From: an uncultured Alphaproteobacteria bacterium | GTDB taxonomy: Bacteria; Pseudomonadota; Alphaproteobacteria; JAJFIK01 | Length of the DNA: 64,000 nt | Assembly: GCA_964474635.1 (NCBI GenBank) | Contig: CAYYTT010000001.1 | Span: forward strand, 15,930 to 79,929 | Reading direction: 5' to 3' | Shown here: positions 1 to 64,000 of the stretch, one piece after another | Layout: the number at the start of each line of letters is the position of its first letter | Numbering within the stretch: position 1 is the first letter of the stretch | Program-made: the position numbers and the translations under genes | Notes under the pieces: model-generated | Databases searched by the model: none | Seen by the model: only the letters and a program-made list of their open reading frames with translations | Told to the model about the DNA's origin: nothing

Positions 1-3000
1 TGCCTGGACTGGGCGGGGCCAGGGCCCATCCACGGCCCCGCCGTGGCTCGCCTCCGGCTCGCGCGCCGGGGTGGCCGGGCCGGCAAGACCCAGCATCTCG
101 CGGGCCACATCACGCAGATCCGCGCTTGAAATCCGTGCCTTGGCGAAGGCCTTGGCGCCGGGCGGAAGGGCTGCGGCCGGAACGGTGCCGCTTGCGTGGA
201 TGATGAGCGCGGGGGCGCCGGACGGCCCTGAGCAAAACCGCTCGGCGAGATCGAGACCGTAGCCGTCCGGAAGATTGGGCTCCAGCACCACAAGATCCAC
301 ATGCTCTGTGGACAGAACGGCATGGGCCCGCGCCCTGGAGGAGACGGCGCGCACTTCGCCCAAATCGCCGATCAATTGCTCAAAAACCCGCACGATGCCC
401 TGGTCATGTTCGACAAGGAGAATTTTGGCGCCCCCATCTTTGTCCGTAAACAGGGCATCCGCCGGCGGGGCCTTTTGAGGCGGTGAAATGACCCGTTCCG
501 GCGCCGCGTGCAGGGGCAGGTCCACATGGAAGGTCGTTCCGTGACCCTCCGCGGTTTCAAAGCCGATCGTGCCTGCGAAGGTCTCCACGATGGCCTTGGC
601 GATGCTGAGCCCCAGGCCTGTTCCGCCGCTGCGCCGCGCGTCCGAGCCGTCGGCCTGGGAGAACTTGTTGAAGACATGGGGCCGATATTCGGCGGGAATG
701 CCTGGCCCCTTGTCGGCGACACCGACGCGTACCGTGGTGCCCCGGGTCTCGGTGAAGATCCGCACCGTGGTCTCATTCTCGGAAAACTTGATGGCATTGG
801 ACAGCAGATTGGCCATGACCTGCCCGAAGCGGTCCGCATCGATCCACACCTGGGGATCGTCCGCCCCCAGATCCTGCTCCAAGCGGATCAAGCGCTCTAA
901 CGCGCTGCCTTCCGCTTCCTGACAAGCCCGGCTGATCAGGGGATGGAGGGCATGGACCTCCATGTCGAAATCGATCTGTCCGGCCTCGATCTTCTCCATG
1001 TCCAGAATGTCGTTCAAAAGCTGGATCAGGCGGTCGCCATTGGCGTGCGCGATGTCCAAGAGCTCCTGGATTTGAGGGGTCATGGCGCCGAGGCGGCCCG
1101 AGCGCACCAGCCCGACCGCTCCCATGACCGAGGTCATGGGCGAACGCAATTCGTGGCTGACGGTCGAGACGAATTCGCTCTTCATCAGGTCGGCCGTCTT
1201 GCGCGCGTGGATGTCCATGATGGAGCCGATCATGCGCTTTGGCTTGTCGGCCTGGTCCCAGATGGCCTGGCCGGTGCCTAAGAACCAGCGATAGCCTTCG
1301 GTCTTGTGGCGGACACGATACTCGATCTGGAACGGCGTTTTTTTCGTAAGATGCGTGTCCACAAGAGCGAAGGTCGGCTCCACATCGTCCGGATGGAGAA
1401 GGCTTCGGAAGGTGGAAACCAATGGCTCTATTTCGCCGGCCTCATAGCCGAGCAGCTTGAAGAATAGGGGCGACCACCAGCATTCGTCCCGGGTCACGTC
1501 GATCCAGTCGTACAAGCCAACGCTGAGCCCGTTGACGGCGGTGGCGAACCGCCGGTCGCGCTCCAGAAGGCCGGCTTCGGCCTCACGCATGGCCGTGAGG
1601 TCCGTATGCATGATGAGCATGCGGGCTGGTTTTCCGTCCACACCCCAATCGACAACACGTCCGCGGGACAGGACCGTCACCACCGATCCGTTCTTGTGTT
1701 TGAAGCGCGCCTCGAGCGAAAAGGGCTCCTTGCCCTTGGAAGCTATATGGCGGTCCATGGCCGCCTCGACCTTGGGCAAATCTTCTTCGAGCAAAAAACT
1801 GCGCCATGCGGAAAAATCATCCGTTGGCTGTGCGTCGCCATGGCCGAGGATGGTCCAGAAGCGGGGTGAGATGAAAAGGCGGTTGCCGATGAAATCCACG
1901 TCCCAGACACCATCGGAACTCGCATCCACGAAGGCCGCCCACTCCACTTCGCGGCGCTTGGCGTCCGAGACATCGTGCAAGGACCCGACCATGCGCAATG
2001 GTTTGCCGTCGCCAGTGCGCAGGGCCTCGCCCCGTGAATGGATCCAAACATAGGCTCCGTCCGCCCGGCGCACGCGGAAGACCGACTCATACCGCTCACC
2101 GTGCTCCAGATGGGCCTTTCGCGCCTTGATCACCGCGGGCAAATCGTCCGGATGCATGAGGCCATGGAGAGTTTCCAGATTGGCCGAAAAGGTTTCCGGG
2201 TCGAGCTGCAGCATGTCGTATATGCGCGGCGACCAGCGCATATCGCCCGTGGTGAGATCGATGTCCCAGAGCCCGGCGCCGGACCCCTTGATGGCCAGTT
2301 CGTAGCGTTCCTGGCTCTCCAGCAAATCCCGTTCAATCCGACGTTCCTGGGTCACGTCCATCGTCATGGCAACGACGAAACGGCGCTGGGTTTTGGGGTC
2401 GGTGAAGGGCACGCGCTCGATGCGCAGGAACCAGCTCTCGTCCTTTTCCTCAACCGGTAGCTCCAGGACATGGACCTTGGTTTCTCCGGAGCGCAGAACC
2501 TCCTGGTCCTCCTCAACGAAGCCTTTGCCGTTTTCTGGAAACAGGTCCGTGGACAGTTGGCCTTCGACGTCGGCCACCGATTTTCCAATCAGACGGGCCG
2601 CGGCGCGATTAACCCGCAAAATCCTGCCCGTGTCGTCCTTGATCCAGATTTGGGTCGGGACCGCATCGAAGATCATGTCAAGGGTTGGATGGGTTCCGTC
2701 TGCGGGTTGGTCGCCGGTGGAGTCATTGACAGGGGGCTGATCATCGGCGTTTGACGCGACGATCGTTGCCGTTGCGGCCGCCAGGGCAAGGTCACGCAGC
2801 CCCGCGTCCTCATGCGCCCGCGTCCCCTGCCCCGCGTCGCCTTTCGCCGCGCCAAGCGCCGCCAGGGGGACGAGCGTGCCCGCCATGCGCACCGGCCGGT
2901 CATCGGCCCCGTAAACCGCCTGCCCACTCAGCCTGAAGGACTGAAAGGCCCGCGTGCCGCAGCGCAGGCGCACCGTAATGTCAAAGGGGGCGTCGGACTC

Positions 3001-4101
3001 AAAATGCGCATCGAGAGCTTTTTGGGCCCTGGCCCGATCATCCTCATGGAGGGCCGCTTCGAAATCGGCGAATTTGGGGGCAAGTAGGCGTTTCTCGATG
3101 CCGAGGAGACTGTCCACCCGCTGCGACCAGTAGAGACGATCCGGACGCACGTTCCAGTCCCAGATCCCAACCCCGGCGCCCATGCACAAGAGCCGGTAGC
3201 GATCCTCCGCGTCCTGCTGGCGCCGCCCGGCATCGGCCGCCGCCTCACCCGCCCGCTTTTGACGGGACCGGGCCTGCCAGGCCATGGCGCCTGCAAGGAC
3301 GGCCATGGCGGCGGCGAAGGCGGCGAGCGCACCGAGCCCGAAGGCAAGCTTGGCCGGGCTCCAATCGCCTGGCCTGTGGCGCACGCCGACGGTCCAAATG
3401 CTGTCATAGAAAGCGATACGGGCGAACAGGGCATCGCTTGACCGCCCGTTCTGGGGCACCGGCAAGGTCACGGTGCCGAAAATCGGCATACGGTCCTCAT
3501 AGACCGTCACATCGAACCGGTCCTTGAAGCCTGGAACGGCGACGGCCGTCGACAGATCCTCCGTGGCGATGGCGGCCGCCAGGAGCCCTTGGATCCGCCC
3601 CTGGATGACCACGGGCGCATAGACCCGCAAGCCCCGCCGGCCATTACCGAGATCCCCCGTCCTGGTGACCAGCGTCAAGGACCCGTCGAGCGGCGAGCGT
3701 GTCGCCGCGGCCCGCCGCTCCACGGCCGGGAAGACAAGACTGCTTGAGGCCGCGTCCGGTTCCCGGGTCCAGCGCAATTGCAGGCTCGGATCGATCCAGG
3801 CGATCCCGCTCAGGGCCGGCAGATCCTTCACCAGATCGAGGGCCACGGCGGGCGGGCGCACATCCACCGGTTCGGCGTTAAGACCCAGCCGGTCCGCGAG
3901 GCGCTCCACCGCATGGATGTCTTCCATCAGCCGGCCGCGCAGGGCGCCTGCGTAATCGGTGAGGGCCTGGCGCAGGGCACCGGGCCGGGGGCCGGCTTGC
4001 CCGGCGACCCATTGGGCCAGAATCACGCTGAGTATGAGCCCGGCAATCAGGGTGGCCAGGGACAACAGCAGGCTTGGCAGGAGGGTGCGTATCGACCTCA
4101 T
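1..4101 (-). CDS. Hybrid sensor histidine kinase with periplasmic sensor region, several PAS domains and a C-terminal receiver-like domain (partial; 3' end runs off the left window edge)
   Basis: Not in the ORF track because the frame stays open to base 1. Own minus-strand translation from ATG 4101-4099 gives MRSIRTLLPSLLLSLATLIAGLIL (TM1) and a second TM near 3270-3340. PAS-like cores: GIWDWNVRPDRLYWS (~3130-3175), GLWDIDLTTGDMRWSPR (~2225-2275), GVWDVDFIGN (~1885-1915). H-box FVSTVSHELRSPMTS (~1130-1177). HATPase motifs DKGPGIP and GGTGLGLSIAKAIVE (~580-720). Receiver-like ILLVEHDQ...DLVVLEPNLPDGYG (~260-430). Confidence 0.9.
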   Translation of the reverse strand, partial: MRSIRTLLPSLLLSLATLIAGLILSVILAQWVAGQAGPRPGALRQALTDYAGALRGRLMEDIHAVERLADRLGLNAEPVDVRPPAVALDLVKDLPALSGIAWIDPSLQLRWTREPDAASSSLVFPAVERRAAATRSPLDGSLTLVTRTGDLGNGRRGLRVYAPVVIQGRIQGLLAAAIATEDLSTAVAVPGFKDRFDVTVYEDRMPIFGTVTLPVPQNGRSSDALFARIAFYDSIWTVGVRHRPGDWSPAKLAFGLGALAAFAAAMAVLAGAMAWQARSRQKRAGEAAADAGRRQQDAEDRYRLLCMGAGVGIWDWNVRPDRLYWSQRVDSLLGIEKRLLAPKFADFEAALHEDDRARAQKALDAHFESDAPFDITVRLRCGTRAFQSFRLSGQAVYGADDRPVRMAGTLVPLAALGAAKGDAGQGTRAHEDAGLRDLALAAATATIVASNADDQPPVNDSTGDQPADGTHPTLDMIFDAVPTQIWIKDDTGRILRVNRAAARLIGKSVADVEGQLSTDLFPENGKGFVEEDQEVLRSGETKVHVLELPVEEKDESWFLRIERVPFTDPKTQRRFVVAMTMDVTQERRIERDLLESQERYELAIKGSGAGLWDIDLTTGDMRWSPRIYDMLQLDPETFSANLETLHGLMHPDDLPAVIKARKAHLEHGERYESVFRVRRADGAYVWIHSRGEALRTGDGKPLRMVGSLHDVSDAKRREVEWAAFVDASSDGVWDVDFIGNRLFISPRFWTILGHGDAQPTDDFSAWRSFLLEEDLPKVEAAMDRHIASKGKEPFSLEARFKHKNGSVVTVLSRGRVVDWGVDGKPARMLIMHTDLTAMREAEAGLLERDRRFATAVNGLSVGLYDWIDVTRDECWWSPLFFKLLGYEAGEIEPLVSTFRSLLHPDDVEPTFALVDTHLTKKTPFQIEYRVRHKTEGYRWFLGTGQAIWDQADKPKRMIGSIMDIHARKTADLMKSEFVSTVSHELRSPMTSVMGAVGLVRSGRLGAMTPQIQELLDIAHANGDRLIQLLNDILDMEKIEAGQIDFDMEVHALHPLISRACQEAEGSALERLIRLEQDLGADDPQVWIDADRFGQVMANLLSNAIKFSENETTVRIFTETRGTTVRVGVADKGPGIPAEYRPHVFNKFSQADGSDARRSGGTGLGLSIAKAIVETFAGTIGFETAEGHGTTFHVDLPLHAAPERVISPPQKAPPADALFTDKDGGAKILLVEHDQGIVRVFEQLIGDLGEVRAVSSRARAHAVLSTEHVDLVVLEPNLPDGYGLDLAERFCSGPSGAPALIIHASGTVPAAALPPGAKAFAKARISSADLRDVAREMLGLAGPATPAREPEASHGGAVDGPWPRPVQA

Positions 4102-4402
4102 TCCACGCTCCAGTGGACCGGTTGAGCCTCCAGGTTGGCCCAGTTCGGTCGAATTAACCACGAGTCGATGTGTCCATCATGCAAGCCCGGGCCGGCAAAG
4201 CCCCCAAAACACCGGGGTTTTGTTGCTTTCACCCCAACATTCACGGACAGTGACCACGTGGCGTAGGTGAACAAAAAATTCAGATAAGGCGTTGGTTTTG
4301 GGGCGTTCCCGAGAGAGTGACACGGCAAACGAGCAGCCGCGTGCAGGTGGTCCGGCCGCTGGGCGGCGCCGACCGCGCCGGGCCCGTTTCCGCACGCCTC
4401 GG

Positions 4403-6160
4403 ATGATCGCCATCCTTCTTCTGGCCCTTACGCCGCTTATCCCTGTGCCTGATCTTGGAGTGCTGACTCTCGGAGCGCCGGCCCTTGCGCAAACCGTGGG
4501 TCCCGGATCTCCAGTGCCGCCGGCCGCGCAGCCCCAAGACCCGCGCGAGCGCCTGCGCGTCCCCAGGCCACCCGATCCCCAGCCCGAGTTGAACATTCCC
4601 GCCTTCCGGGGCCTGATCCCGCCGGGCAGCGAAGTGGTGCAGGTCACCCTGGGCCGAGTCGTCTTCGAAGGCGCCACCGTCTTTGACGACACCGCCCTGG
4701 CGGCGCCGTTTCAGCCCCTTTTCGGCCAGCAGATCGCGCTTGCCCAGGTCTATGCCGCCGCCGCCGAGCTCCAGGCCCGGTATCGGGCAAAGGGGTATGT
4801 CCTGACACGGGTCGTGGTGCCGGCCCAACGCATCGACCGGGGCACCATACGCATCCGCGTGGTCGAAGGCTTCATCGATGAGGTGCTGATCGAGGGGGAA
4901 GTCGGATCGGCCCGCCGGCAGATTGAGCGGACGATGGCGCATCTGACGCGCCTGCGCCCCGTGCGCAACCGGGATCTTGAACGCTACCTCCTGCTCGCCA
5001 ACGACATTCCGGGCATCTCGGCGACGGGGGTGCTGCGGCCGGGCACGGGCGAAGCCGGGGCGACACAGCTTCTGGTCCGTGTACGGCGCAAACGGGCCGA
5101 CGGCTTTGTGACCTTCAACAACCGGGAATCGGAATTGACCGGCCCCCTTGCCGCAGCCGTGGGCGCCGGGGTCAACAGCCTGACCCGCCTCGGCGACCGC
5201 CTGGAGGGCCTTTACTTCGTGACGCTCGACAGCCAGGAGCCGACCCGCTTCACCTCCGGCAATCCCTTCGAGCAGAGTTTCGTCTTCGCGGCCTATGAGG
5301 CCCGCCTGACGGGTGAGGGCACGACCGCGCGCGTGGAGGCAAGCTATGGCGTCAGCCGGCCGGGCGCGCGCCTCGCGCCGCTCGACATTGAAAGCCGGGT
5401 CACTCGCTTCAAGGGCGAAGTCCGACATCCGGTCGTCCGTACCCGCGCAGCCAGCCTGTCGGCGGCCCTGTCGCTCGAATCGATCCTGGAGCGCACGGGC
5501 ATCGCCGGCAGTCTGATTGCCCGCGACCGGCTGACCGTCCTCGGCGTCGATTTGGAGGCGGAGCTTCGCGACACGCTGTTCCGTGTCGCGCGCAACACCT
5601 TCAGCCTGTCCCTGCGCCAGGGGCTGGAGATCCTGGGAGCGTCCTCGCCGGATGAGGGCCTGTCGACGCGGCCCGAGGGATCATCCGTCTACACCACCAT
5701 CGAGGCTTATCTGTCGCGCACCCAGTCCTTGAGCCCGCGCGTGGAACTGTTCGGGGAAGCCATTGGCCACTATGCCTCGCGCACGCTTTTGAGCCAGGCC
5801 GAATTCCGCATAGGCGGGGACCGTTTTGGCCGCGCGTTCGATCCCTCACAGCTTGCCGGGGAGCATGGTTTTGGTGTCGGCGCGGAACTGCGCTTCAACG
5901 GCTCCACGGGCTGGCGTTTCGTGCCCGGCTATCAACTCTACGCCTTTGGGGATGCCGCGCAGGTGCGCAACACCGACCGGGGTTTTGAGCCACGGGCATC
6001 CATCTGGTCGACGGGCGCCGGCATCCGGACCAATCTGCGCCCCTCCTCATGGACCGACATTCTTCTCGATCTGGAATATGCGCACGGGGAGAGCTTCGGC
6101 TCGGGCCCGGATCTCGAAACACAGGATCAGGCCTATGTGCGTGTCACCGCCCAGTTCTGA
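4403..6160 (+). CDS. Two-partner secretion outer-membrane transporter (TpsB; ShlB/FhaC/HecB family)
   Basis: ORF 4292..6160. Signal-like MIAILLLALTPLIPV...APALAQ begins at ATG 4403. ShlB-type POTRA block VTLGRVVFEGATVFDDTALAAPFQPLFGQQIALAQVYAAAAELQARYRAKGYVLTRVVVPAQRIDRGTIRIRVVEGFI. Beta-barrel-like C-terminus ends ...YVRVTAQF. Start 4292 versus 4403 is unresolved. Confidence 0.85.
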   Translation: MIAILLLALTPLIPVPDLGVLTLGAPALAQTVGPGSPVPPAAQPQDPRERLRVPRPPDPQPELNIPAFRGLIPPGSEVVQVTLGRVVFEGATVFDDTALAAPFQPLFGQQIALAQVYAAAAELQARYRAKGYVLTRVVVPAQRIDRGTIRIRVVEGFIDEVLIEGEVGSARRQIERTMAHLTRLRPVRNRDLERYLLLANDIPGISATGVLRPGTGEAGATQLLVRVRRKRADGFVTFNNRESELTGPLAAAVGAGVNSLTRLGDRLEGLYFVTLDSQEPTRFTSGNPFEQSFVFAAYEARLTGEGTTARVEASYGVSRPGARLAPLDIESRVTRFKGEVRHPVVRTRAASLSAALSLESILERTGIAGSLIARDRLTVLGVDLEAELRDTLFRVARNTFSLSLRQGLEILGASSPDEGLSTRPEGSSVYTTIEAYLSRTQSLSPRVELFGEAIGHYASRTLLSQAEFRIGGDRFGRAFDPSQLAGEHGFGVGAELRFNGSTGWRFVPGYQLYAFGDAAQVRNTDRGFEPRASIWSTGAGIRTNLRPSSWTDILLDLEYAHGESFGSGPDLETQDQAYVRVTAQF

Positions 6161-9100
6161 CCGGGCCCCGCCCCAAAGCGCGAAGCGGCTGCGCCTTTTC
6201 ACGGCCAGCGCTCTCGTCGGCGCGCTGGTGTCCCTGTCCGTGCCGGCCGAGGCCGGACCCACCGGCGGAACGGTCGTCGCCGGCGACGCCCTGATTTCAA
6301 CGCCCGGCGTGGGCACGACCTTAATCGAACAATCGAGCGACCGGGTCGTCATCGACTGGGACAGCTTTTCCATCGCCCCCGGAGAAATCACCCAGTTCGT
6401 ACAGGGCAGTCCGGATGCGGTCGCCCTCAATCGGGTGACGGGCGGAGCCTTGAGTGAAATCTTCGGTACCCTGAGCGCCGATGGCACCCTCTTTCTGGTG
6501 AACCCCGCCGGCATCTTGGTTGGCCAAGGCGGCATCGTGGACGTCCATGGGCTCGTCGCCAGCACGAGCGGCATCACGAACGAAAACTTCATGGCCGGAC
6601 GGTTCACCTTCGACCGGCCGTCGCAGGTGCCCGGTGCCAGCGTGATCAACCGCGGCACGATCTCCGTTAAGCAGGCTGGCATGGCCGCCCTGGTTGCCCC
6701 CGGGGTCGAAAATGCCGGCGTCATCGTAGCCGATCTTGGCCGGGCGGTCCTTGCCGGCGCGCAGCGTTTCACGGTCGATTTGTACGGGGACGGGCTCATC
6801 CAATTCGATGCCGGTCCGGCGGACGATGGGGACGGATCCGGCCAAGCCTTCAGCGCCGTGAACAACGGCACGATCCGCGCGGACGGCGGCCGTGTCCTGA
6901 TGACCACCGACGCGGCCGAGGCGCTACTGGGCTCGGTTGTGTCCATGGACGGGGTGATCGAAGCCCGCAGCGTATCAACCGAAAACGGAACCATCATCCT
7001 GGCCGGCGGCGAGAACGGCGCGGTCGAGGTTTCCGGCAGGCTTGACGCGCCCCGGGGCGCCATCTCGATCGCCGGAGATGCGGTGACCCTTGATCCGGAC
7101 GCATCGCTGCGCAGCGCTCCCGGGGGCGCAATCGCCATCGCGGCAGCGCGTCTCGACGTAACAGGCGATGGCGCGCTCGGCACCCTGGCCGCCGCGCCGC
7201 TCCAGGATGCGGTCGCCTCGGGCGGCAAGGTGACCCTCGCCGCGCAATCCGCGCTCACGATTGCCCAAGACGGCCTGCAGGTGAGCGACGACGGCCCCGC
7301 CGGCGCCCTGAGCCTTGAAGGCACGGCAGTCGCCATCGGCGGGCCGGTCGATTTGGCGGCCTCGGATCTCACAATCAGGGCCGACAGCCTTGCTCTTGAT
7401 GCGGACCTGACCGCTGCCACCATCCAGGTCGAGACGATCAGCGCCGGCCGGGATATTCGCCTCGGGTCCGGTGATGGCGCCCCGGCCGCCGGGCCCGCCC
7501 TTGCCTTTGACGATCTGACCCGCTTGATCACGCCGGCGCTGACGCTCAGGGCACCGCGGGGCACGGTACGCCTCGGGTCGCTCGACCTTGCCGGCGCAGG
7601 CTTCGGCGCCCTGACCGTGTCCGGGGGCGCTGTTCGTCTGTCCGGGGACATTGTTACCGGCGGACGCGATTTCACGGTGGATGGACCGGCTGTTCTCGTT
7701 GGCGATACCCGCCTCGTCACCGATGGCGGCGCGGCCCGGTTCGCCGGCTCCCTGGACAGCGCGGCGCAGATCACCAGCGCGGATCTGCCGTGGGCCTTGT
7801 CGGTGGAGGCGGGCCCCGGCGCGGCGGCCTTTGAGGACACCATCGGCGGCGAAGGTCCCCTTGCCGCCTTGAGCGTGCGGGCGGGCGACCTTGCCGCAGG
7901 CCCGGTTACAACGCTCGGCGCGATTGATCTGACCGGGATGGCGGGCACGCTCCTTGCCGGCGCGATCACAAGCCAGGAGGGTCCGGTCACGGTCGCGGGT
8001 CCCATCCGTCTGGCTGCGGATACATCCGTGAGCAGCGCCGCTGCGGTCCGTCTCGATCCGGTCATGGGTGGCGGGTTCGATCTCACCCTGGCGGCCTCGC
8101 CGAATGGTCCGATCACTCTGGCCGGCGGCTCAGGCCTTGGTGTTTTGAGTGTTGTGCAAGGGCAGACCTTTACTGCCGAGAGCGCGCTTACCGCGTCAGA
8201 GCTCTCCGTGAGCGGACTGACAGGTGCCGCATTGTTTTTTGGGTCCATCGCGGTGGACGGTGCCGGCCGGATCGAGGGGCCCGGCGGCGCGGTGTTCGAT
8301 GGGGGCCCGGACGGTACATTTCGCTTTGCCGGCGGGCTGACGGCCCTCGACGGACCGGTCAGCGCGCGCGGAACCCTCCTGGCCGGCGGCGGCGGTCTCA
8401 CACTGGCCGATTTCACGCCCGTCGGTGCCGCTCGGCTGGAAGGCTTGGGCGGTGCGGCCATCGACCTTGGGACGGTGTCCGCCGCGCCGAACGCCGCCCT
8501 GACCATCGACGCGGCCGTGCTGAGCGTGGAGGGCCCCGTCACCCTGCCCGATGGGACACTGACGGTGCTGCGAGCCCTGGAGGCACGTGTCACCGGCCCT
8601 GTCACGGCCGAGACCGTCCGCATCGCATCGAACGGCGGTACGGTTGTCCTTCTCGGTGCGCTTGAGACCGTTTCGGCCGACCTCGGCGGCGCCGCGCAAC
8701 TGCGCCTTGAAGCCCCCATTCGGGCGGACGCCCTGCGCCTGGCCGATCTCGGGTCCCTCGTCAGTACCGATCCCATCGCTGCGGGCACCCTCTCGCTTGA
8801 GACCATCGAGATGGCCATGCTCGGCGGGCCTTTGACCGCGGACAGCATGAGTGTGGACGCGCCGGGGGGCACCATTACCGTTCTTGAGACGCTCGATGCG
8901 GGACGACTCTCGGTCCTGGAGGCGGGCTCGGCACGGTTCGCGGGCCCTGTCATGGCGGGCGAAGTGGACCTTACGCCGTCGGCCGGGTCGGTGGTCTTCG
9001 ATGGCCCCCTCGCGGCGGACACGCTGACGACCGGGCCGGGGCCGTTTTCCCTGGACCTGATCGGCGGCGTGCGGATCACCGAGCCGGTTACCATCGCGAA

Positions 9101-11405
9101 CACGGGCCTGCTGACCCTCGGGAAGGATGCGGGGGCGATCTCACGCTTTGACGGCGGGCTAACGGCCACGGAGGGCCCGGCCGCCCTGTCCGGATCCATC
9201 GAGGCGCCGGGGGTCAGTCTCACCCTCGCCGCCGCGACACTGACGGGCGATACCGTCCTCGATGTGGCGGGGGGCGCAGCCTCCGGCGGCGGCCCCTCCA
9301 TTGCGCTGTCCACCCTTAACGGCGCCGGCTTTGACCTTGCTGTGCGCGGTGGACCGGACACCGATGTAACCTTGGGCGGGGCCTCGGCGCTCGGCGATCT
9401 TTCGGTTTCCCGGGCGCGCAGCCTCAGCCTGACCGGGCCCACGCAAGCCGCATCGCTTACCACCCAAGATGTGACGACGCGCATTGAGGCCATCGCCCCG
9501 CTGATGCTCGCCAGCCTGACCATCGGACCGGGCCCCGCCTCGGTCGGCCTGACCGGCGGAAGCGTCTCCGTGACCGGCCCCGCGCGGATCGAGGCATCCG
9601 GCGGCACCGCGATCGGACGCGATCCTCAGAGCACGGCCACATTCTCCGAAGGCCTGAGGGCGCAGGCCGCCCCGGTGACGGTGCACGGGCGCATGAGTGC
9701 CGGTGGCAGCGGCCTTGCGCTTTCCACCGTGCGCATTGCCGGCGACACTGTCCTTGAGGGCACTAACGGCGCCGCGATCTCCCTGGGCGACGTGGCGGCG
9801 GCCGATCGCGCGGCCGCCCCGGATGTGCGCCTGTCCGCGGACCGGATCACCGCCGGCGCCCTCACGCTCGGCGAAGCCAGCGCCGCCGTTGCGGTGATCG
9901 CGGGATCCCAAGCGTCGTTCGCAGGTGCTGTTTCGGCCGACAGCCTGGCCCTTGAGGCCGCCGATGGTGGGCGCATCGATTTCGCCGGCCCCATGACCGT
10001 CCGTACCATAACCATTTCAGAAGGGGCCTATGCCCTTAATCTGACGGGCGGCGCGTCCATCGAGGCGGCCGCGGTCTTTGCCAATAGCGGCGGCGTCACC
10101 CTTGGCGATAAAGGCGTCTCGCAGGAGGGGCCCGGTGACCGCTTTGTCTTCGCCGGCGGTCTCACCTCGACGGCGTCCACAACGACGGTGGCGGGCACCG
10201 TTGAAACCCGCGACGCGCCCCTGGCACTGGCGGCCGTGCGCCTTGCCGGCGACAGCACCCTGACAAGTGCCACCAACAGTGGCGGCGGCGCGGATATCTC
10301 CGTCAGCGGACCAGTGGACAGCGCCGACAGGCCGGCAGCCTTGACCGTCACCGCCGGAATGGAAGGCCATGTGGTCCTTGATGGCCCCGTTGGCCAGACC
10401 GCTCCCTTGCACACCCTTGAGGTCTCGGCCGGACGCATTGCCGCGCGAGCCTCACGCGCCGCCGGTGACATCACCTTGAGGGCACGGGACCAAGCCGGCC
10501 AACCGGGCACCGTCGTCCTGGCCCAAAATCTGGAGACCGCCGGCGGCGATATCCTCATCGACGGTGCCGTGACCATCTCGGGTCAGACAGTCCGGATCGA
10601 CACGACCGGAGACGGATCCCCGGGCGGCGCGGTGACGCTTGGCGCGCAGGACACGGACATCGTCTTTACAGATCCGGACGCAATTTTGACCGTCACAGCC
10701 GGCGACGACGTCACCCTGGCGCGACTTGGTACCACCGAAACAGGTCCTTCCCAGGTCGACGTCGTGGCCGCCGGTTCCCTTCGATCGGCGGGCGGCACTG
10801 TCGCCGCGGCGCTCAGTTTTGCCGCCGGTGCATTCGATGAAGACCCGGCCTTCCGTCCGGACCAGGACATCCGGCTCGACGGCGATCTGACCGTCGCCGG
10901 GCCTGTCCGCCTGGCGGCAACCGGCGATCTTGTGCTTGAGGACACCTTGAACGCAGGCACCTTGAGAATTCTCATCGACGGTATTGCCCGCACCGGGCCC
11001 GATGCCCGCGTCAATGTGGACGATCTGCTGTTCATCGGCTCCTTAAACGACGGGTCTGGCTCCTCCGAACTCATCGGCTCCATACGCGGCATCGATACCG
11101 GAGACGCGGCGGGGCTTGCCTTCCAGACCGCCCTCCCGCTCAACCCGGACTTCCTATTCAACGGATGCGTCGTCGGCGTGCGCTGCGGCCAGGACGACCG
11201 GGTGATCCGCGGCATCAATGTTTTTGCACTGACAGTCCAGCCGGTTACCCAGGACCCCGAGCCCGACGGCCAGCGGTTTTCCGATCTCGGCAATTTCGAA
11301 CTGTACCGCAGTCTGGGTCTGACCCGCTCCTGGAGCGGGGATGACAAGGAGGATGGGGACGAGGAGAACGGGGACGGGGAAGGGGCCGGAAATGGCGATG
11401 AGTGA
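6135..11405 (+). CDS. Two-partner secretion exoprotein (TpsA; filamentous haemagglutinin-like, N-terminal TPS domain)
   Basis: ORF 5826..11405; the likely start is ATG 6135 (MCVSPP...LVSLSVPAEA signal peptide). TPS-domain motifs: VVIDWDSFSIAPGEITQFVQ, ALNRVTGG and FLVNPAGILVG (NPNGI-like). The rest is ~1600 aa of Ala/Gly/Thr/Leu/Val/Asp-rich beta-helix-type sequence. It overlaps the tpsB stop by 26 nt. Confidence 0.9.
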   Translation: MCVSPPSSDRAPPQSAKRLRLFTASALVGALVSLSVPAEAGPTGGTVVAGDALISTPGVGTTLIEQSSDRVVIDWDSFSIAPGEITQFVQGSPDAVALNRVTGGALSEIFGTLSADGTLFLVNPAGILVGQGGIVDVHGLVASTSGITNENFMAGRFTFDRPSQVPGASVINRGTISVKQAGMAALVAPGVENAGVIVADLGRAVLAGAQRFTVDLYGDGLIQFDAGPADDGDGSGQAFSAVNNGTIRADGGRVLMTTDAAEALLGSVVSMDGVIEARSVSTENGTIILAGGENGAVEVSGRLDAPRGAISIAGDAVTLDPDASLRSAPGGAIAIAAARLDVTGDGALGTLAAAPLQDAVASGGKVTLAAQSALTIAQDGLQVSDDGPAGALSLEGTAVAIGGPVDLAASDLTIRADSLALDADLTAATIQVETISAGRDIRLGSGDGAPAAGPALAFDDLTRLITPALTLRAPRGTVRLGSLDLAGAGFGALTVSGGAVRLSGDIVTGGRDFTVDGPAVLVGDTRLVTDGGAARFAGSLDSAAQITSADLPWALSVEAGPGAAAFEDTIGGEGPLAALSVRAGDLAAGPVTTLGAIDLTGMAGTLLAGAITSQEGPVTVAGPIRLAADTSVSSAAAVRLDPVMGGGFDLTLAASPNGPITLAGGSGLGVLSVVQGQTFTAESALTASELSVSGLTGAALFFGSIAVDGAGRIEGPGGAVFDGGPDGTFRFAGGLTALDGPVSARGTLLAGGGGLTLADFTPVGAARLEGLGGAAIDLGTVSAAPNAALTIDAAVLSVEGPVTLPDGTLTVLRALEARVTGPVTAETVRIASNGGTVVLLGALETVSADLGGAAQLRLEAPIRADALRLADLGSLVSTDPIAAGTLSLETIEMAMLGGPLTADSMSVDAPGGTITVLETLDAGRLSVLEAGSARFAGPVMAGEVDLTPSAGSVVFDGPLAADTLTTGPGPFSLDLIGGVRITEPVTIANTGLLTLGKDAGAISRFDGGLTATEGPAALSGSIEAPGVSLTLAAATLTGDTVLDVAGGAASGGGPSIALSTLNGAGFDLAVRGGPDTDVTLGGASALGDLSVSRARSLSLTGPTQAASLTTQDVTTRIEAIAPLMLASLTIGPGPASVGLTGGSVSVTGPARIEASGGTAIGRDPQSTATFSEGLRAQAAPVTVHGRMSAGGSGLALSTVRIAGDTVLEGTNGAAISLGDVAAADRAAAPDVRLSADRITAGALTLGEASAAVAVIAGSQASFAGAVSADSLALEAADGGRIDFAGPMTVRTITISEGAYALNLTGGASIEAAAVFANSGGVTLGDKGVSQEGPGDRFVFAGGLTSTASTTTVAGTVETRDAPLALAAVRLAGDSTLTSATNSGGGADISVSGPVDSADRPAALTVTAGMEGHVVLDGPVGQTAPLHTLEVSAGRIAARASRAAGDITLRARDQAGQPGTVVLAQNLETAGGDILIDGAVTISGQTVRIDTTGDGSPGGAVTLGAQDTDIVFTDPDAILTVTAGDDVTLARLGTTETGPSQVDVVAAGSLRSAGGTVAAALSFAAGAFDEDPAFRPDQDIRLDGDLTVAGPVRLAATGDLVLEDTLNAGTLRILIDGIARTGPDARVNVDDLLFIGSLNDGSGSSELIGSIRGIDTGDAAGLAFQTALPLNPDFLFNGCVVGVRCGQDDRVIRGINVFALTVQPVTQDPEPDGQRFSDLGNFELYRSLGLTRSWSGDDKEDGDEENGDGEGAGNGDE

Positions 11406-14397
11406 TCTGCGCATTATGGGCCTTGCTTTCGCCGGCCTTGCGATCAGCGTGCTGACGGGCTGCTCGGGTGCACTCTCACCGGCGGATGGATCGCGCACGG
11501 CGGACAGCGACATCGTCGATCTTGGCGCCAATGCCCTGGGTGAGCGCTGCCGTCTGCGTGAAGACAAACACGTGGCCCGCGCCGCAGGGGAACGCCATTA
11601 TACGATCCAGTGCGGGGACTGGAGCACACCGAGTGCCCGCCTCGTCCAGGTTGCCGAGGACGCGGAAACGGGCCCGGGCTCAAGCCTGTGGCAGCGGGAG
11701 GTTACGAGCCGCCTTTTGTGCGGCGCCGAGGAAGACGCCCTGGTGCTGGGCGACCGCCCTGCCCGGCTGCATCGGTGCCGTCTGCGCCGGGGCGGCTGGC
11801 CCATGCTGGCCCTGATCGTTGGACTGCCCGACCAGGCCCTCCTGATGCAGACGATCCCCTCGGGCCTCGGGGTTGCCGAAGCCGCCCTCGCCCATATCGC
11901 CGGTCTGGAGGCCGGCGCCGTGGGCGACGCCGGGCCGCGGGGCACCCGGTCCCGTTCCATCGAGCTTCTCGAGCTGGCCCTGCGCGACCAGTTGTTTTCG
12001 GCCGGCGACATTCGGGCCTATGAAGAGCTACTCGACGTGGCCCAGTACTACAACAGCGTGGGCAATTTCATCGCGTCGGAACGCTTTTACCGGGATGCCT
12101 TAAGCATCCTGCGCAAAGTGGTGCCGCCGGACGATCCGGTCCTTGCCGACCCGTTGACCCGCCTCGCCCTCGCCTTGAGCAATCAGGGCAAGGTTACCGA
12201 AGCCGAAGCCCTGTTCAAAACCCTGGATGGCTTGAGCGCCGGCGCGCTTGACCCGCTCACGGTCCCGCGCCTGCGCATCGCCCGCGCCTCCCACGAGGTC
12301 AACCGCAATCGCTGCCGCGCCGCGTTGCGCGAGCTTCAGGCCGGCCAGGCCCGTCTTATCGAAATCGCCAACAGTGCCAGCGGGTCCGAAGTGCAGATCC
12401 TGGCCGGTGGCGCCGACGCGGCGGCGGTGGAACTGGCCCTTAGCGGCGCGCTCGAAAGCGCGATCATGCTGTGCCTCAACGATCTCGATGCGGCCGATAA
12501 GGCCGCCGACCGGGCCATCGCGATCCTGACGGACACGCCCCAGGCACCGCGCGACTGGCGGCCGGTGTTCCTGTCGCTGCGCGCGGAAATCCTGCGCCGG
12601 CGGCGCAGTCTGGACAGCGGCGAGGACGACCTGGAGCGGGCCTTGAGGGATCGCCGGGTGCTCTACGACCGCTCGCGCCTGGAGGGGCTCGACTATCTTT
12701 ATCTGGGCGGGCTCAACCGTGAGGCGGGCCGCCGGGACGACGCGCTGGAGAATTTTCGCCGGGGTGTCTCGGTGCTGCGCGAGACGAATGAGGGGGTCAC
12801 GCTCGACCAGGTCTTGCCCTTCCTGCGCCTCCTGAACGAGGAGGCAGGCCGGGACCCGGCCCGGGCACAGACGCTTCATGCGGAGATGTTCGCGGCTGGA
12901 CAAATCGTGCGTAACTCCCTCACGGCACGGACCATCGCGGCGACCTCCGCGCGTCTTGCCGCCGGCGATCAGGCTGTCTCCACCGTGATCCGCGATCTCC
13001 AGGAAGCGCGCCGGCGGATTGGCGATCTTAACCGGGCCATTGATGCGGCCCAGGCCCGCACAGACGCGGGCGGACGGGTCATTGAAATTGCGGCCATGAT
13101 CGAAGACCGGGACGCGGCGCGCCAGGAGGCAAGCGCCCTTGAAGAGGAGGTGCAGGCCGCGGCGCCGGCCTATAACCAACTCGTCAGCAGACCCCAGGAT
13201 CTGGTGAGCGCCCAGGCGGCCCTGGCCGCCGATGAGGCCATTCTCCAGGTTCTGATCGGCGAGACCTCCAGCCTTGCGTTTTTCGTCACCCGTGACACGG
13301 TCGAGCCCCATTTCATCGGCTTTGGTTCGGGCGAAGCCGCCTTCGCCGTAGCGAAATTGCGGGCAGGCCTGACCATCGGCACCGGCCAGCGCCTGGGCGC
13401 CTTTGATTTGAAACTTGCCCATGGCCTGTACCGCGCCATCCTCGGCCCCTTCGAGCAACGCCTTGCCACGGTTCGGCATTTGATCACTGTGCCAACGGGC
13501 CCACTCGCGAGCCTGCCCTTTGCCATTCTTGTAACGCAACGCCCGCAAGGGCGCGGCGTGCGCGCGGACACCTATCGCAAGACCGCCTGGCTCGGCACCG
13601 CCCATGCCATCTCCGTGGCCCCGTCAGTACGTTCTTTAGTCGATCTGCGCACCCTGCCCCAGGCTCCGAAACGCAGCCGTACACTGATCGGTTTTGGCGA
13701 TTTTCAGGGACCGCAAAATGCCCCAGCCGTCCCGATTACGCCGCTGTGCGAGTCCCGGGTCCAGTGGATGGCCCGCAATGCGCCGCCCCTGCCGGAAACA
13801 CGGGCCGAGCTTGAGGCCATCGCGAGGGGATTGCCGGACGGACAGACGGACCTGCGCCTTGGCGAGGCCTTCACGGAGGCGGCCGTCCAAGGGGCCGCCC
13901 TTGAAGACTACCGGATCGTTTATTTTGCGACCCATGGCCTGATGCCCGCCGATGTGGGCTGCCGGACCGAACCCGCCCTTGTCACATCGGGTTTTCGCCA
14001 GGATACGCCGGACCGGGACGGTCTTCTCACCTCAAGCGACGTGCTGGGCCTGCGGATGAATGCGGATCTGGTTGTCTTGTCGGCCTGTAACACCGGCGGC
14101 GGGGACGGCTCCGGCGGTGAGGGGCTGAGCGGTCTGGCTCGCAGCTTTTTTTATGCCGGTGCGCGCGGCATGCTGGTCAGCCACTGGTATGTGGAGAGCG
14201 CGGCGACCCAGCGGCTGATGACGGATGTCTTCGCACGCCTTGCCGACAATCCCGCCCTGGGCAGCGCCGAAGCGCTGCGCCAGGCCCAGGACGCTTTGTT
14301 TTTGCAAGAGCGCGGGTCTGCGATTGAAGCCCATCCAGCCTTCTGGGCGGCCTTCACGGTCGTGGGCGATGGGGCCCGGCCGGTGCGGGTGCGCTGA
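11392..14397 (+). CDS. TPR-repeat CHAT-domain (caspase-fold) protein, predicted lipoprotein
   Basis: ORF 11341..14397; likely start MAMSDLRIMGLAFAGLAISVLTGC, with lipobox L-T-G-C. Central TPR-like repeats (YYNSVGNFIASERFYRDALSILRK...). C-terminal CHAT hallmarks: IVYFATHGL (His) and DLVVLSACNTGGGDG (Cys), then LARSFFYAGARGMLVSHW and HPAFWAAFTVVGDG. The start lies 14 nt before the tpsA stop. Confidence 0.9.
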   Translation: MAMSDLRIMGLAFAGLAISVLTGCSGALSPADGSRTADSDIVDLGANALGERCRLREDKHVARAAGERHYTIQCGDWSTPSARLVQVAEDAETGPGSSLWQREVTSRLLCGAEEDALVLGDRPARLHRCRLRRGGWPMLALIVGLPDQALLMQTIPSGLGVAEAALAHIAGLEAGAVGDAGPRGTRSRSIELLELALRDQLFSAGDIRAYEELLDVAQYYNSVGNFIASERFYRDALSILRKVVPPDDPVLADPLTRLALALSNQGKVTEAEALFKTLDGLSAGALDPLTVPRLRIARASHEVNRNRCRAALRELQAGQARLIEIANSASGSEVQILAGGADAAAVELALSGALESAIMLCLNDLDAADKAADRAIAILTDTPQAPRDWRPVFLSLRAEILRRRRSLDSGEDDLERALRDRRVLYDRSRLEGLDYLYLGGLNREAGRRDDALENFRRGVSVLRETNEGVTLDQVLPFLRLLNEEAGRDPARAQTLHAEMFAAGQIVRNSLTARTIAATSARLAAGDQAVSTVIRDLQEARRRIGDLNRAIDAAQARTDAGGRVIEIAAMIEDRDAARQEASALEEEVQAAAPAYNQLVSRPQDLVSAQAALAADEAILQVLIGETSSLAFFVTRDTVEPHFIGFGSGEAAFAVAKLRAGLTIGTGQRLGAFDLKLAHGLYRAILGPFEQRLATVRHLITVPTGPLASLPFAILVTQRPQGRGVRADTYRKTAWLGTAHAISVAPSVRSLVDLRTLPQAPKRSRTLIGFGDFQGPQNAPAVPITPLCESRVQWMARNAPPLPETRAELEAIARGLPDGQTDLRLGEAFTEAAVQGAALEDYRIVYFATHGLMPADVGCRTEPALVTSGFRQDTPDRDGLLTSSDVLGLRMNADLVVLSACNTGGGDGSGGEGLSGLARSFFYAGARGMLVSHWYVESAATQRLMTDVFARLADNPALGSAEALRQAQDALFLQERGSAIEAHPAFWAAFTVVGDGARPVRVR

Positions 14398-14425
14398 CGA
14401 TCAAGCCTTTCGCGGTGCGAGATCG

Positions 14426-16516
14426 TTACTTGCTGGTCATGATGATGAAGGCTCCGGTTTCCCCGCCGCGCAGGCGCTCCAGATGGCCGGCAACGAGCCG
14501 GTCATCCGGACGCTGACGGGCAAGGTCCTCAAACGCCATGAGAGCCGCCGGACTTTCCCGGTCCAGCGCCTGGAAGGCCTCCCGGTAGGCCGCCTGATAG
14601 GGGCTGGCGGCATCGAGCGCATCGATGGGCTCATAGGTAATGAGGGCATCCTGCTTACCGTGGAGCACCAGGGTGCCCGCCGGGCGCACGGGCCGATCCG
14701 GGGCCGCGTCCACCGTGGCCTTTGAGAGCAGGGCCCGTGTGCCAAGCGCCTTGTTGGCCGCCTCCAGACGCGCGGCCGTGTTCACGACATTGCCGATGGC
14801 GGTGTAGTCGAAACGATCGCGGCCGCCAAAATTGCCGACGAATGCAGGCCCTGTATCAAGGCCCACCCGCGTGCGCCCGAACCGATAGCCCTGGCTCATC
14901 CAACGCGCACGGAAGGCCTCCCCGAACTCAACGAGCGCCGCCGCGCAGGCCACGGCGCGGCCGGCGTCGTCCTCGGAGGCTTCCGGCGCGCCGAAAAAGC
15001 ACATGGACCCATCGCCCAGAAATTTGTCGATCGTCCCGCCATGGGCAAGGATAATGCCGCCAAGCCCATCGAAGTAGTCATTGATGATCGTCCCGATAAG
15101 GTCCGGAGGCAGATACTCCGAGCTTGACGTGAATTGCTCGATATCGGTGAACATGACCGTGATCGTGCGCCGCTCACCGCCAAGCTTCAACCGGCTCGGA
15201 TCCCGGTCGAGGCGCGAGACGACCCCCGGCGGCACGTAGCGGGCAAAGGCCCGTCGGATCTGATTGCGCAAAAGGCGCTCCCGCCGGCCCACGAACGCGC
15301 TCGCGCCCGCCGCCGCAATCATGAAGGCCAGGACCGGCGTGACCAGCGGCACCATGACCTCCGCGCGGGCAAAGAGCGCGAAACACAGAACGCCAAACGC
15401 GCTCAGCACCAGCATCGACAAGAGGATCTTGAGCCACAGGGACAGCCGCGACATGGACAGCAGCATGCCCACCAGCGCCAGCGCGAGACCGATGGCCGCC
15501 TCCCCAGCCAGTCCGGGCTCCAGAATGCGCCGCCCGTCCAGGATCTGGGACAGGATATGGGCGTGGATTTCCACGCCGGGCATTTCCTCAACGCCGGGGA
15601 TGGCGGTCAGGGCAGTCCGGTGCCGGTCGATATCGACGAGCACGGGACCGATCAGGGCGATTTTGTCCTTGAAGAAAACGGGCGGCAGGATCGGCACTAC
15701 CTGGGCGTCGACTACCAGGAACGGTTTTTCGTCCGGACGCTGCGAATTAAAGCCACGCCACGCGATGCGGTAGCGCCGCTCCTTGGGCAGATCGACGCCC
15801 AGGCGATGGGCCACCGCCGCGCCCAGTTGAAATTGCGCTTTCTCGCCCTCGTCCCAACGGGGATAGGCATAACGCACCGTACCGTCCTGCCGGTCGCGCA
15901 GCAGCATGGCGTAACCGGGCGTCAGATCCCCGACAAACCAGGAGAGGACATCGGCCCGCTTGCCCGTCGTCCCAACATCGGCCCCGGCCCATCCGGGAAT
16001 GACGGGCGTCTTGACGGTGCGCATGACCTCGCGAAGCAATTCGTCCTTGCGCGGATCCGTTTCATTGTCGAGGACGAAATCGATGCCGATGGCCCGCGCC
16101 CCGGCCTCGTCAAGGCGTGTGATAATCTGTGCCAGGAGTTCTCGGTCGAATGGCAAACGGCAGGACAGGGCATCGAGAGTGTCGTCGGTCACGCCGATGA
16201 TGACGATGTTCTCGTCCTGGCGCGCGTCGGGCGCCGCGAGGAAACGAATGTCGCGGGTCCACTCGTCAACCCCCTTCAACACTTCGGCGATGTGCGTGAG
16301 TGCAAAGGGAACGCAGACGGCGGCAAGCAGGATCAGGCCGACCCATGCACCGACCGCGAGGCGCAGCGTGCGGCGCGGTTCCCGGTCAACGGGCGAGCTG
16401 CCCGCCCCGCCCTCGCCCCTTGCGTCCCCGCCCGGTTCTTGCTCGTCGGCCCCGACCATCTCCGCCCGCCTCCCCGCGTCTCGGCTCCAAGGACCGCCAG
16501 TATAGTGATCGGGCAA
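14426..16516 (-). CDS. CHASE2 sensor domain-containing class III adenylate/guanylate cyclase
   Basis: 696-aa ORF with an N-terminal TM. CHASE2-like IVIIGVTDDTLDALSCRLPFDRELLAQIITRLDEAGARAIGIDFVLD, followed by three TM helices. Cyclase core: ITVMFTDIEQFT, GTIDKFLGDGSMCFFGAP, RVGLDTGPAFVGNFG, FDYTAIGNVVNTAARLE. Start M1 (16516) versus M20 (16459) is unresolved. Confidence 0.9.
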   Translation of the reverse strand: MPDHYTGGPWSRDAGRRAEMVGADEQEPGGDARGEGGAGSSPVDREPRRTLRLAVGAWVGLILLAAVCVPFALTHIAEVLKGVDEWTRDIRFLAAPDARQDENIVIIGVTDDTLDALSCRLPFDRELLAQIITRLDEAGARAIGIDFVLDNETDPRKDELLREVMRTVKTPVIPGWAGADVGTTGKRADVLSWFVGDLTPGYAMLLRDRQDGTVRYAYPRWDEGEKAQFQLGAAVAHRLGVDLPKERRYRIAWRGFNSQRPDEKPFLVVDAQVVPILPPVFFKDKIALIGPVLVDIDRHRTALTAIPGVEEMPGVEIHAHILSQILDGRRILEPGLAGEAAIGLALALVGMLLSMSRLSLWLKILLSMLVLSAFGVLCFALFARAEVMVPLVTPVLAFMIAAAGASAFVGRRERLLRNQIRRAFARYVPPGVVSRLDRDPSRLKLGGERRTITVMFTDIEQFTSSSEYLPPDLIGTIINDYFDGLGGIILAHGGTIDKFLGDGSMCFFGAPEASEDDAGRAVACAAALVEFGEAFRARWMSQGYRFGRTRVGLDTGPAFVGNFGGRDRFDYTAIGNVVNTAARLEAANKALGTRALLSKATVDAAPDRPVRPAGTLVLHGKQDALITYEPIDALDAASPYQAAYREAFQALDRESPAALMAFEDLARQRPDDRLVAGHLERLRGGETGAFIIMTSK

Positions 16517-16603
16517 AGACTTTCGGAAATGCCCATTCTATGCTCGCGCGGAAGATGCAAAACGCGGCGCCGCGAACACCCCGTTGACCCATGGGAGGGA
16601 ACG

Positions 16604-17506
16604 ATGGCCGAAACGGTTTCACAGCCTTTGGCGGGCACACTCCGCGCGCTGCTCATGGCCGGCGGCCCTTCGATGGCCTTGGCGATGGCGATGGCCATGG
16701 CACCGGCACAAAGCGCTCTTGCCCTGCAGGACAGCCCGGCATCTGCCGCCGGGGCCGCCGACGAAGAGGCCCAAAGCCTTGTCGTGGTGCGCAGTTCGGC
16801 GCAGGCGCTCGGCGTTGGCGATGTCCTGCAAAGTGGACAGATCGTGCGCTTGGCGGAAAACGAGGAAATCGAAATCCTGTCCCAGCGCGGTGTGAGCGTC
16901 GTTTATCGCGGCCCCTTTGAAGGGCCGGTGAGCGGGCGCGGCGACGCGGTTGGACGGTCGCGCCTGAAGTTGCTGCGCGATGCGATTTTCGGTCTTGATG
17001 AGGGCACCCGCGTCATGGGCGGCACCCGCCAGCTGGAGCGCCCACCCCTGACGGACGCCGATAACGGGACGGACGACGCACCAGGCGATCCGGGTGAAGA
17101 AGACCCCGCGCCCCTGGGCCCGGCGGGAGAAGCAATCCTGATCGACCTGGCCCAAGGGGGAACCTGGTGCGCCGTCGATGGCGTCGATCTGTGGTTGATG
17201 CGTGCCGAATACGGCCGTGCCCGTGCACAGCTGAGCGATGGGACCGCGCGCGCGCCCTTGACCTGGAGCTATTTCGCGGAGGCCCTGCCCTGGCCAGACG
17301 CGGTGCCGCGCACGGACGGTGCCCGCTACTCGGTGACATTCGACAATGGGCCAACCTTGAGGTTCGACCTGCGTGTGGTCGCGCCCGCAGCCGATCCGGC
17401 GGGCACACTCATTGTACTGGCGCGCAGCGGCTGCCGGTCCCAAGTCGCCCGCGCCGCCGCCGCTCTTGAAGGCACGCCCGATAACGGCGACGGGCCAACC
17501 CGCTGA
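16604..17506 (+). CDS. Secreted hypothetical protein (signal peptide; short FecR-like stretch), divergent partner of the CHASE2 cyclase
   Basis: This is the 3' part of track ORF 15134..17506. ATG 16604 is preceded by GGGAGGGA. The N-terminus MAETVSQPLAGTLRALLMAGGPSMALAMAMAMAPAQSALA looks like a signal peptide. SLVVVRSSAQALGVGDVLQSGQIVRLAENEEIEILS resembles a FecR-type beta segment. The C-terminal half has two Cys. No family could be assigned by eye. Confidence 0.65.
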   Translation: MAETVSQPLAGTLRALLMAGGPSMALAMAMAMAPAQSALALQDSPASAAGAADEEAQSLVVVRSSAQALGVGDVLQSGQIVRLAENEEIEILSQRGVSVVYRGPFEGPVSGRGDAVGRSRLKLLRDAIFGLDEGTRVMGGTRQLERPPLTDADNGTDDAPGDPGEEDPAPLGPAGEAILIDLAQGGTWCAVDGVDLWLMRAEYGRARAQLSDGTARAPLTWSYFAEALPWPDAVPRTDGARYSVTFDNGPTLRFDLRVVAPAADPAGTLIVLARSGCRSQVARAAAALEGTPDNGDGPTR

Positions 17507-17592
17507 CTCTGACTTTGGCGCTGCCTCTGGCGCTGAGAGAGCACAGGCTCGCCTTTCTGCGAACTCGGGCCTTTGACCCGGCATAGAAGAGT

Positions 17593-18225
17593 TTACAGCT
17601 CGATGTCCCGTGACCCCGGCGGGGTGGTGTCGTCCGTGGCCGGCTTTGCCGTGCGCACGGCGACCAGATAGCGCGCCTGGTCCTCACTCGCGACCCGCTC
17701 GATGGTGCGCACCAGACAGCGGAAGCGCCGGACGATGATGCGCTCGCCCGCACCGCCGCACAGAAACCCGGTCCGCGAGGCCGTCAGAATGCGGAGCGCA
17801 AAGCGCAGCTCCGGGCAGACCCCGGCAAAGGTGACCAGATAGGGCCGGCGCACCGACGCGATGAAAATCGCGTGGCGCCGGTCGATCACCTGGAAATTCC
17901 GCAGCAAACGCAGATTGATGCAGTCCCGGCGCGGCTCCGGCCAGGTCGGATCGGCCTTTAAGGGACGCGGCGGATCGCCAGCATCCTGCCCCACCGTTTG
18001 CCGGGGCACGGGCGTGTAGGACATGGCCGGGAGCGGTGTGCGGGTCTCCAGTTCGCCCTGCCTCAGATGATCGCCCACGGCATCGGCCAACAGACCATGC
18101 ATCCTGGACCCGTCGGCAAGGCCCGGAAAGGGTCCGAATGCTATCAGCACACCAACGAAGAGGCCGACCATCGTGTCGAGACCGAAACGGCGCTCACGTC
18201 TTGGTTCCATGACATCGGCTCCCAT
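17593..18225 (-). CDS. Hypothetical membrane-anchored/secreted protein
   Basis: ORF 17593..18360 trimmed to the internal Met (MGADVMEPRRERRFGLDTMVGLFVGVLIAFG, an N-terminal hydrophobic helix), because the longer form overlaps the ilvA start region. The C-terminal part has four Cys (CINLR...GVCPELRF...GFLCGG...RCLV). Family not recognised with confidence. Confidence 0.5.
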   Translation of the reverse strand: MGADVMEPRRERRFGLDTMVGLFVGVLIAFGPFPGLADGSRMHGLLADAVGDHLRQGELETRTPLPAMSYTPVPRQTVGQDAGDPPRPLKADPTWPEPRRDCINLRLLRNFQVIDRRHAIFIASVRRPYLVTFAGVCPELRFALRILTASRTGFLCGGAGERIIVRRFRCLVRTIERVASEDQARYLVAVRTAKPATDDTTPPGSRDIEL

Positions 18226-18387
18226 GACATTTTCAAACCGAACGCCTGTCTGGTGGACGGCGCGGTGACATCGCTGCTGCCCGCTTCGCCGAACCGTATC
18301 CTCAGGCGGGCATGGCGCCCTGTCGAGCCCCAACCAAATGCGTGCCCGGCACGCGCCCACGTTCCTTTTGCGAGTCGGGAGGGCCCC

Positions 18388-19596
18388 ATGGCCGTAACGC
18401 TAAACGATATCCGCCGGGCCCAAACGGTCATTGACGGCGCGGTGGAGAATACACCCTTCGTTTTAAGTCGCACACTTTCGGGCCTTTTGGGTGCGCAAAT
18501 TCATATAAAATTTGAGAATTTGCAGTTCACAGCCTCGTTTAAGGAGCGAGGAGCCCTCAATAAGCTCGAAAGTCTGTCTTTCGAGGCCCGAAATGGGGGT
18601 GTCATCGCCATGTCGGCCGGCAATCATGCCCAAGGCGTCGCTTATCATGCCCAAAGGCTCGGCATTCCCGCGACCATCGTCATGCCCCGTGCGACGCCTT
18701 ACGTGAAAGTACGCCAGACCGCCCATTTCGGCGCGCGCATCATTTTGGAGGGCGACACGCTCAGCGAAGCCTCCGACTTCGCCCACGCCATGGCCACACG
18801 CGAGGGGCTGGTGTTCGTCCACCCCTATGACGATGACCATGTGATTGCCGGCCAGGGCACCCTTGCCCTCGAAATGCTCGATGCCGTCCCGGACCTTGAT
18901 GTCCTGGTGGTCCCCATCGGCGGGGGGGGCCTCATTGGCGGCATGGCCACGGCGGCGAAGGCCATCCGGCCGGACATCCGGGTCGTCGGCGTGGAAGCCG
19001 CCCTTTATCCATCCATGAGTGCCGCCCTGCGCGGTGTGCAGGGCCTGTGTGGCGGGACGACCATCGCCGAGGGCATCGCGGTGAAACAGGTGGGCGCCAA
19101 GCCACTGGAAATCGCACGCCGGCTCGTCGACGAGGTGATCACCGTCGAGGAACGCGACCTGGAGCGGGCGGTCAATCTGCTGCTCACCATCGAGAAAACC
19201 GTGGCCGAGGGGGCCGGCGCGGCGGGCCTGGCGGCCCTGATGGCCCGTCCGGAGCTGTTCCGTGGGCGCAAAGTGGGCATTCCCCTGTGCGGCGGCAATA
19301 TTGACCCGAGGCTGCTTGCCTCCGTGATCATGCGCGAGTTGATGCATGACGGGCGGATCGCGCGCATCGGTGTGGACGTGGCGGACTCGCCCGGTCAGCT
19401 CGCACGGGTTGCCGGCATCATCGGCGAATACGGTTGCAGCGTGATCGAGGTGTCCCATCACAGACTGGCCCTCGACATGTCGGCAAAGCATGCGACCCTG
19501 GAAATGATGATAGAGGCCCGGGACAAGGATCAGGTCCGCGACATTGTCGCCCGCCTGCGCCAGGACGGGTTTGCGGTGCGCGATGTCTCGATTTAA
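18388..19596 (+). CDS. ilvA: Threonine ammonia-lyase (threonine dehydratase), PLP-dependent, with C-terminal ACT-like domain
   Basis: ORF 17998..19596; start MAVTLNDIRRAQTVIDGAVENTPF at 18388. PLP-lysine motif FENLQFTASFKERGALNKL. Glycine loop AMSAGNHAQGVAYHA. C-terminal regulatory segment IARIGVDVADSPGQLARVAGIIGEYG. Confidence 0.9.
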   Translation: MAVTLNDIRRAQTVIDGAVENTPFVLSRTLSGLLGAQIHIKFENLQFTASFKERGALNKLESLSFEARNGGVIAMSAGNHAQGVAYHAQRLGIPATIVMPRATPYVKVRQTAHFGARIILEGDTLSEASDFAHAMATREGLVFVHPYDDDHVIAGQGTLALEMLDAVPDLDVLVVPIGGGGLIGGMATAAKAIRPDIRVVGVEAALYPSMSAALRGVQGLCGGTTIAEGIAVKQVGAKPLEIARRLVDEVITVEERDLERAVNLLLTIEKTVAEGAGAAGLAALMARPELFRGRKVGIPLCGGNIDPRLLASVIMRELMHDGRIARIGVDVADSPGQLARVAGIIGEYGCSVIEVSHHRLALDMSAKHATLEMMIEARDKDQVRDIVARLRQDGFAVRDVSI

Positions 19597-19805
19597 CGGG
19601 GCTTGGCGGCCAGGGGGCGTCCTGTCGCGATCGCGTGACCACGCGTGCGCACGGCCCCTTTGATTTGGGTTTTTGGGCCGGGTTTTGTTTGTCATGGCGG
19701 GGCGACCTGCCTATCTGTGGGTGTCGCGGGTTGGGTGGATTGGTCCAGGATCCGGTGGGTGCATCGGACCTTGCGCAGACCGGCCAAGGAGGGAGGCGGC
19801 AAAGC

Positions 19806-20981
19806 ATGCATGTAGCGGTGATCGGCGGGGGGTTGATCGGTCTGAGCACGGCTTGGGCGCTGAGCCGTTGCGGTGTCTCGGTCACCGTGTTCGAGAGCGG
19901 GCGCATGGGGCGCGGGGCCAGTTGGGCCGCCGGGGGCATGCTCGCCGCCCATGTGGAAGATGAGGCCTGCGATCCCGCCTTTCTGACCCTGGCCCGCGCG
20001 AGCCAGGACCTGTGGCCCGGTTTCGCCGCCGCCCTGACCGAGGCAACCGGCCTGCCGCTCGAGGTTGACCAGGCGGGCACTCTCGTTGCCGCGTTTGACC
20101 CGGTTACGGCCGACCGCTGGCGCGATCTGTGCCGCTCGGACCGTCTGCGCAGCGATCTCCACTGGCTCTCACCCCGGGAGGCCCGGGGCCGCGAGCCGGG
20201 ACTGGCGCGCGACTGCCTCGGCGCGGCCTTCAGCCCGCGCGATCATCAAATCGACCCGCGCGCGGCCGTAAGCGCCCTCATCAAGGCCTGCCAGGCCTCC
20301 GGTGTCACCCTGGCCGAGGACCGTCCCGTGCTGGCGATTGATGCGCGCGGCGGCCGGGTGACGGGCGTCATCACGCCGGAAGGGCGCATCGGCTGCGATG
20401 CGGCGGTGCTGGCGGCTGGCGCCTGGAGCGGACGCATTGAGGGCCAGGGCCCCGGTGCCGCCATGCCGGTCCGGCCCATCAAGGGTCAGATGGCCTGCCT
20501 TGTCTGGGATCAGCCGGCACCGCCGCCGCGCCATGTCATCTGGGGCCCCGGCCTTTACGCCATCCCGCGCGCCGACGGGCGCCTTGTCCTTGGCGCGAGT
20601 GTCGAAGATGTGGGTTTTGATCCGCGCCTGACGGCCGGTGCGGTCGGCCGCCTGCTCCAGGCGGTGGCCCGCACCCTGCCCGGCGCGGAGGCCTGCGCGC
20701 TTCAGGAAATGTGGGCCGGTTATCGCCCCGCCGCCCCTGACCGGCGCCCGGTCATCGGCCCTGGCGCGCTTGACGGACTGACCATCGCCACGGGCCATCA
20801 CCGCAACGGCATCCTGCTGGCGCCGGTGACGGCCGAGATCGTGCGCGACCTCGTTCTTGGCGCCGTACCGCGCCACAACCTGACGGCCTTTTCCCCTGCC
20901 CGGTTCTGGACCGCCGGCCCCCGCCCTCGCGTGACAGCGCCGTCCGGCGCGCGCACCGAGACCGGGGTCCGCATGGCCTGA
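19806..20981 (+). CDS. thiO: FAD-dependent glycine oxidase-like oxidoreductase (ThiO/DAO family)
   Basis: ORF 19434..20981; start MHVAVIGGGLIGLSTAWALSRCGVSVTVFE (Rossmann GxGxxG) at 19806. GASWAAGGMLAAHVE and GHHRNGILLAPVTAE are typical of ThiO. No thiS or thiG is adjacent, so the symbol is tentative. Confidence 0.7.
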   Translation: MHVAVIGGGLIGLSTAWALSRCGVSVTVFESGRMGRGASWAAGGMLAAHVEDEACDPAFLTLARASQDLWPGFAAALTEATGLPLEVDQAGTLVAAFDPVTADRWRDLCRSDRLRSDLHWLSPREARGREPGLARDCLGAAFSPRDHQIDPRAAVSALIKACQASGVTLAEDRPVLAIDARGGRVTGVITPEGRIGCDAAVLAAGAWSGRIEGQGPGAAMPVRPIKGQMACLVWDQPAPPPRHVIWGPGLYAIPRADGRLVLGASVEDVGFDPRLTAGAVGRLLQAVARTLPGAEACALQEMWAGYRPAAPDRRPVIGPGALDGLTIATGHHRNGILLAPVTAEIVRDLVLGAVPRHNLTAFSPARFWTAGPRPRVTAPSGARTETGVRMA

Positions 20982-21012
20982 CGGGCCCACCACCGCCGCG
21001 ATACGGCGACAG

Positions 21013-22071
21013 ATGGACGAAAGAGCAATGTGGGAACCCTATTTTTGGACGGCCGTTGGCCTTGTCCTGTTGATGCTCGGCGGCGACGCGGTGGTGCGCG
21101 GCGCGGCGGGCCTCGCCAAGAAGTTCGGCGTGTCTGAACTTCTGATCGGCCTTGTCATCGTCGCCTTCGGCACGTCCGCGCCGGAGCTGGTGGTGTCGAT
21201 CCGCTCGGTGCTGGACGGGGTGCCGGACGTGGCCGTGGGCAATGTCATCGGCAGCAACATCGCCAATATCCTGCTGGTGCTCGGCTTTGGCGCGATCATC
21301 GCGCCCATTCCCATGAGCCAGAACGTCCTCTTCCGCGACGGGGTCGTGGTTTTGGCGGCGAGCGGTTTTCTGGTCTGGCTCGGGGCCTTGGGCGCCATCC
21401 AGTTCTCCGCCGGCGTGGTGCTGAGCAGTGCCCTGGCGGTTTATCTCGTTTACTCCTACGCCACCGAACAGAGCCCGGCGGCGCGCCGTGAGCGTGCGCC
21501 GAGTGAAAAGACGCCGCGCAAGGAGGCTTTTTCGGAAAAGGTAAAACGCAACCGCGCCCTGCTGATTGCCGCGCTCGACGGCAACAGTCTGCCGGTCCAG
21601 ATGATCCTTCTCGTGATCGGGTTCGTAGCCCTGTTTTTCGGGGCCAAATGGCTGATCTTCGGCGCGGTGGAAATCGCGCTCGGCTGGGGTGTGTCGGAAG
21701 CGGTCATCGGGGTGAGCATTATCGCCATCGGCACCTCCGTGCCGGAACTGGCGGCCGTGGCGGTCGCTGCCTTGCGCAAGCATCCCGAGGTCGTGCTGGG
21801 CAGCATCGTCGGCAGCAACATTTTCAACATTCTTGCCGTGCTGGGCATAACGGCCCTGATCCAGCCCATCGAAATCGCCGCGCGCTTCTATGATTTCGAT
21901 CTTTGGTTGATGCTGGCCGTGGTGGTGATCTTCCTGATCTTCCTCTCAAGCGACGCCCGATTGTCGCGCCTGGAAGGCTCGCTGATGCTGATCGGCTATA
22001 TCGCCTATATTCTCATTTTGTTTTCAGGCGTTCTGCCCGAACCCTTCCGGGAGCGCATCGGCATTCCCTGA
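21013..22071 (+). CDS. Calcium/sodium antiporter (CaCA family, YrbG-like)
   Basis: 352-aa polytopic membrane protein with two alpha-repeats: GTSAPELVVSI...GNVIGSNIANILLVLG, and GTSVPELAAVAVAALR...GSIVGSNIFNILAVLG. Confidence 0.85.
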   Translation: MDERAMWEPYFWTAVGLVLLMLGGDAVVRGAAGLAKKFGVSELLIGLVIVAFGTSAPELVVSIRSVLDGVPDVAVGNVIGSNIANILLVLGFGAIIAPIPMSQNVLFRDGVVVLAASGFLVWLGALGAIQFSAGVVLSSALAVYLVYSYATEQSPAARRERAPSEKTPRKEAFSEKVKRNRALLIAALDGNSLPVQMILLVIGFVALFFGAKWLIFGAVEIALGWGVSEAVIGVSIIAIGTSVPELAAVAVAALRKHPEVVLGSIVGSNIFNILAVLGITALIQPIEIAARFYDFDLWLMLAVVVIFLIFLSSDARLSRLEGSLMLIGYIAYILILFSGVLPEPFRERIGIP

Positions 22072-22162
22072 TCGGTCCTGACCGGAGAGCCTCCCGGCTC
22101 CGCGGACAGACCACGCGCAGAGCGCCAAGGACACCAACGAAACGCCGGGGAGCACACCGCCC

Positions 22163-23329
22163 ATGGACATCGCCCTCACCGAGGATCGCCAGGCGATCAT
22201 CGAAGCCGTCGCCAAGGTCTGCGCGGCCTATCCGGACGACTATTGGCGCGAGCGCGACAAGACCGGGGCGTTTCCGGAAGAGTTCGTCGCCGACATGGCG
22301 GCCGGCGGCTGGCTCGGCATCGCCCTTCCCGAGGAGGTGGGCGGCTCGGGCCTCGGCGTGCTCGAAACATCCCTCATGATGCGGACCGTCGCCGAATCCG
22401 GTGCGGCCATGCAGGGCGTGTCCTCAATCCATGTGAACCTGTTCGGTCCCCTGCCGCTTGCCTTGTTCGGCACACCAGAGCAGAAACACCACCATCTGCC
22501 GCGCCTGATCTCCGGCCAGGACCGCATGTGTTTCGGCGTGACCGAGCCCAATTCGGGCCTCGACACCTCGTCGATCCAGACCAAGGCGGAACGCGACGGC
22601 AACGGCTATGTGATTTCCGGACGGAAGATCTGGACCACGACGGCCCAGAGCGCCAACAAAATCCTGCTCATCGCGCGCACCACTCCGCGCGACCAGTGCG
22701 CCAAACCGACCGACGGCATGACCCTGTTCTATACGGACATGGACAGGGATTATGTGGACGCGCAGATTATCGAAAAAATGGGCCGCAAGTCGGTGGAGTG
22801 CAACACGGTCTTCATTGACGGTCTGAAAGTGCCGCTTGAGGACCGCGTTGGCGAGGAAGGCAAGGGCTTTTCCTATCTGCTCCACGGCCTCAATCCGGAG
22901 CGCATCTTGTTCGGTATCGAAGCGGTGGGCATTGGCCGCGCCGCCCTGCGCAAGGCCGTGACATATGCGAAGGAGCGGGAAGTTTTCGGCCGGCCCATCG
23001 GCATGAACCAGGGTGTGCAACACCCCCTCGCCCGCTCCTGGGCCGAGCTGGAAGCCGCCGAATTGCTGGCCCTCAAAGCCGCGGCCCTGTTCGATTCGGG
23101 CGCGCCGTGCGGCGCCGAAGCCAACGCCGCCAAACTCTTGGGCTCGGAAGCAGGCTATAATGCCTGCGAGCGCTCCGTGCTCGCCCATGGCGGCATGGGG
23201 TATGCCAAGGAATACGACGTGGAACGCTATTTCCGTGAGGTGATGATCACACGAATTGCACCCGTCAGCACGGAAATGATCCTGAACTTCATCGGCGAGC
23301 GGGTGCTGGGTCTGCCCCGATCTTACTAG
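22163..23329 (+). CDS. Acyl-CoA dehydrogenase family protein
   Basis: 388 aa. Motifs: MCFGVTEPNSGLDTSSIQTKAERDGNGYVISGRKIWTT, RAALRKAVTYAKEREVFGRPIGMNQGVQHPLA, and HGGMGYAKEYDVERYFREVMI. Confidence 0.9.
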   Translation: MDIALTEDRQAIIEAVAKVCAAYPDDYWRERDKTGAFPEEFVADMAAGGWLGIALPEEVGGSGLGVLETSLMMRTVAESGAAMQGVSSIHVNLFGPLPLALFGTPEQKHHHLPRLISGQDRMCFGVTEPNSGLDTSSIQTKAERDGNGYVISGRKIWTTTAQSANKILLIARTTPRDQCAKPTDGMTLFYTDMDRDYVDAQIIEKMGRKSVECNTVFIDGLKVPLEDRVGEEGKGFSYLLHGLNPERILFGIEAVGIGRAALRKAVTYAKEREVFGRPIGMNQGVQHPLARSWAELEAAELLALKAAALFDSGAPCGAEANAAKLLGSEAGYNACERSVLAHGGMGYAKEYDVERYFREVMITRIAPVSTEMILNFIGERVLGLPRSY

Positions 23330-23369
23330 AGCCCATTCAATGATCTCCGAATCATTGAATGGGCTCTAG
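23326..23369. terminator. Perfect 19-bp inverted repeat (6-nt loop) between convergent genes; likely bidirectional terminator
   Basis: ctagagcccattcaatgat (23326-23344), ctccga loop, then atcattgaatgggctctag (23351-23369). The arms are exact reverse complements. The repeat starts inside the acyl-CoA DH stop codon and is followed by gtattgatttt. Confidence 0.6.
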
Positions 23370-23428
23370 CGTATTGATTTTGAGCGCTTTCCGGGCGGAA
23401 AACCGCATACACTTTTCCTGAAAGCGCT
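23326..23428. repeat. Composite palindromic intergenic element (19-bp hairpin plus a second 9-bp inverted repeat agcgctttc...gaaagcgct)
   Basis: It fills the whole 99-bp convergent gap. The reverse strand reads gaaaagtgtatgcggttttccgcccggaaagcgctcaaaatcaatacgctagagcccattcaatgattcggagatcattgaatgggctctag. This resembles, from memory, a repeated intergenic element family of alphaproteobacteria. Confidence 0.45.
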
Positions 23429-24154
23429 CTATACCAGGCCGCCGAGATCCGCGTCGGCGGAGGCCGGGCCAACCTTGTAGCCATGGCCGCGCACGGTATG
23501 GATGAGCGGTGCCAGCCCGTCCAGGTCGATCTTTTTGCGCAAGCGGCCAATGCACACCTCAAGCACATTGGCCGCGCCCTGTCCCTTTTCGCCCCAGATA
23601 CGCTCGCGGATCTGATCCTTGGCAAAAACCCGGTCGGGCGCGCTCATGAGCAGCTCCAGCAGCGCGAACTCCTTGGAGGTGAGCGTGACCTCCCGGTCCG
23701 CGCGGAACACTCGAAACCGGCTTGCGTCAAGCGTCAGATCGGCCACCGTCAGAACGGCGGAGATGTCCTCGGTGCCCTTGTGGCGCCGGATGAGGGCCTC
23801 GATCCGGGCGAGCAACTCTTCAAATTCGAAGGGTTTGCACAGATAGTCATCCGCCCCCGTGCGCAGCCCGCGCACCTTATCGTCAAGGGAGTCAAGGGCC
23901 GTCAGCATCAGGATGGGCGTCTGGATCCGGGCCGCCCGCACGGCGGCGCACACGCTGTGCCCCGTTCCGTCCGGCAACATCACATCGAGGAGAATGGTGT
24001 CGAACGCACCGGCTTGGGCGGCGGCTTCGCCGGAGCGCGCCGTCGCCTGATGGTCCACCGTATAGCCTTCGGCCGTCAGGCCGCGCTGCAGGAAATCGGC
24101 AATCTCTAAATCGTCTTCGACCAGTAAAAGAGCGCCCAGACAGGCATGGCTCAT
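23429..24154 (-). CDS. OmpR/PhoB-family response regulator transcription factor
   Basis: 241 aa. Receiver: LLLVEDDLEIADFL...FDTILLDVMLPDGTG...PILMLTALDSLDDKVRGLRTGADDYLCKPFEFEEL. Winged helix: VTLTSKEFALLELLMSAPDRVF...LEVCIGRLRKKID...IHTVRGHGYKV. It has a 4-nt overlap with the upstream kinase gene. Confidence 0.95.
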   Translation of the reverse strand: MSHACLGALLLVEDDLEIADFLQRGLTAEGYTVDHQATARSGEAAAQAGAFDTILLDVMLPDGTGHSVCAAVRAARIQTPILMLTALDSLDDKVRGLRTGADDYLCKPFEFEELLARIEALIRRHKGTEDISAVLTVADLTLDASRFRVFRADREVTLTSKEFALLELLMSAPDRVFAKDQIRERIWGEKGQGAANVLEVCIGRLRKKIDLDGLAPLIHTVRGHGYKVGPASADADLGGLV

Positions 24155-25830
24155 GACGTGCCCCCCATTTTCAGTCCCGATGGGGCCGCACCGGAGGATG
24201 ATGCCACGATTGGCAGACGGATTGTCGCCACCGTTCCGCCCCCGGCCCGATTGTCGAGGGTAATCCTGCCCCCATGGGCGTCAATGATGGCCTTGGCGAC
24301 CGGAAGGCCCAGGCCCGTGCCGGCGCTCGACTGGGCCGCATTGTGCCCCCGGTAGAACCGGGTGAAGACGTGGGGCAGATCGTCCGGCGCGATCCCCGGC
24401 CCGGTGTCTTCAAGACGCAGGACGGCATCGCGCTCCTCAAGCGTGCCGGTGACATGGATTGCGCTGCCGGCCCCGCAATAGCGCACGGCATTGTCGATCA
24501 GGACGGAGAACACCTGCCGCAAACGCCCGCCGTCACCGTTCACACTCAGGGTGCCGAGATCGTCCACATCAAGGTCGAGACGAATGTCCTTGCGCTGTGC
24601 CGCCGGCGTGAAGTCGCGCACCACTTCGCTCAGCAGGGGGCCAATGGCCAGGGTGCGGAAGTCGAACCGGGCCTCACCGGAATCGGACCGGGCCATAAAC
24701 AGCAGGTCGTCCACGAGCCGCCCCATCTGGCCGCATTTGGTGACGATGCGCGTGAGGCTCTCCCGATAGGCCGAGGCCGGTTTTTCCCGCCCGCGCAAGG
24801 AGACTTCCGCCTCGCCGCGGATAATCGTCAGGGGGGTGCGCAATTCATGGGAGATATCGGCGAACAGCCGCCGGCGCATGCGGTCGGTCTTTTCGAGTTT
24901 CTCATTGGCGATCCGCAAATCCGCCGTGCGCTCCGCGACCGTTTCTTCAAGGCCCTGATTAAGCCGTTGCAGTGCCTCGCGCTGGCCCGAAAGCTGCCCG
25001 GCCATCCGATTGAAACTGCGCCCCAGATGGTGGAATTCGCTGCTGGCCAGATCGGGGATGCGATGCTCTAGACTGCCTTGCGCCACGGCATCGGTGCCGG
25101 TCGTCAGGGCCGACAAGGACGTGCGCACATGATGGCGCAAATAGATGGCGGCGAGGATCATGAACGGCACCGTGAAGAGCATCTGCAGGTAAACGATGGA
25201 CTCAGCGCGGTTCGTCAGAGTTCGGCCATTATCGTCCACATTGTGAACGTCCTCATGGGCATGGTCGATGAAGCCCGCCAGGATTGAGAAAATTTCCTGG
25301 TAGTTGCTTGTCTTCACAAGGTCCTGGAGGGCCGCGTGGGCCTCCTCTTCTTCTCCGTTGTCCTGGAGGCTGACGACATTGTTGTAGCGGGCATCGAGTT
25401 CCTCAAGACGCAGCTGAAGCCGCTCGAGCTGGGCCAAGGTTCGCGCCCGCTCGGCATCGGAGACGGCGGCACCGTCCAGGTGACCGCGGATCGCGGCCAA
25501 TTCCGCGCGCATGGCCTGCTGAAGCTGTGTCCCGATGGGCAGGATGTTCGGAATATCGGCAAGGGCGGTCGCCGTCATCTGTTTCAAGATGAGATGCGAA
25601 TTGTTGGCGAGATGCAAATAGCTCGCCAATTCATGGTGCGCCTCGTGGCTCACCTCCACTTGCCGCTTGATCTGGTGAATACTGACCATACTGGCGGCGA
25701 GACCGGCGATCCCGACCACCAGCAGGGCGCAGAAAACGGCCATCAGGCGCGTCTGGAAGGATATGGACGGGCGGGACAGGGCTGCCCCGGCGGCAATCGT
25801 CAGCATGGGCCTCACCATGGGCTTGGGCAT
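24151..25830 (-). CDS. Sensor histidine kinase (two TM, HAMP, HisKA, HATPase_c)
   Basis: ORF 24151..25887. H-box FADISHELRTPLTIIRGE. N/G boxes VLIDNAVRYC, DTGPGIAPDDLPHVFTRFYRG, GTGLGLPVAKAIIDAHGG. The start is uncertain: GTG 25887 and ATG 25851 lie inside a 19-bp tandem repeat. ATG 25830 (MPKPMVRPMLTIAAG) was chosen. Confidence 0.9.
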   Translation of the reverse strand: MPKPMVRPMLTIAAGAALSRPSISFQTRLMAVFCALLVVGIAGLAASMVSIHQIKRQVEVSHEAHHELASYLHLANNSHLILKQMTATALADIPNILPIGTQLQQAMRAELAAIRGHLDGAAVSDAERARTLAQLERLQLRLEELDARYNNVVSLQDNGEEEEAHAALQDLVKTSNYQEIFSILAGFIDHAHEDVHNVDDNGRTLTNRAESIVYLQMLFTVPFMILAAIYLRHHVRTSLSALTTGTDAVAQGSLEHRIPDLASSEFHHLGRSFNRMAGQLSGQREALQRLNQGLEETVAERTADLRIANEKLEKTDRMRRRLFADISHELRTPLTIIRGEAEVSLRGREKPASAYRESLTRIVTKCGQMGRLVDDLLFMARSDSGEARFDFRTLAIGPLLSEVVRDFTPAAQRKDIRLDLDVDDLGTLSVNGDGGRLRQVFSVLIDNAVRYCGAGSAIHVTGTLEERDAVLRLEDTGPGIAPDDLPHVFTRFYRGHNAAQSSAGTGLGLPVAKAIIDAHGGRITLDNRAGGGTVATIRLPIVASSSGAAPSGLKMGGTS

Positions 25831-25902
25831 ATCGCGGCGCGGGCGGCACATCGCGGCGCGGGCGGCACATCGCGGCGCGGGCGGCACATCGCGGCGCGGG
25901 CG
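25828..25902. repeat. Tandem direct repeat, 19-bp unit ca(y)atcgcggcgcgggcgg, about 4 copies
   Basis: Copies at 25828-25846, 25847-25865, 25866-25884 and 25885-25902 (the last is truncated or degenerate). The copies are contiguous with no spacers. The repeat sits at or just upstream of the kinase start codon. Confidence 0.95.
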
Positions 25903-26075
25903 TTGGGCCCCGACTTACGCTGTGAGCCGCCCAGCTTTGACAGAGTAAAGCAGCGGGCGAGAACTCCGGCTCAGCCTGAGGCCAGCGCACCGCTACCTTG
26001 TTTTTTCCGCGCTTTTTTTCACGCTTTGGCGCCTGGAGGGGCACTGTAGCACGGGCGCCGCCCCGTGTGGCCCGC

Positions 26076-28151
26076 CTAAAACCGCAGCGCGAGCGTGCCG
26101 CGCACGGCGCGCGGTTCGACCGGGTGGAAATGCACGTCCTCGACCGGTGTGGCTTCGCCCGGCAGTTGACTTTCGAAGAAATAGGTAATGTCCGCATCTT
26201 GCGCATCGAACAGGTTGAAGACGTCGAGCCGGGCCTCAAGCGGGCCGAAGCGATAGCCAATGCCGGCATTGACGAGGCTTGTCGCCTCTGAACGCACGGA
26301 ATTGTCTTCAATCAGGGGCGCCGAGGAAAAATGGCGCAGACGGATCGTGGCGTTGAAGCCATTCCCAAGCAACACCGTGCCGCCCAGCGCTGCGACCGTG
26401 GGCACGGCGCCGGGAATGCGGTCCCCATTGCGGAAACGGGCATTGGTGGTCGCCGCGCTGACATCGAAGACCAACCACGGGGTCGCCTCCCAGAAACCCG
26501 ACGCCTCAAAACCGTAGCGGCGCGAGCCGTCATTGGGTTCTGTGGTGCCCGCATCGCCCACAAAGACGAGTTCCGATTCAAGGCCGAGATAAAATGCGGC
26601 AAGCGTGACGGTCAGCCCCTCCAAATAACTCGACCGGAAGCCGACCTCCACTCCATTGGCGGGCACCAGAACCGGAACCGCGTCCACCGGGTCGCCTGTC
26701 ACCGGGTCAACATTAATGGCCGCGCCGCGCACATCATTGGAATGAAAGCCCCGCCCATAGTTCACGTAAAGCCGTGTGCGTTCGGCCGCCGTGAACGCCG
26801 CCGTCACCTTCGGGCTGACAATCGTGTCCGATCCGTCACCGGAATTTTCCGGCCGCTGCGCTTCCACATCGAAGGCGAACGTGTCGATCCGCAGGCCGAC
26901 GGTCGTCTCGAAGCGCGAGGTCCAACGGGTGGCGATGTCCCCGTAAACACCGGCGCTGAACTGTTCCACGCTGTCGGAGCGCACGGTCGAAATGCGCTCG
27001 CGCGCGGCCGTCTGGAACAGGCCCACATCCACGATGTCGTCGAACCGCATATCGACACCGAGGCGCACCGTGTGGTTCGCCGACCCCAAAGCCATGTCCC
27101 ATTCGCCAAAGGCATCGCCGCCATAGATTACGCGCCGGTCTTCCTGTTCGAACTCGTCGCCATTGACCGGATCGTTGAGAAAATAGGTGAAGTTCGAGAA
27201 CAGATCGAAATCGTAGTAGCTGGCATAGACCCGCGCGTGCAGATGTCCGCCAAGCGCGTTGGTGAAGAGGCGTCCGATAAGATTGATCCGCGTGGTCTGG
27301 CCGCCCAGATCCGGATCGATGAAGCCGAGCCGGTCGATGAGCCCGCTTTCGACCGCCCTCAATGGCACTTGGTCCGTAGACGCCCATTCCGCATGGAACG
27401 CGGTGCCGATCAGTTGGACATTCACCGGACCATCGCCGGACGTGAACTTCACGAGGCCGTTGTATTGCTCCAGATCCTCATCGAGCACCCAGGGGCCATT
27501 GTAAAACTTGGCCTCCGCCGCATAGAGCAAATCGCCGCCGGCCACAGAGGATGAGTTCGCCGCCACAATGCGGTAAAAATCGAATTCGCCCGCCGTCGCC
27601 CGGATGAAGCCCTCCTCAAGCCGGTCGAGGGTCTTGAAATTGATCGATCCGGCAGCGGAAAAATCGCCCACATCGGCAAAATACGGACCCTTGCGAAACT
27701 CAACGAACTCCACGAGTTCCGGAATGATGAAATTGATGTCGAGATACCCCTGACCATGGCCATGGGTGCGCAGATTGATCGGCATGCCCTCAAAAAAGCC
27801 GGCGAAATCGGTTCCGTGATCCAGATTGAAACCGCGTAGGAAGAACTGGTTGGCCTTGCCGGATCCCGAATGCTGGGTGGCGATCAGGCCAGGCACCACT
27901 TCCACCAACTCACCCGGACGCAGCAGGGGCCTCGTTTCGAAATCGGCAAATCCCACAATGCCTTCGGAAGCCGAGAGCGCCGTTTCGGTCAGATCGAGGC
28001 CCCGCCCCCAGATCACCATGGTTTCTTCGTCAGGCTTGGCCTTTTTGATTTGGCTGGTTACGTCCGCGGCAGCGGCCGAGGAGAGCGCCACCAGCGCGGC
28101 ACCCGCATAAAGGGCCACTCGCGCTGCCATTGATTGAATAGCGATCCTCAT
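26076..28151 (-). CDS. TonB-dependent outer-membrane receptor
   Basis: ORF 26076..28160; ATG 28151 has better spacing from GGAG. Signal peptide MRIAIQSMAARVALYAGAALVALSSAAAADV. Plug region EETMVIWGRG...SEGIVGFADFETRPLLRPGELVEVVPGL. Long beta-barrel ending ...AVRGTLALRF (terminal Phe). Confidence 0.9.
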   Translation of the reverse strand: MRIAIQSMAARVALYAGAALVALSSAAAADVTSQIKKAKPDEETMVIWGRGLDLTETALSASEGIVGFADFETRPLLRPGELVEVVPGLIATQHSGSGKANQFFLRGFNLDHGTDFAGFFEGMPINLRTHGHGQGYLDINFIIPELVEFVEFRKGPYFADVGDFSAAGSINFKTLDRLEEGFIRATAGEFDFYRIVAANSSSVAGGDLLYAAEAKFYNGPWVLDEDLEQYNGLVKFTSGDGPVNVQLIGTAFHAEWASTDQVPLRAVESGLIDRLGFIDPDLGGQTTRINLIGRLFTNALGGHLHARVYASYYDFDLFSNFTYFLNDPVNGDEFEQEDRRVIYGGDAFGEWDMALGSANHTVRLGVDMRFDDIVDVGLFQTAARERISTVRSDSVEQFSAGVYGDIATRWTSRFETTVGLRIDTFAFDVEAQRPENSGDGSDTIVSPKVTAAFTAAERTRLYVNYGRGFHSNDVRGAAINVDPVTGDPVDAVPVLVPANGVEVGFRSSYLEGLTVTLAAFYLGLESELVFVGDAGTTEPNDGSRRYGFEASGFWEATPWLVFDVSAATTNARFRNGDRIPGAVPTVAALGGTVLLGNGFNATIRLRHFSSAPLIEDNSVRSEATSLVNAGIGYRFGPLEARLDVFNLFDAQDADITYFFESQLPGEATPVEDVHFHPVEPRAVRGTLALRF

Positions 28152-28263
28152 GAACCCCACAACTCCTGTCTTGACGGTGTTTTCCTGGCTATAGATCCTG
28201 AATCACTTTTGTGACATTACGATTGGAAAAATCTGACAGCAGGCTGACAAATGCCTCAAACCC

Positions 28264-29127
28264 GTGGCCCGTGGCGCTTTGTCCATGGCTCTGGCAATGT
28301 GCGACGCAGTGGTCTCAATGGGGGAGGCAGCGGTGCCGCCCGAAAAATCAATCTCCGATAACGCGAGCGCGGTGCGGTTTGCCCGGTCGGGAGGCTTTGC
28401 CCTGCTGGCCGCCTTGCTGGTGTCGAGCCTTCTTGCGGCCATGGCGACAAGCTTCGTCGTGGACGCCAGAACCTTGAGCATGACGACGCGCGGTGAGATC
28501 GACCTGGCGCAGGCCCGCGCCCTCGCCGATGCGGGCGCACGGATCGCGGCCCTGCAGCTTCACCGGCGTGCCCGTGGCCTTGCGCCCCTGCCCGAGGGCC
28601 CAAAGGTGCGTCCCGGAAGCCGCGCCGCTGATTGGCGCTTTGCGGGCGGCACGGTGGCCATTTCCGTGGAGGCGGAGGCCAGCAAGCTCGACCTCAACAC
28701 CGCAAATATCGATGCGCTTTCCGGCCTGTTCGAAGCCGCCGGAGAGAGTGCGACCGCGGCGCGGCGCCATGCCCGGGCCATTCTTGCCTATCGCCGCCTT
28801 GAAGGCTCAGCGCCCGACGGGGCATCGGGGTCAGGACCGGACGGAATGATCCGCCTGCGCATGTCCTGGGAGCTTGATGGGCGCGCCTTCGACAGTGTGG
28901 GGGATCTGTCCCGCGTGCCGTCCTTCCCCGCCGGCCTTGCGGCCCGGATCGCGCCTCAAGTCACGGTGCATGGCGGCCAAAGACGCGGCGACGCGGATGG
29001 GAAAGACACCGGCGCCGTTTACACCGTGCTTGCCAAGGCGCGCACGTCCACGGGGGCACAGTTTCACCGCCGGGCCATCGTCGATGTGGCGCCGTCGACG
29101 GGCCCACGTTTTGTGATCTGGGATTGA
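28264..29127 (+). CDS. gspK: Type II secretion minor pseudopilin GspK-like protein (displaced from the main gsp operon)
   Basis: N-terminal pseudopilin-like segment RSGGFALLAALLVSSLLAAMATSF without Glu at +5, which is typical for GspK. Then AQARALADAGARIAA, VAISVEAEASKLDLNTANIDALSGLFEAAG and FDSVGDLSRVPSFPAGLAARIAPQVTVHG. The start is uncertain; a GTG near 28334 with GGGGAGG upstream is also possible. Confidence 0.7.
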   Translation: MARGALSMALAMCDAVVSMGEAAVPPEKSISDNASAVRFARSGGFALLAALLVSSLLAAMATSFVVDARTLSMTTRGEIDLAQARALADAGARIAALQLHRRARGLAPLPEGPKVRPGSRAADWRFAGGTVAISVEAEASKLDLNTANIDALSGLFEAAGESATAARRHARAILAYRRLEGSAPDGASGSGPDGMIRLRMSWELDGRAFDSVGDLSRVPSFPAGLAARIAPQVTVHGGQRRGDADGKDTGAVYTVLAKARTSTGAQFHRRAIVDVAPSTGPRFVIWD

Positions 29128-29131
29128 AACG

Positions 29132-29160
29132 CGGCGCCCCGGACTCGCGCCGTTTTCGTT
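29132..29160 (+). terminator. Possible rho-independent terminator after gspK
   Basis: cggcgc (29132-29137), 9-nt loop, gcgccg (29147-29152), followed by ttttcgtt. The stem is short, so confidence is modest. Confidence 0.4.
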
Positions 29161-29298
29161 CAAACGGACCCGGCTCTTGTTTTGTTTCGCTCGCGCGCCG
29201 CCAAATCGGCCCTTTTGGGGCGCTCCGCGAGGACGGCGCAGGGGCGCGGGGCCGTGGTCACGGCCTGTGTTCGTGACCCAACTTGATCGGAAAATGCT

Positions 29299-31638
29299 CT
29301 AATTTTGCGGATCGATATAGTCCAGTGGATCAAGCGGGGCCGACCGGCGCACGGTTGTGTCCATGGGGCCGATGATCCGCTCCGTCTGGGTCGGGCGCGT
29401 GCTGAAGATATCCGTCAGGCGGCGCTGCATTTCGCTGGTGGCCGCGCGCGAGTCCGTTTCGTTGCGGATCACTCTGGGGGTGATCAGGACAAGCAGTTCC
29501 GTGCGATCGCGCCGGTCCGATCGGGTCGTGAACAGATTTCCGATCAGGGGCACATCCGAGAGCACCGGCACGCCGGTCCGGCCCACGGAAGTGCTGTTGC
29601 GCGTGAGACCGCCGAGGACCACCGTCTCCCCGCTGTGCACGGCAACGGTGCTGGCGAAACTGCGCTGCTGGATGGTGGGAGAGACAATGCCGGAGGTGTT
29701 GGTTTCCACGACCTCGCTGACCTCCTGAAGGATATCGAGCACCACGACGCCGTCATCGGTCACTCGGGGCGTCACGGACAAAATCACGCCCGTATCCCGG
29801 TAGTCGATATCGTTGACGATGGGCGCCCCCGGGTTGGTCACATCGACGGCGGCCCGCGTCTGGATCGGCACTTGATCACCCACTTGAAGGCGCGCGGGCT
29901 GGTTGTCGAGGACCAGCAGATTCGGGGAGGACAGAAATTCCACATCCGTCACTTCGCGCAGCGCATTCAGGGCAAAGCGGACATCGCTGGTGTTCAGCAA
30001 ATAGTTGAACCCCGGAAAAATTGGATTGGTGCCGTTCGATTGCAAACCCGAAAAGCCGCCGGCGTTCTCCGACCCGCTTTGGAAGAACCAGCGCACCCCG
30101 AACTCAAGATCGTTCCGCAGGGAAACCTCCGCCAAGGTCGCCTCGATGAGGACTTGGGTGGGCAGACTGTCCAAACGCTCGATGGCGTTGCGGATCGGCG
30201 TGTATTCGTCCTGGGTCGCATAAATCACAAGGGCGTTGGTGGCCTGATCGGCTGTGATCTTGAGGCCATCGCCGCCGCCCCCGGGGGCCTGGTCTTCGCC
30301 GGGACGCCCCACCCCGGCGCGGATCTGGTCGCCGCCGGCGCCGGCGCCCTCGCCGCCTTCCGCGCCTCCCAGAAGGCTCACCCCGGTGCGCCCCGGCGCG
30401 AGGCCCGCCGGGTCCACACCCTGGGAGGCGACCGCGACGGAAAAGATCTTTCCGATGAGTTCGGCCAATTCGCTGGCCCGGCGATGTTTTACCGCGTAGA
30501 CGAACAATTGACGGCTGTCGGCCGAGCCCTGATCGAGCCGGTCGATCCACAGCCGGGCTTCCTTCAAATGACGGTTCGTGCGCGCCACGACGAGGATGGC
30601 GTTCATGCGGGTGATGGGAATAAAGCGCAGCGCGGCGCCGGCCTCCTCACCCTCCTGGGCGCCGGCCCGCGCGCCCGTGGGCCGTGCCGCGATGGCCTCT
30701 AATTCGCTTGCAAGCTCTTCGGCCTGGGCTTCTTCAAGCGGTTCAAGCGCGAAGGCCAGCCCACTGAGATAGTCCACATCAAGAACACCGATGAGATCGC
30801 GCAGACTGCGCTGTTCGGCTTCGGTCGCCACCGAGAACACCAGATTGCGCCCGGCATCGAAACTCAGCCGTCCGGACGCGGGCGCGAAACTTTCCAGGAT
30901 CTCCCGCACCGCCGACACATCCGTGTGCAAAAGCGGGGTGACACGGACGGTCAGTCCCCGGCTCGCCGCCTCCGCGAAGGTGAGCTCCGGTGTGCCCGCC
31001 CCGACCCGGCCGCCGCGAACAACCTTGTAAAGGCCATCGGTCCGCACCAGGGCCGCGCCGTTCATGCGCAGGATTTCCTGCAATGTCGTCAAGAGCTGGG
31101 CCCGGTCCACGGGCCGGCCGGACTGGAGCGTCACGGTGCCAGACAGGCCCGCGTCCACAAGGTAGGTCTCGCCCAGTTCCTCGCCAAGAATCGTGTGGAC
31201 CACCGTTTCGAGGGACGCGTTGTTGAAATTCAGCGTTACCGCGCCGTCACCCATGGGCTGAAGCGGTGGCAGAGCCGAGGGATCCTCGATCGCCAGGGGC
31301 ACTGGATCGGCCGGCGCATACCGCACAAAGCCCTGGGGCTCGCCGACCTCACGAAACCCTTTGTCCGCGGGTGTGGTTTGAGGGTCGGAGGCCATGGCCC
31401 CCTCGAAACGCTCCGGCAGAGCCCTGGCACGCGCCACGGATGCTTGTGTGAGGCGGGACTGCTCATCCCGCAAGGGCGCTTGAGCGGTGCTTTGGCGCGG
31501 TTCGGGCGTTCCCGCGCAGGAGGCCAGCAGGGCAAGACCGACGAACGCGCCCAGGCATCGCCCGGCACGCACTGGCCGGCGCGCCCATTCCGCACGCTGA
31601 TTGTGTATAGTTTTGCCCCCCGGCATCAAGGTTCCCAT
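29299..31638 (-). CDS. gspD: Type II secretion secretin GspD (with an N-terminal lipobox)
   Basis: 779 aa. Secretin core LIEATLAEVSLRNDLEFGVRWFF, VVLGGLTRNSTSVGRTGVPVLSDVPLIGNLFTTRSDRRDRTELLVLITPRVI. N-domains: VTLNFNNASLETVVHTILGE. N-terminus ...AFVGLALLASCAGTPEP. Confidence 0.95.
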   Translation of the reverse strand: MGTLMPGGKTIHNQRAEWARRPVRAGRCLGAFVGLALLASCAGTPEPRQSTAQAPLRDEQSRLTQASVARARALPERFEGAMASDPQTTPADKGFREVGEPQGFVRYAPADPVPLAIEDPSALPPLQPMGDGAVTLNFNNASLETVVHTILGEELGETYLVDAGLSGTVTLQSGRPVDRAQLLTTLQEILRMNGAALVRTDGLYKVVRGGRVGAGTPELTFAEAASRGLTVRVTPLLHTDVSAVREILESFAPASGRLSFDAGRNLVFSVATEAEQRSLRDLIGVLDVDYLSGLAFALEPLEEAQAEELASELEAIAARPTGARAGAQEGEEAGAALRFIPITRMNAILVVARTNRHLKEARLWIDRLDQGSADSRQLFVYAVKHRRASELAELIGKIFSVAVASQGVDPAGLAPGRTGVSLLGGAEGGEGAGAGGDQIRAGVGRPGEDQAPGGGGDGLKITADQATNALVIYATQDEYTPIRNAIERLDSLPTQVLIEATLAEVSLRNDLEFGVRWFFQSGSENAGGFSGLQSNGTNPIFPGFNYLLNTSDVRFALNALREVTDVEFLSSPNLLVLDNQPARLQVGDQVPIQTRAAVDVTNPGAPIVNDIDYRDTGVILSVTPRVTDDGVVVLDILQEVSEVVETNTSGIVSPTIQQRSFASTVAVHSGETVVLGGLTRNSTSVGRTGVPVLSDVPLIGNLFTTRSDRRDRTELLVLITPRVIRNETDSRAATSEMQRRLTDIFSTRPTQTERIIGPMDTTVRRSAPLDPLDYIDPQN

Positions 31639-32291
31639 CCTTTGATCGCGCGCTCGCCCGCCACGCTCGCGCGTTTGGGGGCCCGCCGGGTGGCTGACCC
31701 TAAAATCACGCCCTCTTCGTTCACCAGGACGCCGCTGTCCGTGGCCATCGTCGCGGCGGCGCGCTCGGGGCCGCGCGGCACTGGCGGTGCGCGATCGGGC
31801 CGCAGGTCGAGACGCACATCGCCGCGCGCCCCGCTCAACATCACGAAATCGGCGCCAATCTCCGCGACCGACCAGCCCCGGACAGTTTGCCCAAGGCCCA
31901 CACGCGTGGCCCGGGCCGCGCCCGGTTCGCGAATCAGGGCGGCGGAGGCCGTTTCACTGACCACGATGCCGGTCAGGGCAAGATCGCCCGGCGCCGCTGG
32001 CCGCGCCGCTTCGACGCTGGTCACCATGTCCGGGTCGGGCCGGCGGCCCTTTGTGAAAGCGGGGCGTGCGGTCGTCTCGGTCAGCTCAGCCAGGGGCATG
32101 GCCGGACCCCAGGCAGCCTGGGCAAGGCCGTCTTGCGGGCGCGCACTGGACTGTCCGGTGACGGGGGACCCGCCGCTCCCGTCCAGGGGCGCGGTTGCCA
32201 CCATGTAGATTGCCCAGCAGCCCGCGCCGCACAGGGCCAGAAGTGCGGCGTTGGCAAGCCAGAGAGGCGATGCCCGGCCAGACGCACCCAT
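31626..32291 (-). CDS. gspN: Type II secretion inner-membrane component GspC/XpsN-type (GspN by position)
   Basis: ORF 31626..32519 trimmed to MGASGRASPLWLANAALLALCGAGCWAIYMV (TM) at 32291. HR-like segment LALTGIVVSETASAALIREPGAARATRVGLGQTVRGWSVAEIGADFVMLS. It lies directly upstream of gspD, overlapping it by 13 nt, as in Xps-type operons. Confidence 0.65.
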   Translation of the reverse strand: MGASGRASPLWLANAALLALCGAGCWAIYMVATAPLDGSGGSPVTGQSSARPQDGLAQAAWGPAMPLAELTETTARPAFTKGRRPDPDMVTSVEAARPAAPGDLALTGIVVSETASAALIREPGAARATRVGLGQTVRGWSVAEIGADFVMLSGARGDVRLDLRPDRAPPVPRGPERAAATMATDSGVLVNEEGVILGSATRRAPKRASVAGERAIKGWEP

Positions 32292-32349
32292 GCCCGCTAT
32301 CCTTTCAAATCCTTGACCCTGCAGAAATACGTGAGGTTCGTGACACGTT

Positions 32350-32388
32350 GATGTAACACCCTGGGATGTAACACCCTGGGACGTAATA
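32350..32388. repeat. 15-bp tandem direct repeat (gatgtaacaccctgg x2, plus a partial third copy) in the gspM-gspN intergenic gap
   Basis: Copies at 32350-32364 and 32365-32379 are identical. 32380-32388 (gacgtaata) is a degenerate partial copy. Confidence 0.9.
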
Positions 32389-32424
32389 TCATGCGGTTGG
32401 CCGCGCCGGCGCAGTGGCGCCGCG

Positions 32425-33009
32425 TCATGGGGCCCTGGGCCGTCCCTCGCGCAGGCCGAACACGTCGATCTGCACTTCAAGACTGCTGGCGGTATCCGCG
32501 GATGCGTCGCGCGAGGCACTCAAACGCGGCTGCCGGACCAGAAGCCCCTCCACAAAGGCAAGCGGTGTCGCGGTTTCAAGCCGATAGAGTACGGCTTGGA
32601 GCTGGCCCACCTTCAGCCGTGCCCGCACCCGTGTCCCCACCCGCGTAAAACTTTTGATCGGCGCGCTCTCCATCGTCTGGAGCGTCTCGACGCTTCCGCC
32701 GCTCTCCTCAATGACGCCTTTAACGAAGCGCTGCAGGGACGCGGCGGCCACCGCGTCGCTCGCGCCGGCCAAAAACACGTCCTCGCCGAGCCCGCGGGCC
32801 TGCAGCGCCTCCAATTGATCGGCGAGGCCATCGGCGCCCGCGCTCCTCGCCTTAAGGCGCGCCAGGGCCGCCTCGCCCCGCGCGATACGCCACCCGTACT
32901 CATCGAACCGGGCCTGGAGCGGCAGCACGATGCCGGCGAAAACCAGCATGCCCACGAGGCCCAGAAGCCCCAGGGCGGCGATACGGCTCATGAGCGATCC
33001 TGGTGTCAT
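32425..33009 (-). CDS. gspM: Type II secretion protein GspM
   Basis: 194 aa. Single TM RIAALGLLGLVGMLVFAGIVLPL, then a coiled segment and a ferredoxin-like C-terminal part. 4-nt ATGA overlap with the gspL stop. Its position between gspL and gspN supports the call. Confidence 0.8.
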   Translation of the reverse strand: MTPGSLMSRIAALGLLGLVGMLVFAGIVLPLQARFDEYGWRIARGEAALARLKARSAGADGLADQLEALQARGLGEDVFLAGASDAVAAASLQRFVKGVIEESGGSVETLQTMESAPIKSFTRVGTRVRARLKVGQLQAVLYRLETATPLAFVEGLLVRQPRLSASRDASADTASSLEVQIDVFGLREGRPRAP

Positions 33010-34139
33010 GGCGCACCCTCTGCGTCACTTGGCCCATCACTCGGCTTGCCATTCGGTGTACTGAGCACCATGGCGATGGAGAAGGACTCCTCGCCCGAAG
33101 GGCCGGCCTGCACCACGGGCTCGCGAAACCGCACATCCTCGAACAGGGCGGACGCTTCAAAGAGGCCGATGAGGGCCGTCGCCTGGGCCGAGCGCCCGGC
33201 GATCTCGACCCGGCGATCCGCAAGACGCAGATTTTCCAGATAGCTGTCGTCGGGCAAAAGCGCCGTTATCGCCTCAAGCACTTCAACCGCGAGGGGCTTT
33301 CCGGCCTTGAGGTTCGATACCGTCGCAAGGCGGCTCTTGAGCGCATCGATCCGGGCGCGCAGGTCGCTTTGTCCCCGCGTCTCCTGGTTCAATGCGGCGA
33401 CGGCCCCTTCCACCGCGACGGCGGCGCGGTGTTGGCGCTCCAGCGCGATGCCGACGCCGGCCACGGCAAGCAGGATCGCGCAAGACGCAAGGCCCGCAAA
33501 AACCCGTCCGCCGAAGGACCATCCGGCGCGCCGGCCGGCCTGGGACAACATGTCAAAGCCCAACCCAGCCTCGGGCTCCAAGCCCGCGAAATCCGAGCCT
33601 GTGAAATCCACGCTGTCCGGCGCAAGGCCCGCCTCACGCAGGGCCGTCAGGACCGGGTCGAGCCGGTCCCGGGGCGCAAGCACGAATTCGGCGGTGAGCT
33701 TGCCGTCATGCGGCCGGCGCGCGGCCACGCGCGCATCGTAATAGACGTCTCCCGGCGCGAAGGGGGTCAGGCGATCCATCTCAAAGCCGACCACGTCGCG
33801 CACCGTGGCTTCGGCGGCGAGCGGAAGATCCGCCTGCTGACGCAGCCCAAGGCCCGGTTCCAACACTAAAATGCGCGGGAAAGCCAGGGCCGCCTGGGGC
33901 AAACGCGCCGTAACCTGCTCGCGGGTCAGATCCGACACCGGCCCCAAATCGAGGGGCTCGCCCGCCTCGCCCTGTACAAAAATCGTGGCCACGACGCTGG
34001 AAGGGCCCGCACGCAGGATCAACCGATCCGGACGCGGCGCGAAGGCCTGGCGCACGCGCGCCGGCAGGCATGCGGACAACTCGCCCTGCCACCAGGTCAC
34101 GGCCTTTCGTGCTCCGCCTATGACTTCAGCCCACGCCAT
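33006..34139 (-). CDS. gspL: Type II secretion protein GspL
   Basis: 377 aa. Cytoplasmic actin-like N-domain (WWQGELSACLPARVRQAF...LILR), central TM GRVFAGLASCAILLAVAGVGIAL, and a periplasmic C-domain. Position and the overlap with gspM support the call. Confidence 0.8.
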   Translation of the reverse strand: MAWAEVIGGARKAVTWWQGELSACLPARVRQAFAPRPDRLILRAGPSSVVATIFVQGEAGEPLDLGPVSDLTREQVTARLPQAALAFPRILVLEPGLGLRQQADLPLAAEATVRDVVGFEMDRLTPFAPGDVYYDARVAARRPHDGKLTAEFVLAPRDRLDPVLTALREAGLAPDSVDFTGSDFAGLEPEAGLGFDMLSQAGRRAGWSFGGRVFAGLASCAILLAVAGVGIALERQHRAAVAVEGAVAALNQETRGQSDLRARIDALKSRLATVSNLKAGKPLAVEVLEAITALLPDDSYLENLRLADRRVEIAGRSAQATALIGLFEASALFEDVRFREPVVQAGPSGEESFSIAMVLSTPNGKPSDGPSDAEGAP

Positions 34140-34194
34140 GGTGCCGCCTATCTCCCCTCTCGATCAATCAGACCCTTACACGCCCAGATGCCGT

Positions 34195-34830
34195 TCACCG
34201 CCCCTCCAGGGCCGTCTCTATCCGGACGACAAAGGGCTCGGCGGACCAGTCCGCCCCGTCCGCCGGCTCCAGGATCACGCGGATCAAATCGGGCAGCCGG
34301 TCCCGGTCCACCCAGCGATCCGTCCACAGAGCATCACCGCCGCCTGCGGGCGGTCCGTAATAGGCGAACCGCACGGACCGCACGTCCCGCAGGACGGTCT
34401 CGCGCTGCACCTCAGAGCCGTCGCGGGCCGGATCCTCAAAGGCGCGCAGGACCTGCCAGCGCAGCACCAGATCACGCCCGCCGTCCGCACGATCGGCGAG
34501 AGCATACGCCAGGAGCCAGTCCCCCTCGCCCGGCACAATCCGCGGCATCCTACCCACAAAGCGCAGGCTTTGGGTATCGCCCCAAAAGGCTGTCGCCACG
34601 CTGCGACCCGGTCCCCGGCGCAGGCGCAGGGCCGGCGCGCTCAAATGGCGGCGCAGCAGGTCCTCACCATGTCGGCCCCGCTCCAGCGCCCCGGCCGAGA
34701 CCGCCCCGCGTTCCCAGGCGCGCAGGCCGAACCGAATGCCCCCCGCCATAAGGGCCGACAAAAGGCCAAGTAATGCCACGGCAACAAGCAGTTCCAGGAG
34801 CGAAAAACCCGCCGCGCGACGGGCCCTCAT
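34195..34830 (-). CDS. gspJ: Type II secretion minor pseudopilin GspJ
   Basis: ORF 34195..34992 trimmed to MRARRAAGFSLLELLVAVALLGLLSALMAGG (prepilin G|FSLLE motif) at 34830. ATGA overlap with the gspI stop. Confidence 0.8.
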   Translation of the reverse strand: MRARRAAGFSLLELLVAVALLGLLSALMAGGIRFGLRAWERGAVSAGALERGRHGEDLLRRHLSAPALRLRRGPGRSVATAFWGDTQSLRFVGRMPRIVPGEGDWLLAYALADRADGGRDLVLRWQVLRAFEDPARDGSEVQRETVLRDVRSVRFAYYGPPAGGGDALWTDRWVDRDRLPDLIRVILEPADGADWSAEPFVVRIETALEGR

Positions 34831-35252
34831 GGCGCGCCCCGCCCTGACGCCAGGCGCAGGCCCGTCAGGGTCACCCGGCGGGCGTTCCGACCGTCCCCAT
34901 CCGGAAAAACCGTCACGTCCACCCGATAGGCCGTCGGCGCGCCCGCCCCATCGCCATCGGGTGCGCGCAACGCCGTGACCCGGTGGCGCCACGCCATGCC
35001 GTCCGCATAGCGCCCCTGCCGCATGCCCGGCCGCAGTGTCAGCTCCGCCCCATGGCGGGCCAGATCGCTCTGCGCCCGGCTAAGGGCCGTCAGATAAGCG
35101 GCCGAGGTCGAGGCATTGCGAAATCCGCCCGAAAAGGCCTGCATCGCCGCCGCCAGAGTAAGCGCGACAATCACAAAGGACACGACGACTTCAAGCACGG
35201 TGAAGCCCCGCTGCCGTCCGCCCCCGCCATACCCTTGCGCGCGCCGCGCCAT
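34827..35252 (-). CDS. gspI: Type II secretion minor pseudopilin GspI
   Basis: ORF trimmed to MARRAQGYGGGGRQRGFTVLEVVVSFVIVALTLAAAMQAF (G|FTVLE) at 35252. Confidence 0.8.
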   Translation of the reverse strand: MARRAQGYGGGGRQRGFTVLEVVVSFVIVALTLAAAMQAFSGGFRNASTSAAYLTALSRAQSDLARHGAELTLRPGMRQGRYADGMAWRHRVTALRAPDGDGAGAPTAYRVDVTVFPDGDGRNARRVTLTGLRLASGRGAP

Positions 35253-35257
35253 GACCT

Positions 35258-35719
35258 CTACCCGTCCTCCAGGGTCACCGTGCCGGTCAGCCACGCGACA
35301 CTGATTTTCTGCACGCGATTGGCGCGCGTTAAGACCACCGAGCCCCCGCTGGCGCTGCCGTCGGGCGCGAAAACGATGGCCCCTGTTGCCGCGCCCTCAA
35401 GATCCTCGCGGGCGGCACGCACCTCGATCCGCACATCGGCCGGCAGGGCCGTCGGCGCGCCGCGACCGGCAAGGCCGTAGGTCCGGGCGTCAAGGTCGAT
35501 CAGAAAGCGTTCCGTCGTCTGATCGCGCCGGGCGTGAGCACGGGCGGCGCGCAGTTCGGCCGCCATATCCCGGGCCAGGGCCTTCAGTTCCACACGTTCG
35601 AGCGCGGAAAACGAGCCCCAGGGCGCGGCGGCGATCAAACTGGCCGCAATGGCCAGGACCACGAGGATTTCGAGCAGGGTGAGGCCGGCCTCACCAGCTC
35701 GTGACGTCCTGGGCTTCAT
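35258..35719 (-). CDS. gspH: Type II secretion minor pseudopilin GspH
   Basis: ORF trimmed to MKPRTSRAGEAGLTLLEILVVLAIAASLIAAA (G|LTLLE) at 35719. It overlaps the gspG 3' end by 29 nt. Confidence 0.8.
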   Translation of the reverse strand: MKPRTSRAGEAGLTLLEILVVLAIAASLIAAAPWGSFSALERVELKALARDMAAELRAARAHARRDQTTERFLIDLDARTYGLAGRGAPTALPADVRIEVRAAREDLEGAATGAIVFAPDGSASGGSVVLTRANRVQKISVAWLTGTVTLEDG

Positions 35720-36125
35720 CCTCGCCCCCTTCCACCTTGTCCGCGCCAAGGGAATAGACATCGAAGTCCCCGTGCTCGCCGGGCATTTTGTAAAGGAACG
35801 GCTCGCCCCAGGCGTCCACCAGGGCATCGCGCTTTTTCACATAGGGACCGTTCCAGGCCTGCGCGCCGGCGGGCGCCTGCCATAGGGCGGCGAGGCCCTC
35901 CTGTTCGCTGGGGTAACGGCCCATGTCGAGGCGATAATATTCAAGGCCGGCCGAGACCTGATCGACCTTCAAGGCCGTCGTGTCCGATTTGGCGCCGCCG
36001 AGATAGTTCAGCGCCACGCTGCCGACGGCGGCCATCAGCAGGCCGAGAATCGTGATCACCACCAAAAGTTCCAGCAGGGTGAGACCGGCCTCGCGCGACC
36101 GGCGGGATGAGGATGACTGCACCAT
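35691..36125 (-). CDS. gspG: Type II secretion major pseudopilin GspG
   Basis: 144 aa. REAGLTLLELLVVITILGLLMAAV, then the GspG-typical LEYYRLDMGRYPSEQEGLAALWQAP...WNGPYVKK...DAWGEPFLYKMPGEHGDFDVYSLGADKVEGG. Confidence 0.95.
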   Translation of the reverse strand: MVQSSSSRRSREAGLTLLELLVVITILGLLMAAVGSVALNYLGGAKSDTTALKVDQVSAGLEYYRLDMGRYPSEQEGLAALWQAPAGAQAWNGPYVKKRDALVDAWGEPFLYKMPGEHGDFDVYSLGADKVEGGEDEAQDVTSW

Positions 36126-36158
36126 GGCGTAACTCCGTTGTCTGATGACGTTTGGGCC

Positions 36159-37394
36159 TTATTGGGCCAATTCGTTGATGCTAAACAGGGCAAACAGGAT
36201 CGAGGACATGATGAAGGCGATCAGCAGGCCGATGGCCAAGGTGAGGATCGGCGTCAGCATGGAGAGCATGCGCTCGAACGCCACGCGCGTTTCCTCCTCA
36301 TAGATGTCGGCGAGCTTTTCCATCATGGGCTCAAGGTGCCCGGTTTCCTCGCCCACCTGGATGAGTTGCACGGCGAGCGCCGGGAAGAGGCCCCCTTCGC
36401 CCAAGGGCCGGGCGAGCCCCCGGCCCCGCTCGACCTCGCCCGCGACCCGCTCCATTTCCCGCGCGATCACGGCGTTGCCCGCCACGGCCCGGGCAAGCCC
36501 CATGGCCTGGGGCAGGCTGACGCCGTTTTCAAGCAGCACACCCAGGGTGCGCGAAATGCGGGCCACGGAGGTTTTCAGCCAAACCGGCCCGAACAGCGGC
36601 GTGCCCAGGGCCAGCCTGTGCCACACAAGGCGCCCCGCCGGGGAGGCATCGAGCACGCGGAACCCCAGATAGAACACGCCCACGCCCAGCAGCAGCGCCC
36701 ACCAATAGCCCTCGAAAAAGGCACCCATGGCCATGACGACGGCCGTGTTGGTGGGCAGTTGCGCGCCCGCATCCTCGAACATGGGCTCGAAGGTGGGAAC
36801 GACGACGGCAAGCAGGATGCCGACCGCGCCGAAGGCTGCCACGATGAGAAAGGCCGGATAAATCAGCGCCGAACGGACGCTTGAGAGCAGTTTGCGCGTG
36901 CGCTCCATATAGTCGGCAAGGCGGGTCAGCACACCGTCGAGGGACGCGCCCGCCTCGCCGGCACGGACCATGGAGCGGTAATAGGCCGGGAAGGCCTCCG
37001 GGTGCCGGTCAAGGGTGCTCGCAAGGCCCGCCCCCTCCTTGACGCCCTCCAGCAGGGACCGGGTCAGATCTCGGAGCTTTCCCGCCGGCGTGAGATCGGC
37101 CGTCATGGCCAGGGCCCGGTCGAGGGGCACGCCGGCGTTCAAAAGCGTAGCCAGGGATCGGGTCAGGGACAGAATGTCCGCCTCGCTCACCTTGTTCAGG
37201 GTGATGATGTCCTTGTTGAGCGCCTGGCTCAGACCGCCCTGGCGCCTTGTCCCGATGCTGAGCGGTGTGTGCCCCTGGCCATGCAGGGCCGCGACCACCG
37301 CCTCCCGGTTCGCCGCCTCCATGGCGCCGGTCGTGACCTCGCCCGTTGCGCTCACCGATTTGTAGTGGAACTGGGGCATGGCGCGGGCCCTCAC
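36159..37394 (-). CDS. gspF: Type II secretion inner-membrane platform protein GspF
   Basis: 411 aa. Two GspF repeats (LTRSLATLLNAGVPLDRAL...; ISRTLGVLLENGVSLPQAM...) and three TM segments. 4-nt overlap with gspE. Confidence 0.95.
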   Translation of the reverse strand: MRARAMPQFHYKSVSATGEVTTGAMEAANREAVVAALHGQGHTPLSIGTRRQGGLSQALNKDIITLNKVSEADILSLTRSLATLLNAGVPLDRALAMTADLTPAGKLRDLTRSLLEGVKEGAGLASTLDRHPEAFPAYYRSMVRAGEAGASLDGVLTRLADYMERTRKLLSSVRSALIYPAFLIVAAFGAVGILLAVVVPTFEPMFEDAGAQLPTNTAVVMAMGAFFEGYWWALLLGVGVFYLGFRVLDASPAGRLVWHRLALGTPLFGPVWLKTSVARISRTLGVLLENGVSLPQAMGLARAVAGNAVIAREMERVAGEVERGRGLARPLGEGGLFPALAVQLIQVGEETGHLEPMMEKLADIYEEETRVAFERMLSMLTPILTLAIGLLIAFIMSSILFALFSINELAQ

Positions 37395-39178
37395 GCGGCG
37401 TTGGTGACGCGGATGACCTCCTCAAGGGAGGTCTCCCCGGCGCGGGCGCGGGCGAGGCCCGCCTCGCGCATGGGCACCATGCCGCCAGCGACGGCGGCCT
37501 CATGGACCGTCATGGCATCGGCCCGGTTCAGCACCAGCCGGCGGATGTCGTCGGTCACTTCGAGAAGCTCCACGACCGCCATGCGCCCCTGATAACCGCG
37601 TCCGCTGCAGGCGGAACATCCGTCCGGCCTGTAAAAGGGCTCATCGGGATCCGCGCCGCCCAGATGGGCCACCAGATCGGGCATGGCCGGGGCTGGCGCG
37701 CGGCATGTCGGGCACAGCCGGCGCACGAGGCGTTGGGACACAATGCCGTTGAGGGTCGAGGCCAGGAGATAATCCTCCACGCCCATATCGAGCAGCCTGC
37801 TGATCGTGGCCGCCGCCGTGTTGGTGTGCAGCGTGGCGAGCACAAGGTGGCCCGTGAGGGCCGCCTGGACCGCGATGGAGGCGGTCTCCAGATCGCGGAT
37901 CTCACCGATCATGATCACATCCGGGTCCTGACGGAGGATGGAACGCAGGGCATGGGCGAAGGTGAGGCCGATCTTTGGGCGCGCCTGGATCTGGTTGACG
38001 CCTTCGATCTGGTATTCGACCGGGTCCTCCACCGTGATGATCTTGCGGTCCGAGGAATTGATCTGGGTAAGGGCCGTGTAGAGCGTCGTGGTCTTGCCGC
38101 TGCCCGTCGGGCCAGTCACGAGCACGATGCCGTTGGGCCGGTTGAGCAGCGCGTGCAGGTTGGCGAGCACGTTTGGGTCGAAGCCAAGCGCGGTGAAATC
38201 GAGGGTTGTCGCCTCGCGGTCAAGGATCCGCAGCACCACGCCTTCGCCATGCAGCATGGGCGAGGTCGCGACCCGCAGGTCGATCTCCTTGCCGCCGATC
38301 ACGACTTTGATGCGCCCGTCCTGTGGCAGACGGTGCTCGGCGATGTTCAGCTTCGCCATGATCTTGATGCGCGACAGGACCGCCGCCTGGAGGCGCGCCG
38401 GCGGGCTGTCGATCTCGCGCAGGACCCCATCCACGCGGTAGCGCACGCGCAACCGGTTGTCGAAGGGCTCGATGTGAATGTCGGAGGCCCCGGCTTCGAC
38501 GGCCTTGCGGATCAGCATGTTCACGATGCGGATAACCGGCGCTTCGTTGGCGAGGTCGCGCAGCAGGGCAATGTCGGCGTCGCTGTTTTCGCCGTCCGCG
38601 TCGTCGAGCCCCTCGGCGAGGGATTCAATAGCACTGCGCCCTTGGCTGTAGAGGCGCTCCAGGGCGTTTTCGAGATCGGTGGGAACAGCGGCCCGGCGGG
38701 CCACGGGGCGCGCCAGCCGGAGCGCCACGGCATTGGCGGCCGCCTCGTCGAGCGGATCGGCCATGGCCAGGGGAACCGGGCCGTCCTCCCCCTCGCCGCC
38801 CAAGGGCAGAAGGCGGGCGTGGCGCAGGAACTTGGCCGGCAAAGCCTCGGTGAAGAGCGGCTCATCGGGAAAGGATGACAGATCCGCAAGCGGCAGATCG
38901 AGCACATCGGCAAGCGCGGCGGCGATGTCCCGCTCCCCCACCAGACCGAGATGGGACAGGACTCGGTCGAGGCGATCACCGGTCTCGCGCGCGGCCCGTT
39001 CCGCGCGGGCAAGGCCCTGGTCGTCGATCAGGCCAGCGCGCAAAAGCGCCTGGCCCAATCCTGAGAGCGGATCGGCCGTGGACAGCGCGTCTTCGGCGAT
39101 ATCTGAAAACCCATGCATGGCGCCAAGCCTACCACGGTGCAAGGCTCCCGCCTCGCCGGTAACGTCCATGCGAACCAC
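37391..39178 (-). CDS. gspE: Type II secretion ATPase GspE
   Basis: 595 aa. Walker A VTGPTGSGKTTTLY; Asp/His boxes ITVEDPVEYQIEGVNQIQ and DPDVIMIGEIRDLETA...TGHLVLATLHTN. Tetracysteine CPTC...CSAC. Confidence 0.97.
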   Translation of the reverse strand: MVRMDVTGEAGALHRGRLGAMHGFSDIAEDALSTADPLSGLGQALLRAGLIDDQGLARAERAARETGDRLDRVLSHLGLVGERDIAAALADVLDLPLADLSSFPDEPLFTEALPAKFLRHARLLPLGGEGEDGPVPLAMADPLDEAAANAVALRLARPVARRAAVPTDLENALERLYSQGRSAIESLAEGLDDADGENSDADIALLRDLANEAPVIRIVNMLIRKAVEAGASDIHIEPFDNRLRVRYRVDGVLREIDSPPARLQAAVLSRIKIMAKLNIAEHRLPQDGRIKVVIGGKEIDLRVATSPMLHGEGVVLRILDREATTLDFTALGFDPNVLANLHALLNRPNGIVLVTGPTGSGKTTTLYTALTQINSSDRKIITVEDPVEYQIEGVNQIQARPKIGLTFAHALRSILRQDPDVIMIGEIRDLETASIAVQAALTGHLVLATLHTNTAAATISRLLDMGVEDYLLASTLNGIVSQRLVRRLCPTCRAPAPAMPDLVAHLGGADPDEPFYRPDGCSACSGRGYQGRMAVVELLEVTDDIRRLVLNRADAMTVHEAAVAGGMVPMREAGLARARAGETSLEEVIRVTNAA

Positions 39179-39220
39179 GGACGGCGGACCGGGTTGCGGT
39201 CCTTCATAAAACGCTCCGCG

Positions 39221-39859
39221 TCAGGAGAGCGAGGGGCCAGCCATGGCCAATGCCATCAGCAAAATAGACACGGCCGCCATCCAGCTGCCAAGGGCCCGCA
39301 CCGCAATTCTGGTCCAACTGCCCCAGTCCATCACCTGGACCAGACCCGCGGTGGCCAAAGTCACGATCAAGAAGCCCGTCGCCGTGATACCGGCCGTGAA
39401 AAGGCGCTGGTCGGTCTGCTGGGCCATTGCAAGCCCGTTTTCGAACCCGAGCATCGCGGACGCAGCCCCGGTCCATACCAGAAGGACGACCAAGGGCAGG
39501 CCCCGGCCGAGGGCCACCAGCGCAGCCGTCAAAGCCAGACAGCCCGTCACGAAGAGGGCGGCCGAACTGCCGCCCGGTGCCAGGGTCGAGGCGTAACTGC
39601 CGACCAAAAGCCCGGCTGGAACGGCCGCAATGACCCAGCGTCCCCTCTCGCGCTGCTGAAGTGCCGCCAGGAACGACAGGGCAATCAGCAGAAGGACATA
39701 ATCAAGGCCGGTGAGCACGTGGAGCCCGCCGCCGTAAAAGTCGCCAAAGCGCATGTCCACAAGATGCGCTGAGGCCGGCACCGGCAGCAGGGGCCACAGG
39801 CCTGCCAGCAGCGCCAACGGCAGTCTCGACAGTCCGCTGCGTACCCGCCAATTCCCCAT
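39221..39859 (-). CDS. HupE/UreJ-like membrane protein, divergent paralogue
   Basis: 212 aa. Signal peptide ending PASA followed by His (HLVDM...). GGGLHVLTGLDYVLLLIALSF sits where canonical HupE has HPxxGxDH. Multiple TM helices. Its ATG directly abuts the upstream gene's TGA. Confidence 0.6.
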   Translation of the reverse strand: MGNWRVRSGLSRLPLALLAGLWPLLPVPASAHLVDMRFGDFYGGGLHVLTGLDYVLLLIALSFLAALQQRERGRWVIAAVPAGLLVGSYASTLAPGGSSAALFVTGCLALTAALVALGRGLPLVVLLVWTGAASAMLGFENGLAMAQQTDQRLFTAGITATGFLIVTLATAGLVQVMDWGSWTRIAVRALGSWMAAVSILLMALAMAGPSLS

Positions 39860-40486
39860 TCAGAGGATCCCCGGCAAGGCAAGCACAAGGAAATAACCGC
39901 CCAGGGCCGCGACGGCGCCGCCGCAGGCCCGTACGATCATGGGGCCAATGCCTCCAAAACCGTTCAGCAGGCCAATCAGGATCCCGGCCAGGTGCAACAG
40001 GCCCGTGGAGGTCACGAAGCCGACGCCATAGGCGAGCGGGCTTGCCGCATGGGGCAGCTCCATGCCGTGCGCGTGGCCGTGGAAAATGGCAAAGACCGAA
40101 ACGGCCACAACCGCGAGCCAGGTGGGCGCGCGAAAGGCCGTCAACACGAACAGGCCCAGCACCAGCGCCGAGGCCGCGATGCCCACTTCGACGGAGGGCA
40201 AGGGAATGCCCATGATGCCGATCACACCGCCGACGGCCATCATGAGCGGAAAGGCGATGGGCAGGGCCCAAATCAGCGGCGAGCCGAGCTGCGCGCCCCA
40301 CAGGCCGACGGCGACCATGGCGATCAGGTGATCAAGGCCCTGGACCGGATGGAGGAGGCCGTTCACGAGGCCAGCGCCGACGGCCACTTCCGCGTGGGCC
40401 CAGGCGAGGCCCGGATGGAACGTGAAAACAACGGTGACAAGGGCAAAGGCCCATCGGGTATCCAGGCTGGCGCCGCGGTGGCTCAT
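39860..40486 (-). CDS. hupE: HupE/UreJ family metal (Ni/Co-type) permease
   Basis: ORF 39860..40807 trimmed to MSHRGASLDTRWAFALVTVVFTFHPGLAWA|HAEV at 40486. Canonical GLLHPVQGLDHLIAMVAVGLWGAQ and FAIFHGHAHGMELP motifs. Confidence 0.85.
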   Translation of the reverse strand: MSHRGASLDTRWAFALVTVVFTFHPGLAWAHAEVAVGAGLVNGLLHPVQGLDHLIAMVAVGLWGAQLGSPLIWALPIAFPLMMAVGGVIGIMGIPLPSVEVGIAASALVLGLFVLTAFRAPTWLAVVAVSVFAIFHGHAHGMELPHAASPLAYGVGFVTSTGLLHLAGILIGLLNGFGGIGPMIVRACGGAVAALGGYFLVLALPGIL

Positions 40487-40518
40487 GGTTTGTCCCCTCC
40501 TTAAATGCGCCGCGCGCA

Positions 40519-41508
40519 TCATGTCGTGAGCAGTATAACGATCCGATCCATGGTCCAATACGCGGCAACACCGCCGATCACATAGGCGGGAATGGCCACG
40601 CCCCAGGACGGCAAGGCGAGTTTCATGGACCGGAAGGCCGCCATCAGGATCAGCACGCCGAATACGAAACCGATCTGCCCGATTTCGACACCAAGGTTGA
40701 AGGCGAGCAACGCAAGCAGCAAGCTGTTCTCCGGGAGGCCCAGATTGATGAGGGCGCTGGCGAAACCGAAGCCGTGCAAAAGGCCGAACCCGAAGGCAAC
40801 AATCCATGGGTGGCGAATGGTCAGGCTGGTTTCGCCGCGCTTTTGCTTGATGATCTCCACACCGATAAAGACGATGCTGAGCGCGATCAGCGCATTCACA
40901 AGCTGTTCCGGCACCCCGATGAAGCCGAAGGTCACGGCGGCGAGGGTCACACTGTGTGCAAGCGTGAAGGATGTGATGGTCTTAACCAGCATCCAGCGCG
41001 AGCGCACGATCCAGATGAGGCCGAGCACAAACATCAGGTGATCGATGCCGAGCATGATGTGCTCAACCCCGATGAAAACATAGGATTGGAAGACCTGGCG
41101 CCAAAGGTCCCAGCCTTCCCCGTTGAAGACCGGCTTCACATTTACGGAAGGAACGGCGGGGGTCAGGGTGAAGGCCTGGGTGAAGCCATTGGTGTAGTTG
41201 ACCCGGATCATTGCCGCAGACTGGCCGGCGCCAAGGCCTTCGAAACTCAGCGGTCCAACCAAACCCTCATCGCCGCAATCGACGAAGGGGGGATCAATCA
41301 CGCAGTGCTGGGGAAAAATCGGATTGAGATTTTCCGTACCCATGGGCCGGCTGCCCGGCCAGCGCATGGCGAAACGGCCATCATTGAGCTGCTCTAGCTC
41401 CAGCACGGACATGGAAAGGTCATGGGCCATGGCCGGACGCGGACCAATGACGGCCCACAGGACGGCGATGGCAAGCGCAATGAGACTGGCGAGGCGTAGC
41501 GGGCTCAC
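40519..41508 (-). CDS. HupE/UreJ-2 type membrane protein with an extra N-terminal periplasmic domain
   Basis: 329 aa. Signal peptide ...GPRPAMA|HDLS, then a ~130-aa soluble domain. Then YVFIGVEHIMLGIDHLMFVLGLI, SFTLAHSVTLAA, GLLHGFGFASAL and FNLGVEIGQ, which are typical of the HupE_UreJ_2 family. Third-position A/T is visibly more frequent than in flanking genes. Confidence 0.8.
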   Translation of the reverse strand: MSPLRLASLIALAIAVLWAVIGPRPAMAHDLSMSVLELEQLNDGRFAMRWPGSRPMGTENLNPIFPQHCVIDPPFVDCGDEGLVGPLSFEGLGAGQSAAMIRVNYTNGFTQAFTLTPAVPSVNVKPVFNGEGWDLWRQVFQSYVFIGVEHIMLGIDHLMFVLGLIWIVRSRWMLVKTITSFTLAHSVTLAAVTFGFIGVPEQLVNALIALSIVFIGVEIIKQKRGETSLTIRHPWIVAFGFGLLHGFGFASALINLGLPENSLLLALLAFNLGVEIGQIGFVFGVLILMAAFRSMKLALPSWGVAIPAYVIGGVAAYWTMDRIVILLTT

Positions 41509-42380
41509 TTGTCGGCCTCGCTGATTTTGCGGTTGCGGCGCGGCGCTTCGACGTCGGCATCAGGGTCGAAGAAGGACGCGGGCGGCTCGCTATAGGTCAC
41601 CGTGTACTGATCGCGCAGATCGGCAATCGCCTTGATCCCCGCCTGCTGCACGGCCCATTGCTGCCAGGCCCCCACCATGCTGGTGCGCACCTCTTCAAAA
41701 GGCGCCGTGCGCGCCGGATCAAGCCGGTCGAGCCGCAACACGGCCCAGCCATTGGGCGTTTCAACCGGCGTCCACATACCGATCTCCTGCGCCTCCAGAT
41801 TAGCCGTCAAATCCGGACCCAACAATTGCTCCACATTGGGCTTGGGCCGCACCTGAAACTGGAGCAGGCGCTGCCCCGGCTGCGAGGACGGCTCCTCGCC
41901 GGTTTCGTTCCAGGTCGCGGCCAGGGCCCGCGCCTCATCGCCATCCCCGGTCAAGCGCACGACCGAGAAGTCGAAAAAGGCCGGAAGCTGATAATCTTCC
42001 AGATTGGCGTTGTAGAAGGCGCGCAGGTCTTCTTCACGCGCAACGGGTTCTTCGATACTGCCGCCGATCATGACCCGCATCTTCTGCATGACCCGCTCCC
42101 GGATCATGTCATCGCCCTGGTTCAGCTGCAGACCGAGGGCCTCGCGGTAAAGCACTTCGTTGTCGACCCAAACATCGACCAGGGGCGCGATTTCCTCGCG
42201 GGTCGGGCGCCGTCCGGCCGCGTCCTGGTAGGTCGCCGCAAGATCCTCGTAGACGGATTGGGTCACGGTGATCTGCCGAGGATCGGCCTTGCCCAATTCA
42301 GTGATGGCGTTGGCGCCGTACAGAACCACACCGATGAGCGCAAAATGCACCAATGGCTCGCGCATCATGCCGCCGACCAT
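41505..42380 (-). CDS. Membrane-anchored PpiC/parvulin-like peptidyl-prolyl isomerase (Rotamase_2-like)
   Basis: 291 aa. N-terminal anchor REPLVHFALIGVVLYGA. EIAPLVDVWVDNEVLYREALGL, DDMIRERVMQKM and WTPVETPNGWAVLRLDRL are typical of this family. 4-nt overlap with the downstream HupE-2 gene. Confidence 0.7.
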   Translation of the reverse strand: MVGGMMREPLVHFALIGVVLYGANAITELGKADPRQITVTQSVYEDLAATYQDAAGRRPTREEIAPLVDVWVDNEVLYREALGLQLNQGDDMIRERVMQKMRVMIGGSIEEPVAREEDLRAFYNANLEDYQLPAFFDFSVVRLTGDGDEARALAATWNETGEEPSSQPGQRLLQFQVRPKPNVEQLLGPDLTANLEAQEIGMWTPVETPNGWAVLRLDRLDPARTAPFEEVRTSMVGAWQQWAVQQAGIKAIADLRDQYTVTYSEPPASFFDPDADVEAPRRNRKISEADK

Positions 42381-42814
42381 GACCTGCCCCTTTATTGCGG
42401 AAACGGAATTATGGAAACGGATTTACGTAAGCCTCCGGGCTCCCCGCATTCGTCGCCCGAAAGACTGATGTACCTAAACCGAGACCGTTGACAGTTTGAT
42501 GACACGCGGCAGAAACGCACCAAAACAGATGTCAGTGCACTGCAAGACACCAAAAGGAGGTCGGGCCAAGCGAAATGTTATACTGTATCAAATCCAATCG
42601 AGCCCATCGCGTTGCCATGCGACATCTTTTTAATTTCACCGCGTCTGTTTCGCGAAAACGGCGTTTTGCGCCAAGACGACTAAGCCGTCCGAGCACTGTA
42701 ATAAATCTGTCACTAAAAACTCATGCAGCCGTCATCGACTGCCGGTAAGGCCCTAGGGTACGGGGTTTTGCAGACGTGAAATCTCGGCAAATCCATAATC
42801 TCTAGAGGGCTGTC

Positions 42815-45016
42815 ATGAAATCTCTTTTAAAAGGCACGACCGCGCTCGCCGGCGTTTTCGTCGCCGGCGGTGCTCTTGCCGCTGAAGTTCCGACCCTGAC
42901 CCAGGACGTTGCCCAAGAGCAGTCCCGTCAGCTGATCGAAGATCTCGCCAACGAAGCCGCGTTCGCACAAATCCCGAACCTGCGCGCTGGTAGCCCGATG
43001 TCCGCAGCCGGTGAGCTGCTGAACCGCGGCGAATACCTGGCTGGCGACAAGCACAACCACACCACCTGCTCGGATGGCTCCACGTCTCCGAAGGTGCTGG
43101 CTGACCAGGCCCTCGTGGCCTTCGGCCTCGACTGGTTCGGCATGGTCGGTCACGGTGGTTCCGGCACGCGCGACTGCCGCTTCACCGACATCGATTACAC
43201 CACGCTGATCGGCGGCCCGGTTGCCGAGCGCGTGTTCCGCCAAGGCCAGGGCGACGGCGGTGCCCTGTGGGTCGACACCATCGGTGAAGACGCCATCCTC
43301 GGCGACGAGAACCGCTCCACCTCGCGCGTGACCGACAATCCGGAAACAGAAGAGCGCGAGCGCGCCAAGGCCATGTGGCGCTGGCAGTCCGTGCGGGACT
43401 TCCAGTACCAGGACGTCATGCTGTCCGGCATTCAGGCCGGTAAGCCGGCCTTCACCGGCCTTGAGTGGGTCGTGCCGGGCCACGAGCACGCTTCGTCAGC
43501 CGTGCTGGACGGTCAGTTCCCGAATGGTGAGATCGAGCAGCTTGGCAACGCCAACGCCCAGGCCCAGTTCGAATATCTCTGGGACCGCGCCGACAACGAC
43601 TTCTCCGGCGGTAAGGAAGCCGGCTTCGAGTCGATCCGTAACGGCGGCCTGCCGAAAGAGCCGAACGTGGCCGGCGACCACCCCAAGTCGGTCCGCGCCG
43701 TTGAGTGGCTGCGCGCCAACTATCCGGTGACGTCCTTTGCCGTGGCCGCTCACACCGAGCGTCAGGGCGCCTTTGTTCCGGGTCAAAACCGCGGTTACAA
43801 CGTCGAGCACCTGCGTGACTGGCACAATGCCGGCCTGCTCGCCGACGACATCACCGCCTATTCCCTGTCCTTCGGCGCCGAGATCCAGGCCGGCCACCAG
43901 GCCGCCTCTGATCGTGGCACCTACTCTCCGGGCCGTCCGTCCGCCGGTTTCGGCACCTATGGTGGTAACGGCGCCTATGCCGCTGCTGAAGTGGCTCTGC
44001 CGGGCAAGACCTTCGACGGCGAAGATCTGACGGCGGAAGATCTGGAAGGCACGGGCATCAACCCGGGTCTCCTGGACTCCACGCCCGAGCGCATCGTTCT
44101 GGGTCGTCCGGGCGTGCGCACCCTCTGGGACGCCATGCTCGGTGAAGGCCGCCGCTTCTTCCTGGTCGGTTCGTCCGACTGGCACAACCGCGGTTCCTTC
44201 GGCCCCTACGAGCCGCAGTCCACGCTCGACTTCTTTCCGGGCGAATACCAGAAAATGTACAGCTACGTGCCGAACTCGGTTGAAACCAACCTGGCCGAAG
44301 CCGTCGTCGCGGGTCTGCGTTCGGGCAACACCTACACGGTCATGGGCGATCTGGTCGGCGACGACCTGGCGTTCGTGGCGTGCTACGACATCACCGGCGA
44401 ATGCGTGACGATGGGTCAGACGCTCGAAGTCTTCGAAGGCGAAGGCAATGTCGAGTACATGATCCGTCTGACGGATCCGGAAGGTGCAAACAACAGCCCG
44501 TACTTCTTCCCGAATGCGTCGCTGTACCAGCTCGGCATCGAAATCCCGACCAACGAGCCGGTGCTGCACCACGTCGACATCATCACGGGCGACGTGACCG
44601 GCGAGATCACGCCGGACATGCCGGAATACACCACCAACAACTCCAACCCGTCGACGCAGATCTTCTTCACGTTCGACGAAACCAACTGGGTTGAAGAAGA
44701 AGGTGGTGTCCGGATCATGACGTGGTCCGTGCCGGTGGCCGACATGGACGGCGACAGCTATGTCCGTTTCCGCGGCACCAACATCCCGCAGGGTACGCCC
44801 AACGAGCAGGATGCCGACGGTAACCCGCTGTTCGACGGCGCGTCCGACAACATCGTCTGCCCGTTCGAAAACCCCGAGTCCGATGGACTGTTCAACCCGA
44901 ACTTCTGCCCGGATCACCTGCCGGTGATCGACGGCACGAAGCGGATCTCCTTCGGTCTTGAGGCCTGGACAGACCTGTGGGTCATGGGCAACCCGATCTT
45001 CATCCAAGTGAAGTGA
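42815..45016 (+). CDS. Secreted PHP-fold (polymerase/histidinol-phosphatase-like) metal-dependent hydrolase, function unknown
   Basis: 733 aa. Signal peptide MKSLLKGTTALAGVFVAGGALAAEVP. PHP-type metal ligand motifs in order: GDKHNHTTCSDGS (HxH), GMVGHGGSG, VVPGHEHAS, AVAAHTERQG, VGSSDWHNRG (DxH). Codon usage is visibly different from its neighbours (frequent ggt, cgt, ccg, gaa, ttc, aac). Confidence 0.65.
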   Translation: MKSLLKGTTALAGVFVAGGALAAEVPTLTQDVAQEQSRQLIEDLANEAAFAQIPNLRAGSPMSAAGELLNRGEYLAGDKHNHTTCSDGSTSPKVLADQALVAFGLDWFGMVGHGGSGTRDCRFTDIDYTTLIGGPVAERVFRQGQGDGGALWVDTIGEDAILGDENRSTSRVTDNPETEERERAKAMWRWQSVRDFQYQDVMLSGIQAGKPAFTGLEWVVPGHEHASSAVLDGQFPNGEIEQLGNANAQAQFEYLWDRADNDFSGGKEAGFESIRNGGLPKEPNVAGDHPKSVRAVEWLRANYPVTSFAVAAHTERQGAFVPGQNRGYNVEHLRDWHNAGLLADDITAYSLSFGAEIQAGHQAASDRGTYSPGRPSAGFGTYGGNGAYAAAEVALPGKTFDGEDLTAEDLEGTGINPGLLDSTPERIVLGRPGVRTLWDAMLGEGRRFFLVGSSDWHNRGSFGPYEPQSTLDFFPGEYQKMYSYVPNSVETNLAEAVVAGLRSGNTYTVMGDLVGDDLAFVACYDITGECVTMGQTLEVFEGEGNVEYMIRLTDPEGANNSPYFFPNASLYQLGIEIPTNEPVLHHVDIITGDVTGEITPDMPEYTTNNSNPSTQIFFTFDETNWVEEEGGVRIMTWSVPVADMDGDSYVRFRGTNIPQGTPNEQDADGNPLFDGASDNIVCPFENPESDGLFNPNFCPDHLPVIDGTKRISFGLEAWTDLWVMGNPIFIQVK

Positions 45017-45076
45017 TGCACGGCGGCGGCACTGCGGTGCCACGACCGTTTGCAGCACTGATCTTGTGACGATCCT

Positions 45077-45102
45077 GGACGGGGGCCCTCGGGCCCCCGT
45101 CC
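45077..45102 (+). terminator. GC-rich stem-loop downstream of the PHP-fold gene
   Basis: ggacgggggc (45077-45086) pairs exactly with gcccccgtcc (45093-45102), with a 6-nt centre cctcgg. No U-tract follows, so intrinsic-terminator function is uncertain. Confidence 0.35.
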
Positions 45103-45258
45103 GCACATCCGGCACCGGAGCGGGGCTTGCCCACTCGGCATATCCGCCGCGCCGGGTCAGGCTCGTGACGTCCGGCACGTCCGGCGCTCAAAGTTCAGAT
45201 CGGGCGGGACATCATGGACCGCACTGGCTGACAAAGTTATGGTGCCACGCGTGAAGCC

Positions 45259-47988
45259 TTGGGCGCTTCGGCCGCAGGCTCGTCCGCTTCCAGAAGGATT
45301 GCTTCGGTGACCCGATCTCTCGCCGCTCTCGTCTATGCCGTCCTTGTGCTGTCGGGCTTTGCCGGCCTCGGCTACCAGGCCGTCTGGACACGGATGGTAG
45401 CCCAGGGCGTGGGCCATGAATATGTGGCCGCCCTCGGCGTGGTCGCGGCCTTCTTTTGCGGTCTCGGGCTTGGCAGCCTGTGGCTCGACGGCCGGATCAG
45501 CCGCAGCGCGCGCCCCGCCGCGTGGTACGCGGCCCTTGAAGCCATTATCGGCGTCTGGGCGCTGGCCCTGATCTGGCTCATCCCGGCGGTCAACGCGGTG
45601 CTGCCCAGCTGGCTTGGGCCCGCGCCGGCCGCGCATGTTCACTGGCTGACGGCCTTCGCCGCGCCCTTTGTCCTGTTTCTGCCGGCGACCCTGGCCATGG
45701 GGGGAACCCTTCCGGCCGCCGACCGGCTGGTCATGCGCCTGCGCGGGGATGGACTGGGCCTCGGCGGCGTTTACGGCGCCAACACCTTCGGCGCCATGGC
45801 CGGCGCCCTTGCGACAACCTTTTTCATCGTCCCGGCCGCGGGCTACAGCACGAGCCTGGTGATCCTGGCCCTGATCAATGGCGTTGCGGCCCTGGCCCTC
45901 ATCATGGGGCCGCTGCGCGACGACGCCGCCCCCATGGCGACCTGCGCGTCTCGTGACCCCGCTCCGGCGGCACCGACCGTCCTCCTGGGCCTTCTGTTTG
46001 CCACCGGCCTCCTTGGCATTGGGTATGAGGTCGTGGCAATCCGCGCGCTCTCCCAGGTTCTGGAAAACACGGTCTTTTCTTTTGCCGCCCTCCTGGCGAC
46101 CTATCTTCTCGGGACGGCCATCGGCGCGGGCCTTTATCACCGCCACACCGTCAGGCGCGGTGCGACGCGCGACGCCGTGGCGGATCTACCCCGCCTGCTA
46201 CAGCTCCAGGCCCTCACCGGCCTTCTGGGCGTTGCCGCCCTGTGGATCGTGCCCGATTTGTATCGCTCCGTACGCGCATGGCCTCTGGAGGGGACGAGCG
46301 CAGCGATCCTGGCGGAACTTGCCGCCGGCGCGGCCGTCTTCCTTCTACCGACCATGGTGATGGGCGCGGTCTTCACCGCGCTTGCGCAAACCCTGCGCCG
46401 GCCCGACGGGGGCGTCGGCACCGCGATGGCCGCGAACACCTTCGGTGCGGCCTGTGCGCCGGTGCTGTTCGGCATTTTGATTTTGCCGCAGGCCGGCGTC
46501 GTGGCCACCCTCGCCATGATCTGCGCGGCCTATCTGGTTCTTTTGCCGGCGGCACGCATGGACATCATTGCGCCCAGTGCCGCCCTCGCCGCGGCGGCGG
46601 CCGTTTTGGTGCTCGGCCCCGTGAAACCGAGCCTTTTGGATCTGCCCGAAGGCACCCAGCTGCACCGCAGCATTGAGGGCGTCATGGGCACCGTAACGGT
46701 GTATGCGGATGACGCCGAAAACCGCTATCTGAAGGTCAACAACCACTTTGTCATGGGCGGCACGGCCACCAAGATGGCCGACCGGCGCCAGGGCCACGGG
46801 CCCCTGCTGCTCCACCCCAATCCGAAAAAGGCGCTTTTTCTGGGTGTGGGCACGGGCGCAACCTTTGCGGCGGCGGCCTACCATCCAGACCTGACGGCCG
46901 ATGCCGTGGAACTCGTTCCCGAAGTCCTCGATGTGCTGCCCGATTTCGAGGCCGTCTCGGGCGAACTCGCACAAGCCGAAACGCTACGCCTTTATGCGGC
47001 CGATGCCCGCCGCTTCGTGGCCTCCACCAGTGAGCGATATGACGTGATCGTCTCGGATACCTTCCATCCGTCCCGGGACGGGGCGGGACTGCTTTATACG
47101 GTGGAACATTTCGAAGCGATCCGGGACCGGCTGGCCGAAGGCGGCCTGTTCTGCCAATGGCTGCCGCTGCACCAGCTCGATCTGGACACCTTGAAGGTGA
47201 TCATCCGATCCTTCCTGGCGGCCTATCCGGACGGGATTGCCGTGCTCAACGACAACAGTCTGATGACGCCGGTGGTGGGCTTGATCGGCGGGCGTGGGCC
47301 CCTCGCCGTGCCGGCCATGACCGTGCCGCCGCGCCCCCTGCTTGCCGCGATGCAGGCCTCGGGCCTTGTCTCCCCGGTTCCAGGGCTTGAGGGCTTCGTG
47401 GCCGGCCCCGATGCGCTGAAGGCGTATGCGGGTCCTGGTCCACTGAACACGGATGATCATCCCCTGGTGCTGTTCAATGCGCCGCGCGCCGTTTATGACG
47501 GTCTCGGACCGGCCTCCGAACGGGCCTTGAGTTTCGTTGAGGATCTGCAACGCACGCCGCCTCAGGGTCTGCTGCCGGTCCAGGCGGAAGGCCGCATGCC
47601 CACCTATTGGCGGGCCCGGGACCGGTATCTGGTGCTCGGCTCCATGGTGATGAACCGGTGGGGCGGCGCGTCGGACGCGGCCGACAGGTTGGACCGTCAA
47701 TTGATCGAGATCTTGAACATCAGCAGCGATTTCGCACCGGCCTATGAGGCCTTGCTGCGCCGGGCCCTCGATCTGCATGAGAACGATCCGCCGCGCACGC
47801 TGGTCCTCTTGATGAACATGGTGGCCGCCAACCCGTCGCGCCGGGAAGCCTATGACCTCATCTCGCGCTGGTTCCCCGGCGCGATCCCGGGCGCTGAAGC
47901 GCCGTCCCTCAACATTATGCCGGCCATGCCCGGCGCACCCGACCCGGGCGGGGTCGAGGGGCGCGCCCTCGAAGGAGAGCAGCCGTGA
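45259..47988 (+). CDS. Fused polytopic membrane (MFS-like) / spermidine synthase-like protein with C-terminal helical-repeat region
   Basis: 909 aa. ~12 hydrophobic helices in the first ~480 aa (LVLSGFAGLGYQAVWTRM...). Then a class I SAM/aminopropyltransferase-like core: KKALFLGVGTGATFAAAAYHP...ADAVELVPEVL...YDVIVSDTFHPSRDGAGLLYTVEHFEAIRDRLAEGGLFCQWL. Start is TTG 45259 or GTG 45307. The stop overlaps the next start (GTGA). Confidence 0.8.
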   Translation: MGASAAGSSASRRIASVTRSLAALVYAVLVLSGFAGLGYQAVWTRMVAQGVGHEYVAALGVVAAFFCGLGLGSLWLDGRISRSARPAAWYAALEAIIGVWALALIWLIPAVNAVLPSWLGPAPAAHVHWLTAFAAPFVLFLPATLAMGGTLPAADRLVMRLRGDGLGLGGVYGANTFGAMAGALATTFFIVPAAGYSTSLVILALINGVAALALIMGPLRDDAAPMATCASRDPAPAAPTVLLGLLFATGLLGIGYEVVAIRALSQVLENTVFSFAALLATYLLGTAIGAGLYHRHTVRRGATRDAVADLPRLLQLQALTGLLGVAALWIVPDLYRSVRAWPLEGTSAAILAELAAGAAVFLLPTMVMGAVFTALAQTLRRPDGGVGTAMAANTFGAACAPVLFGILILPQAGVVATLAMICAAYLVLLPAARMDIIAPSAALAAAAAVLVLGPVKPSLLDLPEGTQLHRSIEGVMGTVTVYADDAENRYLKVNNHFVMGGTATKMADRRQGHGPLLLHPNPKKALFLGVGTGATFAAAAYHPDLTADAVELVPEVLDVLPDFEAVSGELAQAETLRLYAADARRFVASTSERYDVIVSDTFHPSRDGAGLLYTVEHFEAIRDRLAEGGLFCQWLPLHQLDLDTLKVIIRSFLAAYPDGIAVLNDNSLMTPVVGLIGGRGPLAVPAMTVPPRPLLAAMQASGLVSPVPGLEGFVAGPDALKAYAGPGPLNTDDHPLVLFNAPRAVYDGLGPASERALSFVEDLQRTPPQGLLPVQAEGRMPTYWRARDRYLVLGSMVMNRWGGASDAADRLDRQLIEILNISSDFAPAYEALLRRALDLHENDPPRTLVLLMNMVAANPSRREAYDLISRWFPGAIPGAEAPSLNIMPAMPGAPDPGGVEGRALEGEQP

Positions 47989-48722
47989 GCGAGACCGACA
48001 CGAAGGAACCGGCCGGCACCCGTTCCGCCCCCGGCGCCCCAGCCCAAAGCAAGGCCGCGGGGCCCGCCGGCAGCGGCGCGCCCGCCGATCAACTCGCCCA
48101 GCCCGTCACCCAAAGTATGACGGTGGCGTTTCCCACGCCCATCGTCATGCATGACTGGCCCGACAGCGACGATCTCAACGCGGCCCTGCAAAACCTCATC
48201 CTCGCCGAGGAGGAGCGCGACAAGGGCCTTGTCAAAAGTAATGTGGGCGGGTGGCATTCCGCACTCGATTTTCTGCACCGGGACGAAGAGCCCCTGCAGC
48301 GCATCCTCGCGCGCATGCGCAATCTGATGATGGCCCTGATCCCGGAGACCATGGCCGCGCCGAAAACCGACTCCCACCTGCGCATGGCGATCGAGGCGTG
48401 GGCCAATGTTCTGCGCGCCGGCGAGTACAACACCATTCACAATCACCCCAACGCGACCTGGTCGGGTGTCTACTACGTCACCGGCAATCAGCACACGATT
48501 TCGGGCCGTGCCCTGCCCTTCGCCGGCAAACTGGAGTTCGTCGACCCGCGCCCGGGCGCGAGCATCAGCTACCAGAACAACTCGAAGCTCTACGGGCGCT
48601 GCATGGTCGAGCCTCAGGCCGGGCGGATGGTCATGTTCCCCTCCTGGCTCCAGCACTTCGTGCACCCTTGTGCCGGTGCGGGCGAGCGGATATCGATCGC
48701 GTTCAATGTGTTAATGCGCTGA
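47985..48722 (+). CDS. TIGR02466-type putative 2OG-Fe(II) oxygenase
   Basis: 245 aa. GGWHSALDFLH, ANVLRAGEYNTIHNHPNATWSGVYYV, GKLEFVDPRPGA, GRMVMFPSWLQHFVHPC...ERISIAFNV. Confidence 0.8.
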   Translation: MSETDTKEPAGTRSAPGAPAQSKAAGPAGSGAPADQLAQPVTQSMTVAFPTPIVMHDWPDSDDLNAALQNLILAEEERDKGLVKSNVGGWHSALDFLHRDEEPLQRILARMRNLMMALIPETMAAPKTDSHLRMAIEAWANVLRAGEYNTIHNHPNATWSGVYYVTGNQHTISGRALPFAGKLEFVDPRPGASISYQNNSKLYGRCMVEPQAGRMVMFPSWLQHFVHPCAGAGERISIAFNVLMR

Positions 48723-48737
48723 GGCGAGGTTGCGGCG

Positions 48738-49367
48738 ATGGATGAGGTCATTCCCCTGTTCCCCACACCGGTGATGGTGTGCAAGGGTGTCGTCGATCCC
48801 GACACGCTGGTGAGCTTTAACGAGGACCTGGCGGGCGAAACCTGGTTTCGCAACAAGCACACGGATCTTTTGACCCACACTGAGGTGGTCAATCCGTCCT
48901 CGAACAAGATGTTCCTGAAGCTGCGCAAGATGGTTTTGCCGAAAATCACCGATTTCGGCGTCCAGATGTTCGGGGAAAAGCTCAATTGGACCGTGAAGGA
49001 AATGTGGGTGAACATCCTGCATCCGGGCGGTTTCCAGGCCACCCATTCCCACGCGAACAGTTTTGTCTCGGCCGTGATTTACCTGACGCCGTTCCACCCG
49101 TCCTGCAATCTGGTGATCCATCGCAATGGCGGCGGCGGTCTCGACTTCGTGTTCAACAATTCCCACGAAAACATGCAGCATGGGCCTTTCAATGCCGCCA
49201 AATGGCAGTGCCCGTCCCTTGGCGCCGGCGACATGATCCTGTTTCCCAGTTATATGCTGCATGAAGTGCCGCGCAATGAGGGCGATACGCGGCGCGTCTC
49301 CATCGCCATGAATGCGATTCCGGATCGGCTCAATTCCTGGGGCTATCAGATCAAATTCGGTAAATAG
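48738..49367 (+). CDS. TIGR02466-type putative 2OG-Fe(II) oxygenase, second paralogue
   Basis: 209 aa. WVNILHPGGFQATHSHANSFVSAVIYL, GDMILFPSYMLHEVPRNEGDTRRVSIAMN. Visibly lower GC than the preceding paralogue. Confidence 0.8.
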   Translation: MDEVIPLFPTPVMVCKGVVDPDTLVSFNEDLAGETWFRNKHTDLLTHTEVVNPSSNKMFLKLRKMVLPKITDFGVQMFGEKLNWTVKEMWVNILHPGGFQATHSHANSFVSAVIYLTPFHPSCNLVIHRNGGGGLDFVFNNSHENMQHGPFNAAKWQCPSLGAGDMILFPSYMLHEVPRNEGDTRRVSIAMNAIPDRLNSWGYQIKFGK

Positions 49368-49572
49368 GGTTCTGCGCCAGGACCGCGCCGCAGACCTGTT
49401 TGCACCAATCCGCAAACTGCTCTTCCGACCGGCGGCCCTCTCAACCCATCGTGATCGCGAGCGCAGGAACACGATCCAAAGCGGCGGGCACGGAGCGTGT
49501 GGCCCTGGATGGCTTCGCGTGCGCTCGCCATGACGATGACTTGAGAAGACCGCCGGCAGGTTTTGCCTCGGC

Positions 49573-50127
49573 TTACTGGGGAACCTGCGTGCTGGCGGGG
49601 GCTGCGTCGCCCGATTTGGACACGTCGACCTTCTGGAAATTGGCAACAGGTTTCTTGGTGATTTTGTCCGTCTCGCCGCGCATCACCAGGATTTCATCCC
49701 AGGAGGCATCGCCGTCCCGATTGGTGTCGGCGGCGGAGATCAGTCGCTCCAGGTGGTTGGCGTAGTCAATATGGTTGGCCAGATCGTCCCCGTCCGGATC
49801 CATCTCGTCGAAATAAGCGTTCCGGATGCCGGTCCAGTATTCGTGGACGAAGGTCACATACTCCTCGCGGCTGAGCATGCCGGACCGGTCGAGATCCATC
49901 CGCCGGAACAGAGTGCCTGCGTGTTCGGCGACCTCGCCCGTGTTCACATAGCCCTCATTGGTGCAGTCCATCACGTAAAAGATGCCCGCAAGACCGGCCG
50001 CGGTTGCGACGGGCGGCACATCCTTGGGCGCGGCGGCTTTTTTCGATGCGACGGGCTCGGCCTGCGCCCCGGTCAACAGACCGGCGGCCAGGGCGATACC
50101 GCCCAAAAGCAGTGTCATACGGCTCAT
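49573..50127 (-). CDS. Secreted EF-hand calcium-binding protein
   Basis: ORF trimmed to MSRMTLLLGGIALAAGLLTGAQA at 50127, with GAGGAGGGA just upstream. EF loops: DLDRSGMLSREE, DPDGDDLANHIDYANH and DTNRDGDASWDE. Confidence 0.8.
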   Translation of the reverse strand: MSRMTLLLGGIALAAGLLTGAQAEPVASKKAAAPKDVPPVATAAGLAGIFYVMDCTNEGYVNTGEVAEHAGTLFRRMDLDRSGMLSREEYVTFVHEYWTGIRNAYFDEMDPDGDDLANHIDYANHLERLISAADTNRDGDASWDEILVMRGETDKITKKPVANFQKVDVSKSGDAAPASTQVPQ

Positions 50128-50410
50128 GGTATCCCTCCTCTTCCCGGGCACGCCGACCCAATTTCAGGGGCCAGTCGCTCCTGCGCGTTGGGTGCGCTTT
50201 CGCACAAGGGTCCTACCACAGATTACAGCAAAACGCAGCGGTTCCACGCGCCTTTGCGTGCGTCGCATGCCACGCCGTCCCCCCTTGCATTGATTTCCGG
50301 CGACACCCTCTGTATGCCGGTCAATGTGCGACATTATGGGAAATTGTAGCCCAGGCAATGGTCACCCCGGTTCCTTTGGGGCGTGCCTTGCGCTGGAGGG
50401 GAAACCGACC

Positions 50411-52441
50411 ATGACCGCGACCGTTGCCGAACGCCGGGCCCTCATCGATCAGTTGACCGCCTCCATCGGCGCGGGCACAGACTGGCTCTCCGCCCGTCAG
50501 CAGGCGGACGGCCATTGGGTGGGGCACCTTCAATCGAACTCCTGCATGGAGGCCCAGTGGCTGCTCGCCCTCCATGTCATGGACCTGCGTGACCACAAAC
50601 AGATCCCTGGCCTGATCGGATCTCTGTGGCGCGAGCGGCGGGAGGACGGTGCCTGGGGCATCTATCACGATGCTCCGGCCGGTGACATCAACACGACCGT
50701 CGAGTGTTACGCGGCCCTGCGCTGTTATGGGGTGCCGGCGGATGATCCACGCATGGCGCAGACCGCCTCGTGGATCCTTGACAAGGGCGGTCTGAAACAT
50801 GTGCGGGTCTTCACCAAATACTGGCTCGCCTTGATCGGCGAGTGGCCGTGGACGAACACGCCCAATCTGCCCCCCGAAGTGATCCACTTTCCCCTGTGGT
50901 TCCCCTTCAGCATTTACAATTTCGCCCAGTGGGCGCGCGCGACCCTGATGCCGCTGGCGGTCTTGAGCGCGCGCCGTCCCGTGCGTCCGCTCCCTGAGGG
51001 ATGCCGGCTCGATGCCCTGTTTGCGGATGGGCGCAAGGCCTTCGACTTTCGCTACCCCAAAAAGCCGGATCTGATCTCCTGGGACACCTTCTTCCTCGGC
51101 GCGGACCGTGTTCTGCATGGGGCCCAATCGGTCGGCCTTCCCCCTTTGCGGGAGGGCACGATCAAAAAGGTCCTGGAATGGATCATCAAGCATCAGGATG
51201 CGGATGGCGTCTGGGGCGGGATTCAACCTCCCTGGATCTACAGCCTCATGGCGCTCCATGTGGAAGGCTACCCCGTGACCCATCCGGTGATGGCCAAGGG
51301 TCTCGGCGCCATTGAGGATCCGCGCTGGGCCTACACGAAGGATGATGCCACCTATGTCCAGGCCTGCGTCTCGCCGGTGTGGGACACGGTGCTCAGCATG
51401 CTGGCCTATCAGGATGCCGAGACGGAAAACCCAGACGAGATTGACCGGGCCATCGAGTGGGTGCTGAACCAGGAAGTGCGAACCCAAGGGGACTGGAGCA
51501 TGAAGCTGCCCGATGTGGAGCCGGGTGGCTGGGCCTTCGAATATGCCAATGCCTGTTATCCGGACCTGGATGATACCGCCGTGGCGCTCATGGTTCTCGC
51601 GCCCTATCGGCACGACCCGAAATGGCTGGCCAAAGGCATTCACGGCGCCATAGAGCGGGCCTTGAACTGGACCATCGCCATGCAATGCAAGAACGGCGGC
51701 TGGGGTGCCTTCGACAAGGATAATGACAAGCAGATTCTGACCAAAATTCCCTTCTGCGATTTCGGTGAAGCGCTCGACCCGCCGAGCGTGGATGTGACCG
51801 CCCATGTCATGGAGGCTTTCGCCAAACTTGGCTTCGATAAGAGCCATCCCAGCATGGTCCGTGCCCTTGCCTTTCTGAAGGATGAGCAGGAGCCGGACGG
51901 AAGCTGGTGGGGCCGCTGGGGCGTCAATTACGTCTATGGCACGGGCGCGGTGCTGCCGGCCCTGGAGGCCATTGGCGAGGACATGTCCCAGCCCCATATT
52001 CAGCGAGCGGCACAGTGGCTGGTCGATCATCAGAATGAGGATGGCGGATGGGGCGAGACCTGCGGGTCTTACATGGATGCGGGCCTTGCCGGCACTGGCA
52101 AAAGTACGGCAAGCCAGACGGCCTGGGCCCTCATGGGCCTACTCGCCGTGGAACGCGAGGCCGATCTTGGTGCCGTCGAGCGCGGCGTCACTTTTTTGGC
52201 GGAACGCCAGTCGGACGGTACCTGGGACGAGCCGGAATTCACTGGCACGGGCTTTCCGGGCTATGGCCTCGGGGCGCGGATCAACCTGAAACAGACAGGG
52301 ATCGACAAGGACCTTTATCAGTCAACGGAACTGTCCCGCGGCTTCATGATCAATTACAATCTCTACCGCCATTATTTCCCGGTGATGGCCATGGGCCGGG
52401 CCCGGAAAATGCTGCGCCGCATGGACAACGCGCCGCTCTAA
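50411..52441 (+). CDS. shc: Squalene-hopene cyclase
   Basis: ORF 50324..52441; start MTATVAERRALIDQL at 50411. Catalytic DxDD motif in YPDLDDTAVALMVL. Several QW-type repeats: QQADGHWVG, RREDGAWG, HQDADGVWGG, QCKNGGWGAF, QEPDGSWWGRWG, QNEDGGWGE, RQSDGTWDE. Confidence 0.95.
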   Translation: MTATVAERRALIDQLTASIGAGTDWLSARQQADGHWVGHLQSNSCMEAQWLLALHVMDLRDHKQIPGLIGSLWRERREDGAWGIYHDAPAGDINTTVECYAALRCYGVPADDPRMAQTASWILDKGGLKHVRVFTKYWLALIGEWPWTNTPNLPPEVIHFPLWFPFSIYNFAQWARATLMPLAVLSARRPVRPLPEGCRLDALFADGRKAFDFRYPKKPDLISWDTFFLGADRVLHGAQSVGLPPLREGTIKKVLEWIIKHQDADGVWGGIQPPWIYSLMALHVEGYPVTHPVMAKGLGAIEDPRWAYTKDDATYVQACVSPVWDTVLSMLAYQDAETENPDEIDRAIEWVLNQEVRTQGDWSMKLPDVEPGGWAFEYANACYPDLDDTAVALMVLAPYRHDPKWLAKGIHGAIERALNWTIAMQCKNGGWGAFDKDNDKQILTKIPFCDFGEALDPPSVDVTAHVMEAFAKLGFDKSHPSMVRALAFLKDEQEPDGSWWGRWGVNYVYGTGAVLPALEAIGEDMSQPHIQRAAQWLVDHQNEDGGWGETCGSYMDAGLAGTGKSTASQTAWALMGLLAVEREADLGAVERGVTFLAERQSDGTWDEPEFTGTGFPGYGLGARINLKQTGIDKDLYQSTELSRGFMINYNLYRHYFPVMAMGRARKMLRRMDNAPL

Positions 52442-52513
52442 GCCTTCAGAGGGCCGGGCCATGAGACCGGCGGCGCGCTGGTCTTAGACCGATCAAGGAT
52501 TGCTCGGCCGCTG

Positions 52514-53095
52514 CTATAGACCGCGGCTGCCGGGCTTGATCGCGGGTAAGGCGGCAAGGTCCGGCGGCAGGTCATCGGGCTTATAGGCGGGAAAGCTCAC
52601 GGTTGCGAGGGCGAGGAGCGGCACGCCCACCTCCGCCGTGCCGCCGGAGCGGTCCACAAGGCAGGCCTCCGCCAGAACCTGCGCGCCCGTGGCCTGGACG
52701 GCGGCAAGGCATTCGCGCGACGACAAGCCCGTCGTCACGATGTCCTCCACGATCACAACGGGCGTGCCCGGCTCGATTTCAAAGCCCCGGCGGAGCCGAA
52801 AGACGCCGTCCTCACGCTCCGTATAAATCGCATCGAGGCCCAGCGCCCGCGCCGTCTCGTAGCCCGGGATAATCCCGCCCACGGCCGGGGAGACGATCAG
52901 CGCCGCGCGATCGCCCACGGCAGTGCGAATTTTATCGGCCAGCGCCCGGCACAGGCGTTCCGTGCGCGCTGGATTCTTGAACACCAGGGCCTTTTGCAAA
53001 AAGAACGGGCTGTGCAGCCCGGAACTCAAGATGAAATGGCCTTCCAGAAGGGCCCCGGCGGCCCTGAATTCCTCGAGAACCTCGTCGGGGGTCAT
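52514..53095 (-). CDS. pyrE: Orotate phosphoribosyltransferase
   Basis: ORF trimmed to [36 protein letters not shown] at 53095. PRPP-binding loop [16 protein letters not shown]. Confidence 0.9.
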
Positions 53096-53114
53096 GGCCC
53101 GTTTCCTTTGTCGC

Positions 53115-55310
53115 TTACACCGTCTCGCCGCGCGGGCGCTCAACGCTTTCCACAAGGTCGCTGGCCCGCAATGCGGCCATGATCTGGGTCAGGTGCCGCA
53201 CGTCCTCCACATCCACATCGAGTAGGATCTCGAAGTAAAGCGGCGTGCGATCCGTGATGCGCAGATTGCTGATGTTTCCGCCATGCTGCGCGATAATGGT
53301 CGACAGGGCCCCCAGCGCGCCCGGTGTATGGGTGATGAGCACTTCAAGACGCGCAACCGGCACATGGGGCTCGGCTTCATCACTGGGCAGAGGATCCCAC
53401 CCGAGATCCACCCAGCGTTCGGGGGCCTCGTGATAAAGGCCCAGCACCTCGCAATCGATGGTGTGCACAACCATTCCCTCGCCGGCACTCATGATACCAA
53501 CGATCCGGTCGCCGGGCAGTGGGTGGCAGCATTGGCCCAGATGCACGGCGATCCCAGGGATAAGGCCCTTGATCGGCATGGGGCCGGTGCCGGCCTTCCC
53601 GCTAGGGCGTTCGGGCGCCTTTTTTGCGGCCTTGGCGCGCACGCCGCCATGGGTCAGTTCGATATCGACACCCGGATAAACGGCCTTGAAGACGGCTTCG
53701 GCCGACAGTTCCGCCGCGCCCACATCCGCGTAGACATCCTCCACCCGCGTGCGCTTAAGCTTGGCGAGGGCCTGGTCCACGCCCTTGTCGGTCAACTCGC
53801 GCTCATGGGTCTGGAAAAAGCGTTCCGTCAGACTGCGACCCAGGCGGATGAATTGGTCGCGCTGGCTCTGGCGCACAAAGCGGCGGATCGAGGCGCGGGC
53901 CTTGCCCGTGACGACGAAGCGGTCCCAATCCGCATGGGGCGTTTGCGCGTCCGAACGGACAATCTCAACCATATCGCCATTGTGCAGCCGGGTGCGCAGC
54001 GGTCGGTGGTGACCGTTGATTTTGGCGCCCACGCAGGTATCGCCCACATGGGTGTGCACCGCATAGGCAAAGTCCACCACCGTCGCGCCTTGCGGCAGGG
54101 CGATCAGCGAGCCCTTGGGCGTAAAACAGAAAACCTGATCGGTGAACATCTCGAGCTTGGTGTTCTCGAGCAGTTCCTCCGGACCAGCCCCATGTTCGAT
54201 CAGCGAGGCCACCGTCTGCAGGGCCTTCATGCCCCGCGTGCCCACCGGCCCGCCATAGCTCGTCCCGTTGCTGCCACTGTCCTTGTAGGCCCAGTGGGCG
54301 GCAAGGCCGCGCTCGGCGATGGCATCCATATCGGGCGTGCGGATCTGGATTTCGACGCGCTGGCGCTCGGGGCCCATCACGGTCGTGTGGATGGACTGGT
54401 AGTCATTGCGCTTGGGCGTCGATATATAATCCTTGAAGCGGTTGGGCACGCAGGCCCATTCGGTATGGAAGACGCCGAGCGCCCGGTAGCAGTCCTCGAC
54501 CGACGGCACCACGCAGCGAAACCCGAAAATATCCGCAAGCTGTTCGAAACTGATCTGCTTGCGTTCCATCTTGCGCCAGATGGAATAGGGCCGTTTGGCC
54601 CGCCCCTTCACGCTCGCCTCGATGCCGTGGTGGGCCAGCAGGGCTTCAAGCCGCGCCGTGATCCGCTCAATGACATCGCCGGAGGTACGCGTCAGGAAAT
54701 CCAGGCGCTTGACGATGGACTCGCGCGCCCCCGGATTGATGTGCACGAAGGCTAGGTCTTCAAGTTCCTCGCGGAAATCCTGCATGCCGATCAAACCCGC
54801 CAGCGGCGCGTAGATCTCCATGGTTTCCTGGGCGATGCGCGCACGTTTATGCGGCTTGCTGATGAAATGCAAGGTGCGCATATTGTGCAGCCGGTCCGCA
54901 AGCTTGACCAGCAGCACGCGCACATCCCGGGCCGTCGCAAGAAGCAGCTTGCGGAAATTCTCCGCCTGCTTTGTTTCTTCGGAAATCAGTTCGAGCTGGG
55001 ACAGCTTCGTCACACCGTCAACGAGTTCGGCGATATCATCACCAAAATTGCTGCGGATATCCTCGGTGGTGACGTCCGTGTCCTCCACGGTGTCATGGAG
55101 AAGCGCGGTCGCAATGGTGCGGCTGTCGAGTTTCAGGTCCGTGAGGATTCCGGCCACTTCGACCGGGTGCGAATAATAAGGATCGCCCGAGGCGCGGGTC
55201 TGCTTGCCATGGGCGTTGACGGCGAAAACGTAAGCGCGGTTCAGGAGGCCTTCTTCCGCCTCTGAATCATACGAGCAAACCCGCTCGACCAATTCATATT
55301 GCCGCAGCAT
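53115..55310 (-). CDS. spoT: Bifunctional (p)ppGpp synthetase/hydrolase (RSH, SpoT/RelA family)
   Basis: 731 aa. HD hydrolase: [15 protein letters not shown]...LLHDTVEDT. Synthetase: [13 protein letters not shown]...DIFGFRCVV...[11 protein letters not shown] ([24 protein letters not shown]) and a C-terminal ACT-like domain. Confidence 0.97.
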
Positions 55311-55423
55311 TACGCGTCATGCCTTCATGCATCCACGGATCGAACGGGGTTTTAAAGGCGGCCCGCAAGGGTCACTCGCGAGCCGTGGCTGACGGAGCAT
55401 CAAGAGCCGCCGCGGCGGCGCGC

Positions 55424-55816
55424 TCAGTATTCCATGTTCTCACGCTCGGCGGCGCTGGCAGCCTCGGCGCGGCTTTGGGTCTCTTGTTGCATTGCCTTGA
55501 GATACTGTTCCTCGGTCATGGGAATGGACTCAGGCTGATCGGGCGTGGCTGCAATCTGGGGCACGGTTTCCTGCTCGGGTTCGTCCACTTCCACATGGCG
55601 CTGCATGGAATGGATCAAATCCTCGCGCAGGGTGTCCGGTACGACCTTTTGATCTGCGATTTCGCGCAAGGCCACCACCGGGTTCTTGTCGTTGTCCCGC
55701 TCGACGGCGAGCTGCTCCCCGGCGGAGATGGCGCGCGCCCTTTGGGCGGCAAGCAACACCAGATCGAACCGGTTGGAGATCTTATCCACGCAGTCTTCCA
55801 CGGTAACGCGGGCCAT
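55424..55816 (-). CDS. rpoZ: DNA-directed RNA polymerase subunit omega
   Basis: ORF trimmed to [33 protein letters not shown] at 55816. It lies upstream of spoT, the conserved rpoZ-spoT synteny. Confidence 0.95.
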
Positions 55817-56074
55817 CGACAACTCCTTCTGGGGAACAAGGGTTTGGCTTGGCAACCAGTCTTCGGCATTCGCACATGCGGTCAAGAGCGTTCGCAACTG
55901 CGGCCAAAACCCTCCATAGGGCACACCGCAAGCCAAGCGCTATGTCATACTGCGCCGCAAATTGCTTGACAATACCTTGCGGGCCAAACCTTTGCTGTCT
56001 CGGCCTTTGCAGGCCAGACCTTTACGGGGGTAGGCCTTTGCGTGCTTGAGGCCCTCATCGACGAGCCCAGCGCG

Positions 56075-56593
56075 TCAGTCCGCCAGCACCGTGCAGTCCT
56101 GGGGCGGAGACAGCGCCGCAAAAAGATCACCGGCCAGCCGGCCCGAGCGCGGGTGACGCCAGCTGGGCGCCACATCCATGAGGGGACACAGGACAAAGGC
56201 CCGCTCGTCCAGACGCGGATGCGGCAAGACCAGAGGCATGCCGCCTTCCTCCTGCCCCGCCGCAGCCCCAGTGGTGACAAACTGGTGGTAATCAATCAGG
56301 TCGAGGTCGAGGGTGCGCGCTTCCCAGCGGTCCTTGCGCTGACGGCCGAACGCGGCTTCCGTTTCGTGAAGAAGCGCGAGAAGTGACCACGGGTCCAAAT
56401 CGCTCTTGATCCGCGCCACTGCATTCACGAAATCAGGCTGACCGGACGGTGGAATGGGCGCAGACCGGTAATAGTGGGACACCCCGCAAACCTGCGCACC
56501 GCGCACATCCAAAAAGTGCAGCGCCGCCGGGAGGGTGCGAATCGGGGCGCCTGCGCGGCTGGGGAGATTGGCTCCAAGTGCAATCAGAATCAT
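56075..56593 (-). CDS. folK: 2-amino-4-hydroxy-6-hydroxymethyldihydropteridine diphosphokinase
   Basis: 172 aa. MILIALGANLPS..., FVNAVARIKSDL, RWEARTLDLDLIDY, LVLPHPRLDERAFVLCPLMDVAP. Confidence 0.9.
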   Translation of the reverse strand: MILIALGANLPSRAGAPIRTLPAALHFLDVRGAQVCGVSHYYRSAPIPPSGQPDFVNAVARIKSDLDPWSLLALLHETEAAFGRQRKDRWEARTLDLDLIDYHQFVTTGAAAGQEEGGMPLVLPHPRLDERAFVLCPLMDVAPSWRHPRSGRLAGDLFAALSPPQDCTVLAD

Positions 56594-56978
56594 AGTAGGT
56601 ACGTATTCACAGATAATGGGTTAGGGTATTTCACGCGAGTTTATCGTCGGCCTATCGTAATCGTCGAGATGGACAAAAAGTTCAGAACACTTGACTTTAG
56701 GGCGTTCTGTGATGCTTCTCCGGCGATACTGCTGCAGAAACCTGATCCAGCATCCCCGCATATTCCACGGTTTGGTTGCGGATTAGCCATTAGGCCGTAT
56801 TTGTGAGTCAGTAGACCTTTTATCTTGTTCCGCCAACATTCGACAAACAGTTCACGTTGGCAAAGTGAAGCTTTTGTGTAGTAAAACCCTTGTATTCGCC
56901 GGCGGTATTTAGGCATACTCCCTCATCCGGCCGCACAACAAGCAATCCCACGCACAAAGCTTTGCAGTAACCATAAGG

Positions 56979-57683
56979 ATGACGCGTCCGATGTTTTATG
57001 AAGAAGAACGGGTGGCCCTGTTTATCGACGGCTCGAATTTGTATGCTGCAGCGCGGTCGCTGAACTTTGACATCGATTACAAACGCCTTCTTGAGCATTT
57101 TCGCAACTTGGGTGTGTTGGTTCGGGCTTTCTACTATACCGCATTGGTTGAAGATCAGGAATATTCACCAATACGTCCGCTGGTCGATTGGCTGGACTAC
57201 AATGGCTACACGCTCGTCACAAAGCCCACAAAGGAATTCACGGATTCCCAAGGTCGCCGCAAAATCAAAGGGAATATGGACATTGAGCTCGCCGTCGATG
57301 TGATGGAAATGGCCGACCATGTGGATCACATCGTGCTGTTCTCCGGCGACGGCGATTTCCGGCGCCTGGCCGAAGCGGTCCAGCGCAAGGGCAAGCGCAT
57401 GACCGTCGTCTCGACCGTCCGCTCCCAGCCGCCCATGCTCGCCGACGAGCTGCGTCGCCAAGCCGACAATTTCATCGAGCTTGAGCAATTGTCCTCGGCC
57501 ATTTCACGCGAACATTCCGGACGCAGCCCCCACCAGGGCGGCAATCAGCGCCCTGGCCCGGGCCAGGGCCAGGGCCAGGGCGGCTCGGCCGTACGCTTTG
57601 GCGACGGCTATGAAAACGATGATGAATTCGAAGACGGCGAGGAAGAGGATCTGGGGCCGGATATCAATAAGGCCCTTCCGTAA
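56979..57683 (+). CDS. NYN-domain (LabA-like) protein with low-complexity acidic/Gly-Gln tail
   Basis: 234 aa. VALFIDGSNLYAAARSL, AFYYTAL, KGNMDIELAVDVMEMADHVDHIVLFSGDGDFRRLAEAVQRKGKRMTVVS. C-terminal GPGQGQGQGG is encoded by (ggccag)x3 at 57561-57578. Visibly lower GC than its surroundings. Confidence 0.85.
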   Translation: MTRPMFYEEERVALFIDGSNLYAAARSLNFDIDYKRLLEHFRNLGVLVRAFYYTALVEDQEYSPIRPLVDWLDYNGYTLVTKPTKEFTDSQGRRKIKGNMDIELAVDVMEMADHVDHIVLFSGDGDFRRLAEAVQRKGKRMTVVSTVRSQPPMLADELRRQADNFIELEQLSSAISREHSGRSPHQGGNQRPGPGQGQGQGGSAVRFGDGYENDDEFEDGEEEDLGPDINKALP

Positions 57684-57701
57684 CCGTCATCCCGGTCCGC
57701 C

Positions 57702-58412
57702 GTGTCCGCGCCACGCCATTCCGCTGTGAAAAGGGGCGACACCCCGGTGCCGGCAGAGGCACCGGTCGACTGCACCCTATGTCCACGTCTCGTCGGCTAC
57801 AGGGCCGAGAACGCCGCCGCGCATCCGGACTGGTTCAATGGCGCGGTGCCGTCCTTTGGCGGTGACGATGCCTGGCTGCTGATCGTGGGCCTTGCCCCCG
57901 GTGTGACGGGGGCAAACCGCACGGGGCGTCCCTTCACGGGCGATTTCGCGGGCGATCTTCTCTACGGAACCCTCATTAAGACGGGTCTTGCCGACGGATC
58001 CTACAACGCATCGCCCGACGATGGACTGCGCCTGCGCGGCGCCATGATCACCAACGCCGTGCGGTGCGTACCCCCCAAAAACAAGCCAACCGGTGCGGAG
58101 ATTGCCGCCTGCAGACCATTTTTGCGCGCCCGCATCGGGGCATTGCCCAACCTGCGCTGCATCATTGCGCTGGGCCGCATTGCCCATGACAGCGTCGTGA
58201 CCGCCTTCGGGTTGCGCCCGGCCCACTTTCCCTTTGGCCACAACAAGGGGCATGACCTGCCGGCCCCGGACGACCTTGCAGCCTCCCCGCCGTCGATCCG
58301 GCTTTGCGACAGCTACCACTGCTCCCGCTACAACACGAATACGGGGCGGCTGACGGAGGACATGTTTCAAGCCGTTTTCAATTCCGCCCTGCAGCATAAG
58401 CCCGGGTCTTGA
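57702..58412 (+). CDS. Uracil-DNA glycosylase superfamily protein (family 4/5-like)
   Basis: 236 aa; GTG start. LLIVGLAPGVTGANRTGRPFTGDFAGDLLY, ITNAVRCVPPKNKPT, ALGRIAHD, CDSYHCSRYNTNTGRLT. Confidence 0.8.
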   Translation: MSAPRHSAVKRGDTPVPAEAPVDCTLCPRLVGYRAENAAAHPDWFNGAVPSFGGDDAWLLIVGLAPGVTGANRTGRPFTGDFAGDLLYGTLIKTGLADGSYNASPDDGLRLRGAMITNAVRCVPPKNKPTGAEIAACRPFLRARIGALPNLRCIIALGRIAHDSVVTAFGLRPAHFPFGHNKGHDLPAPDDLAASPPSIRLCDSYHCSRYNTNTGRLTEDMFQAVFNSALQHKPGS

Positions 58413-58631
58413 CGGCCGCCCGCCTTGCGCATGCGCATACGTCCGGGAGACCGCCGCCATGGACTGGTCATCGAGACAGCGCGACCGCGCGATGGCGCGC
58501 TGGCCTGGGGCAAGCTCGTCCGTCGCCAGACGCCAAGTCCACGGCCAACGCATGTCCTGTGAGCACAAGCGAACCATGCGAACGGGCAACCGGGGCCGGG
58601 GGATCAGTTCCCCAAAACTCGCCCCCGCGCC

Positions 58632-59813
58632 TCAGTCCAGGATGATGGTCATTGCCTTGAGATAATCCGTCTCGGGCAGATGGAGGTGCACCGGGTGGTC
58701 GGGACCGGCGCCGGCGAACCGGATCGCGTGCCCGCGCCTTTCGCCATCACTCAGCCCGCGAACCGTTTGCCCCCAGAATGCATCCCGGTCCACCAGATGA
58801 CTGCAGGAGGCCGCAAGGAGCACGCCCCCCGGCGCGATGAGCGGCGCGCACAGCCGGGCCACCTTGCGATACCCCTTAATGCCTGCTTTCAAATCCTTGC
58901 GCGATTTCACAAAGGCCGGCGGATCCGCGATGACCACATCGAAGGTCTCTCCGGTGCGGGTAAAATGCTCCAATGCCGCGAACACATCGCCTTTGTGGGT
59001 TTTCACCGCGGCGCCAACGCCGGCAGCCTCAATGGCCCGCTCCGCCAAGGCAAGGGCTGGTGCGGAGCGATCAATCAGGGCCACGGACTGGGCCCCTTGA
59101 GCGGCGCAGAGCAGGCCAAAAGCACCCGTGTGGGCATAAAGGTCAAGCACCCGCGCCCCTTGCGCGAAGGAGGCGACATGGGCCCGGTTGGCGCGGTGGT
59201 CAAAAAACCACCCGGTTTTTTGTCCGCCCATCACATCCGCGAAATAAACGCAGCCGTTTTCCTCCACGGGCACAGCGCCATCGGCCCCACCGTGGAGCAG
59301 GTCAACCGACCGCTCCAGGCCCTCCAGGGCGCGATTGGGACTGTCATTGCGGGCAATGATGGCACGGGGACTGAGCAACGCCACAAGGCACGCGGTAATG
59401 TCCGGTAACAGACGGTCGATCCCTGCCGTATTGGCCTGCACCACCAGCACATCGTCATAACGGTCAATCACAAGCCCGGGCAGGTCGTCCCCTTCGGCAT
59501 GGACAAGACGGTAGAAGGGCCGATCAAACAGCCGTTCCCGCAGCGCGAGCGCCTTACCGATGCGCTCAGCGATGAGGGCCGCGGGGTCGGTCTCCTCCCC
59601 CGTCGCCAAACGGCGCGCCGCAATCAGCGTGTGCGCATTGAAATAGGCTGTGCCGAGCGGCCCGCCCGCCCCCTCAAGGCGCACGGGCGTTCCAGGCTCA
59701 AGCGCCTTCAGGGCCGGCGTCATGTCGATTTCGTTCGAAAAGACCCAAGGATGGCCGGCCGCCAGACGTTTCGCGGCGCTGGCCTTTACGGGAAGAGTGA
59801 TGTCACCGCTCAT
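58632..59813 (-). CDS. rlmI: Class I SAM-dependent rRNA methyltransferase (RlmI-like, PUA + MTase)
   Basis: ORF trimmed to MSGDITLPVKASAAKRLAAGHPWVFSNEI at 59813. SAM-binding RVLDLYAHTGAFGL. FDVVIADPPAFVKS and LLAASCSH. Confidence 0.8.
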   Translation of the reverse strand: MSGDITLPVKASAAKRLAAGHPWVFSNEIDMTPALKALEPGTPVRLEGAGGPLGTAYFNAHTLIAARRLATGEETDPAALIAERIGKALALRERLFDRPFYRLVHAEGDDLPGLVIDRYDDVLVVQANTAGIDRLLPDITACLVALLSPRAIIARNDSPNRALEGLERSVDLLHGGADGAVPVEENGCVYFADVMGGQKTGWFFDHRANRAHVASFAQGARVLDLYAHTGAFGLLCAAQGAQSVALIDRSAPALALAERAIEAAGVGAAVKTHKGDVFAALEHFTRTGETFDVVIADPPAFVKSRKDLKAGIKGYRKVARLCAPLIAPGGVLLAASCSHLVDRDAFWGQTVRGLSDGERRGHAIRFAGAGPDHPVHLHLPETDYLKAMTIILD

Positions 59814-60684
59814 GCCGCGCCGACCTTCCCCCCATGGCATAGGCCTGGGTTCCGCGGTGGTGCACCCGGTCTTGTGCCAAAACGTCCTCGGGCTCCAGGT
59901 CGCTCGCCTTCGCCACCGTCTTGTAAATCGGCGCGAAGTCCTGGCGCACGGTGGCGTCAAACAGTTCCTCAAAATCGGAAATCACGAAATAGGTCTGCTG
60001 ATAATCATCAATCCGGTACTTGGTCCGCATGAGGCGTTCCAGATCGAAATGGACCCGGTTGGGCGATCCATCCTCAAGACTGAACACCGACTCGCCCTTT
60101 GAGGACACGATACCGGCCCCGTAAATACGCAAACCCTCGCCCGTCTCAATGAGACCGAATTCAACCGTATACCAATAAAGCCGCGCCAGATGGTGCAGGC
60201 CATCAAATTCAAGGGCGCGCAGCCCCCCTTTACCATAGGCTTCCATATAGTCGGCGAAGACTGGATTGGCGAGCAAAGGCACATGGCCGAACACGTCGTG
60301 GAAAATGTCCGGTTCCTGCAGGTAATCAAGCTGGTCGGGCTTGCGGATAAACTGTCCCGCCACGAACCGGCGCCGTGCCAGATGCTCAAAAAATACCGTA
60401 TCCGGAACGAGCCCGGGCACGGCCACGACCCTCCAGCCAGTGAGCTTATAAAGCTCTTCATTGAGCCGGCGGAAATCGGGGATACCGTCCTCTCCCAGAT
60501 CAAGGCGGGTCAGGCCGTCCATGAATTCAGGCGCTGCGCGGCCAGGCAAAACGTCAAGCTGGCGCCGGTACAAGGTCTTCCAGACGGCATGTTCTTCAGG
60601 CGTATACTGGTCCCAACGCTGATCGATGGTGTAATCGGGCTTCACGTCGGGATAGGTCACGGCATATTCGGCAAGGCTGACCAT
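59803..60684 (-). CDS. phhA: Phenylalanine 4-monooxygenase
   Basis: ORF trimmed to MVSLAEYAVTYP at 60684, with GGGAGA upstream. Iron ligands are in PDIFHDVFGHVPLL and YWYTVEFGL. YGAGIVSSKGE is also present. The 3' end overlaps the rlmI start by 11 nt. Confidence 0.92.
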   Translation of the reverse strand: MVSLAEYAVTYPDVKPDYTIDQRWDQYTPEEHAVWKTLYRRQLDVLPGRAAPEFMDGLTRLDLGEDGIPDFRRLNEELYKLTGWRVVAVPGLVPDTVFFEHLARRRFVAGQFIRKPDQLDYLQEPDIFHDVFGHVPLLANPVFADYMEAYGKGGLRALEFDGLHHLARLYWYTVEFGLIETGEGLRIYGAGIVSSKGESVFSLEDGSPNRVHFDLERLMRTKYRIDDYQQTYFVISDFEELFDATVRQDFAPIYKTVAKASDLEPEDVLAQDRVHHRGTQAYAMGGRSARHER

Positions 60685-60904
60685 GGGGTGTCTCCCTCGA
60701 TCCGGATGCTGCATTGCGAAGACGTGGGTTGTAATACGCCAATGGCCGGTCTCGGACCGGGGCGCGAGGTCTTCCGTGCAGCGAAGATGTGCGCTCATGG
60801 TTCCCGGCTCGGCCGGGGGCCCGTGCACTTTGGCGGCGGAGAGTGAGTGAAAAGCCGGCGGCCCGCAAGTCCGGTGCGCCGTCACACCCTCTTGAGGCCC
60901 AGCG

Positions 60905-61393
60905 TTACGTCAGCGGCGCCACGGCCGTCAGGGGCAGGACGGAGCGGTCCTTCATGGCCTCTAGTACGAAACAGGTGCGGACATCGCGCACGCTTGGTGT
61001 CTTGAGAAGCTGCTTCATGGCGAATTGTTCGAAACTTTCCATGTCCGGCGCGACGACCTTCAGCAGATAATCAAAACTACCCGTCACGGCGTAGCATTCC
61101 ACCACCTCCGGCATGGTGCGGACCCGCGTGCGGAAGGTGTCCACGGCCTGTTCATCGCCTTGCGCCACCTGGACCTGCACAAACGCCGTGATGCCGAGAC
61201 CCAACCGTTTCTCATCGAGATGGGTTGAGTAGCCCGTGATGTAGCCGCTGTGCTCCAGGCTCTGCACCCGGCGCAGGCAGGCCGAGGCCGACAAGCCCAC
61301 CTGGGAGGCCAGATCCACATTCGACAGGCGGCCGTTTTGCTGGAGCGCCGCCAGGATCCGTAAATCGATCTTGTCGAGCCGATGGGCCGCCAT
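60905..61393 (-). CDS. Lrp/AsnC-family transcriptional regulator
   Basis: ORF trimmed to MAAHRLDKIDLRILAALQQNGRLSNVDLASQVGLSASACLRRVQSLEHSGYI at 61393. The C-terminal RAM/AsnC_trans_reg part includes VVECYAVTGSFDYLLKV. Confidence 0.92.
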   Translation of the reverse strand: MAAHRLDKIDLRILAALQQNGRLSNVDLASQVGLSASACLRRVQSLEHSGYITGYSTHLDEKRLGLGITAFVQVQVAQGDEQAVDTFRTRVRTMPEVVECYAVTGSFDYLLKVVAPDMESFEQFAMKQLLKTPSVRDVRTCFVLEAMKDRSVLPLTAVAPLT

Positions 61394-61671
61394 GGGACGC
61401 GTTTCCTTTTGTTTTCCCGGCTGTTTTGCCCCGGGGGCCTTTTTCGCGCCGTCCGGGATGGGGCACGGCGCCAGGGGACCGCCTTGCTCGACGCTTGGGC
61501 CTTGAAATCCGGCATTTGCACCTGTGCCCGCCCTTGATTGGTGCCCCGACGCACGATCGTGCGCAAGTCCCCCCTTTTGTGCAGGAATTCGCAAGGAAAT
61601 GGCGCCCCCACGCCCCTATAGTCCGTGAAGTCGCCTGATTTTCAGGCCTCTAGAACAAAAGAGGAAAAGTC

Positions 61672-62763
61672 ATGAACGCAACAGCCGCCGCTACCGCCAC
61701 TGCCGAAAGCCTCTGGGAAAACCCCATGGGAACGGACGGGTTTGCCTTCGTTGAGTTCACGGCGACCGATCCTGCTCCCTTGCATGCCCTCTTCAAAAGC
61801 CTCGGGTTCACGGCCGTGGCCAAGCACAAGGCCAAGACGGCGACCCTCTATCGCCAGGGCCAAATCGACTTCATCTTGACCGAGGCCGCCCAAACGCCGG
61901 GTCATTCGGCCCGCTTTGCCGGCACGCACGGGCCGAGCGCCAGCGCCATGGGCTTTCGCGTCGCCGACGCCGCCGCCGCCCACAAGGCACTGATCGCGCA
62001 AGGCGCCACCAACGGTCCGGCAGCCACCGAAACGATCATCGGTGCCCCGAGCATTGAGGGCATCGGCGGCAGCCTGATCTACCTCGTCGATCAGACCCAT
62101 GAGAACACCCTAGCCGCCGCGTTCGCGCCCCTGGACGGTGTCGATCAGGCCCCTGCGGGCGTGGGCCTCAAGGTGCTCGACCACCTGACGCACAATGTGG
62201 ACCAGGGCCGCATGGACCATTGGGCGGGTTTTTACGAAAACCACTTCAACTTCCGTCAAATCCGTTTTTTCGACATCGAAGGTCAGCACACGGGCCTGAA
62301 ATCCCGCGCCATGACCGGCCCATGCGGCAAGCTGCGCATCCCCATCAATGAGTCGTCGGACGACAAGAGCCAGATTGCCGAATTCCTGGACCAGTACAAC
62401 GGCGAAGGCATTCAGCACATCGCTCTGACGACGGACGACATCTGTGCCACCGTCGATGCCCTGCGCGCCAATGGCGTCGCCTTCATGACGCCGCCGCCGG
62501 ACACCTATTATGACATGCTGGATGAGCGTCTGCCGGGGCACGGCCAGCCGGTCGAAGAGTTGAAATCGCGCGCGATCCTGCTCGACGGGGCCGACAACAC
62601 GCATTTGCTGCTGCAGATCTTTACCGAAGCCGCCGTGGGCCCCATTTTCTTCGAGATCATCTCGCGCCAGGGCGATGACGGCTTCGGTGAGGGCAACTTC
62701 AAGGCCCTGTTCGAGAGCATGGAACGCGACCAGATCCGGCGCGGCGTTCTGAAAGTCGACTGA
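61672..62763 (+). CDS. hppD: 4-hydroxyphenylpyruvate dioxygenase
   Basis: 363 aa. LDHLTHNV, GIQHIALTTDDI, LLLQIFTEAAVGPIFFEIISRQGDDGFGEGNFKALFESMERDQIRRGVL. Confidence 0.95.
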   Translation: MNATAAATATAESLWENPMGTDGFAFVEFTATDPAPLHALFKSLGFTAVAKHKAKTATLYRQGQIDFILTEAAQTPGHSARFAGTHGPSASAMGFRVADAAAAHKALIAQGATNGPAATETIIGAPSIEGIGGSLIYLVDQTHENTLAAAFAPLDGVDQAPAGVGLKVLDHLTHNVDQGRMDHWAGFYENHFNFRQIRFFDIEGQHTGLKSRAMTGPCGKLRIPINESSDDKSQIAEFLDQYNGEGIQHIALTTDDICATVDALRANGVAFMTPPPDTYYDMLDERLPGHGQPVEELKSRAILLDGADNTHLLLQIFTEAAVGPIFFEIISRQGDDGFGEGNFKALFESMERDQIRRGVLKVD

Positions 62764-62802
62764 CGGTCGCTTCCGCACCGGGGGAAGCGACCGGCTTCCC
62801 CC
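62764..62802 (+). terminator. Two overlapping, mutually exclusive GC-rich hairpins immediately after the hppD stop
   Basis: Hairpin A: 62764-62774 (cggtcgcttcc) pairs with 62783-62793 (ggaagcgaccg). Hairpin B: 62780-62788 (gggggaagc) pairs with 62794-62802 (gcttccccc). The two share 62783-62788. They are followed by C and A homopolymer runs, not a U-tract. Confidence 0.4.
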
Positions 62803-62836
62803 CCCACATCAAAAAAAAGACGTATGAGGACGAGCC

Positions 62837-63976
62837 ATGGCCGAAAAACGCTTTATCAGCTTTCCGCGCGTCGAGGGCAAGGCTTCGCGCCAGGCCCATG
62901 CGGACCTGCCCGAAGGCACCTTTGAGCGGGAAATGGGCAAGGAAGGCTTTTTCGGCCCGGCCACCCATATGTATCACCGCAATCCGCCCACGGGGTGGTC
63001 GAGCTTCGAAGGCCCCCTTCGCCCACGAGCCTTCGACCTGACCAAACTGTCCGACTACGGCGGGTCTCCCTGGGACGCGCCGCTGGTCCTCGCCAATGCC
63101 CATTGCAAACTACGCCAATGGCATACGGCGAGCGCCATGGACCATTTGGTGCGCAATGCGGATGGGGACGAGCTTTTATTCATCCATCGCGGCGCGGGCG
63201 ATCTTTTCTGCGATTACGGCCATCTGCCTGTGGAGCAGGGTGATTATGTGGTCCTGCCCCGGGGCACCATGTGGCGTCTTGTGCCCGCCGAGCCCATCAC
63301 GCTGCTGATGGTCGAGGCCACCAATGGCAGCTATCAGCTCCCTGAAAAGGGGCTTGTCGGACCCCATGCCATTTTTGACCCCGCCATGCTCGACGTGCCG
63401 CAGATCGATGAGGCCTTCACGGCGCAGGGTCAGAATGCCGGTCCCTGGCCCGTGCGCATCAAACGGCGCGAGCAGGTTTCCGTGGCCACCTACCCCTATA
63501 ACCCGCTCGATGCCGTGGGCTGGCACGGGGATCTGGCGCCGGTGCGCCTCAATGTGCGCGATATCCGCCCCCTGATGAGCCACCGTTACCACTTGCCGCC
63601 CTCGGCCCATACGACCTTTGTCGCCGACCGTTTCGTGGTGTGCACCTTCACGCCGCGCCCCTTCGAGACAGATCCGGGCGCCATCAAGGTCCCGTTTTTT
63701 CATAACAATGACGATTACGACGAAGTGCTGTTCTACCACGCCGGCGATTTCTTCAGCCGGGACAACATCGATGCCGGCATGATGACCTTCCACCCTTGCG
63801 GCTTCACCCATGGGCCCCACCCCAAGGCCCTAACGAAGATGTTGGAACAATCAAAGCCGGCGACGGACGAATATGCCGTGATGCTGGATGCCCGTGATCC
63901 GTTGGATGTGGGTGCCGCCGCCGAGAACGTGGAATGGTCGGGTTATAAGGACAGCTGGAAACCCAAAGACGCGTGA
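62837..63976 (+). CDS. hmgA: Homogentisate 1,2-dioxygenase-family cupin protein (short form)
   Basis: 379 aa. KEGFFGPATHMYHRNPPTGW, DGDELLFIHRGAGDLFCDYGHL, FHNNDDYDEVLFYH and MTFHPCGFTHGPHP resemble HGD N- and C-domains. It lies directly downstream of hppD. It is shorter than the classical ~430-450 aa HmgA, so the assignment is tentative. Confidence 0.65.
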   Translation: MAEKRFISFPRVEGKASRQAHADLPEGTFEREMGKEGFFGPATHMYHRNPPTGWSSFEGPLRPRAFDLTKLSDYGGSPWDAPLVLANAHCKLRQWHTASAMDHLVRNADGDELLFIHRGAGDLFCDYGHLPVEQGDYVVLPRGTMWRLVPAEPITLLMVEATNGSYQLPEKGLVGPHAIFDPAMLDVPQIDEAFTAQGQNAGPWPVRIKRREQVSVATYPYNPLDAVGWHGDLAPVRLNVRDIRPLMSHRYHLPPSAHTTFVADRFVVCTFTPRPFETDPGAIKVPFFHNNDDYDEVLFYHAGDFFSRDNIDAGMMTFHPCGFTHGPHPKALTKMLEQSKPATDEYAVMLDARDPLDVGAAAENVEWSGYKDSWKPKDA

Positions 63977-64000
63977 CGCTTTGGTCAAGGCAAGGAGCGT

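Follow-up and report, generated by a model that had tools for sequence, protein, structure and literature searches.

Does a run of five neighbouring genes in an alphaproteobacterial genome, spanning a two-partner secretion (TPS) pair, a TPR-CHAT lipoprotein, a CHASE2 cyclase and a small exported protein, constitute one envelope module, as the preliminary description of the locus had proposed? We re-examined the open reading frame (ORF) layout on the window, that is, the whole 64-kb stretch of DNA analysed, and compared it with CHAT loci drawn from 185,579 species genomes; of the 80 best, 37 encode the N-terminal domain of the CHAT protein (N-domain; full-length orthologues) and 43 lack it. The genes, their predicted products and two motifs of the exoprotein are as follows.

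Start at 4101, minus strand: multi-PAS hybrid kinase gene, running past the left end of the window
4403–6160, plus strand: tpsB, 585 amino acids, ATG start; Omp85/TpsB-family outer-membrane transporter
6135–11405, plus strand: tpsA, 1,756 amino acids, ATG start; overlaps tpsB by 26 nt
11166–11186, plus strand: TpsA Cys loop FNGC1678-VVGVR-C1684, the sole two cysteines in the mature protein
11274–11306, plus strand: TpsA C-terminal motif RFSDLGNFELY, the local form of F-S-x-x-G-N-E-x-L-W
11392–14397, plus strand: TPR-CHAT lipoprotein gene, 1,001 amino acids; ATG 14 nt ahead of the tpsA stop
14426–16459, minus strand: CHASE2 receptor adenylate cyclase gene, 677 amino acids (696 from a TTG at 16516)
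16604–17506, plus strand: small periplasmic partner protein gene, 300 amino acids, from a family without annotation

All coordinates, overlaps and motifs first reported for the locus, including the lipobox VLTGC and the YFATHG and LSACNTGGG motifs, were found again in the window ORFs. One distance changes: in an independent public gene call the cyclase begins at the ATG at 16459 instead of the TTG at 16516, which lengthens the divergent region separating it from the small gene from 87 bp to 144 bp. A 28-bp gap (14398–14425) lies between the convergent genes for CHAT and the cyclase, and this orientation makes their co-transcription impossible here. The hybrid kinase (four PAS_3 domains, HisKA, HATPase_c and a weak REC match in Pfam), previously listed beside the module, shows no conservation with it across the loci compared and is outside the module.

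TpsB and TpsA are a bona fide type Vb pair. TpsB, for which a public protein collection holds an identical 585-amino-acid gene call, matches POTRA_2 (1e-19) and ShlB (1.5e-16) in Pfam, and has orthologues in 19 of the 37 loci with a full-length CHAT orthologue. The exoprotein TpsA, rich in Ala, Gly and Thr, has a signal peptide and, towards its N terminus, a TPS domain (Pfam, 8.5e-32; about nt 6249–7031); it also matches TIGR01901 adhes_NPXG (NCBIfam, 5e-19), and a scan of its sequence revealed neither a VENN nor a TAAG motif. The Cys loop, in the form N-G-C-x5-8-C, recurs in 11 other giant ORFs upstream of or beside CHAT genes, 44–139 residues from the C terminus. CHAT-linked giant proteins carry the GNExLW motif at or near the C terminus (FSSWGNEALWQ, FGSFGNEELWG, GSGNEEIW and similar), often together with the Cys loop, and the motif is absent from the single non-CHAT-linked TpsA inspected (L007).

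The third gene encodes an exported TPR-CHAT caspase-fold protease with its His/Cys dyad intact (Pfam: CHAT, 1.1e-58; TPR_12/TPR_10). The lipobox cysteine (Cys24, nt 11461–11463) is followed by a β-rich N-domain (residues 44–170) with four invariant cysteines, a TPR superhelix (about residues 188–500), a coiled coil (residues 510–597) and the CHAT domain (residues 674–993, nt 13411–14370), in which His848 (nt 13933–13935) and Cys899 (nt 14086–14088) are both invariant across seven orthologues. The top Foldseek matches of an AF2 model (pLDDT 81, pTM 0.78) are the periplasmic TPR-CHAT region of DdvA (E 1.3e-11), the TPR-CHAT of Craspase and separase. Every CHAT orthologue with a readable N terminus begins with a lipobox or an AxA-type signal peptide. 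Not only in the window but also in L001, L004, L005 and L008 and in more than 15 scanned loci, the CHAT gene begins within or immediately at the end of a giant ORF.

The fourth gene encodes a CHASE2 receptor (Pfam: CHASE2, 4e-30; Guanylate_cyc, 3e-14) with a catalytically complete adenylate cyclase domain. It is laid out as TM1, CHASE2 (nt 15464–16306), about three TM helices and a class III cyclase domain (nt 14708–15169), with hydrophobic segments at residues 30–62 and 312–391 of the 677-amino-acid form. The catalytic motifs read FTDIEQFT, IDKFLGDG and RFDYTAIGNVVNTAAR, with the Lys/Asp pair typical of adenylate cyclases, and the metal, Lys/Asp and Asn/Arg residue set is intact. In at least 12 loci the neighbour of the cyclase gene encodes a cNMP-binding protein, either an MscS-like channel, Crp or a kinase; no such gene was found across the 64-kb window, and the effector for this genome is presumably encoded beyond it.

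The fifth gene encodes a conserved periplasmic protein from a large unannotated family, comprising 2,127 representative clusters and lacking a Pfam model. In its predicted architecture, a signal peptide precedes an N-terminal β domain and a helix, which lead through a disordered acidic linker to a β-sandwich with two helices. Alignments identify G139 and R142 in the linker, Cys189 and Cys277 as invariant. Profile searches upheld the earlier domain assignments for the other four proteins (TPS, POTRA_2 with ShlB, TPR with CHAT, and CHASE2 with Guanylate_cyc). The FecR-like identity suggested for the 300-amino-acid protein is not supported: the signal peptide is present, but the protein has no family match in Pfam or NCBIfam, FecR included, and its AF2 model (pLDDT 77.6) matches no PDB fold at E<1e-3. 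The gene adjoins a CHASE2 cyclase gene in 18 CHAT loci, in L092 and in L090.

The idea of one envelope module gains support from many other genomes, where all five families are neighbours, arranged in three gene orders and spread over three CHAT lineages (from a neighbour-joining tree, which carries no support values) across Alpha- and Betaproteobacteria. The small and cyclase genes lie directly beside CHAT in 18 of the 37 N-domain loci versus 0 of the 43 loci without the N-domain, and TPS genes (TpsA/TpsB) are present in at least 24 of the 37 versus 2 of the 43; in L024 and L017, Pfam agreed with our own HMM calls. In Niveispirillum, TpsB-TpsA-CHAT-small-cyclase forms one tight co-directional cluster, and the order in Sphingobium is Crp-CHAT-CHASE2-small-ShlB-TpsA. 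Azospirillum ramasamyi clusters a small-family protein, a CHASE2 cyclase, a Peptidase_C14 protein and Crp, the Peptidase_C14 protein being a second caspase-fold protease in the equivalent position beside the small–cyclase pair. Some cyclase-type loci (L016, L018 and L078) have no TpsA within 10 kb. The CHAT–CHASE2 link suggested for cyanobacteria was also recovered: a Calothrix plasmid carries a POTRA/POTRA_2-TPR-CHAT fusion beside DUF928 and CHASE2, and Tolypothrix encodes a CHAT-CHASE2 fusion. That the link recurs across three lineages of CHAT, and in differing gene orders, is hard to explain without functional coupling.

We tentatively favour, at a probability of roughly 45%, the reading that this locus is one copy of a widespread, so far undescribed envelope signalling module that works from the outside in and appears to report cell-surface events to the cytoplasm. 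The order fibre, protease, small protein/CHASE2 and cAMP is one that we infer, as is every step past gene linkage. The TpsA fibre would be exported by TpsB, with its C-terminal tail (Cys loop and GNxELW) remaining within reach of the TPR-CHAT protease, which, periplasmic or anchored at the outer membrane, would bind or cleave that tail, much as LapG acts on CdrA. The state of the protease could then be relayed via the small periplasmic protein, one option being a cut at the invariant linker Arg, although R142 as the cleavage site is a guess. The CHASE2 domain would react by turning on cAMP synthesis, and cAMP would be read by cNMP-binding effectors, which elsewhere are Crp, MscS-like channels or a kinase. 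Judging from the lipobox or signal peptides and the invariant Cys pairs, protease, fibre, small protein and sensor domain are all extracytoplasmic; the direction from sensor to messenger is suggested by the cNMP-binding genes beside the cyclase together with its intact residue set. The possibility raised at the outset, that TpsA is matured or shed by proteolysis and that CHASE2 reads this out, would fit this anatomy. In this genome, where the CHAT and cyclase genes are convergent and a relative without CHAT shares the chromosomal context of the cyclase–small pair, the CHAT–cyclase linkage seems to be secondary, two sub-modules having come to lie next to each other.

A somewhat unlikely alternative is that the locus holds two independent units, a TpsB-TpsA-CHAT trio serving fibre maturation or release only and a separate small/CHASE2 sensor for some other envelope cue, whose adjacency is meaningless. 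The cyclase-small-DUF6491-ilvA-like block is syntenic with that of a relative, L092 (61/46/54/87% identity; the shared block is cyclase-small-DUF6491-PALP-DAO-Na_Ca_ex), in which a PQQ-repeat gene occupies the place of CHAT and no CHAT is present at the locus. The nearest CHAT relative, L004 (72% identity), has an AMP-binding gene downstream, not a cyclase, and the window CHAT clusters with cyclase-less trios in the neighbour-joining tree (no support values). Such trios (L005, L020, L027, L036 and L075) show that neither half is obligatory for the other, and cyclase–small pairs without CHAT also exist (L092, and L006 with ShlB only). The convergent orientation of the CHAT and cyclase genes points the same way. 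Independence is hard to reconcile with the tight linkage of the families, often through overlapping genes, in at least 18 loci and in three CHAT lineages, with the caspase-fold protease of a different kind beside the small–cyclase pair in A. ramasamyi, or with the metagenome-assembled genome behind L092, in which a further locus, L019, combines TpsB..CHAT with a CHASE2 cyclase and Crp of its own.

Signalling could instead run from inside to outside, as in LapD–LapG, with CHASE2 and the small protein sequestering or releasing CHAT and so setting retention of TpsA on TpsB versus shedding, while the cyclase domain couples this choice to the cytoplasmic state or reports it. The analogy with CdrA/CdrB/LapG/LapD, which combines a type Vb adhesin, a cysteine hook, a periplasmic Cys protease and cyclic-nucleotide control (PMC7616799, PMC4694147), is matched by the single C-terminal Cys pair of TpsA and by partners that are all periplasmic. 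We consider this quite unlikely, however: the cytoplasmic domain is a complete cyclase, an output enzyme rather than a nucleotide receptor, at 12 or more loci the cyclase is adjoined by separate genes for cNMP-binding effectors, CHAT and LapG are unrelated, and TpsA has no TAAG site.

It is very unlikely that the TpsB-family barrel acts mainly as a receptor or conduit, in the manner of NsrA, passing an external and possibly protein signal to the small protein and CHASE2 with TpsA and CHAT as accessories. Perception by a CHASE2 cyclase of Sinorhizobium meliloti does require an outer-membrane β-barrel protein (PMC7529298, PMC13001267), tpsB follows the cyclase in many operon-type loci (L017, L023, L025, L026, L032 and L034), and the plasmid genes that best match the window TpsB, ShlB-family genes of Azospirillum, come immediately behind genes for a small-like protein and a CHASE2-type cyclase, TpsA and CHAT being absent. 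Yet the window has the classical TPS arrangement, tpsB overlapping tpsA; NsrA is about 1,200 amino acids long with its barrel at residues 600–1200 (PMC7529298); tblastn of the window TpsB against Sinorhizobium plasmids yielded essentially no match, leaving homology unsupported; and the TpsA–CHAT coupling and C-terminal motif would go unexplained. An anti-phage or programmed-death system of the Craspase, Pycsar or CBASS type is scarcely credible, even though PADLOC PycC models match the cyclase domain (7e-26), type III-E CRISPR makes use of CHAT proteases, a defence island is under the control of DdvA (PMC11506125) and a TIR gene adjoins the cyanobacterial CHAT/CHASE2/DUF928 cluster, because the PycC match covers the generic class III cyclase domain only, no other protein of the module has a PADLOC match, the protease, small protein and sensor domain are predicted to be extracytoplasmic, the adjoining effectors are Crp, channel or kinase proteins rather than Pycsar effectors, and the partner is a TPS exoprotein.

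No description of the five-gene module was found in the literature searched, so that the earlier statement to this effect holds for the module; experimental work does exist on related CHASE2-cyclase signalling (S. meliloti CyaD1/CyaD2/CyaK, NsrA and Clr) and on a periplasmic TPR-CHAT signalling protein (DdvA). New here are the large small-protein family without a Pfam model, GNExLW in CHAT-linked TpsA proteins, the cNMP-binding genes beside the cyclase and the structural match of the protease to DdvA.

Among known systems, Pseudomonas aeruginosa CdrA is a type Vb exoprotein whose C terminus is anchored in CdrB through a cysteine hook. Its release, by the periplasmic cysteine protease LapG, is controlled by an inner-membrane protein linked to cyclic-nucleotide signalling (PMC7616799, PMC4694147). 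TpsA of the window likewise has one C-terminal Cys pair, and here the protease gene is translationally coupled to tpsA; however, the protease is a TPR-CHAT protein of caspase fold, not LapG, the TAAG site is missing and the membrane partner would make a cyclic nucleotide rather than bind c-di-GMP; signalling probably runs in the reverse direction. In Bordetella, the lipoprotein protease SphB1 matures the TpsA exoprotein FhaB, the partner of FhaC, at its C-terminal end. This system shares a lipoprotein protease dedicated to a TpsA exoprotein, but SphB1 is a subtilisin-type autotransporter, not a CHAT protein, is not translationally coupled to fhaB and has no cyclase sensor. The cyanobacterial clusters also link CHAT or caspase domains with CHASE2, and the literature already mentions caspase–CHASE2 fusions (PMC2853523, PMC8195603), but these clusters have no cyclase domain or TpsA, their DUF928 is unrelated to the small protein, and the fusion proteins probably place the protease in the cytoplasm, CHASE2 serving as its sensor.

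The best structural match to the protease model, and the only characterised periplasmic TPR-CHAT, is Myxococcus xanthus DdvA, which has been proposed to initiate trans-envelope signalling as a signal-activated protease (PMC11506125). DdvA joins its TPR-CHAT region, a TM helix and a cytoplasmic anti-sigma domain in one polypeptide and has no TPS partner, whereas the window protease is a separate lipoprotein whose cytoplasmic output would be a cyclase on another protein; the β-rich four-Cys N-domain is specific to the window CHAT family. S. meliloti CyaD1, CyaD2 and CyaK are, like the window cyclase, inner-membrane CHASE2 receptor adenylate cyclases; they signal with Clr (PMC5498481), and a route via outer-membrane NsrA to the CHASE2 domain of CyaK has been proposed (PMC7529298, PMC13001267). 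Neither a CHAT protease nor a TpsA fibre is described there, the periplasmic neighbour SMc02177 is FecR-type where the window small protein has no FecR signature, the CHASE2 domains are too distant for tblastn detection, and NsrA has no detectable similarity to the window TpsB, as judged indirectly from the Sinorhizobium plasmids. Shared with the proposed module are the dependence of perception on an outer-membrane β-barrel, the nearby genes for periplasmic proteins of unknown function and the reading of cAMP by a Crp-family regulator encoded beside a cyclase (PMC5498481, PMC7529298, PMC13001267); relatives of the window module also have genes for Crp or other cNMP-binding proteins beside the cyclase.

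The exporter TpsB, the fibre TpsA, an exported TPR-CHAT lipoprotein, a CHASE2 receptor cyclase and a 300-aa periplasmic partner (the small protein) belong to five families that we consider, with a probability of about 0.9, to form a real and conserved module. Their genes and an adjoining kinase gene are arranged in the window as follows.

Genes of the module and the adjoining kinase gene, in window coordinates
1-4101 (-): hybrid histidine kinase, >1,367 aa, running past the window's left end
4403-6160 (+): tpsB
6135-11405 (+): tpsA, overlapping tpsB by 26 nt
11392-14397 (+): CHAT gene, starting 14 nt upstream of the tpsA stop
14426-16459 (-): CHASE2 cyclase gene, convergent with the CHAT gene across 28 bp
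16604-17506 (+): small gene, 300 aa, divergent from the cyclase gene

The coordinates, overlaps and orientations of the preliminary description hold for all genes re-examined, and Pfam bears out each of its domain calls (TpsB, TpsA, TPR-CHAT and CHASE2 plus cyclase). The divergence of the cyclase and small genes also stands, but the 87-bp spacer reported between them does not: in an independent public annotation the cyclase (677 aa) begins with the ATG at 16459, so the spacer measures 144 bp. A scan of 3900-17800 for sigma-70 promoters and terminators gave nothing exceeding background. The 28-bp spacer between the CHAT and cyclase genes (14398-14425, CGATCAAGCCTTTCGCGGTGCGAGATCG) has ends inverted over 5 nt, and the scan called no terminator-like site in it. 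Clr-box-like palindromes (TGTT-N8-AACA, at most 1 mismatch) number 11 in the window against 7.0±2.7 expected, which is not significant; a Clr-box-like sequence with 1 mismatch, TGCTTTCACCCCAACA, lies at 4224-4239 between the kinase gene and tpsB.

The case for a module comes from recurrence in other genomes. The closest relatives in the protein collection, at comparison loci L004 (72% identity), L001-3 (35%) and L005 (27%), already have CHAT directly behind a giant gene or overlapping its end; in L005 the giant gene encodes a 3,463-aa TPS protein. No cyclase lies downstream of CHAT at any of these loci. A megaplasmid of Niveispirillum cyanobacteriorum carries TpsB-TpsA-CHAT-small-cyclase as one tight co-directional cluster. 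Plasmid pMSHV of Sphingobium herbicidovorans encodes, all co-directionally, Crp/Fnr, CHAT, CHASE2, a hypothetical protein, ShlB and a 2,092-aa protein, and the hypothetical protein is a homologue of the small protein. Azospirillum oryzae has a reduced set of a small-like protein, cyclase and ShlB.

To survey the association more widely, 185,579 species, represented by one genome each, were scanned with an alignment of CHAT orthologues, and the best 80 loci were kept; these are the best-scoring loci and not an unbiased sample, and many are contigs of metagenome-assembled genomes (MAGs) with frameshifts or truncated flanks. Six-frame open reading frames (ORFs) were annotated with hidden Markov models, each made from 3-4 sequences drawn from the proteins of the window, Niveispirillum, Sphingobium and Azospirillum, and Pfam agreed with these assignments in the two loci checked. 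Among the best 80, 37 loci encode a CHAT protein with the beta-rich, four-cysteine N-terminal domain of the window protein (the N-domain); 18 of them have both small and cyclase genes beside CHAT, 24 any TPS gene and 20 a cyclase gene. For the 43 loci whose CHAT protein lacks the N-domain, mostly from Bradyrhizobium and relatives, the corresponding numbers are 0, 2 and 4. These loci support the suggestion, first made from the window, that the TPS pair, CHAT and CHASE2 belong together. TpsA itself is under-counted because the TPS domain of many giant ORFs lies beyond the 10-kb flank or the contig end; their C-termini are still found at the CHAT start, for example at L013 (3,315 aa), L023, L032, L048 and L049. 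Carriers include Sphingomonadaceae, Tagaea, Rhizomicrobium, Phenylobacterium, Acetobacteraceae, Burkholderiaceae and other Betaproteobacteria. Separately, 82-kb plasmids of Pseudosulfitobacter pseudonitzschiae (a type with 47 near-identical records) encode a 529-aa CHAT protein without the N-domain, whose gene overlaps that of a 478-aa hypothetical protein; they also carry a separate caspase-family gene, and no TPS or CHASE2 partner was found on them.

In a neighbour-joining tree of 34 full-length CHAT orthologues (midpoint-rooted, without support values), a large clade of 18 members has the small and cyclase genes in 17, the other (L021) having a small gene and no detected cyclase; the usual order is [TpsB-]TpsA-CHAT-small-cyclase[-TpsB]. 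The CHAT proteins of the window and L004 fall outside this clade and group with trio loci, whose set is limited to TpsB-TpsA-CHAT, and that of Sphingobium occupies a third branch, with the order CHAT-cyclase-small-TpsB-TpsA. These placements and gene orders put the association in at least three CHAT lineages and in three arrangements.

Within the window, the adjacency of CHAT and cyclase looks secondary, with a trio unit and a cyclase-small unit juxtaposed on opposite strands. Downstream of the window small gene (17593-22071) lie DUF6491 (-), PALP/ACT (+), DAO (+) and Na_Ca_ex (+). A MAG contig (L092, 10950-15437) is syntenic, with a divergent cyclase-small pair followed by DUF6491, PALP, DAO and Na_Ca_ex (61, 46, 54 and 87% identity to the window for cyclase, small, DUF6491 and PALP), and has a PQQ-repeat gene at the place held by CHAT in the window. 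This synteny without CHAT suggests that the two units came side by side in the window's lineage. A TpsB..CHAT locus is also present in this MAG, on another contig (L019), accompanied by a paralogous CHASE2 cyclase of its own and by a Crp gene. Such a secondary juxtaposition weakens the argument from local co-transcription and not that from general association; it is itself one more case of both units ending up together. DUF6491 is rejected as a member, as it follows the cyclase-small pair in the window's own lineage only.

The upstream hybrid kinase, initially considered together with the module, does not belong to it: other module copies have no adjoining orthologue, and searches of the module loci gave generic kinase-core matches only. 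It has a TM-periplasmic-TM N-terminus and, by Pfam, four PAS_3 domains, HisKA, HATPase_c and a weak receiver, and its gene diverges from tpsB across 301 bp.

TpsB and TpsA are a predicted type Vb pair, in which export of TpsA would depend on TpsB. TpsB comprises a ShlB-type POTRA and an Omp85-type barrel (Pfam POTRA_2, 1e-19; ShlB, 1.5e-16), and TpsA (1,756 aa, rich in Ala, Gly, Thr and Val) has a visible signal peptide, a TPS domain (Pfam, 8.5e-32) and a match to TIGR01901 adhes_NPXG (5e-19); the overlapping genes form one operon, as in type Vb systems. The mature fibre contains two cysteines only, C1678 and C1684 (FNGCVVGVRCG), with RFSDLGNFELY 30 residues past the pair and an acidic tail after that. 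An N-G-C-x5-8-C loop occurs at 11 other loci, in giant proteins adjoining CHAT genes, and F-S-x-x-G-N-E-x-L-W stands at or near the C-terminus of most giant proteins so placed. As a broad trend, trio loci go with the Cys-loop class of TpsA, and cyclase-type operons with a class that has no Cys and ends in ...FSSWGNEALW. The CHAT-unlinked TpsA of Thalassospira (L007) has neither the Cys loop nor the GNExLW motif (n = 1 examined). At L027, the TpsA and CHAT genes of a Candidatus Thiosymbion MAG are separated by an ORF of 356 aa with many LEQG repeats (8855-9922), which interrupts their usual overlap.

The CHAT protein is predicted to be a caspase-fold cysteine protease of the TPR-CHAT type. Pfam identifies the CHAT domain (PF12770, 1.1e-58) with TPR_12/TPR_10; the lipobox VLTGC (Cys24) and the motifs YFATHG and LSACNTGGG are present as first reported, and His848 and Cys899 are invariant among the orthologues aligned. 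All orthologues with a readable N-terminus carry an export signal, a lipobox in about 16 and an AxA-type signal peptide in the rest. The mature protein begins LGxNLxGExC and opens with the N-domain, about 130 aa with four invariant cysteines, which is exactly the part missing from partner-less CHAT homologues. In an AF2 model (pLDDT 81, pTM 0.78), the N-domain is followed by a TPR superhelix, then by a long coiled coil and lastly by the CHAT fold; separase, Craspase and DdvA likewise have their superhelix ahead of the CHAT fold. The N-domain fold (pLDDT 75-89) rests on a shallow alignment, because the word-index search retrieved only 7 proteins. The top PDB match of the model in Foldseek is the periplasmic TPR-CHAT part of the Myxococcus xanthus anti-sigma factor DdvA (E 1.3e-11); the Craspase TPR-CHAT protein Csx29 and separase are further matches (range 1e-11 to 1e-9), and the global TM-scores of these matches are low (0.23-0.38), as the domains are oriented differently.

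The cyclase (Pfam CHASE2, 4e-30; Guanylate_cyc, 3e-14) is laid out as TM1, a periplasmic CHASE2 domain, about three TM helices and a cyclase domain, with hydrophobic segments at aa 30-62 and 312-391. Its motifs FTDIEQFT, IDKFLGDG and RFDYTAIGNVVNTAAR hold both metal aspartates, the Asn/Arg pair and the Lys/Asp specificity pair, and with this complete catalytic set the protein is probably an adenylate cyclase. The second specificity position is E, S, N or T in orthologues, a few of which carry Gln for Lys.

A cNMP-binding protein gene adjoins the cyclase in at least 12 module loci. Directly 3' of the cyclase, six loci (L013, L014, L022, L024, L044 and L076) encode an MscS-like channel with a C-terminal cNMP-binding domain (15623-17104 in L024), and L031 has a Pkinase-cNMP_binding protein at the same place. 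Crp with a helix-turn-helix lies beside the cyclase in L019 and, as annotated, in Sphingobium; cNMP-binding proteins of other or unknown type occur in L008 (two), L016 and L018. The channel genes occur in one CHAT sub-clade and may represent a cNMP-gated output. That the module carries its own second-messenger receptor argues for the cyclase as the output of an outside-to-inside pathway. No cNMP-binding protein gene, Crp/Clr-like ones included, was found in the 64-kb window; relatives have one. In Azospirillum ramasamyi (NZ_CP029832.1; L090, 12745-18871), a fusion of a small-family protein with DUF4384 precedes a CHASE2 cyclase and a 904-aa protein with Peptidase_C14 (caspase), Big_9, SH3 and FGE-sulfatase domains. 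Together with the CHAT loci, this links the small-cyclase pair with caspase-fold proteases of two families. Crp/Fnr, OmpA and a CsgG-like DUF4384 protein are encoded in the vicinity.

The small protein is the sole part of the module outside known families, and its own family is large, periplasmic and so far unannotated: a full HMMER search against 1.84 billion representative proteins returned 2,127 clusters at E≤1e-3, of which 1,472 also reach E≤1e-10. Past the signal peptide, the start of the mature protein is conserved (LVVVEARGxxLKPG...); its N-terminal part is a beta domain, from which a helix and a disordered linker lead to a beta-sandwich with two helices. Cys189, Cys277, G139 and R142 are invariant, the last two within the low-confidence linker of the model. 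The initial proposal of a FecR protein, whether by PF04773 domain or by fold, was abandoned: the protein and 39 relatives (40 family members) gave no Pfam match, PF04773 included, even at E≤1, and no NCBIfam match, and the AF2 model of the protein gave generic beta-sandwich matches alone in the PDB, all at E>1e-3. Relationships to cyanobacterial DUF928 and to a 222-aa protein neighbouring a Tolypothrix CHAT-CHASE2 fusion were rejected (hhalign probability 0.2%). A Sphingomonas sub-family occurs in other gene context, without cyclase. Members of a sub-family of about 224 aa (L094 and L096, where no CHASE2 cyclase was found) match only about one third of the window protein; at L094 (Sphingomonas flavescens CP133016.1, 7114-10675) the gene follows TelA, 246-aa and 639-aa genes without Pfam matches. 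Four members of about 460 aa (P0124, P0130, P0140 and P0147) match the profile in 3-4 separate stretches, which suggests internally duplicated or extended versions.

The data comprise gene linkage, domain identities, export signals and conserved motifs, from which we infer each functional step of a composite mechanism, fibre to protease to small protein and CHASE2 to cAMP, that we give slightly less than an even chance. TpsA would be exported by TpsB, leaving its conserved C-terminal tail within reach of the exported TPR-CHAT protease, which would bind and may cleave it. In support, peptides are the usual ligands of TPR domains, and tpsA and the CHAT gene are translationally coupled. Protease activity or occupancy would then be passed by the small protein to the CHASE2 domain, one concrete option being that its disordered linker is cut at the invariant Arg; separase-type CHAT enzymes cleave after Arg in unstructured motifs (PMC11506125). 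The cyclase would produce cAMP, to which cNMP-binding effectors would respond. A more specific version appears rather unlikely to us: the periplasmic caspase-fold protease would act upstream of CHASE2, reading the fibre tail through TPR-CHAT, and its cleavage of the small protein or fibre would create or remove a CHASE2 ligand, converting surface contact or damage into cAMP.

CHASE2 is among the commonest bacterial extracytoplasmic sensor domains and, to our knowledge, has been without a known ligand or input since its description; the only studied cases that we know of, in Sinorhizobium meliloti, suggest protein signals and an outer-membrane partner. The module offers conserved, compact candidates for the upstream parts (a fibre, a transporter, a protease and a small-protein family of about 2,000 clusters), and relatives add built-in readouts in Crp and putative cNMP-gated MscS-like channels, so the question of what CHASE2 senses becomes directly testable. 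If correct, the more specific version would constitute a new class of proteolytic trans-envelope signalling with the first defined CHASE2 input. The module would also provide a physiological role for periplasmic CHAT proteases beyond DdvA, and a second, mechanistically distinct protease-controlled type Vb fibre after CdrA/LapG.

Among known systems, the S. meliloti CHASE2 cyclases CyaD1, CyaD2 and CyaK act with outer-membrane NsrA and the Crp-type Clr; clr adjoins cyaD1, with periplasmic SMc02177/8 alongside (PMC5498481, PMC7529298, PMC13001267). CyaD1 and CyaK share the TM1-CHASE2-TM-cyclase layout of the window cyclase, but the adjacent Clr-like receptor gene of S. meliloti has its counterpart in relatives, and none was found in the window. 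In tblastn, the window CHASE2 domain did not reach the S. meliloti cyclases; among plasmid records, the cyclase matches 168 from Sinorhizobium, which is not among the organisms with at least three matching the window TpsB.

A 'cysteine hook' holds the type Vb adhesin CdrA in place, and the periplasmic Cys protease LapG cleaves the adhesin (PMC7616799, PMC4694147). The likeness of the module to LapG/LapD-CdrA is limited to its logic and the C-terminal Cys pair of TpsA: the protease is CHAT and not of the LapG family, the membrane partner is a cyclase and not a LapD-type c-di-GMP receptor, and TpsA has no TAAG (LapG) site. A Pycsar/CBASS-type defence was set aside, as PADLOC matches the cyclase domain to PycC only and the other four proteins to nothing. 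Contact-dependent inhibition by CdiA/CdiB is dismissed, as TpsA has no VENN (CDI) motif and the gene overlapping its end encodes CHAT.

Links between CHASE2 and caspase folds in print are fusions only (PMC2853523, PMC8195603). A Tolypothrix sp. PCC 7601 plasmid (L099, 1750-16971) encodes an 819-aa fusion of a weak CHAT match with CHASE2, followed by a 222-aa unannotated protein, three CHAT genes and a caspase-family gene, and a Calothrix sp. 336/3 plasmid (L098, 8737-16280) encodes a 1,415-aa POTRA, ShlB-type POTRA_2, TPR and CHAT protein, its gene convergent with DUF928, stand-alone CHASE2 and TIR-domain genes. Full-text literature searches found no combination of 'CHAT domain' with CHASE2 or with hemagglutinin, and CHASE2 with hemagglutinin only in a single paper, whose topic is unrelated. 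A periplasmic TPR-CHAT protein has been proposed as a signal-activated protease in DdvA (PMC11506125), and FhaB/SphB1 also matches part of the module's logic. S. meliloti, CdrA/LapG, DdvA and FhaB/SphB1 each match a part, and the module belongs to none of them: all its families but the small protein are known, as are precedents for each part of its logic.

Follow-up and report, generated by a model that had tools for sequence, protein, structure and literature searches.

A predicted CHAT-protease lipoprotein encoded together with a two-partner secretion pair and a CHASE2 cyclase in a conserved five-gene envelope module

Among described proteins the closest parallel to the one analyzed here is DdvA of Myxococcus, a periplasmic TPR-CHAT domain protein with a solved structure, described in 2024 (PMC11506125). 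The anchor of DdvA is a transmembrane helix, to which a cytoplasmic zinc anti-sigma domain is fused; the protein works with an ECF sigma partner and has been given a proposed role in trans-envelope signalling, and H862 and C907 were named as the residues of its catalytic dyad (PMC11506125). Even DdvA, the closest solved relative, has no demonstrated protease activity (PMC11506125). The TPR-CHAT fold and the dyad also occur in the Craspase TPR-CHAT protein (Csx29, type III-E CRISPR) and in eukaryotic separase, both of which are proteases switched on allosterically by a partner. Both are cytoplasmic or nuclear proteins without a signal peptide, and Cas7-11/RNA or securin controls them. A parallel of another kind is the maturation of Bordetella FhaB, a two-partner secretion (TPS) exoprotein whose C-terminal part is periplasmic and is removed by the envelope proteases DegP, CtpA and SphB1. 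Degradation of the C-terminal prodomain within the periplasm has been reported (PMC8263021, which deals with DegP, and PMC4542190). All three FhaB proteases are serine proteases with unrelated folds, their genes lie outside the TPS operon, and no nucleotide cyclase accompanies them; the likeness to our locus is one of possible mode of action, not of family membership. SphB1, an FhaB-maturing autotransporter protease, is itself a lipoprotein. A further possible parallel is PorU, which serves type IX secretion as C-terminal signal peptidase. It is a clan CD caspase-fold cysteine peptidase located at the outer membrane, where it takes a conserved C-terminal element off secreted cargo; it belongs to the gingipain-like peptidase family, to another secretion system and to another phylum. 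The only worked example of CHASE2 sensing is the NsrA system of S. meliloti, with the CHASE2 class III cyclases CyaK, CyaD1 and CyaD2: a protein signal is reportedly relayed by an outer-membrane protein that the cyclases need for sensing, a Crp-like regulator acts downstream, and neither a CHAT protease nor a TPS pair is reported (PMC7529298, PMC13001267).

We have analyzed a window of 64,000 nucleotides from an uncultured Alphaproteobacteria bacterium (assembly GCA_964474635.1, contig CAYYTT010000001.1). Comparison with related loci strongly supports a conserved five-gene envelope module in this window, comprising TpsB, TpsA (with a C-terminal Cys loop and GNExLW motif), an ND-TPR-CHAT lipoprotein, the protein P5 and an inner-membrane CHASE2 cyclase. 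Descriptions of TPS systems usually stop at two genes; the large subfamily considered here adds to these a dedicated caspase-fold protease, a nucleotide cyclase and a small protein of the periplasm. The tpsB gene (4403..6160, + strand; the ORF opens at TTG 4292, with its first ATG at 4403) encodes an outer-membrane transporter with matches to Pfam POTRA_2 (1.1e-19) and ShlB (1.8e-16), and its stop overlaps the start of tpsA by 26 nt. The product of tpsA (6135..11405, + strand) is an exoprotein of 1756 aa with a signal peptide, a TPS domain at aa 39-299 (Pfam TPS 8.5e-32, NCBIfam TIGR01901 4.9e-19) and a long Ala/Gly-rich region. An N-terminal TPS domain encoded beside a POTRA and ShlB barrel protein is the arrangement of two-partner (type Vb) secretion. 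The CHAT gene follows at 11392..14397 (+ strand), as found from the ORF, its translation, Pfam and the NCBI gene call. Its frame is open from 11341 to the stop at 14397, the ATG at 11392 is preceded by the purine-rich GGGGAAGGGG, and the resulting 1001-aa protein is that of the NCBI gene call P0001 (100% identity, 100% coverage). The first-pass annotation of this DNA had placed the CHAT start inside the end of tpsA and had suggested translational coupling. The first point is confirmed and the second supported: the tpsA stop is the TGA at 11403-11405, giving an overlap of 14 nt, and in 22 of 25 related loci the CHAT start lies between -43 and +13 nt from the point where the large ORF upstream of it, in most cases tpsA, ends. 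With strong support at the sequence level, tpsB, tpsA and the CHAT gene form, in this order, a translationally coupled operon.

The TpsA tail carries two conserved elements. The first is a Cys loop, FNGCVVGVRC (11157..11186, + strand), with the consensus N-G-C-x-[IV]-x(3-7)-C in partner TpsAs; it recurs in the TpsAs of 10 other loci, including one (L086) in which tpsA is not adjacent to the CHAT gene. The second, FSDLGNFELY (11277..11306, + strand), is the local version of a family motif G-N-E-x-[LI]-[WY] (GNExLW), which most partner TpsAs carry at their C-terminus or close to it (FSSWGNEALWQ and TGAGNEDLW are two instances). Where GNExLW stands at the extreme C-terminus it overlaps the likely CHAT ribosome-binding site, and part of its conservation there could come from the nucleotide level; in the window about 85 nt separate it from the CHAT start downstream, too far for it to be merely a ribosome-binding site. 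Together the loop and the motif form a candidate substrate element. We favor, with a probability of roughly 0.45, a mechanism in which a periplasmic protease processes a periplasm-retained TpsA tail and the CHASE2 cyclase reads the event. As the remainder of TpsA passes through TpsB, its C-terminal tail would be left behind in the periplasm, and the ND and TPR parts of the lipoprotein would bind this tail. TpsA is the substrate that we infer for the CHAT domain, whose cleavage of the tail would mature or release the exoprotein. The periplasmic CHASE2 domain would then register the cleavage, perhaps through P5 or the freed peptide, and the cyclase would turn it into a cyclic-nucleotide signal.

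The cyclase gene (14426..16516, - strand; the ORF opens at TTG 16516, with its first ATG at 16459) encodes a CHASE2 sensor (Pfam 4.2e-30) and a class III adenylate/guanylate cyclase (Guanylate_cyc, 3.2e-14). In its translation hydrophobic segments precede and follow CHASE2, as in a receptor cyclase with class III output. The gene is convergent with the CHAT gene and, being on the opposite strand, is not part of the chat transcript; its homologues adjoin the CHAT gene in about 24 related loci. P5 (16604..17506, + strand) is a predicted secreted protein of 300 aa with a type I signal peptide (...APAQSALA, then LQ) and two conserved Cys, recognized by an HMM built from homologues in 24 loci (E 6.7e-16). 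Members of its family measure 240-300 aa (~25-30 kDa), and P5 has no Pfam, NCBIfam or PADLOC match. As module members, P5 and the cyclase do not figure in the first-pass annotation of the CHAT gene. TPS genes lie within 8 kb in 35 of 45 ND-type loci; where the CHAT locus lacks ND the count is 3 of 39 (Fisher p = 3e-11). For the CHASE2 cyclase the corresponding figures are 22/45 and 3/39 (p = 3e-5). About half of the ND-type loci thus have no CHASE2 gene in their 8-kb flanks, so the cyclase link of the module may be optional.

The arrangement of these genes also accommodates a different reading, possible in our judgement though a good deal less so than tail processing, which puts the protease on the signalling side. 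TpsA and TpsB would form a surface antenna and, on a cue, CHAT would cleave P5 or the periplasmic part of CHASE2 in the manner of a site-1 protease and so switch the cyclase. In most loci P5 and CHASE2 do follow the CHAT gene directly, the CHASE2 cyclases of S. meliloti reportedly depend on an outer-membrane partner, and the periplasmic TPR-CHAT part of DdvA has been proposed to cut the membrane-proximal linker of a signalling protein (PMC11506125). However, this reading leaves unexplained the conserved C-terminal motifs of TpsA and the tight translational coupling of tpsA and chat, and it sits poorly with 16 ND-type loci that have TPS genes and no detectable CHASE2. Cleavage of the TpsA tail remains our preferred function for the protease. 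In its fullest form this proposal would make the five genes a previously unrecognised trans-envelope signalling pathway, in which the CHAT lipoprotein cuts the conserved tail of its own TpsA and the freed peptide or P5 is the activating input of the CHASE2 cyclase; so complete a chain we consider rather unlikely.

The CHAT caspase-fold domain (aa 674-993; 13411..14370, + strand) matches Pfam CHAT (PF12770) from position 2 to the end of the 289-position model, with 199.5 bits (cut-off 24) and E 1.1e-58. In a profile alignment its His848 (FATHG, codon 13933-13935) and Cys899 (LSACNT, codon 14086-14088) fall on H862 and C907 of DdvA, and both residues are invariant in 83 of 84 related ORFs, including all 44 of ND type. 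The dyad had been reported as intact from the sequence of this protein, and these data show it to be correctly placed as well. DdvA lacks three helices of the CHAT consensus, whereas the window protein matches the whole Pfam model. When the PDB sequences were searched with the CHAT-domain profile, DdvA was the only clearly significant match (E 4.6e-7), followed by Craspase chains (E 0.015-0.03); the single CHAT-domain sequence gave no matches in the same database, and a full-length profile was swamped by TPR proteins. An AF2 model of the CHAT protein (pTM 0.71) was matched by Foldseek to DdvA (the top match, E 2.8e-11), to Craspase TPR-CHAT (Csx29) and to separase, with E values of 1e-10 to 1e-11 and global TM-scores of only 0.2-0.5. 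Ahead of the CHAT domain lies the helical scaffold that defines the TPR-CHAT architecture: TPR-like repeats span aa 188-487 and aa 489-590 form a long helical hairpin, together at 11953..13161 (+ strand), as recognized from the AF2 helices at 188-590, Foldseek and a Pfam TPR_12 match at residues 215-276 (41 bits against a cut-off of 30.1). The first-pass description of some 600 aa of TPR-like and coiled sequence before the protease fits the repeats and the hairpin; residues ~40-175 are instead a beta-rich, four-Cys domain in the AF2 model.

Like DdvA, the window protein is, by prediction, a periplasmic, membrane-tethered TPR-scaffold-CHAT protein, and its His/Cys dyad aligns with that of DdvA. 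Its anchor is a lipobox, its partners are TPS proteins and a CHASE2 cyclase, and it has an additional four-Cys N-terminal domain, unlike DdvA. In place of an anti-sigma domain, a 23-residue lipoprotein signal peptide is followed directly by the ND domain, and no sigma factor was found among the neighbours scanned. DdvA has its dyad in a resting geometry, and mutation of the dyad produced no phenotype in the conditions that were tested (PMC11506125). Peptide binding is moreover common for TPR domains, and the lipoprotein might be mainly a non-proteolytic periplasmic scaffold or chaperone, with its TPR and ND parts holding TpsA or TpsB during secretion and its CHAT dyad kept at rest. We think this unlikely: the invariance of His and Cys in 44 of 44 ND-type homologues and the full-length match to the CHAT model argue for selection on catalysis.

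Nor does the locus resemble that of a type III-E Craspase. The neighbours of the CHAT gene are the TPS pair, the CHASE2 cyclase and P5; the Cas7-11 (gRAMP) and Csx30/Csx31 partners of such a Craspase are absent from these neighbours, as is securin, and the CHAT protein has an export signal and no PADLOC match. An outward-acting or defensive factor is nevertheless conceivable, either a surface-exposed or released protease directed against foreign proteins or a DdvA-like phage-sensing module with an immune-nucleotide cyclase. Some lipoproteins are known to be surface-exposed, DdvA controls a defence island (PMC11506125), and a comparison of domains finds the cyclase similar to those of Pycsar systems (PycC, E 7e-26). 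That match, however, spans only the generic class III cyclase fold, TpsA, TpsB and P5 share with the CHAT protein the absence of PADLOC matches, and neither a Pycsar-type effector nor cas genes occur among the neighbours examined. An outward-acting or defensive role is improbable, and we reject the reading of the locus as a defence island. A toxin/immunity (CDI) reading was likewise rejected: no immunity-sized cytoplasmic gene follows tpsA, and the TPS domain was the only domain recognized in TpsA, with no toxin domain detected.

The N-terminus of the CHAT protein, MAMSDLRIMGLAFAGLAISVLTGC followed by SG, carries a type II (lipoprotein) signal peptide (11392..11463, + strand). An n-region with Arg7 and an uncharged h-region of 14 residues lead to a lipobox L-T-G-C24 (...ISVLTGC24; Cys24 codon 11461-11463) that agrees with the pattern [LVI][ASTVI][GAS]C, with Ser at +2. 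Signal peptides were called by our own heuristics and manual reading, and lipoboxes were curated by hand because a plain regular expression gave false positives (L022, L042). Of 75 full-length representatives of the ND family, a lipobox is present in at least 55 and a type I signal in about 8. The few others are gene calls truncated at the N-terminus; no representative with a complete N-terminus lacks a Sec signal. In the survey of loci about 15 signals were of type II and about 25 of type I. A lipobox or other Sec signal also recurs in homologues of less than 50% identity, so the lipobox is not a chance pattern. Export is thus the rule in the ND family, as judged from these N-termini, and no oddity of the window gene; related TPR-CHAT proteins without the ND domain have a signal peptide in 25 of 30 cases. 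These data strongly support the earlier call of a lipoprotein-type signal and identify a Sec-exported, predicted TPR-CHAT cysteine protease. Because the signal is of lipoprotein type the protein should work in the periplasm; under the E. coli rule Ser at +2 would point to sorting to the outer membrane, and the protein is probably anchored to the inner face of that membrane. The same annotation had held that a lipid-anchored periplasmic or surface CHAT protease coupled to a TPS exoprotein would be unusual in topology and function for this fold, on the premise that characterised bacterial CHAT proteases are cytoplasmic. The counts above contradict the first view as regards export in this family, and the solved periplasmic TPR-CHAT structure of DdvA has overtaken the second (PMC11506125). 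That the start codon is wrong, the protein cytoplasmic and the lipobox a chance feature of an untranslated or mis-framed leader is hardly credible: GTG and TTG codons do occur downstream of the lipobox in a GC-rich region, and such DNA yields many spurious ORF extensions, but signal peptides are conserved in the distant homologues, four invariant Cys come just after the signal, and the NCBI gene call has the identical start.

These four Cys (C53, C74, C110 and C129) belong to the ND domain (11509..11916, + strand), a beta-rich segment of ~145 aa delimited with an iterated HMM. They are invariant in 40 divergent sequences, as would be expected of disulfides in an oxidising compartment. The ND HMM matched 233 cluster representatives, always near residues 30-200, and the full-length matches are of about 1000 aa. 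For the survey of loci an ORF-based scan was combined with a three-frame HMM scan, the latter being less sensitive; a word-indexed protein search for homologues, saturated by TPR words, returned 19-21 proteins, also when used with a profile. ND has no Pfam or NCBIfam model. Its AF2 model (pLDDT 84.5) gave only weak matches in a fold search, to EagT6, DcrB, PsbP and LpqN-like folds (E of at least 3.6e-3, TM ~0.35). By sequence, ND is a new N-terminal domain that marks the family of the window CHAT protein, and definition of the ND and P5 families would improve the annotation of several hundred sequence clusters.

A periplasmic TPR-CHAT protein is already known in DdvA. Our literature search found no paper that describes the module or links CHAT to TPS or to CHASE2. 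The sole result for CHASE2 together with CHAT was a survey of cyanobacterial metacaspases that mentions a metacaspase-CHASE2 fusion, and a survey of polymorphic toxins describes caspase-like releasing peptidases inside the toxins and no separate CHAT gene in TPS operons. If the CHAT protease does process TpsA, it would be a maturation enzyme of a new class in type Vb secretion and represent a second, far more widespread setting of periplasmic CHAT proteases after DdvA. If the cyclase reads the cleavage, the question of what CHASE2 domains sense could be addressed with this module in a genetically compact system. Were the complete pathway true, it would provide the first defined bacterial input for CHASE2 domains, whose ligands remain essentially unknown, and TPS systems would gain a built-in reporter of secretion or surface contact. 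The module suggests an unstudied route from an event at the cell surface to an intracellular signal. A Crp/Fnr gene was not found by tblastn in the window or in the other loci. In the annotated example from Sphingobium pMSHV, where the genes are listed as Crp/Fnr, CHAT, CHASE2, hypothetical, ShlB and a 2092-aa TpsA, such a gene flanks the module, comparable to the Crp-like regulator of the S. meliloti CHASE2 cyclases.

The CHAT gene (11392-14397, + strand) encodes a protein of 1001 aa when read from the ATG at 11392; its reading frame runs from 11341 to the stop at 14397, and an NCBI gene call (P0001) is the same 1001-aa sequence (100% identity, 100% coverage). The Pfam CHAT domain occupies residues 674-993 and is matched over model positions 2-289 of 289 (E = 1.1e-58; 199.5 bits, with a cut-off of 24), and Pfam places a TPR_12 match at residues 215-276. 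The AlphaFold2 model of the protein (21 sequences; mean pLDDT 74, pTM 0.71) displays a beta-rich domain at residues ~40-175, which we call ND, followed by helical repeats (188-487), a long helical hairpin (489-590) and the CHAT domain, which extends to residue 992 with pLDDT mostly 80-96. When this model was compared to the PDB by Foldseek, the top match was DdvA, a periplasmic TPR-CHAT protein of Myxococcus (E = 2.8e-11), with the TPR-CHAT chains of Craspase and separases next (~1e-10). A profile of the CHAT domain likewise found DdvA (8rot_B) as its sole clearly significant sequence match in the PDB (E = 4.6e-7); Craspase chains came next (E = 0.015-0.03), and the profile also aligns the Cys strand with these chains. 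The first-pass annotation had described the His/Cys dyad motifs as intact, and this is borne out: 83 of 84 related ORFs, and all 44 of the closest subfamily, keep both His848 (FATHG) and Cys899 (LSACNT), and the two residues align with H862 and C907 of DdvA, which its authors name as the catalytic dyad (PMC11506125). The CHAT fold is complete and its dyad intact; sequence, dyad and fold together place the protein in the CHAT family, with TPR-CHAT architecture.

The N-terminus reads MAMSDLRIMGLAFAGLAISVLTGC and then SG. Arg7 lies in a short n-region, the h-region comprises 14 uncharged residues, and L-T-G-C at positions 21-24 matches the lipobox consensus [LVI][ASTVI][GAS]C, so that the lipobox reported earlier is present. 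The purine-rich GGGGAAGGGG is found just 5' of the ATG. An alternative ATG lies 51 nt further 5' (11341-11391, + strand, beginning MTRRMGTRRTGTGKGPE); its use would make the n-region unusually long and highly basic and leave the mature lipoprotein unchanged. Signal-peptide classes were assigned by our own heuristics and hand curation. In 80 loci from species-representative genomes, all homologues of this subfamily with intact N-termini have a Sec-type signal, with a lipobox in ~15 and a type I cleavage site in ~25 (curated by hand). A second sample, drawn independently, comprised 75 full-length cluster representatives: the lipobox is strict in 36 and relaxed in 19, and the other 20 include several lipobox-like N-termini, ~8 clear type I signals and 4 truncated gene calls; no signal-less member with a complete N-terminus occurs among the 75. 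The predicted export signal is conserved across the family. Ser at +2 of the window protein suggests, by the E. coli rule and as a guide only, sorting to the outer membrane, beside TpsB; Asp at this position is rare (2 of 55 lipobox-type representatives). Many lipoprotein members (P0063, P0068, P0098, P0101, P0102, P0114, P0117, P0158, P0164, P0167 and others) bear a conserved stretch right after the lipidated Cys, roughly C-[AT]-x-P-P-P-[ED]-A-Y, in place of which the window protein has C-SGALSPADG.

ND is not a TPR domain, and no Pfam or other family model covers it. It was detected by an iterated HMM in 46 of 86 scanned CHAT ORFs, and its profile retrieved 233 proteins at E ≤0.001 from 1.84 billion cluster representatives, nearly always near the N-terminus (~residues 30-200) and, among full-length matches, in proteins of ~1000 aa. 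When 40 divergent members are aligned, no column is invariant apart from C53, C74, C110 and C129, as would be expected if these cysteines form structural disulfides in an extracytoplasmic compartment. Modelled by itself, ND has eight strands and two helices (pLDDT 84.5); its best PDB fold matches are weak (EagT6, DcrB, PsbP and LpqN-like folds, E ≥3.6e-3).

Directly 5' of the CHAT gene is tpsA (6135-11405, +; TPS domain E = 8.5e-32), preceded by tpsB (4403-6160, +; POTRA_2 and ShlB domains), and all elements named in the first-pass annotation are found in the window. The end of tpsB runs 26 nt into tpsA. The stop codon of tpsA lies at 11403-11405, so that the CHAT start falls within the end of tpsA, as had been claimed, with an overlap of 14 nt. 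Scanning species-representative genomes yielded at least 595 relatives in Alpha-, Beta- and Gammaproteobacteria, and the best 80 of these, together with metagenome loci, were surveyed for gene context by tblastn and HMMs; many of the surveyed loci stem from draft MAGs that contain frameshifts. Of 45 ND-type loci, 35 have TPS genes in their 8-kb flanks, versus 3 of 39 CHAT loci lacking ND (Fisher p = 3e-11), the TPS domains of long tpsA genes being missed because the flanks end at 8 kb. Seven ND loci match neither TPS nor CHASE2; three of these (L002, L006, L007) start at a contig edge, and in a fourth (L034) the edge-truncated upstream ORF bears the TpsA-type C-terminal motif described below. 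In 22 of 25 related loci the CHAT start lies between -43 and +13 nt from the end of the large upstream ORF, with -1 and -4 frequent; the operon coupling of the CHAT gene to the TPS pair is tight. Two MAG loci (L049, Limibaculum, and L050, Paracoccaceae) encode CHAT proteins with no detectable ND, lipobox-like N-termini and TpsA/TpsB genes upstream, and may form another TPS-linked CHAT subfamily, or their ND may be very divergent.

Partner TpsA proteins have in common, at their C-termini, a Cys loop, N-G-C-x-[IV]-x(3-7)-C, and 40-100 residues beyond it a motif near G-N-E-x-[LI]-[WY] that often ends the protein (FSSWGNEALWQ). The window versions are FNGCVVGVRC (11157-11186) and FSDLGNFELY (11277-11306). 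Where the motif forms the last few TpsA codons it overlaps the likely CHAT ribosome-binding site, and nucleotide-level selection could contribute there. The motif is conserved at the protein level, since in the window and in loci L001, L042, L068 and L085 it lies 24-40 residues ahead of the TpsA stop, and a Sphingobium tpsA with no CHAT gene after it yet ends ...INGCFIGSGASC...TGAGNEDLW.... The partner exoprotein carries a conserved C-terminal element.

Directly past the CHAT stop, and convergent with it, a CHASE2 sensor-class III adenylate/guanylate cyclase fusion (14426-16516, -) begins 29 nt beyond. In ~24 loci a cyclase homologue adjoins the CHAT gene, nearly always as the next gene 3' and in the same orientation, so the window gene appears flipped compared with the common arrangement; such homologues occur in 22 of 45 ND loci versus 3 of 39 others (p = 3e-5). 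Residues 444-590 of the cyclase match PADLOC models of the Pycsar cyclase PycC (best E = 7.3e-26), probably by the shared class III cyclase fold only. A protein of ~240 aa with a signal peptide lies between CHAT and CHASE2 in 24 loci, and an HMM of these homologues identifies P5 in the window (16604-17506, +; 300 aa; E = 6.7e-16). This protein has two conserved cysteines behind a type I signal peptide and matches no family in Pfam, NCBIfam or PADLOC. Both the CHASE2 cyclase and the small secreted protein are statistically linked to the CHAT locus, and the window order is tpsB, tpsA, chat (+), inverted cyclase (-), P5 (+). P5 lies inside a mechanical ORF of 790 aa (15134-17506, +) that overlaps the opposite-strand cyclase gene. 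P5 has a single plasmid match, a weak one (E = 1e-4, 29% identity): a protein annotated DUF4384 on Azospirillum ramasamyi plasmid NZ_CP029832.1 (L088, 13911-16990), adjoining an adenylate/guanylate cyclase gene and close to a Crp/Fnr gene. P5 may be distantly related to DUF4384, though Pfam detects no such relation. On Sphingobium herbicidovorans pMSHV (L086, 11797-26742) the order is Crp/Fnr, CHAT, CHASE2, a hypothetical that is P5, a ShlB-family transporter and a 2092-aa hypothetical that is TpsA. Crp/Fnr directly upstream of this cluster is consistent with a cyclic-nucleotide output; tblastn found no such Crp/Fnr gene in the window or the other loci.

Each of the five products has a periplasmic phase or a periplasmic domain. 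We propose that the TpsA tail would remain periplasmic while TpsA is being transported or afterwards, as is reported for the FhaB prodomain (PMC8263021, PMC4542190). The lipoprotein would bind this tail through its ND and TPR parts and cut it with its CHAT domain, and the CHASE2 cyclase and P5 would report cleavage as a cyclic-nucleotide signal. The main rival retains the same parts and takes P5 or the CHASE2 receptor to be what the protease cuts, on the model of the self-cleavage suggested for DdvA. Less likely are a non-catalytic scaffold role and an outward-acting or defence role. A mis-called start codon is also less likely, the signal being conserved in homologues of both samples, which places the true start 5' of the lipobox.

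Among known systems, a Craspase component is ruled out, as Cas7-11 and Csx30 are absent from the neighbours examined and the CHAT protein has no PADLOC match and carries an export signal, and so is a DdvA-type anti-sigma factor, the protein having neither a zinc anti-sigma domain nor a transmembrane helix; no sigma-factor gene occurs among the neighbouring ORFs scanned. The earlier premise that characterised bacterial CHAT proteases are cytoplasmic falls, because DdvA shows that a periplasmic TPR-CHAT exists. Export seems common even among relatives lacking ND, 25 of 30 of which have signal peptides by our own heuristic. The nearest functional analogies are the FhaB-maturing envelope proteases and the NsrA-dependent CHASE2 cyclases of S. 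meliloti. Both are likenesses of mechanism, not of family. PorU, the type IX C-terminal signal peptidase, is a further analogy of the same kind. The literature searched contained no paper linking CHAT to TPS or CHASE2, and database labels read merely "CHAT domain-containing protein" and "CHASE2 domain-containing protein"; the module consists of known part types in an unstudied combination and compartment. The module is compact and widespread, and it gives a direct way into the question of what CHASE2 domains sense.

The window is 65% G+C, and its closest relatives belong to the proteobacteria. Three long ORFs were rejected as shadow ORFs typical of 65-68% G+C DNA: 6047-9607 (-, 1186 aa) inside tpsA, 12100-13605 (-, 501 aa) inside the CHAT gene, and the 790-aa ORF across the cyclase gene. 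Beyond P5, a DUF6491 ORF (17593-18360, -) and a threonine-dehydratase-like PALP + ACT ORF (17998-19596, +) both lie outside the conserved module, and only one of them can be real because they overlap on opposite strands.

Follow-up and report, generated by a model that had tools for sequence, protein, structure and literature searches.

The locus lies within a stretch of DNA of 64,000 nucleotides (hereafter, the window). It comprises the genes of a two-partner secretion (TPS) system, an exported caspase-fold protease, a CHASE2 cyclase and a secreted protein of 300 aa, here called FAM together with its family. The genes and features are as follows.

4292..6160, plus strand: TpsB-type outer-membrane transporter (Pfam POTRA_2 1.1e-19, ShlB 1.8e-16; start codon uncertain)
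6147..11405, plus strand: TpsA-type exoprotein with an N-terminal TPS domain (Pfam TPS 8.5e-32)
11341..14397, plus strand: exported TPR-CHAT caspase-fold protease (Pfam CHAT, PF12770, 1.1e-58; TPR_12 2.4e-10)
14426..16459, minus strand: CHASE2 cyclase, probably a class IIIb adenylate cyclase (Pfam CHASE2, PF05226, 3.9e-30; Guanylate_cyc, PF00211, 3e-14)
16460..16603, no strand: divergent intergenic region between the cyclase and FAM genes (144 bp)
16604..17506, plus strand: FAM, a 300-aa secreted protein of a two-domain family without annotation
16604..16723, plus strand: FAM signal peptide, residues 1-40 (Sec-like; cleavage predicted between SALA and LQ by the -3/-1 Ala rule, read from the sequence)
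16775..16987, plus strand: FAM N-terminal small beta domain plus helix, residues 58-128 (predicted; AF2 pLDDT above 90)
17012..17035, plus strand: FAM linker motif V-M-G-G-T-R-Q-L (family consensus [LVI]-G-[AVG]-x-R-[GAS])
17132..17473, plus strand: FAM C-terminal domain, residues 177-290 (predicted Ig-like beta sandwich followed by two helices; AF2 pLDDT above 90)

The TPS assignment was based on a TPS-domain TpsA adjoining a TpsB with POTRA domains and a ShlB barrel. TpsA is approximately 1750-1860 aa in size, and its reading frame is open upstream as far as 5826 in the ORF list. The start of the TPR-CHAT gene overlaps the end of tpsA. Its product is probably a lipoprotein, as suggested by the lipobox VLTGC in the N-terminal sequence. 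The translation also contains YFATHG and LSACNTG, which we take to be the sites of the catalytic His/Cys dyad and which would fit such a dyad.

The preliminary description had paired a CHASE2 cyclase divergently with a secreted 300-aa protein, and the open reading frames (class III cyclase on the minus strand, secreted protein on the plus strand), Pfam matches and signal peptide all agreed with this arrangement. The maximal open reading frame of the cyclase spans 14426-16516 (minus strand), and its likely start is the ATG at 16459, which has GGAGG ahead of it. The ribosome-binding site of FAM, GGGAGGGA, is located in the intergenic region, 3 nt ahead of the ATG. Within these 144 bp there was no match to the sigma-70 consensus, and no CRP-like site was seen by eye.

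Architecture of the cyclase and of FAM

The CHASE2 profile (PF05226) matched the cyclase with a score of 105.7 bits (curated cut-off, 26.3). As read from the translation, the layout of the protein is a first transmembrane helix, a periplasmic CHASE2 domain of ~280 aa, three transmembrane helices and the catalytic domain; the hydrophobic LAVGAWVGLILLAAVCVPFAL precedes the CHASE2 domain and three hydrophobic segments follow it.

Catalytic residues were called by residue-level alignment to 2w01, 6fht, 3r5g and 1wc0. The Asp residues of MFTDIEQF and FLGDGSM, which had been proposed to bind metal, aligned with the metal Asp of 2w01, 3r5g and 1wc0. As to the pair of residues proposed to specify ATP, the Lys of IDKFLGDG was upheld but the Asp of RFDYTAIG was not, the true partner being the Thr two residues downstream. 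This Thr (FDYTAIG) aligned with those of Pseudomonas aeruginosa CyaB (3r5g, mDYTiiG) and Spirulina CyaC (1wc0, sDFTaiG). At the two specificity positions, the guanylate cyclase Cya2 (2w01) possesses Glu for Lys and Gly for Thr. The transition-state Asn and Arg are present in VVNTAARLE, which aligned with VNlAsRLE of CyaB. We take Lys/Thr at the specificity positions to be the mark of subclass IIIb, and the adenylate cyclase call therefore stands despite the wrong Asp. Thus, judging from its residues, the window cyclase is probably an active, ATP-specific enzyme. Further, the set of Asp, Lys, Thr or Ser, Asn and Arg was retained in 17 of 18 FAM-linked cyclases; in the exception, at locus L070 (L numbers denote related loci), Arg replaces Lys. 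The catalytic domain aligned with that of CyaB at E 2e-30 and with that of CyaC at E 1e-22, and both share its metal Asp pair, Lys/Thr, Asn and Arg. The sensor modules differ, being MASE2 in CyaB, other N-terminal domains in CyaC and CHASE2 in the window cyclase.

The FAM family comprises 705 representatives at 50% clustering and has no Pfam or NCBIfam model; the window FAM itself had no match in these collections at E<=1, and cluster look-ups of members returned no names. The family was uncovered by exhaustive profile search only, with the window FAM as a seed sequence of profile A1, whereas a word-index homologue search returned 2 relatives from the single protein and 5 from the 134-sequence profile. 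Every nearly invariant position of the 134-sequence alignment is present in the window FAM. Members begin with a signal peptide, followed by a small beta domain of SH3-like type, an LGxxR linker and a domain of Ig-like type with a conserved pair of Cys; 13 of 16 longer members add a DUF4384-like domain at the C-terminus. DUF4384 accompanies orthocaspases as an accessory domain (PMC7475262). At locus L033, another secreted 300-aa protein adjoins a different CHASE2 cyclase; its layout is similar, and its match to the FAM profile was not significant.

The signal peptide given in the preliminary description, ending in SALA before LQ, reads as Sec-like, and the aligned homologues similarly begin with a hydrophobic N-terminus followed by Ala-x-Ala-like sites. 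When the N-terminal domain was searched with Foldseek, the top match was 5ix9 (TM 0.61, E 0.18), followed by SH3 domains, and weak matches to SH3-C_UBE2O were detected in 5 of the 134 members. The fold of the modelled domain is SH3-like, not FecR. In the linker (LGxxR), Arg142 is kept in 131 of 134 members; the segment has low pLDDT and, according to the model, is probably disordered. Foldseek with the whole model yielded weak Ig, cupredoxin and PAD-like matches and nothing stronger, and the FAM profile gave faint Ig-domain matches and nothing else among PDB sequences. The two-Cys C-terminal domain noted earlier proved to hold the most conserved positions of the family: C189 does not vary among the 134 sequences, and conservation of C277 is 90% or higher. 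These two residues probably form a disulfide.

Linkage of FAM, the cyclase and the protease across loci

The preliminary description had suggested a partnership of the secreted protein with CHASE2 in the periplasm, and this proposal passed a test of gene linkage. FAM sequences formed 42 groups at 80% identity; the metagenomic loci among these represent a single sub-branch of the family, alignment A4 of that sub-branch having supplied the search pattern. A CHASE2 cyclase directly adjoins FAM in 31 of these and is missing from 4; the other 7 are on contigs too short, so that 31 of 35 informative groups have the pair. All 10 neighbouring cyclases that were checked possess both CHASE2 and Guanylate_cyc in Pfam. 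The pair occurs in three gene orders: divergent (window, L001, L005, L007, L073 and L074), cyclase then FAM (for example L010, L035, L056 and L075, with frequent stop/start overlap), and FAM then cyclase (L069 and L070). Persistence of the linkage through three orders argues for function rather than inherited synteny. When 72,556 plasmids were searched with tblastn, a FAM member and the window CHASE2 domain each matched the identical 14 records, in which the two matches were 0.1-2.3 kb apart.

Distances among FAM sequences correlated with those among CHASE2 regions (r = 0.86; partial r = 0.63 controlling for the catalytic domain; permutation p = 5e-4), although shared ancestry and unequal rates of change inflate mirror-tree correlations of this kind. 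Further, the products share one compartment: the CHASE2 domain lies in the periplasm, FAM is made with a signal peptide, and signal peptides or lipoboxes are present on the proteases. Cyclases were not found near FAM in four groups. In L024/26, FAM lies between a caspase (Peptidase_C14) and a Sel1-repeat protein; in L050, it adjoins a Crp-like regulator; in L036/45/46, its neighbours are unrelated; and in L023, there was no cyclase within the 1.4 kb of sequence upstream of FAM. Comparison of loci thus indicates a strong linkage of FAM to one subtype of CHASE2 adenylate cyclase. Because FAM is almost always beside this subtype, it is a strong candidate partner for that sensor domain.

The suggested link of the pair to the TPS and CHAT genes held in part: the block was found in four other loci but was lacking in L001 and L005, the nearest relatives by synteny. 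TpsA, TPR-CHAT, cyclase and FAM recur as a block in L007 and L073. The same parts are reordered in L071 (CHAT, cyclase, FAM, TpsB and a large protein), and the order in L069 is a large MBG-repeat protein, CHAT, FAM and cyclase. In other branches, a Peptidase_C14 caspase occupies CHAT's place. CHAT is adjacent to the pair in the window, L007, L015, L025, L052, L069, L071 and L073, and Peptidase_C14 is adjacent in L010, L013, L024/26, L070 and L075 and 6 kb off in L033. No protease was detected within 8-10 kb of many cyclase-FAM pairs (L001, L005, L035, L056 and L074). Downstream genes encoding DUF6491, PALP, DAO and Na_Ca_ex are common to the window, L001 and L005, and conservation among these loci is therefore partly plain synteny. 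The DUF6491 gene was considered as a module component and rejected, since it is retained in the syntenic relatives L001 and L005 only.

Candidate roles of FAM

Most likely, FAM is exported and serves a single subfamily of CHASE2 class IIIb adenylate cyclases as a dedicated accessory subunit, acting on the periplasmic CHASE2 domain. We give slightly better than an even chance to this reading jointly with that of the locus as a five-gene envelope module of TpsB, TpsA, exported TPR-CHAT protease, cyclase and FAM. FAM would act on CHASE2 as a co-sensor, tethered ligand or inhibitor and would thereby set cAMP output. The idea that FAM may be a co-sensor is well supported by comparative genomics. 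It must be set against S. meliloti CyaD1/D2/K, the only CHASE2 cyclase system studied genetically, in which the neighbours SMc02177 (FecR domain) and SMc02178 are dispensable for signal perception (PMC5498481); the dispensability of these exported proteins counts against a co-sensor.

Alternatively, FAM might be co-expressed as part of the envelope, or might lie on the output side of the pathway, serving, for instance, the caspase-fold protease or the TPS exoprotein as a substrate, inhibitor or adaptor; the cyclase would then merely regulate or accompany this machinery. Such a role is suggested by FAM of L024/26, which is beside a Peptidase_C14 gene without a cyclase, by the fusion of many members to the caspase-associated DUF4384, and by the exported proteins beside cyaD1 of S. 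meliloti, which are cAMP/Clr targets not needed for perception (PMC5498481). However, pairing with the cyclase (31 groups) is far commoner than that with any protease, and many cyclase-FAM pairs are without a nearby protease. Further, stop/start overlap of the FAM and cyclase genes is common, and FAM distances correspond better to those of the CHASE2 region than to those of the catalytic domain. We consequently regard an output role as unlikely, although it is the most serious competitor of an accessory subunit.

The preliminary description had also recognized a FecR-like stretch in the 300-aa protein. FAM could accordingly be a divergent FecR-type periplasmic relay domain, homologous to the FecR proteins beside CHASE2 sensors. 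By eye, the G..L..G..V.L..G pattern of the N-terminal domain is reminiscent of FecR. FecR-domain genes do adjoin CHASE2 genes in S. meliloti (smc02177; PMC5498481), in the Burkholderia LysM-FecR/CHASE2 kinase operon (PMC5192318) and in Campylobacterota clusters (PMC9239204), and a FecR-Hint protein adjoins FAM in the related locus L058. In L058, however, FecR and FAM are separate, coexisting genes, and Pfam, NCBIfam, hhalign and Foldseek gave the FecR assignment no support. FecR (PF04773) was absent from the Pfam matches of the 134 members even at E<=10, and hhalign of the FAM profile against a single FecR sequence, that of E. coli, gave a probability of 0.2%. Neither FecR nor PupR structures were among the 50 Foldseek PDB matches listed for the whole model or the N-terminal domain; the matches listed for these confident models were SH3-like and Ig-like folds. 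The genetic context also differs from that of classical FecR: FAM has a cleavable signal peptide and lacks an N-terminal anti-sigma region or membrane anchor, and there is no adjacent ECF sigma gene. The neighbours of the window FAM are the cyclase and the DUF6491 protein, and the nearest TonB-dependent receptor begins at 26076, ~8.6 kb downstream. We therefore rejected homology to FecR, which is very improbable.

It is equally improbable that the pairing is functionless inherited synteny, as the downstream genes shared with L001 and L005 might suggest, or an anti-phage module with a Pycsar-like cyclase and a caspase-like effector, as PADLOC matches of the catalytic domain to PycC models might suggest: the pair persists in unrelated flanks and three gene orders, all partners are exported, the specificity pair is of the adenine type (Lys/Thr), and the PADLOC matches, on which we rejected a defence system, were limited to the shared cyclase fold, with none for FAM, CHAT, TpsB or the DUF6491 protein.

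For FAM as an accessory subunit of the cyclase, we favour gating by proteolysis as the mechanism. The exported protease of the caspase fold (CHAT here and Peptidase_C14 at other loci) would cut FAM at the Arg of LGxxR and part the SH3-like N-terminal domain from the disulfide-bonded Ig-like C-terminal domain, altering the input of CHASE2. Orthocaspases cleave after basic residues (PMC6426788). However, the linker Arg is conserved equally in FAM from pairs without a nearby protease, and LGxxR may therefore mark a site of binding instead of cleavage. Linkage of the genes, export signals, retention of the catalytic residues and conservation of the linker motif were observed; we infer the binding of FAM to CHASE2, the cleavage at Arg and the direction of the cAMP effect. 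The full proposal, in which processed FAM is a direct CHASE2 ligand or a released inhibitor, is speculative and, in our estimate, quite improbable.

Bacterial caspase homologues are usually discussed in the context of cell death. An exported caspase-fold protease as a recurring third partner hints that such homologues may have a role in envelope signalling. If gating is true, protease, FAM and CHASE2 would form a periplasmic proteolytic switch that couples the TPS exoprotein or envelope state to cAMP, and processed FAM would be the first ligand of a CHASE2 domain to be defined. CHASE2 has been a defined domain since 2003. No ligand of it is given in PMC5192318, and a dedicated exported partner of one CHASE2 subtype would provide a concrete, testable pair for the signal question. 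Further, FAM merits definition as a family, since neither Pfam nor NCBIfam has a model for its ~700 representatives (50% clustering).

Comparison with known systems

The S. meliloti CyaD1/CyaD2/CyaK system (with Clr, SMc02177, SMc02178, SMb20495 and NsrA) resembles the window locus in that alphaproteobacterial CHASE2 class III adenylate cyclases are found beside exported proteins, and it likewise has a TPR protein as well as a beta-barrel protein of the outer membrane; its signal has the nature of a peptide or protein (PMC5498481, PMC7529298). In contrast to FAM, the neighbour SMc02177 has a Pfam FecR domain (SMc02178 was compared by description only). A Crp/Clr gene is part of the S. meliloti system but is not adjacent in the window, and the S. 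meliloti genes are scattered over several replicon sites, whereas those of the window form one block.

Two further systems are the LysM-FecR/CHASE2 histidine kinase operon (Burkholderia BiofilmReg, P. aeruginosa PA4035-36) and the Campylobacterota cluster of CHASE2 cyclase, FecR outer-membrane protein and TPR protein. In both, the gene for a small exported protein similarly adjoins that of a CHASE2 sensor, and joint action has been proposed (PMC5192318, PMC9239204). The accessory fold is FecR in both, unlike the SH3-like and Ig-like domains predicted for FAM, and the output in Burkholderia is a histidine kinase rather than a cyclase. Neither a caspase-fold protease nor a TPS system is described for those clusters, whereas both are present in the window.

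The Lap system (LapA retention module, LapG and LapD) is comparable by analogy only, as no sequence homology with FAM was detected. In it, too, a conserved linker site comes after a small beta module at the N-terminus, and it would correspond in combining a periplasmic Cys protease with an inner-membrane nucleotide-signalling protein. The best PDB match of the FAM N-terminal domain, 5ix9, is a retention module, although this match is weak (TM 0.61, E 0.18). LapG differs in not being caspase-fold, and LapD is a c-di-GMP-binding protein that signals outwards from the cell interior. Finally, cyanobacterial metacaspase-CHASE2 fusions tie a caspase-fold protease to a CHASE2 sensor (PMC3501461, PMC8195603). 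These are single fused proteins with a cytoplasmic caspase, whereas in the window protease and sensor are encoded by separate genes, with export of the protease and a cyclase as the output.

Genes of the region and the catalytic domain of the cyclase

Six genes, listed first below, lie across 4292-18360 of the window; the remaining entries are found further along the stretch. No tRNA genes were detected in the 64 kb window.

4292-6160, + strand: TpsB transporter of two-partner secretion (TPS), with POTRA_2 and ShlB domains
about 6147-11405, + strand: TpsA exoprotein, with a TPS domain
11341-14397, + strand: TPR-CHAT protein
14426-16459 (ORF extends to 16516), - strand: CHASE2 and Guanylate_cyc protein (the cyclase), convergent with the TPR-CHAT gene
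16604-17506, + strand: 300-aa member of an unnamed family of exported proteins (FAM), divergent from the cyclase
17593-18360, - strand: DUF6491 gene
23429-25887, - strand: OmpR-type response regulator and HAMP histidine kinase
26076-28160, - strand: TonB-dependent receptor
29299-31638, - strand: type II secretion secretin
53115-55310, - strand: RelA/SpoT homologue

The coordinates and quoted sequences of the preliminary description were accurate when checked. An open frame of 790 codons (15134-17506, + strand) crosses the cyclase gene in antisense, and the FAM gene is confined to its last 300 codons; the true start is the ATG at 16604, 3 bases downstream of GGGAGGGA. The N-terminus of the product is a signal-peptide-like segment ending in SALA|LQ (signal peptides and membrane topology were judged by eye from the sequence). 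Further long antisense ORFs, such as 6047-9607 (- strand) within tpsA, occur in this region of 65-70% GC and can easily mislead naive ORF calling. CHAT and tpsA share 65 nt (11341-11405) if the annotated CHAT start is used; were translation to begin at the internal Met codon 11392 or 11398, CHAT would overlap the tpsA stop codon by a short stretch. With any of these starts, the arrangement suggests that the exoprotein and the protease are translationally coupled.

The catalytic domain of the cyclase aligned to Synechocystis Cya2 (2w01, 6fht), P. aeruginosa CyaB (3r5g) and Spirulina CyaC (1wc0), with E values of 1e-33 to 1e-22. In the alignment to these solved cyclases, the metal-binding positions were two Asp residues, one in MFTDIEQF and one in FLGDGSM, and the transition-state residues were the Asn and Arg of VVNTAARLE. 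The substrate-specifying Lys position was occupied by the Lys of IDKFLGDG (Glu in the guanylate cyclase Cya2) and the second specificity position by the Thr of FDYTAIG (Thr in CyaB and CyaC, Gly in Cya2). The Lys/Thr pair is the arrangement of class IIIb adenylate cyclases. A Lys/Asp pair had been proposed as the ATP-specifying residues; the Lys was correct, the Asp lies two residues upstream of the relevant Thr position, and the ATP-specific call stands on other grounds. Thus, with the Lys/Thr pair and the catalytic residue set aligned, the window cyclase looks active and ATP-specific. The motif set was kept in 17 of 18 cyclases adjoining a FAM homologue, the exception being that of the Azospirillum locus L070, in which Arg replaces Lys (L-numbers denote other loci with FAM homologues).

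The family of the 300-aa protein

A word-index search with FAM found two relatives. When 1.84 billion cluster representatives were searched exhaustively with a profile, 705 matched at E<=1e-3 and 139 of them at E<=1e-10. Judged by these searches, FAM is a large family without annotation. Members are mostly 235-250 aa and consist of a signal peptide, a beta domain of ~50 residues followed by a helix, a linker and a C-domain of ~110 residues; the only peculiarity of the window protein is a 30-residue acidic insertion in the linker. Across 134 aligned sequences (residue numbers of the window protein), C189 was invariant and G72, G96, G103, P104, G107, R142, W221, W230, P231, C277 and Q280 were conserved in at least 90%. 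R142, present in 131 of the 134 within the motif [LVI]-G-[AVG]-x-R-[GAS], falls in a segment of the structural model with pLDDT near 50. A C-terminal DUF4384-like domain was added in 13 of 16 longer family representatives (among P0051-P0136), and three (P0061, P0071 and P0121) were internal duplications of FAM domains.

The preliminary description had noted a FecR-like stretch in the 300-aa protein, for which we obtained no support. The window protein had no match in Pfam or NCBIfam at E<=1, and relaxing the cut-off to E<=10 gave no consistent match of the 134 relatives to any family, FecR included; a faint match to an SH3-type model, in 5 of the 134, was the sole one to recur. In hhalign, the family profile matched E. 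coli FecR with a probability of 0.2%. In the AlphaFold2 model built from the 134 sequences, both domains had pLDDT above 90 (87 for the N-domain modelled alone). The best structural match of the N-domain (16775-16987) was 5ix9, "cell surface anchoring domain" (TM 0.61, E 0.18), followed by SH3 domains, and the C-domain weakly matched Ig, cupredoxin and PAD-type folds. No FecR/PupR entry was among the 50 matches listed in either fold search. Judged by the Pfam profile, one FecR sequence and the fold search, the 300-aa protein lacks FecR likeness. In another locus, one protein (L058:11469-12968, - strand) combines a true FecR domain (PF04773, 5.5e-9) with a Hint domain; its gene is convergent to FAM and adjoins a CHASE2 cyclase, and FecR and FAM are therefore able to coexist in one locus.

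Linkage to CHASE2 cyclases and caspase-fold proteases

The divergent cyclase/FAM pair is repeated in L001/L006 and L005, alphaproteobacterial MAGs that are the two closest relatives. They share the downstream DUF6491, PALP-ACT, DAO and Na_Ca_ex genes with the window and so, alone, show only synteny. The distant members with unrelated flanks settle the question of synteny versus linkage: in L007 and L073 the TPS, TPR-CHAT, cyclase (- strand) and FAM (+ strand) genes are followed by unrelated RND efflux genes, and in L074 the divergent pair lies amid unrelated genes.

A metagenome scan with a sub-branch FAM alignment, which samples that one sub-branch of the family, returned 59 loci, annotated with purpose-built HMMs and spot-checked with Pfam (CHASE2 and Guanylate_cyc in 10 of 10 neighbours). 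With plasmid and look-up loci added, grouping of the FAM proteins at 80% identity gave 42 groups. The proposed pairing with CHASE2 held among these homologues: a CHASE2/cyclase ORF lay within 300 bp of FAM in 31 groups (in 8 of which the contig holds the cyclase domain only), was absent from 4 with usable flanks, and could not be judged in 7 with too short contigs. The order in most of the metagenomic loci is cyclase then FAM on one strand, with the cyclase stop overlapping or abutting the FAM start; FAM precedes the cyclase in L069 and L070. Further, tblastn of 72,556 plasmids with a FAM member and with the window CHASE2 domain hit an identical set of 14 records, from Niveispirillum, Azospirillum and Sphingobium (12 records), the two matches lying 0.1-2.3 kb apart; the Sphingobium replicons are closely related, so that these represent three or four independent lineages. 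FAM and CHASE2-region distances correlated across 18 pairs (r = 0.86; partial r = 0.63 with the catalytic domain controlled, permutation p = 5e-4), which, confounded as it is by shared descent, is supportive of the association.

Two loci deserve separate mention. At L050 (FAM gene 4672-5400, - strand), no cyclase lies within 4-10 kb and a Crp-type cNMP-binding regulator adjoins. L033 also has a second CHASE2 cyclase, and the gene just downstream of it (10727-11626, - strand) encodes another secreted protein of 300 aa without a Pfam match; the layout of this protein resembles that of FAM (signal peptide, beta-rich N-part, DG.Y-type sandwich, C-terminal helices), and its match to the FAM profile was not significant. 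The small exported proteins paired with CHASE2 cyclases may be of several kinds, unrelated or very divergent.

Many loci place an exported caspase-fold protease beside the cyclase-FAM pair. CHAT adjoins it in the window, L007, L073, L015, L025, L052, L069 and L071, and Peptidase_C14 in L010, L013, L070 and L075 (two copies), lying 6 kb off in L033. A signal peptide or lipobox was present in 8 of 9 protease N-termini inspected (the L024 start is ambiguous). The window CHAT protein has a lipobox (VLTGC) and the motifs YFATHG and LSACNTG, which we take to fit the catalytic dyad of a predicted CHAT protease. A large exoprotein accompanied CHAT wherever the sequence sufficed; those of the window, L007 and L073 have a Pfam TPS domain. 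In L071 a 2152-aa protein without a Pfam match comes after a ShlB-type transporter, and L069 has a 1982-aa MBG-repeat protein, incomplete at the start of the sequence stretch. L013 and L015, two contigs of one FAM group, carry Peptidase_C14 upstream of the cyclase and TPR-CHAT downstream of FAM, respectively, and combined seem to form a locus with both kinds of protease. In L070 the order is a FAM-DUF4384-like fusion (8920-10053), the cyclase, and a protein that combines Peptidase_C14, Big_9, SH3 and FGE-sulfatase domains.

The main rival explanation makes FAM a part of the machinery of the protease or the exoprotein, which the cyclase merely accompanies. L024/26 has FAM directly behind a C14 gene and no visible cyclase; no protease lies nearby in about half of the long-flanked pairs (L001, L005, L035, L056, L074). 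The previously suggested link of the pair to the TPS/CHAT genes was borne out by their recurrence in L007 and L073 and failed upstream of L001/L006 and L005, where a PQQ dehydrogenase and a sulfotransferase take their place. We read the cyclase-FAM pair as the core, to which protease and TPS genes are often added.

Proposed role of the exported protein and comparison with known systems

The best-supported reading is that FAM would be a periplasmic accessory of one CHASE2 subtype. Its activity may be gated by proteolysis, an exported protease cutting FAM at the linker Arg. Four features suggest this: the Arg is nearly invariant and lies in a probably disordered linker, exported Cys proteases are encoded alongside, FAM occurs fused to DUF4384-like domains, and orthocaspases favour a basic P1. 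The linker Arg is equally conserved without an adjacent protease and could instead be a binding motif. 5ix9 is the retention module found at the N-terminus of a giant adhesin of LapA type. The Lap protease that cleaves just after the retention module is periplasmic and under the control of a nucleotide-signalling membrane protein. The likeness of the FAM N-domain to this module is suggestive, a weak analogy at its TM and E values. DUF4384 is an accessory domain of orthocaspases (PMC7475262), which favour basic P1 residues (PMC6426788).

The small exported proteins reported so far beside CHASE2 sensors all have a FecR domain (PMC5498481, PMC5192318, PMC9239204). In S. meliloti, smc02177 (FecR) and the periplasmic protein SMc02178 adjoin cyaD1 (PMC5498481); Burkholderia and Pseudomonas have a LysM-FecR/CHASE2 kinase operon (PMC5192318), and Campylobacterota a cluster of a CHASE2 cyclase, a FecR protein of the outer membrane and a TPR protein (PMC9239204). 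The cyaD1-adjacent proteins were not needed for the plant signal to be perceived (PMC5498481), which calls for caution regarding FAM as a co-sensor. Metacaspase-CHASE2 fusions are also known (PMC3501461, PMC8195603). Our literature search found no report joining CHASE2 with CHAT or CHAT with two-partner secretion, and no description of a FAM-like partner of CHASE2; PADLOC recognised only the generic cyclase fold. FAM is likewise co-encoded and exported but, unlike the FecR-type accessories, belongs to a different, unannotated family. A CHASE2 receptor with a co-encoded periplasmic accessory is a known arrangement; what differs here is the unannotated family of the putative accessory and the caspase-fold protease as a frequent third component.
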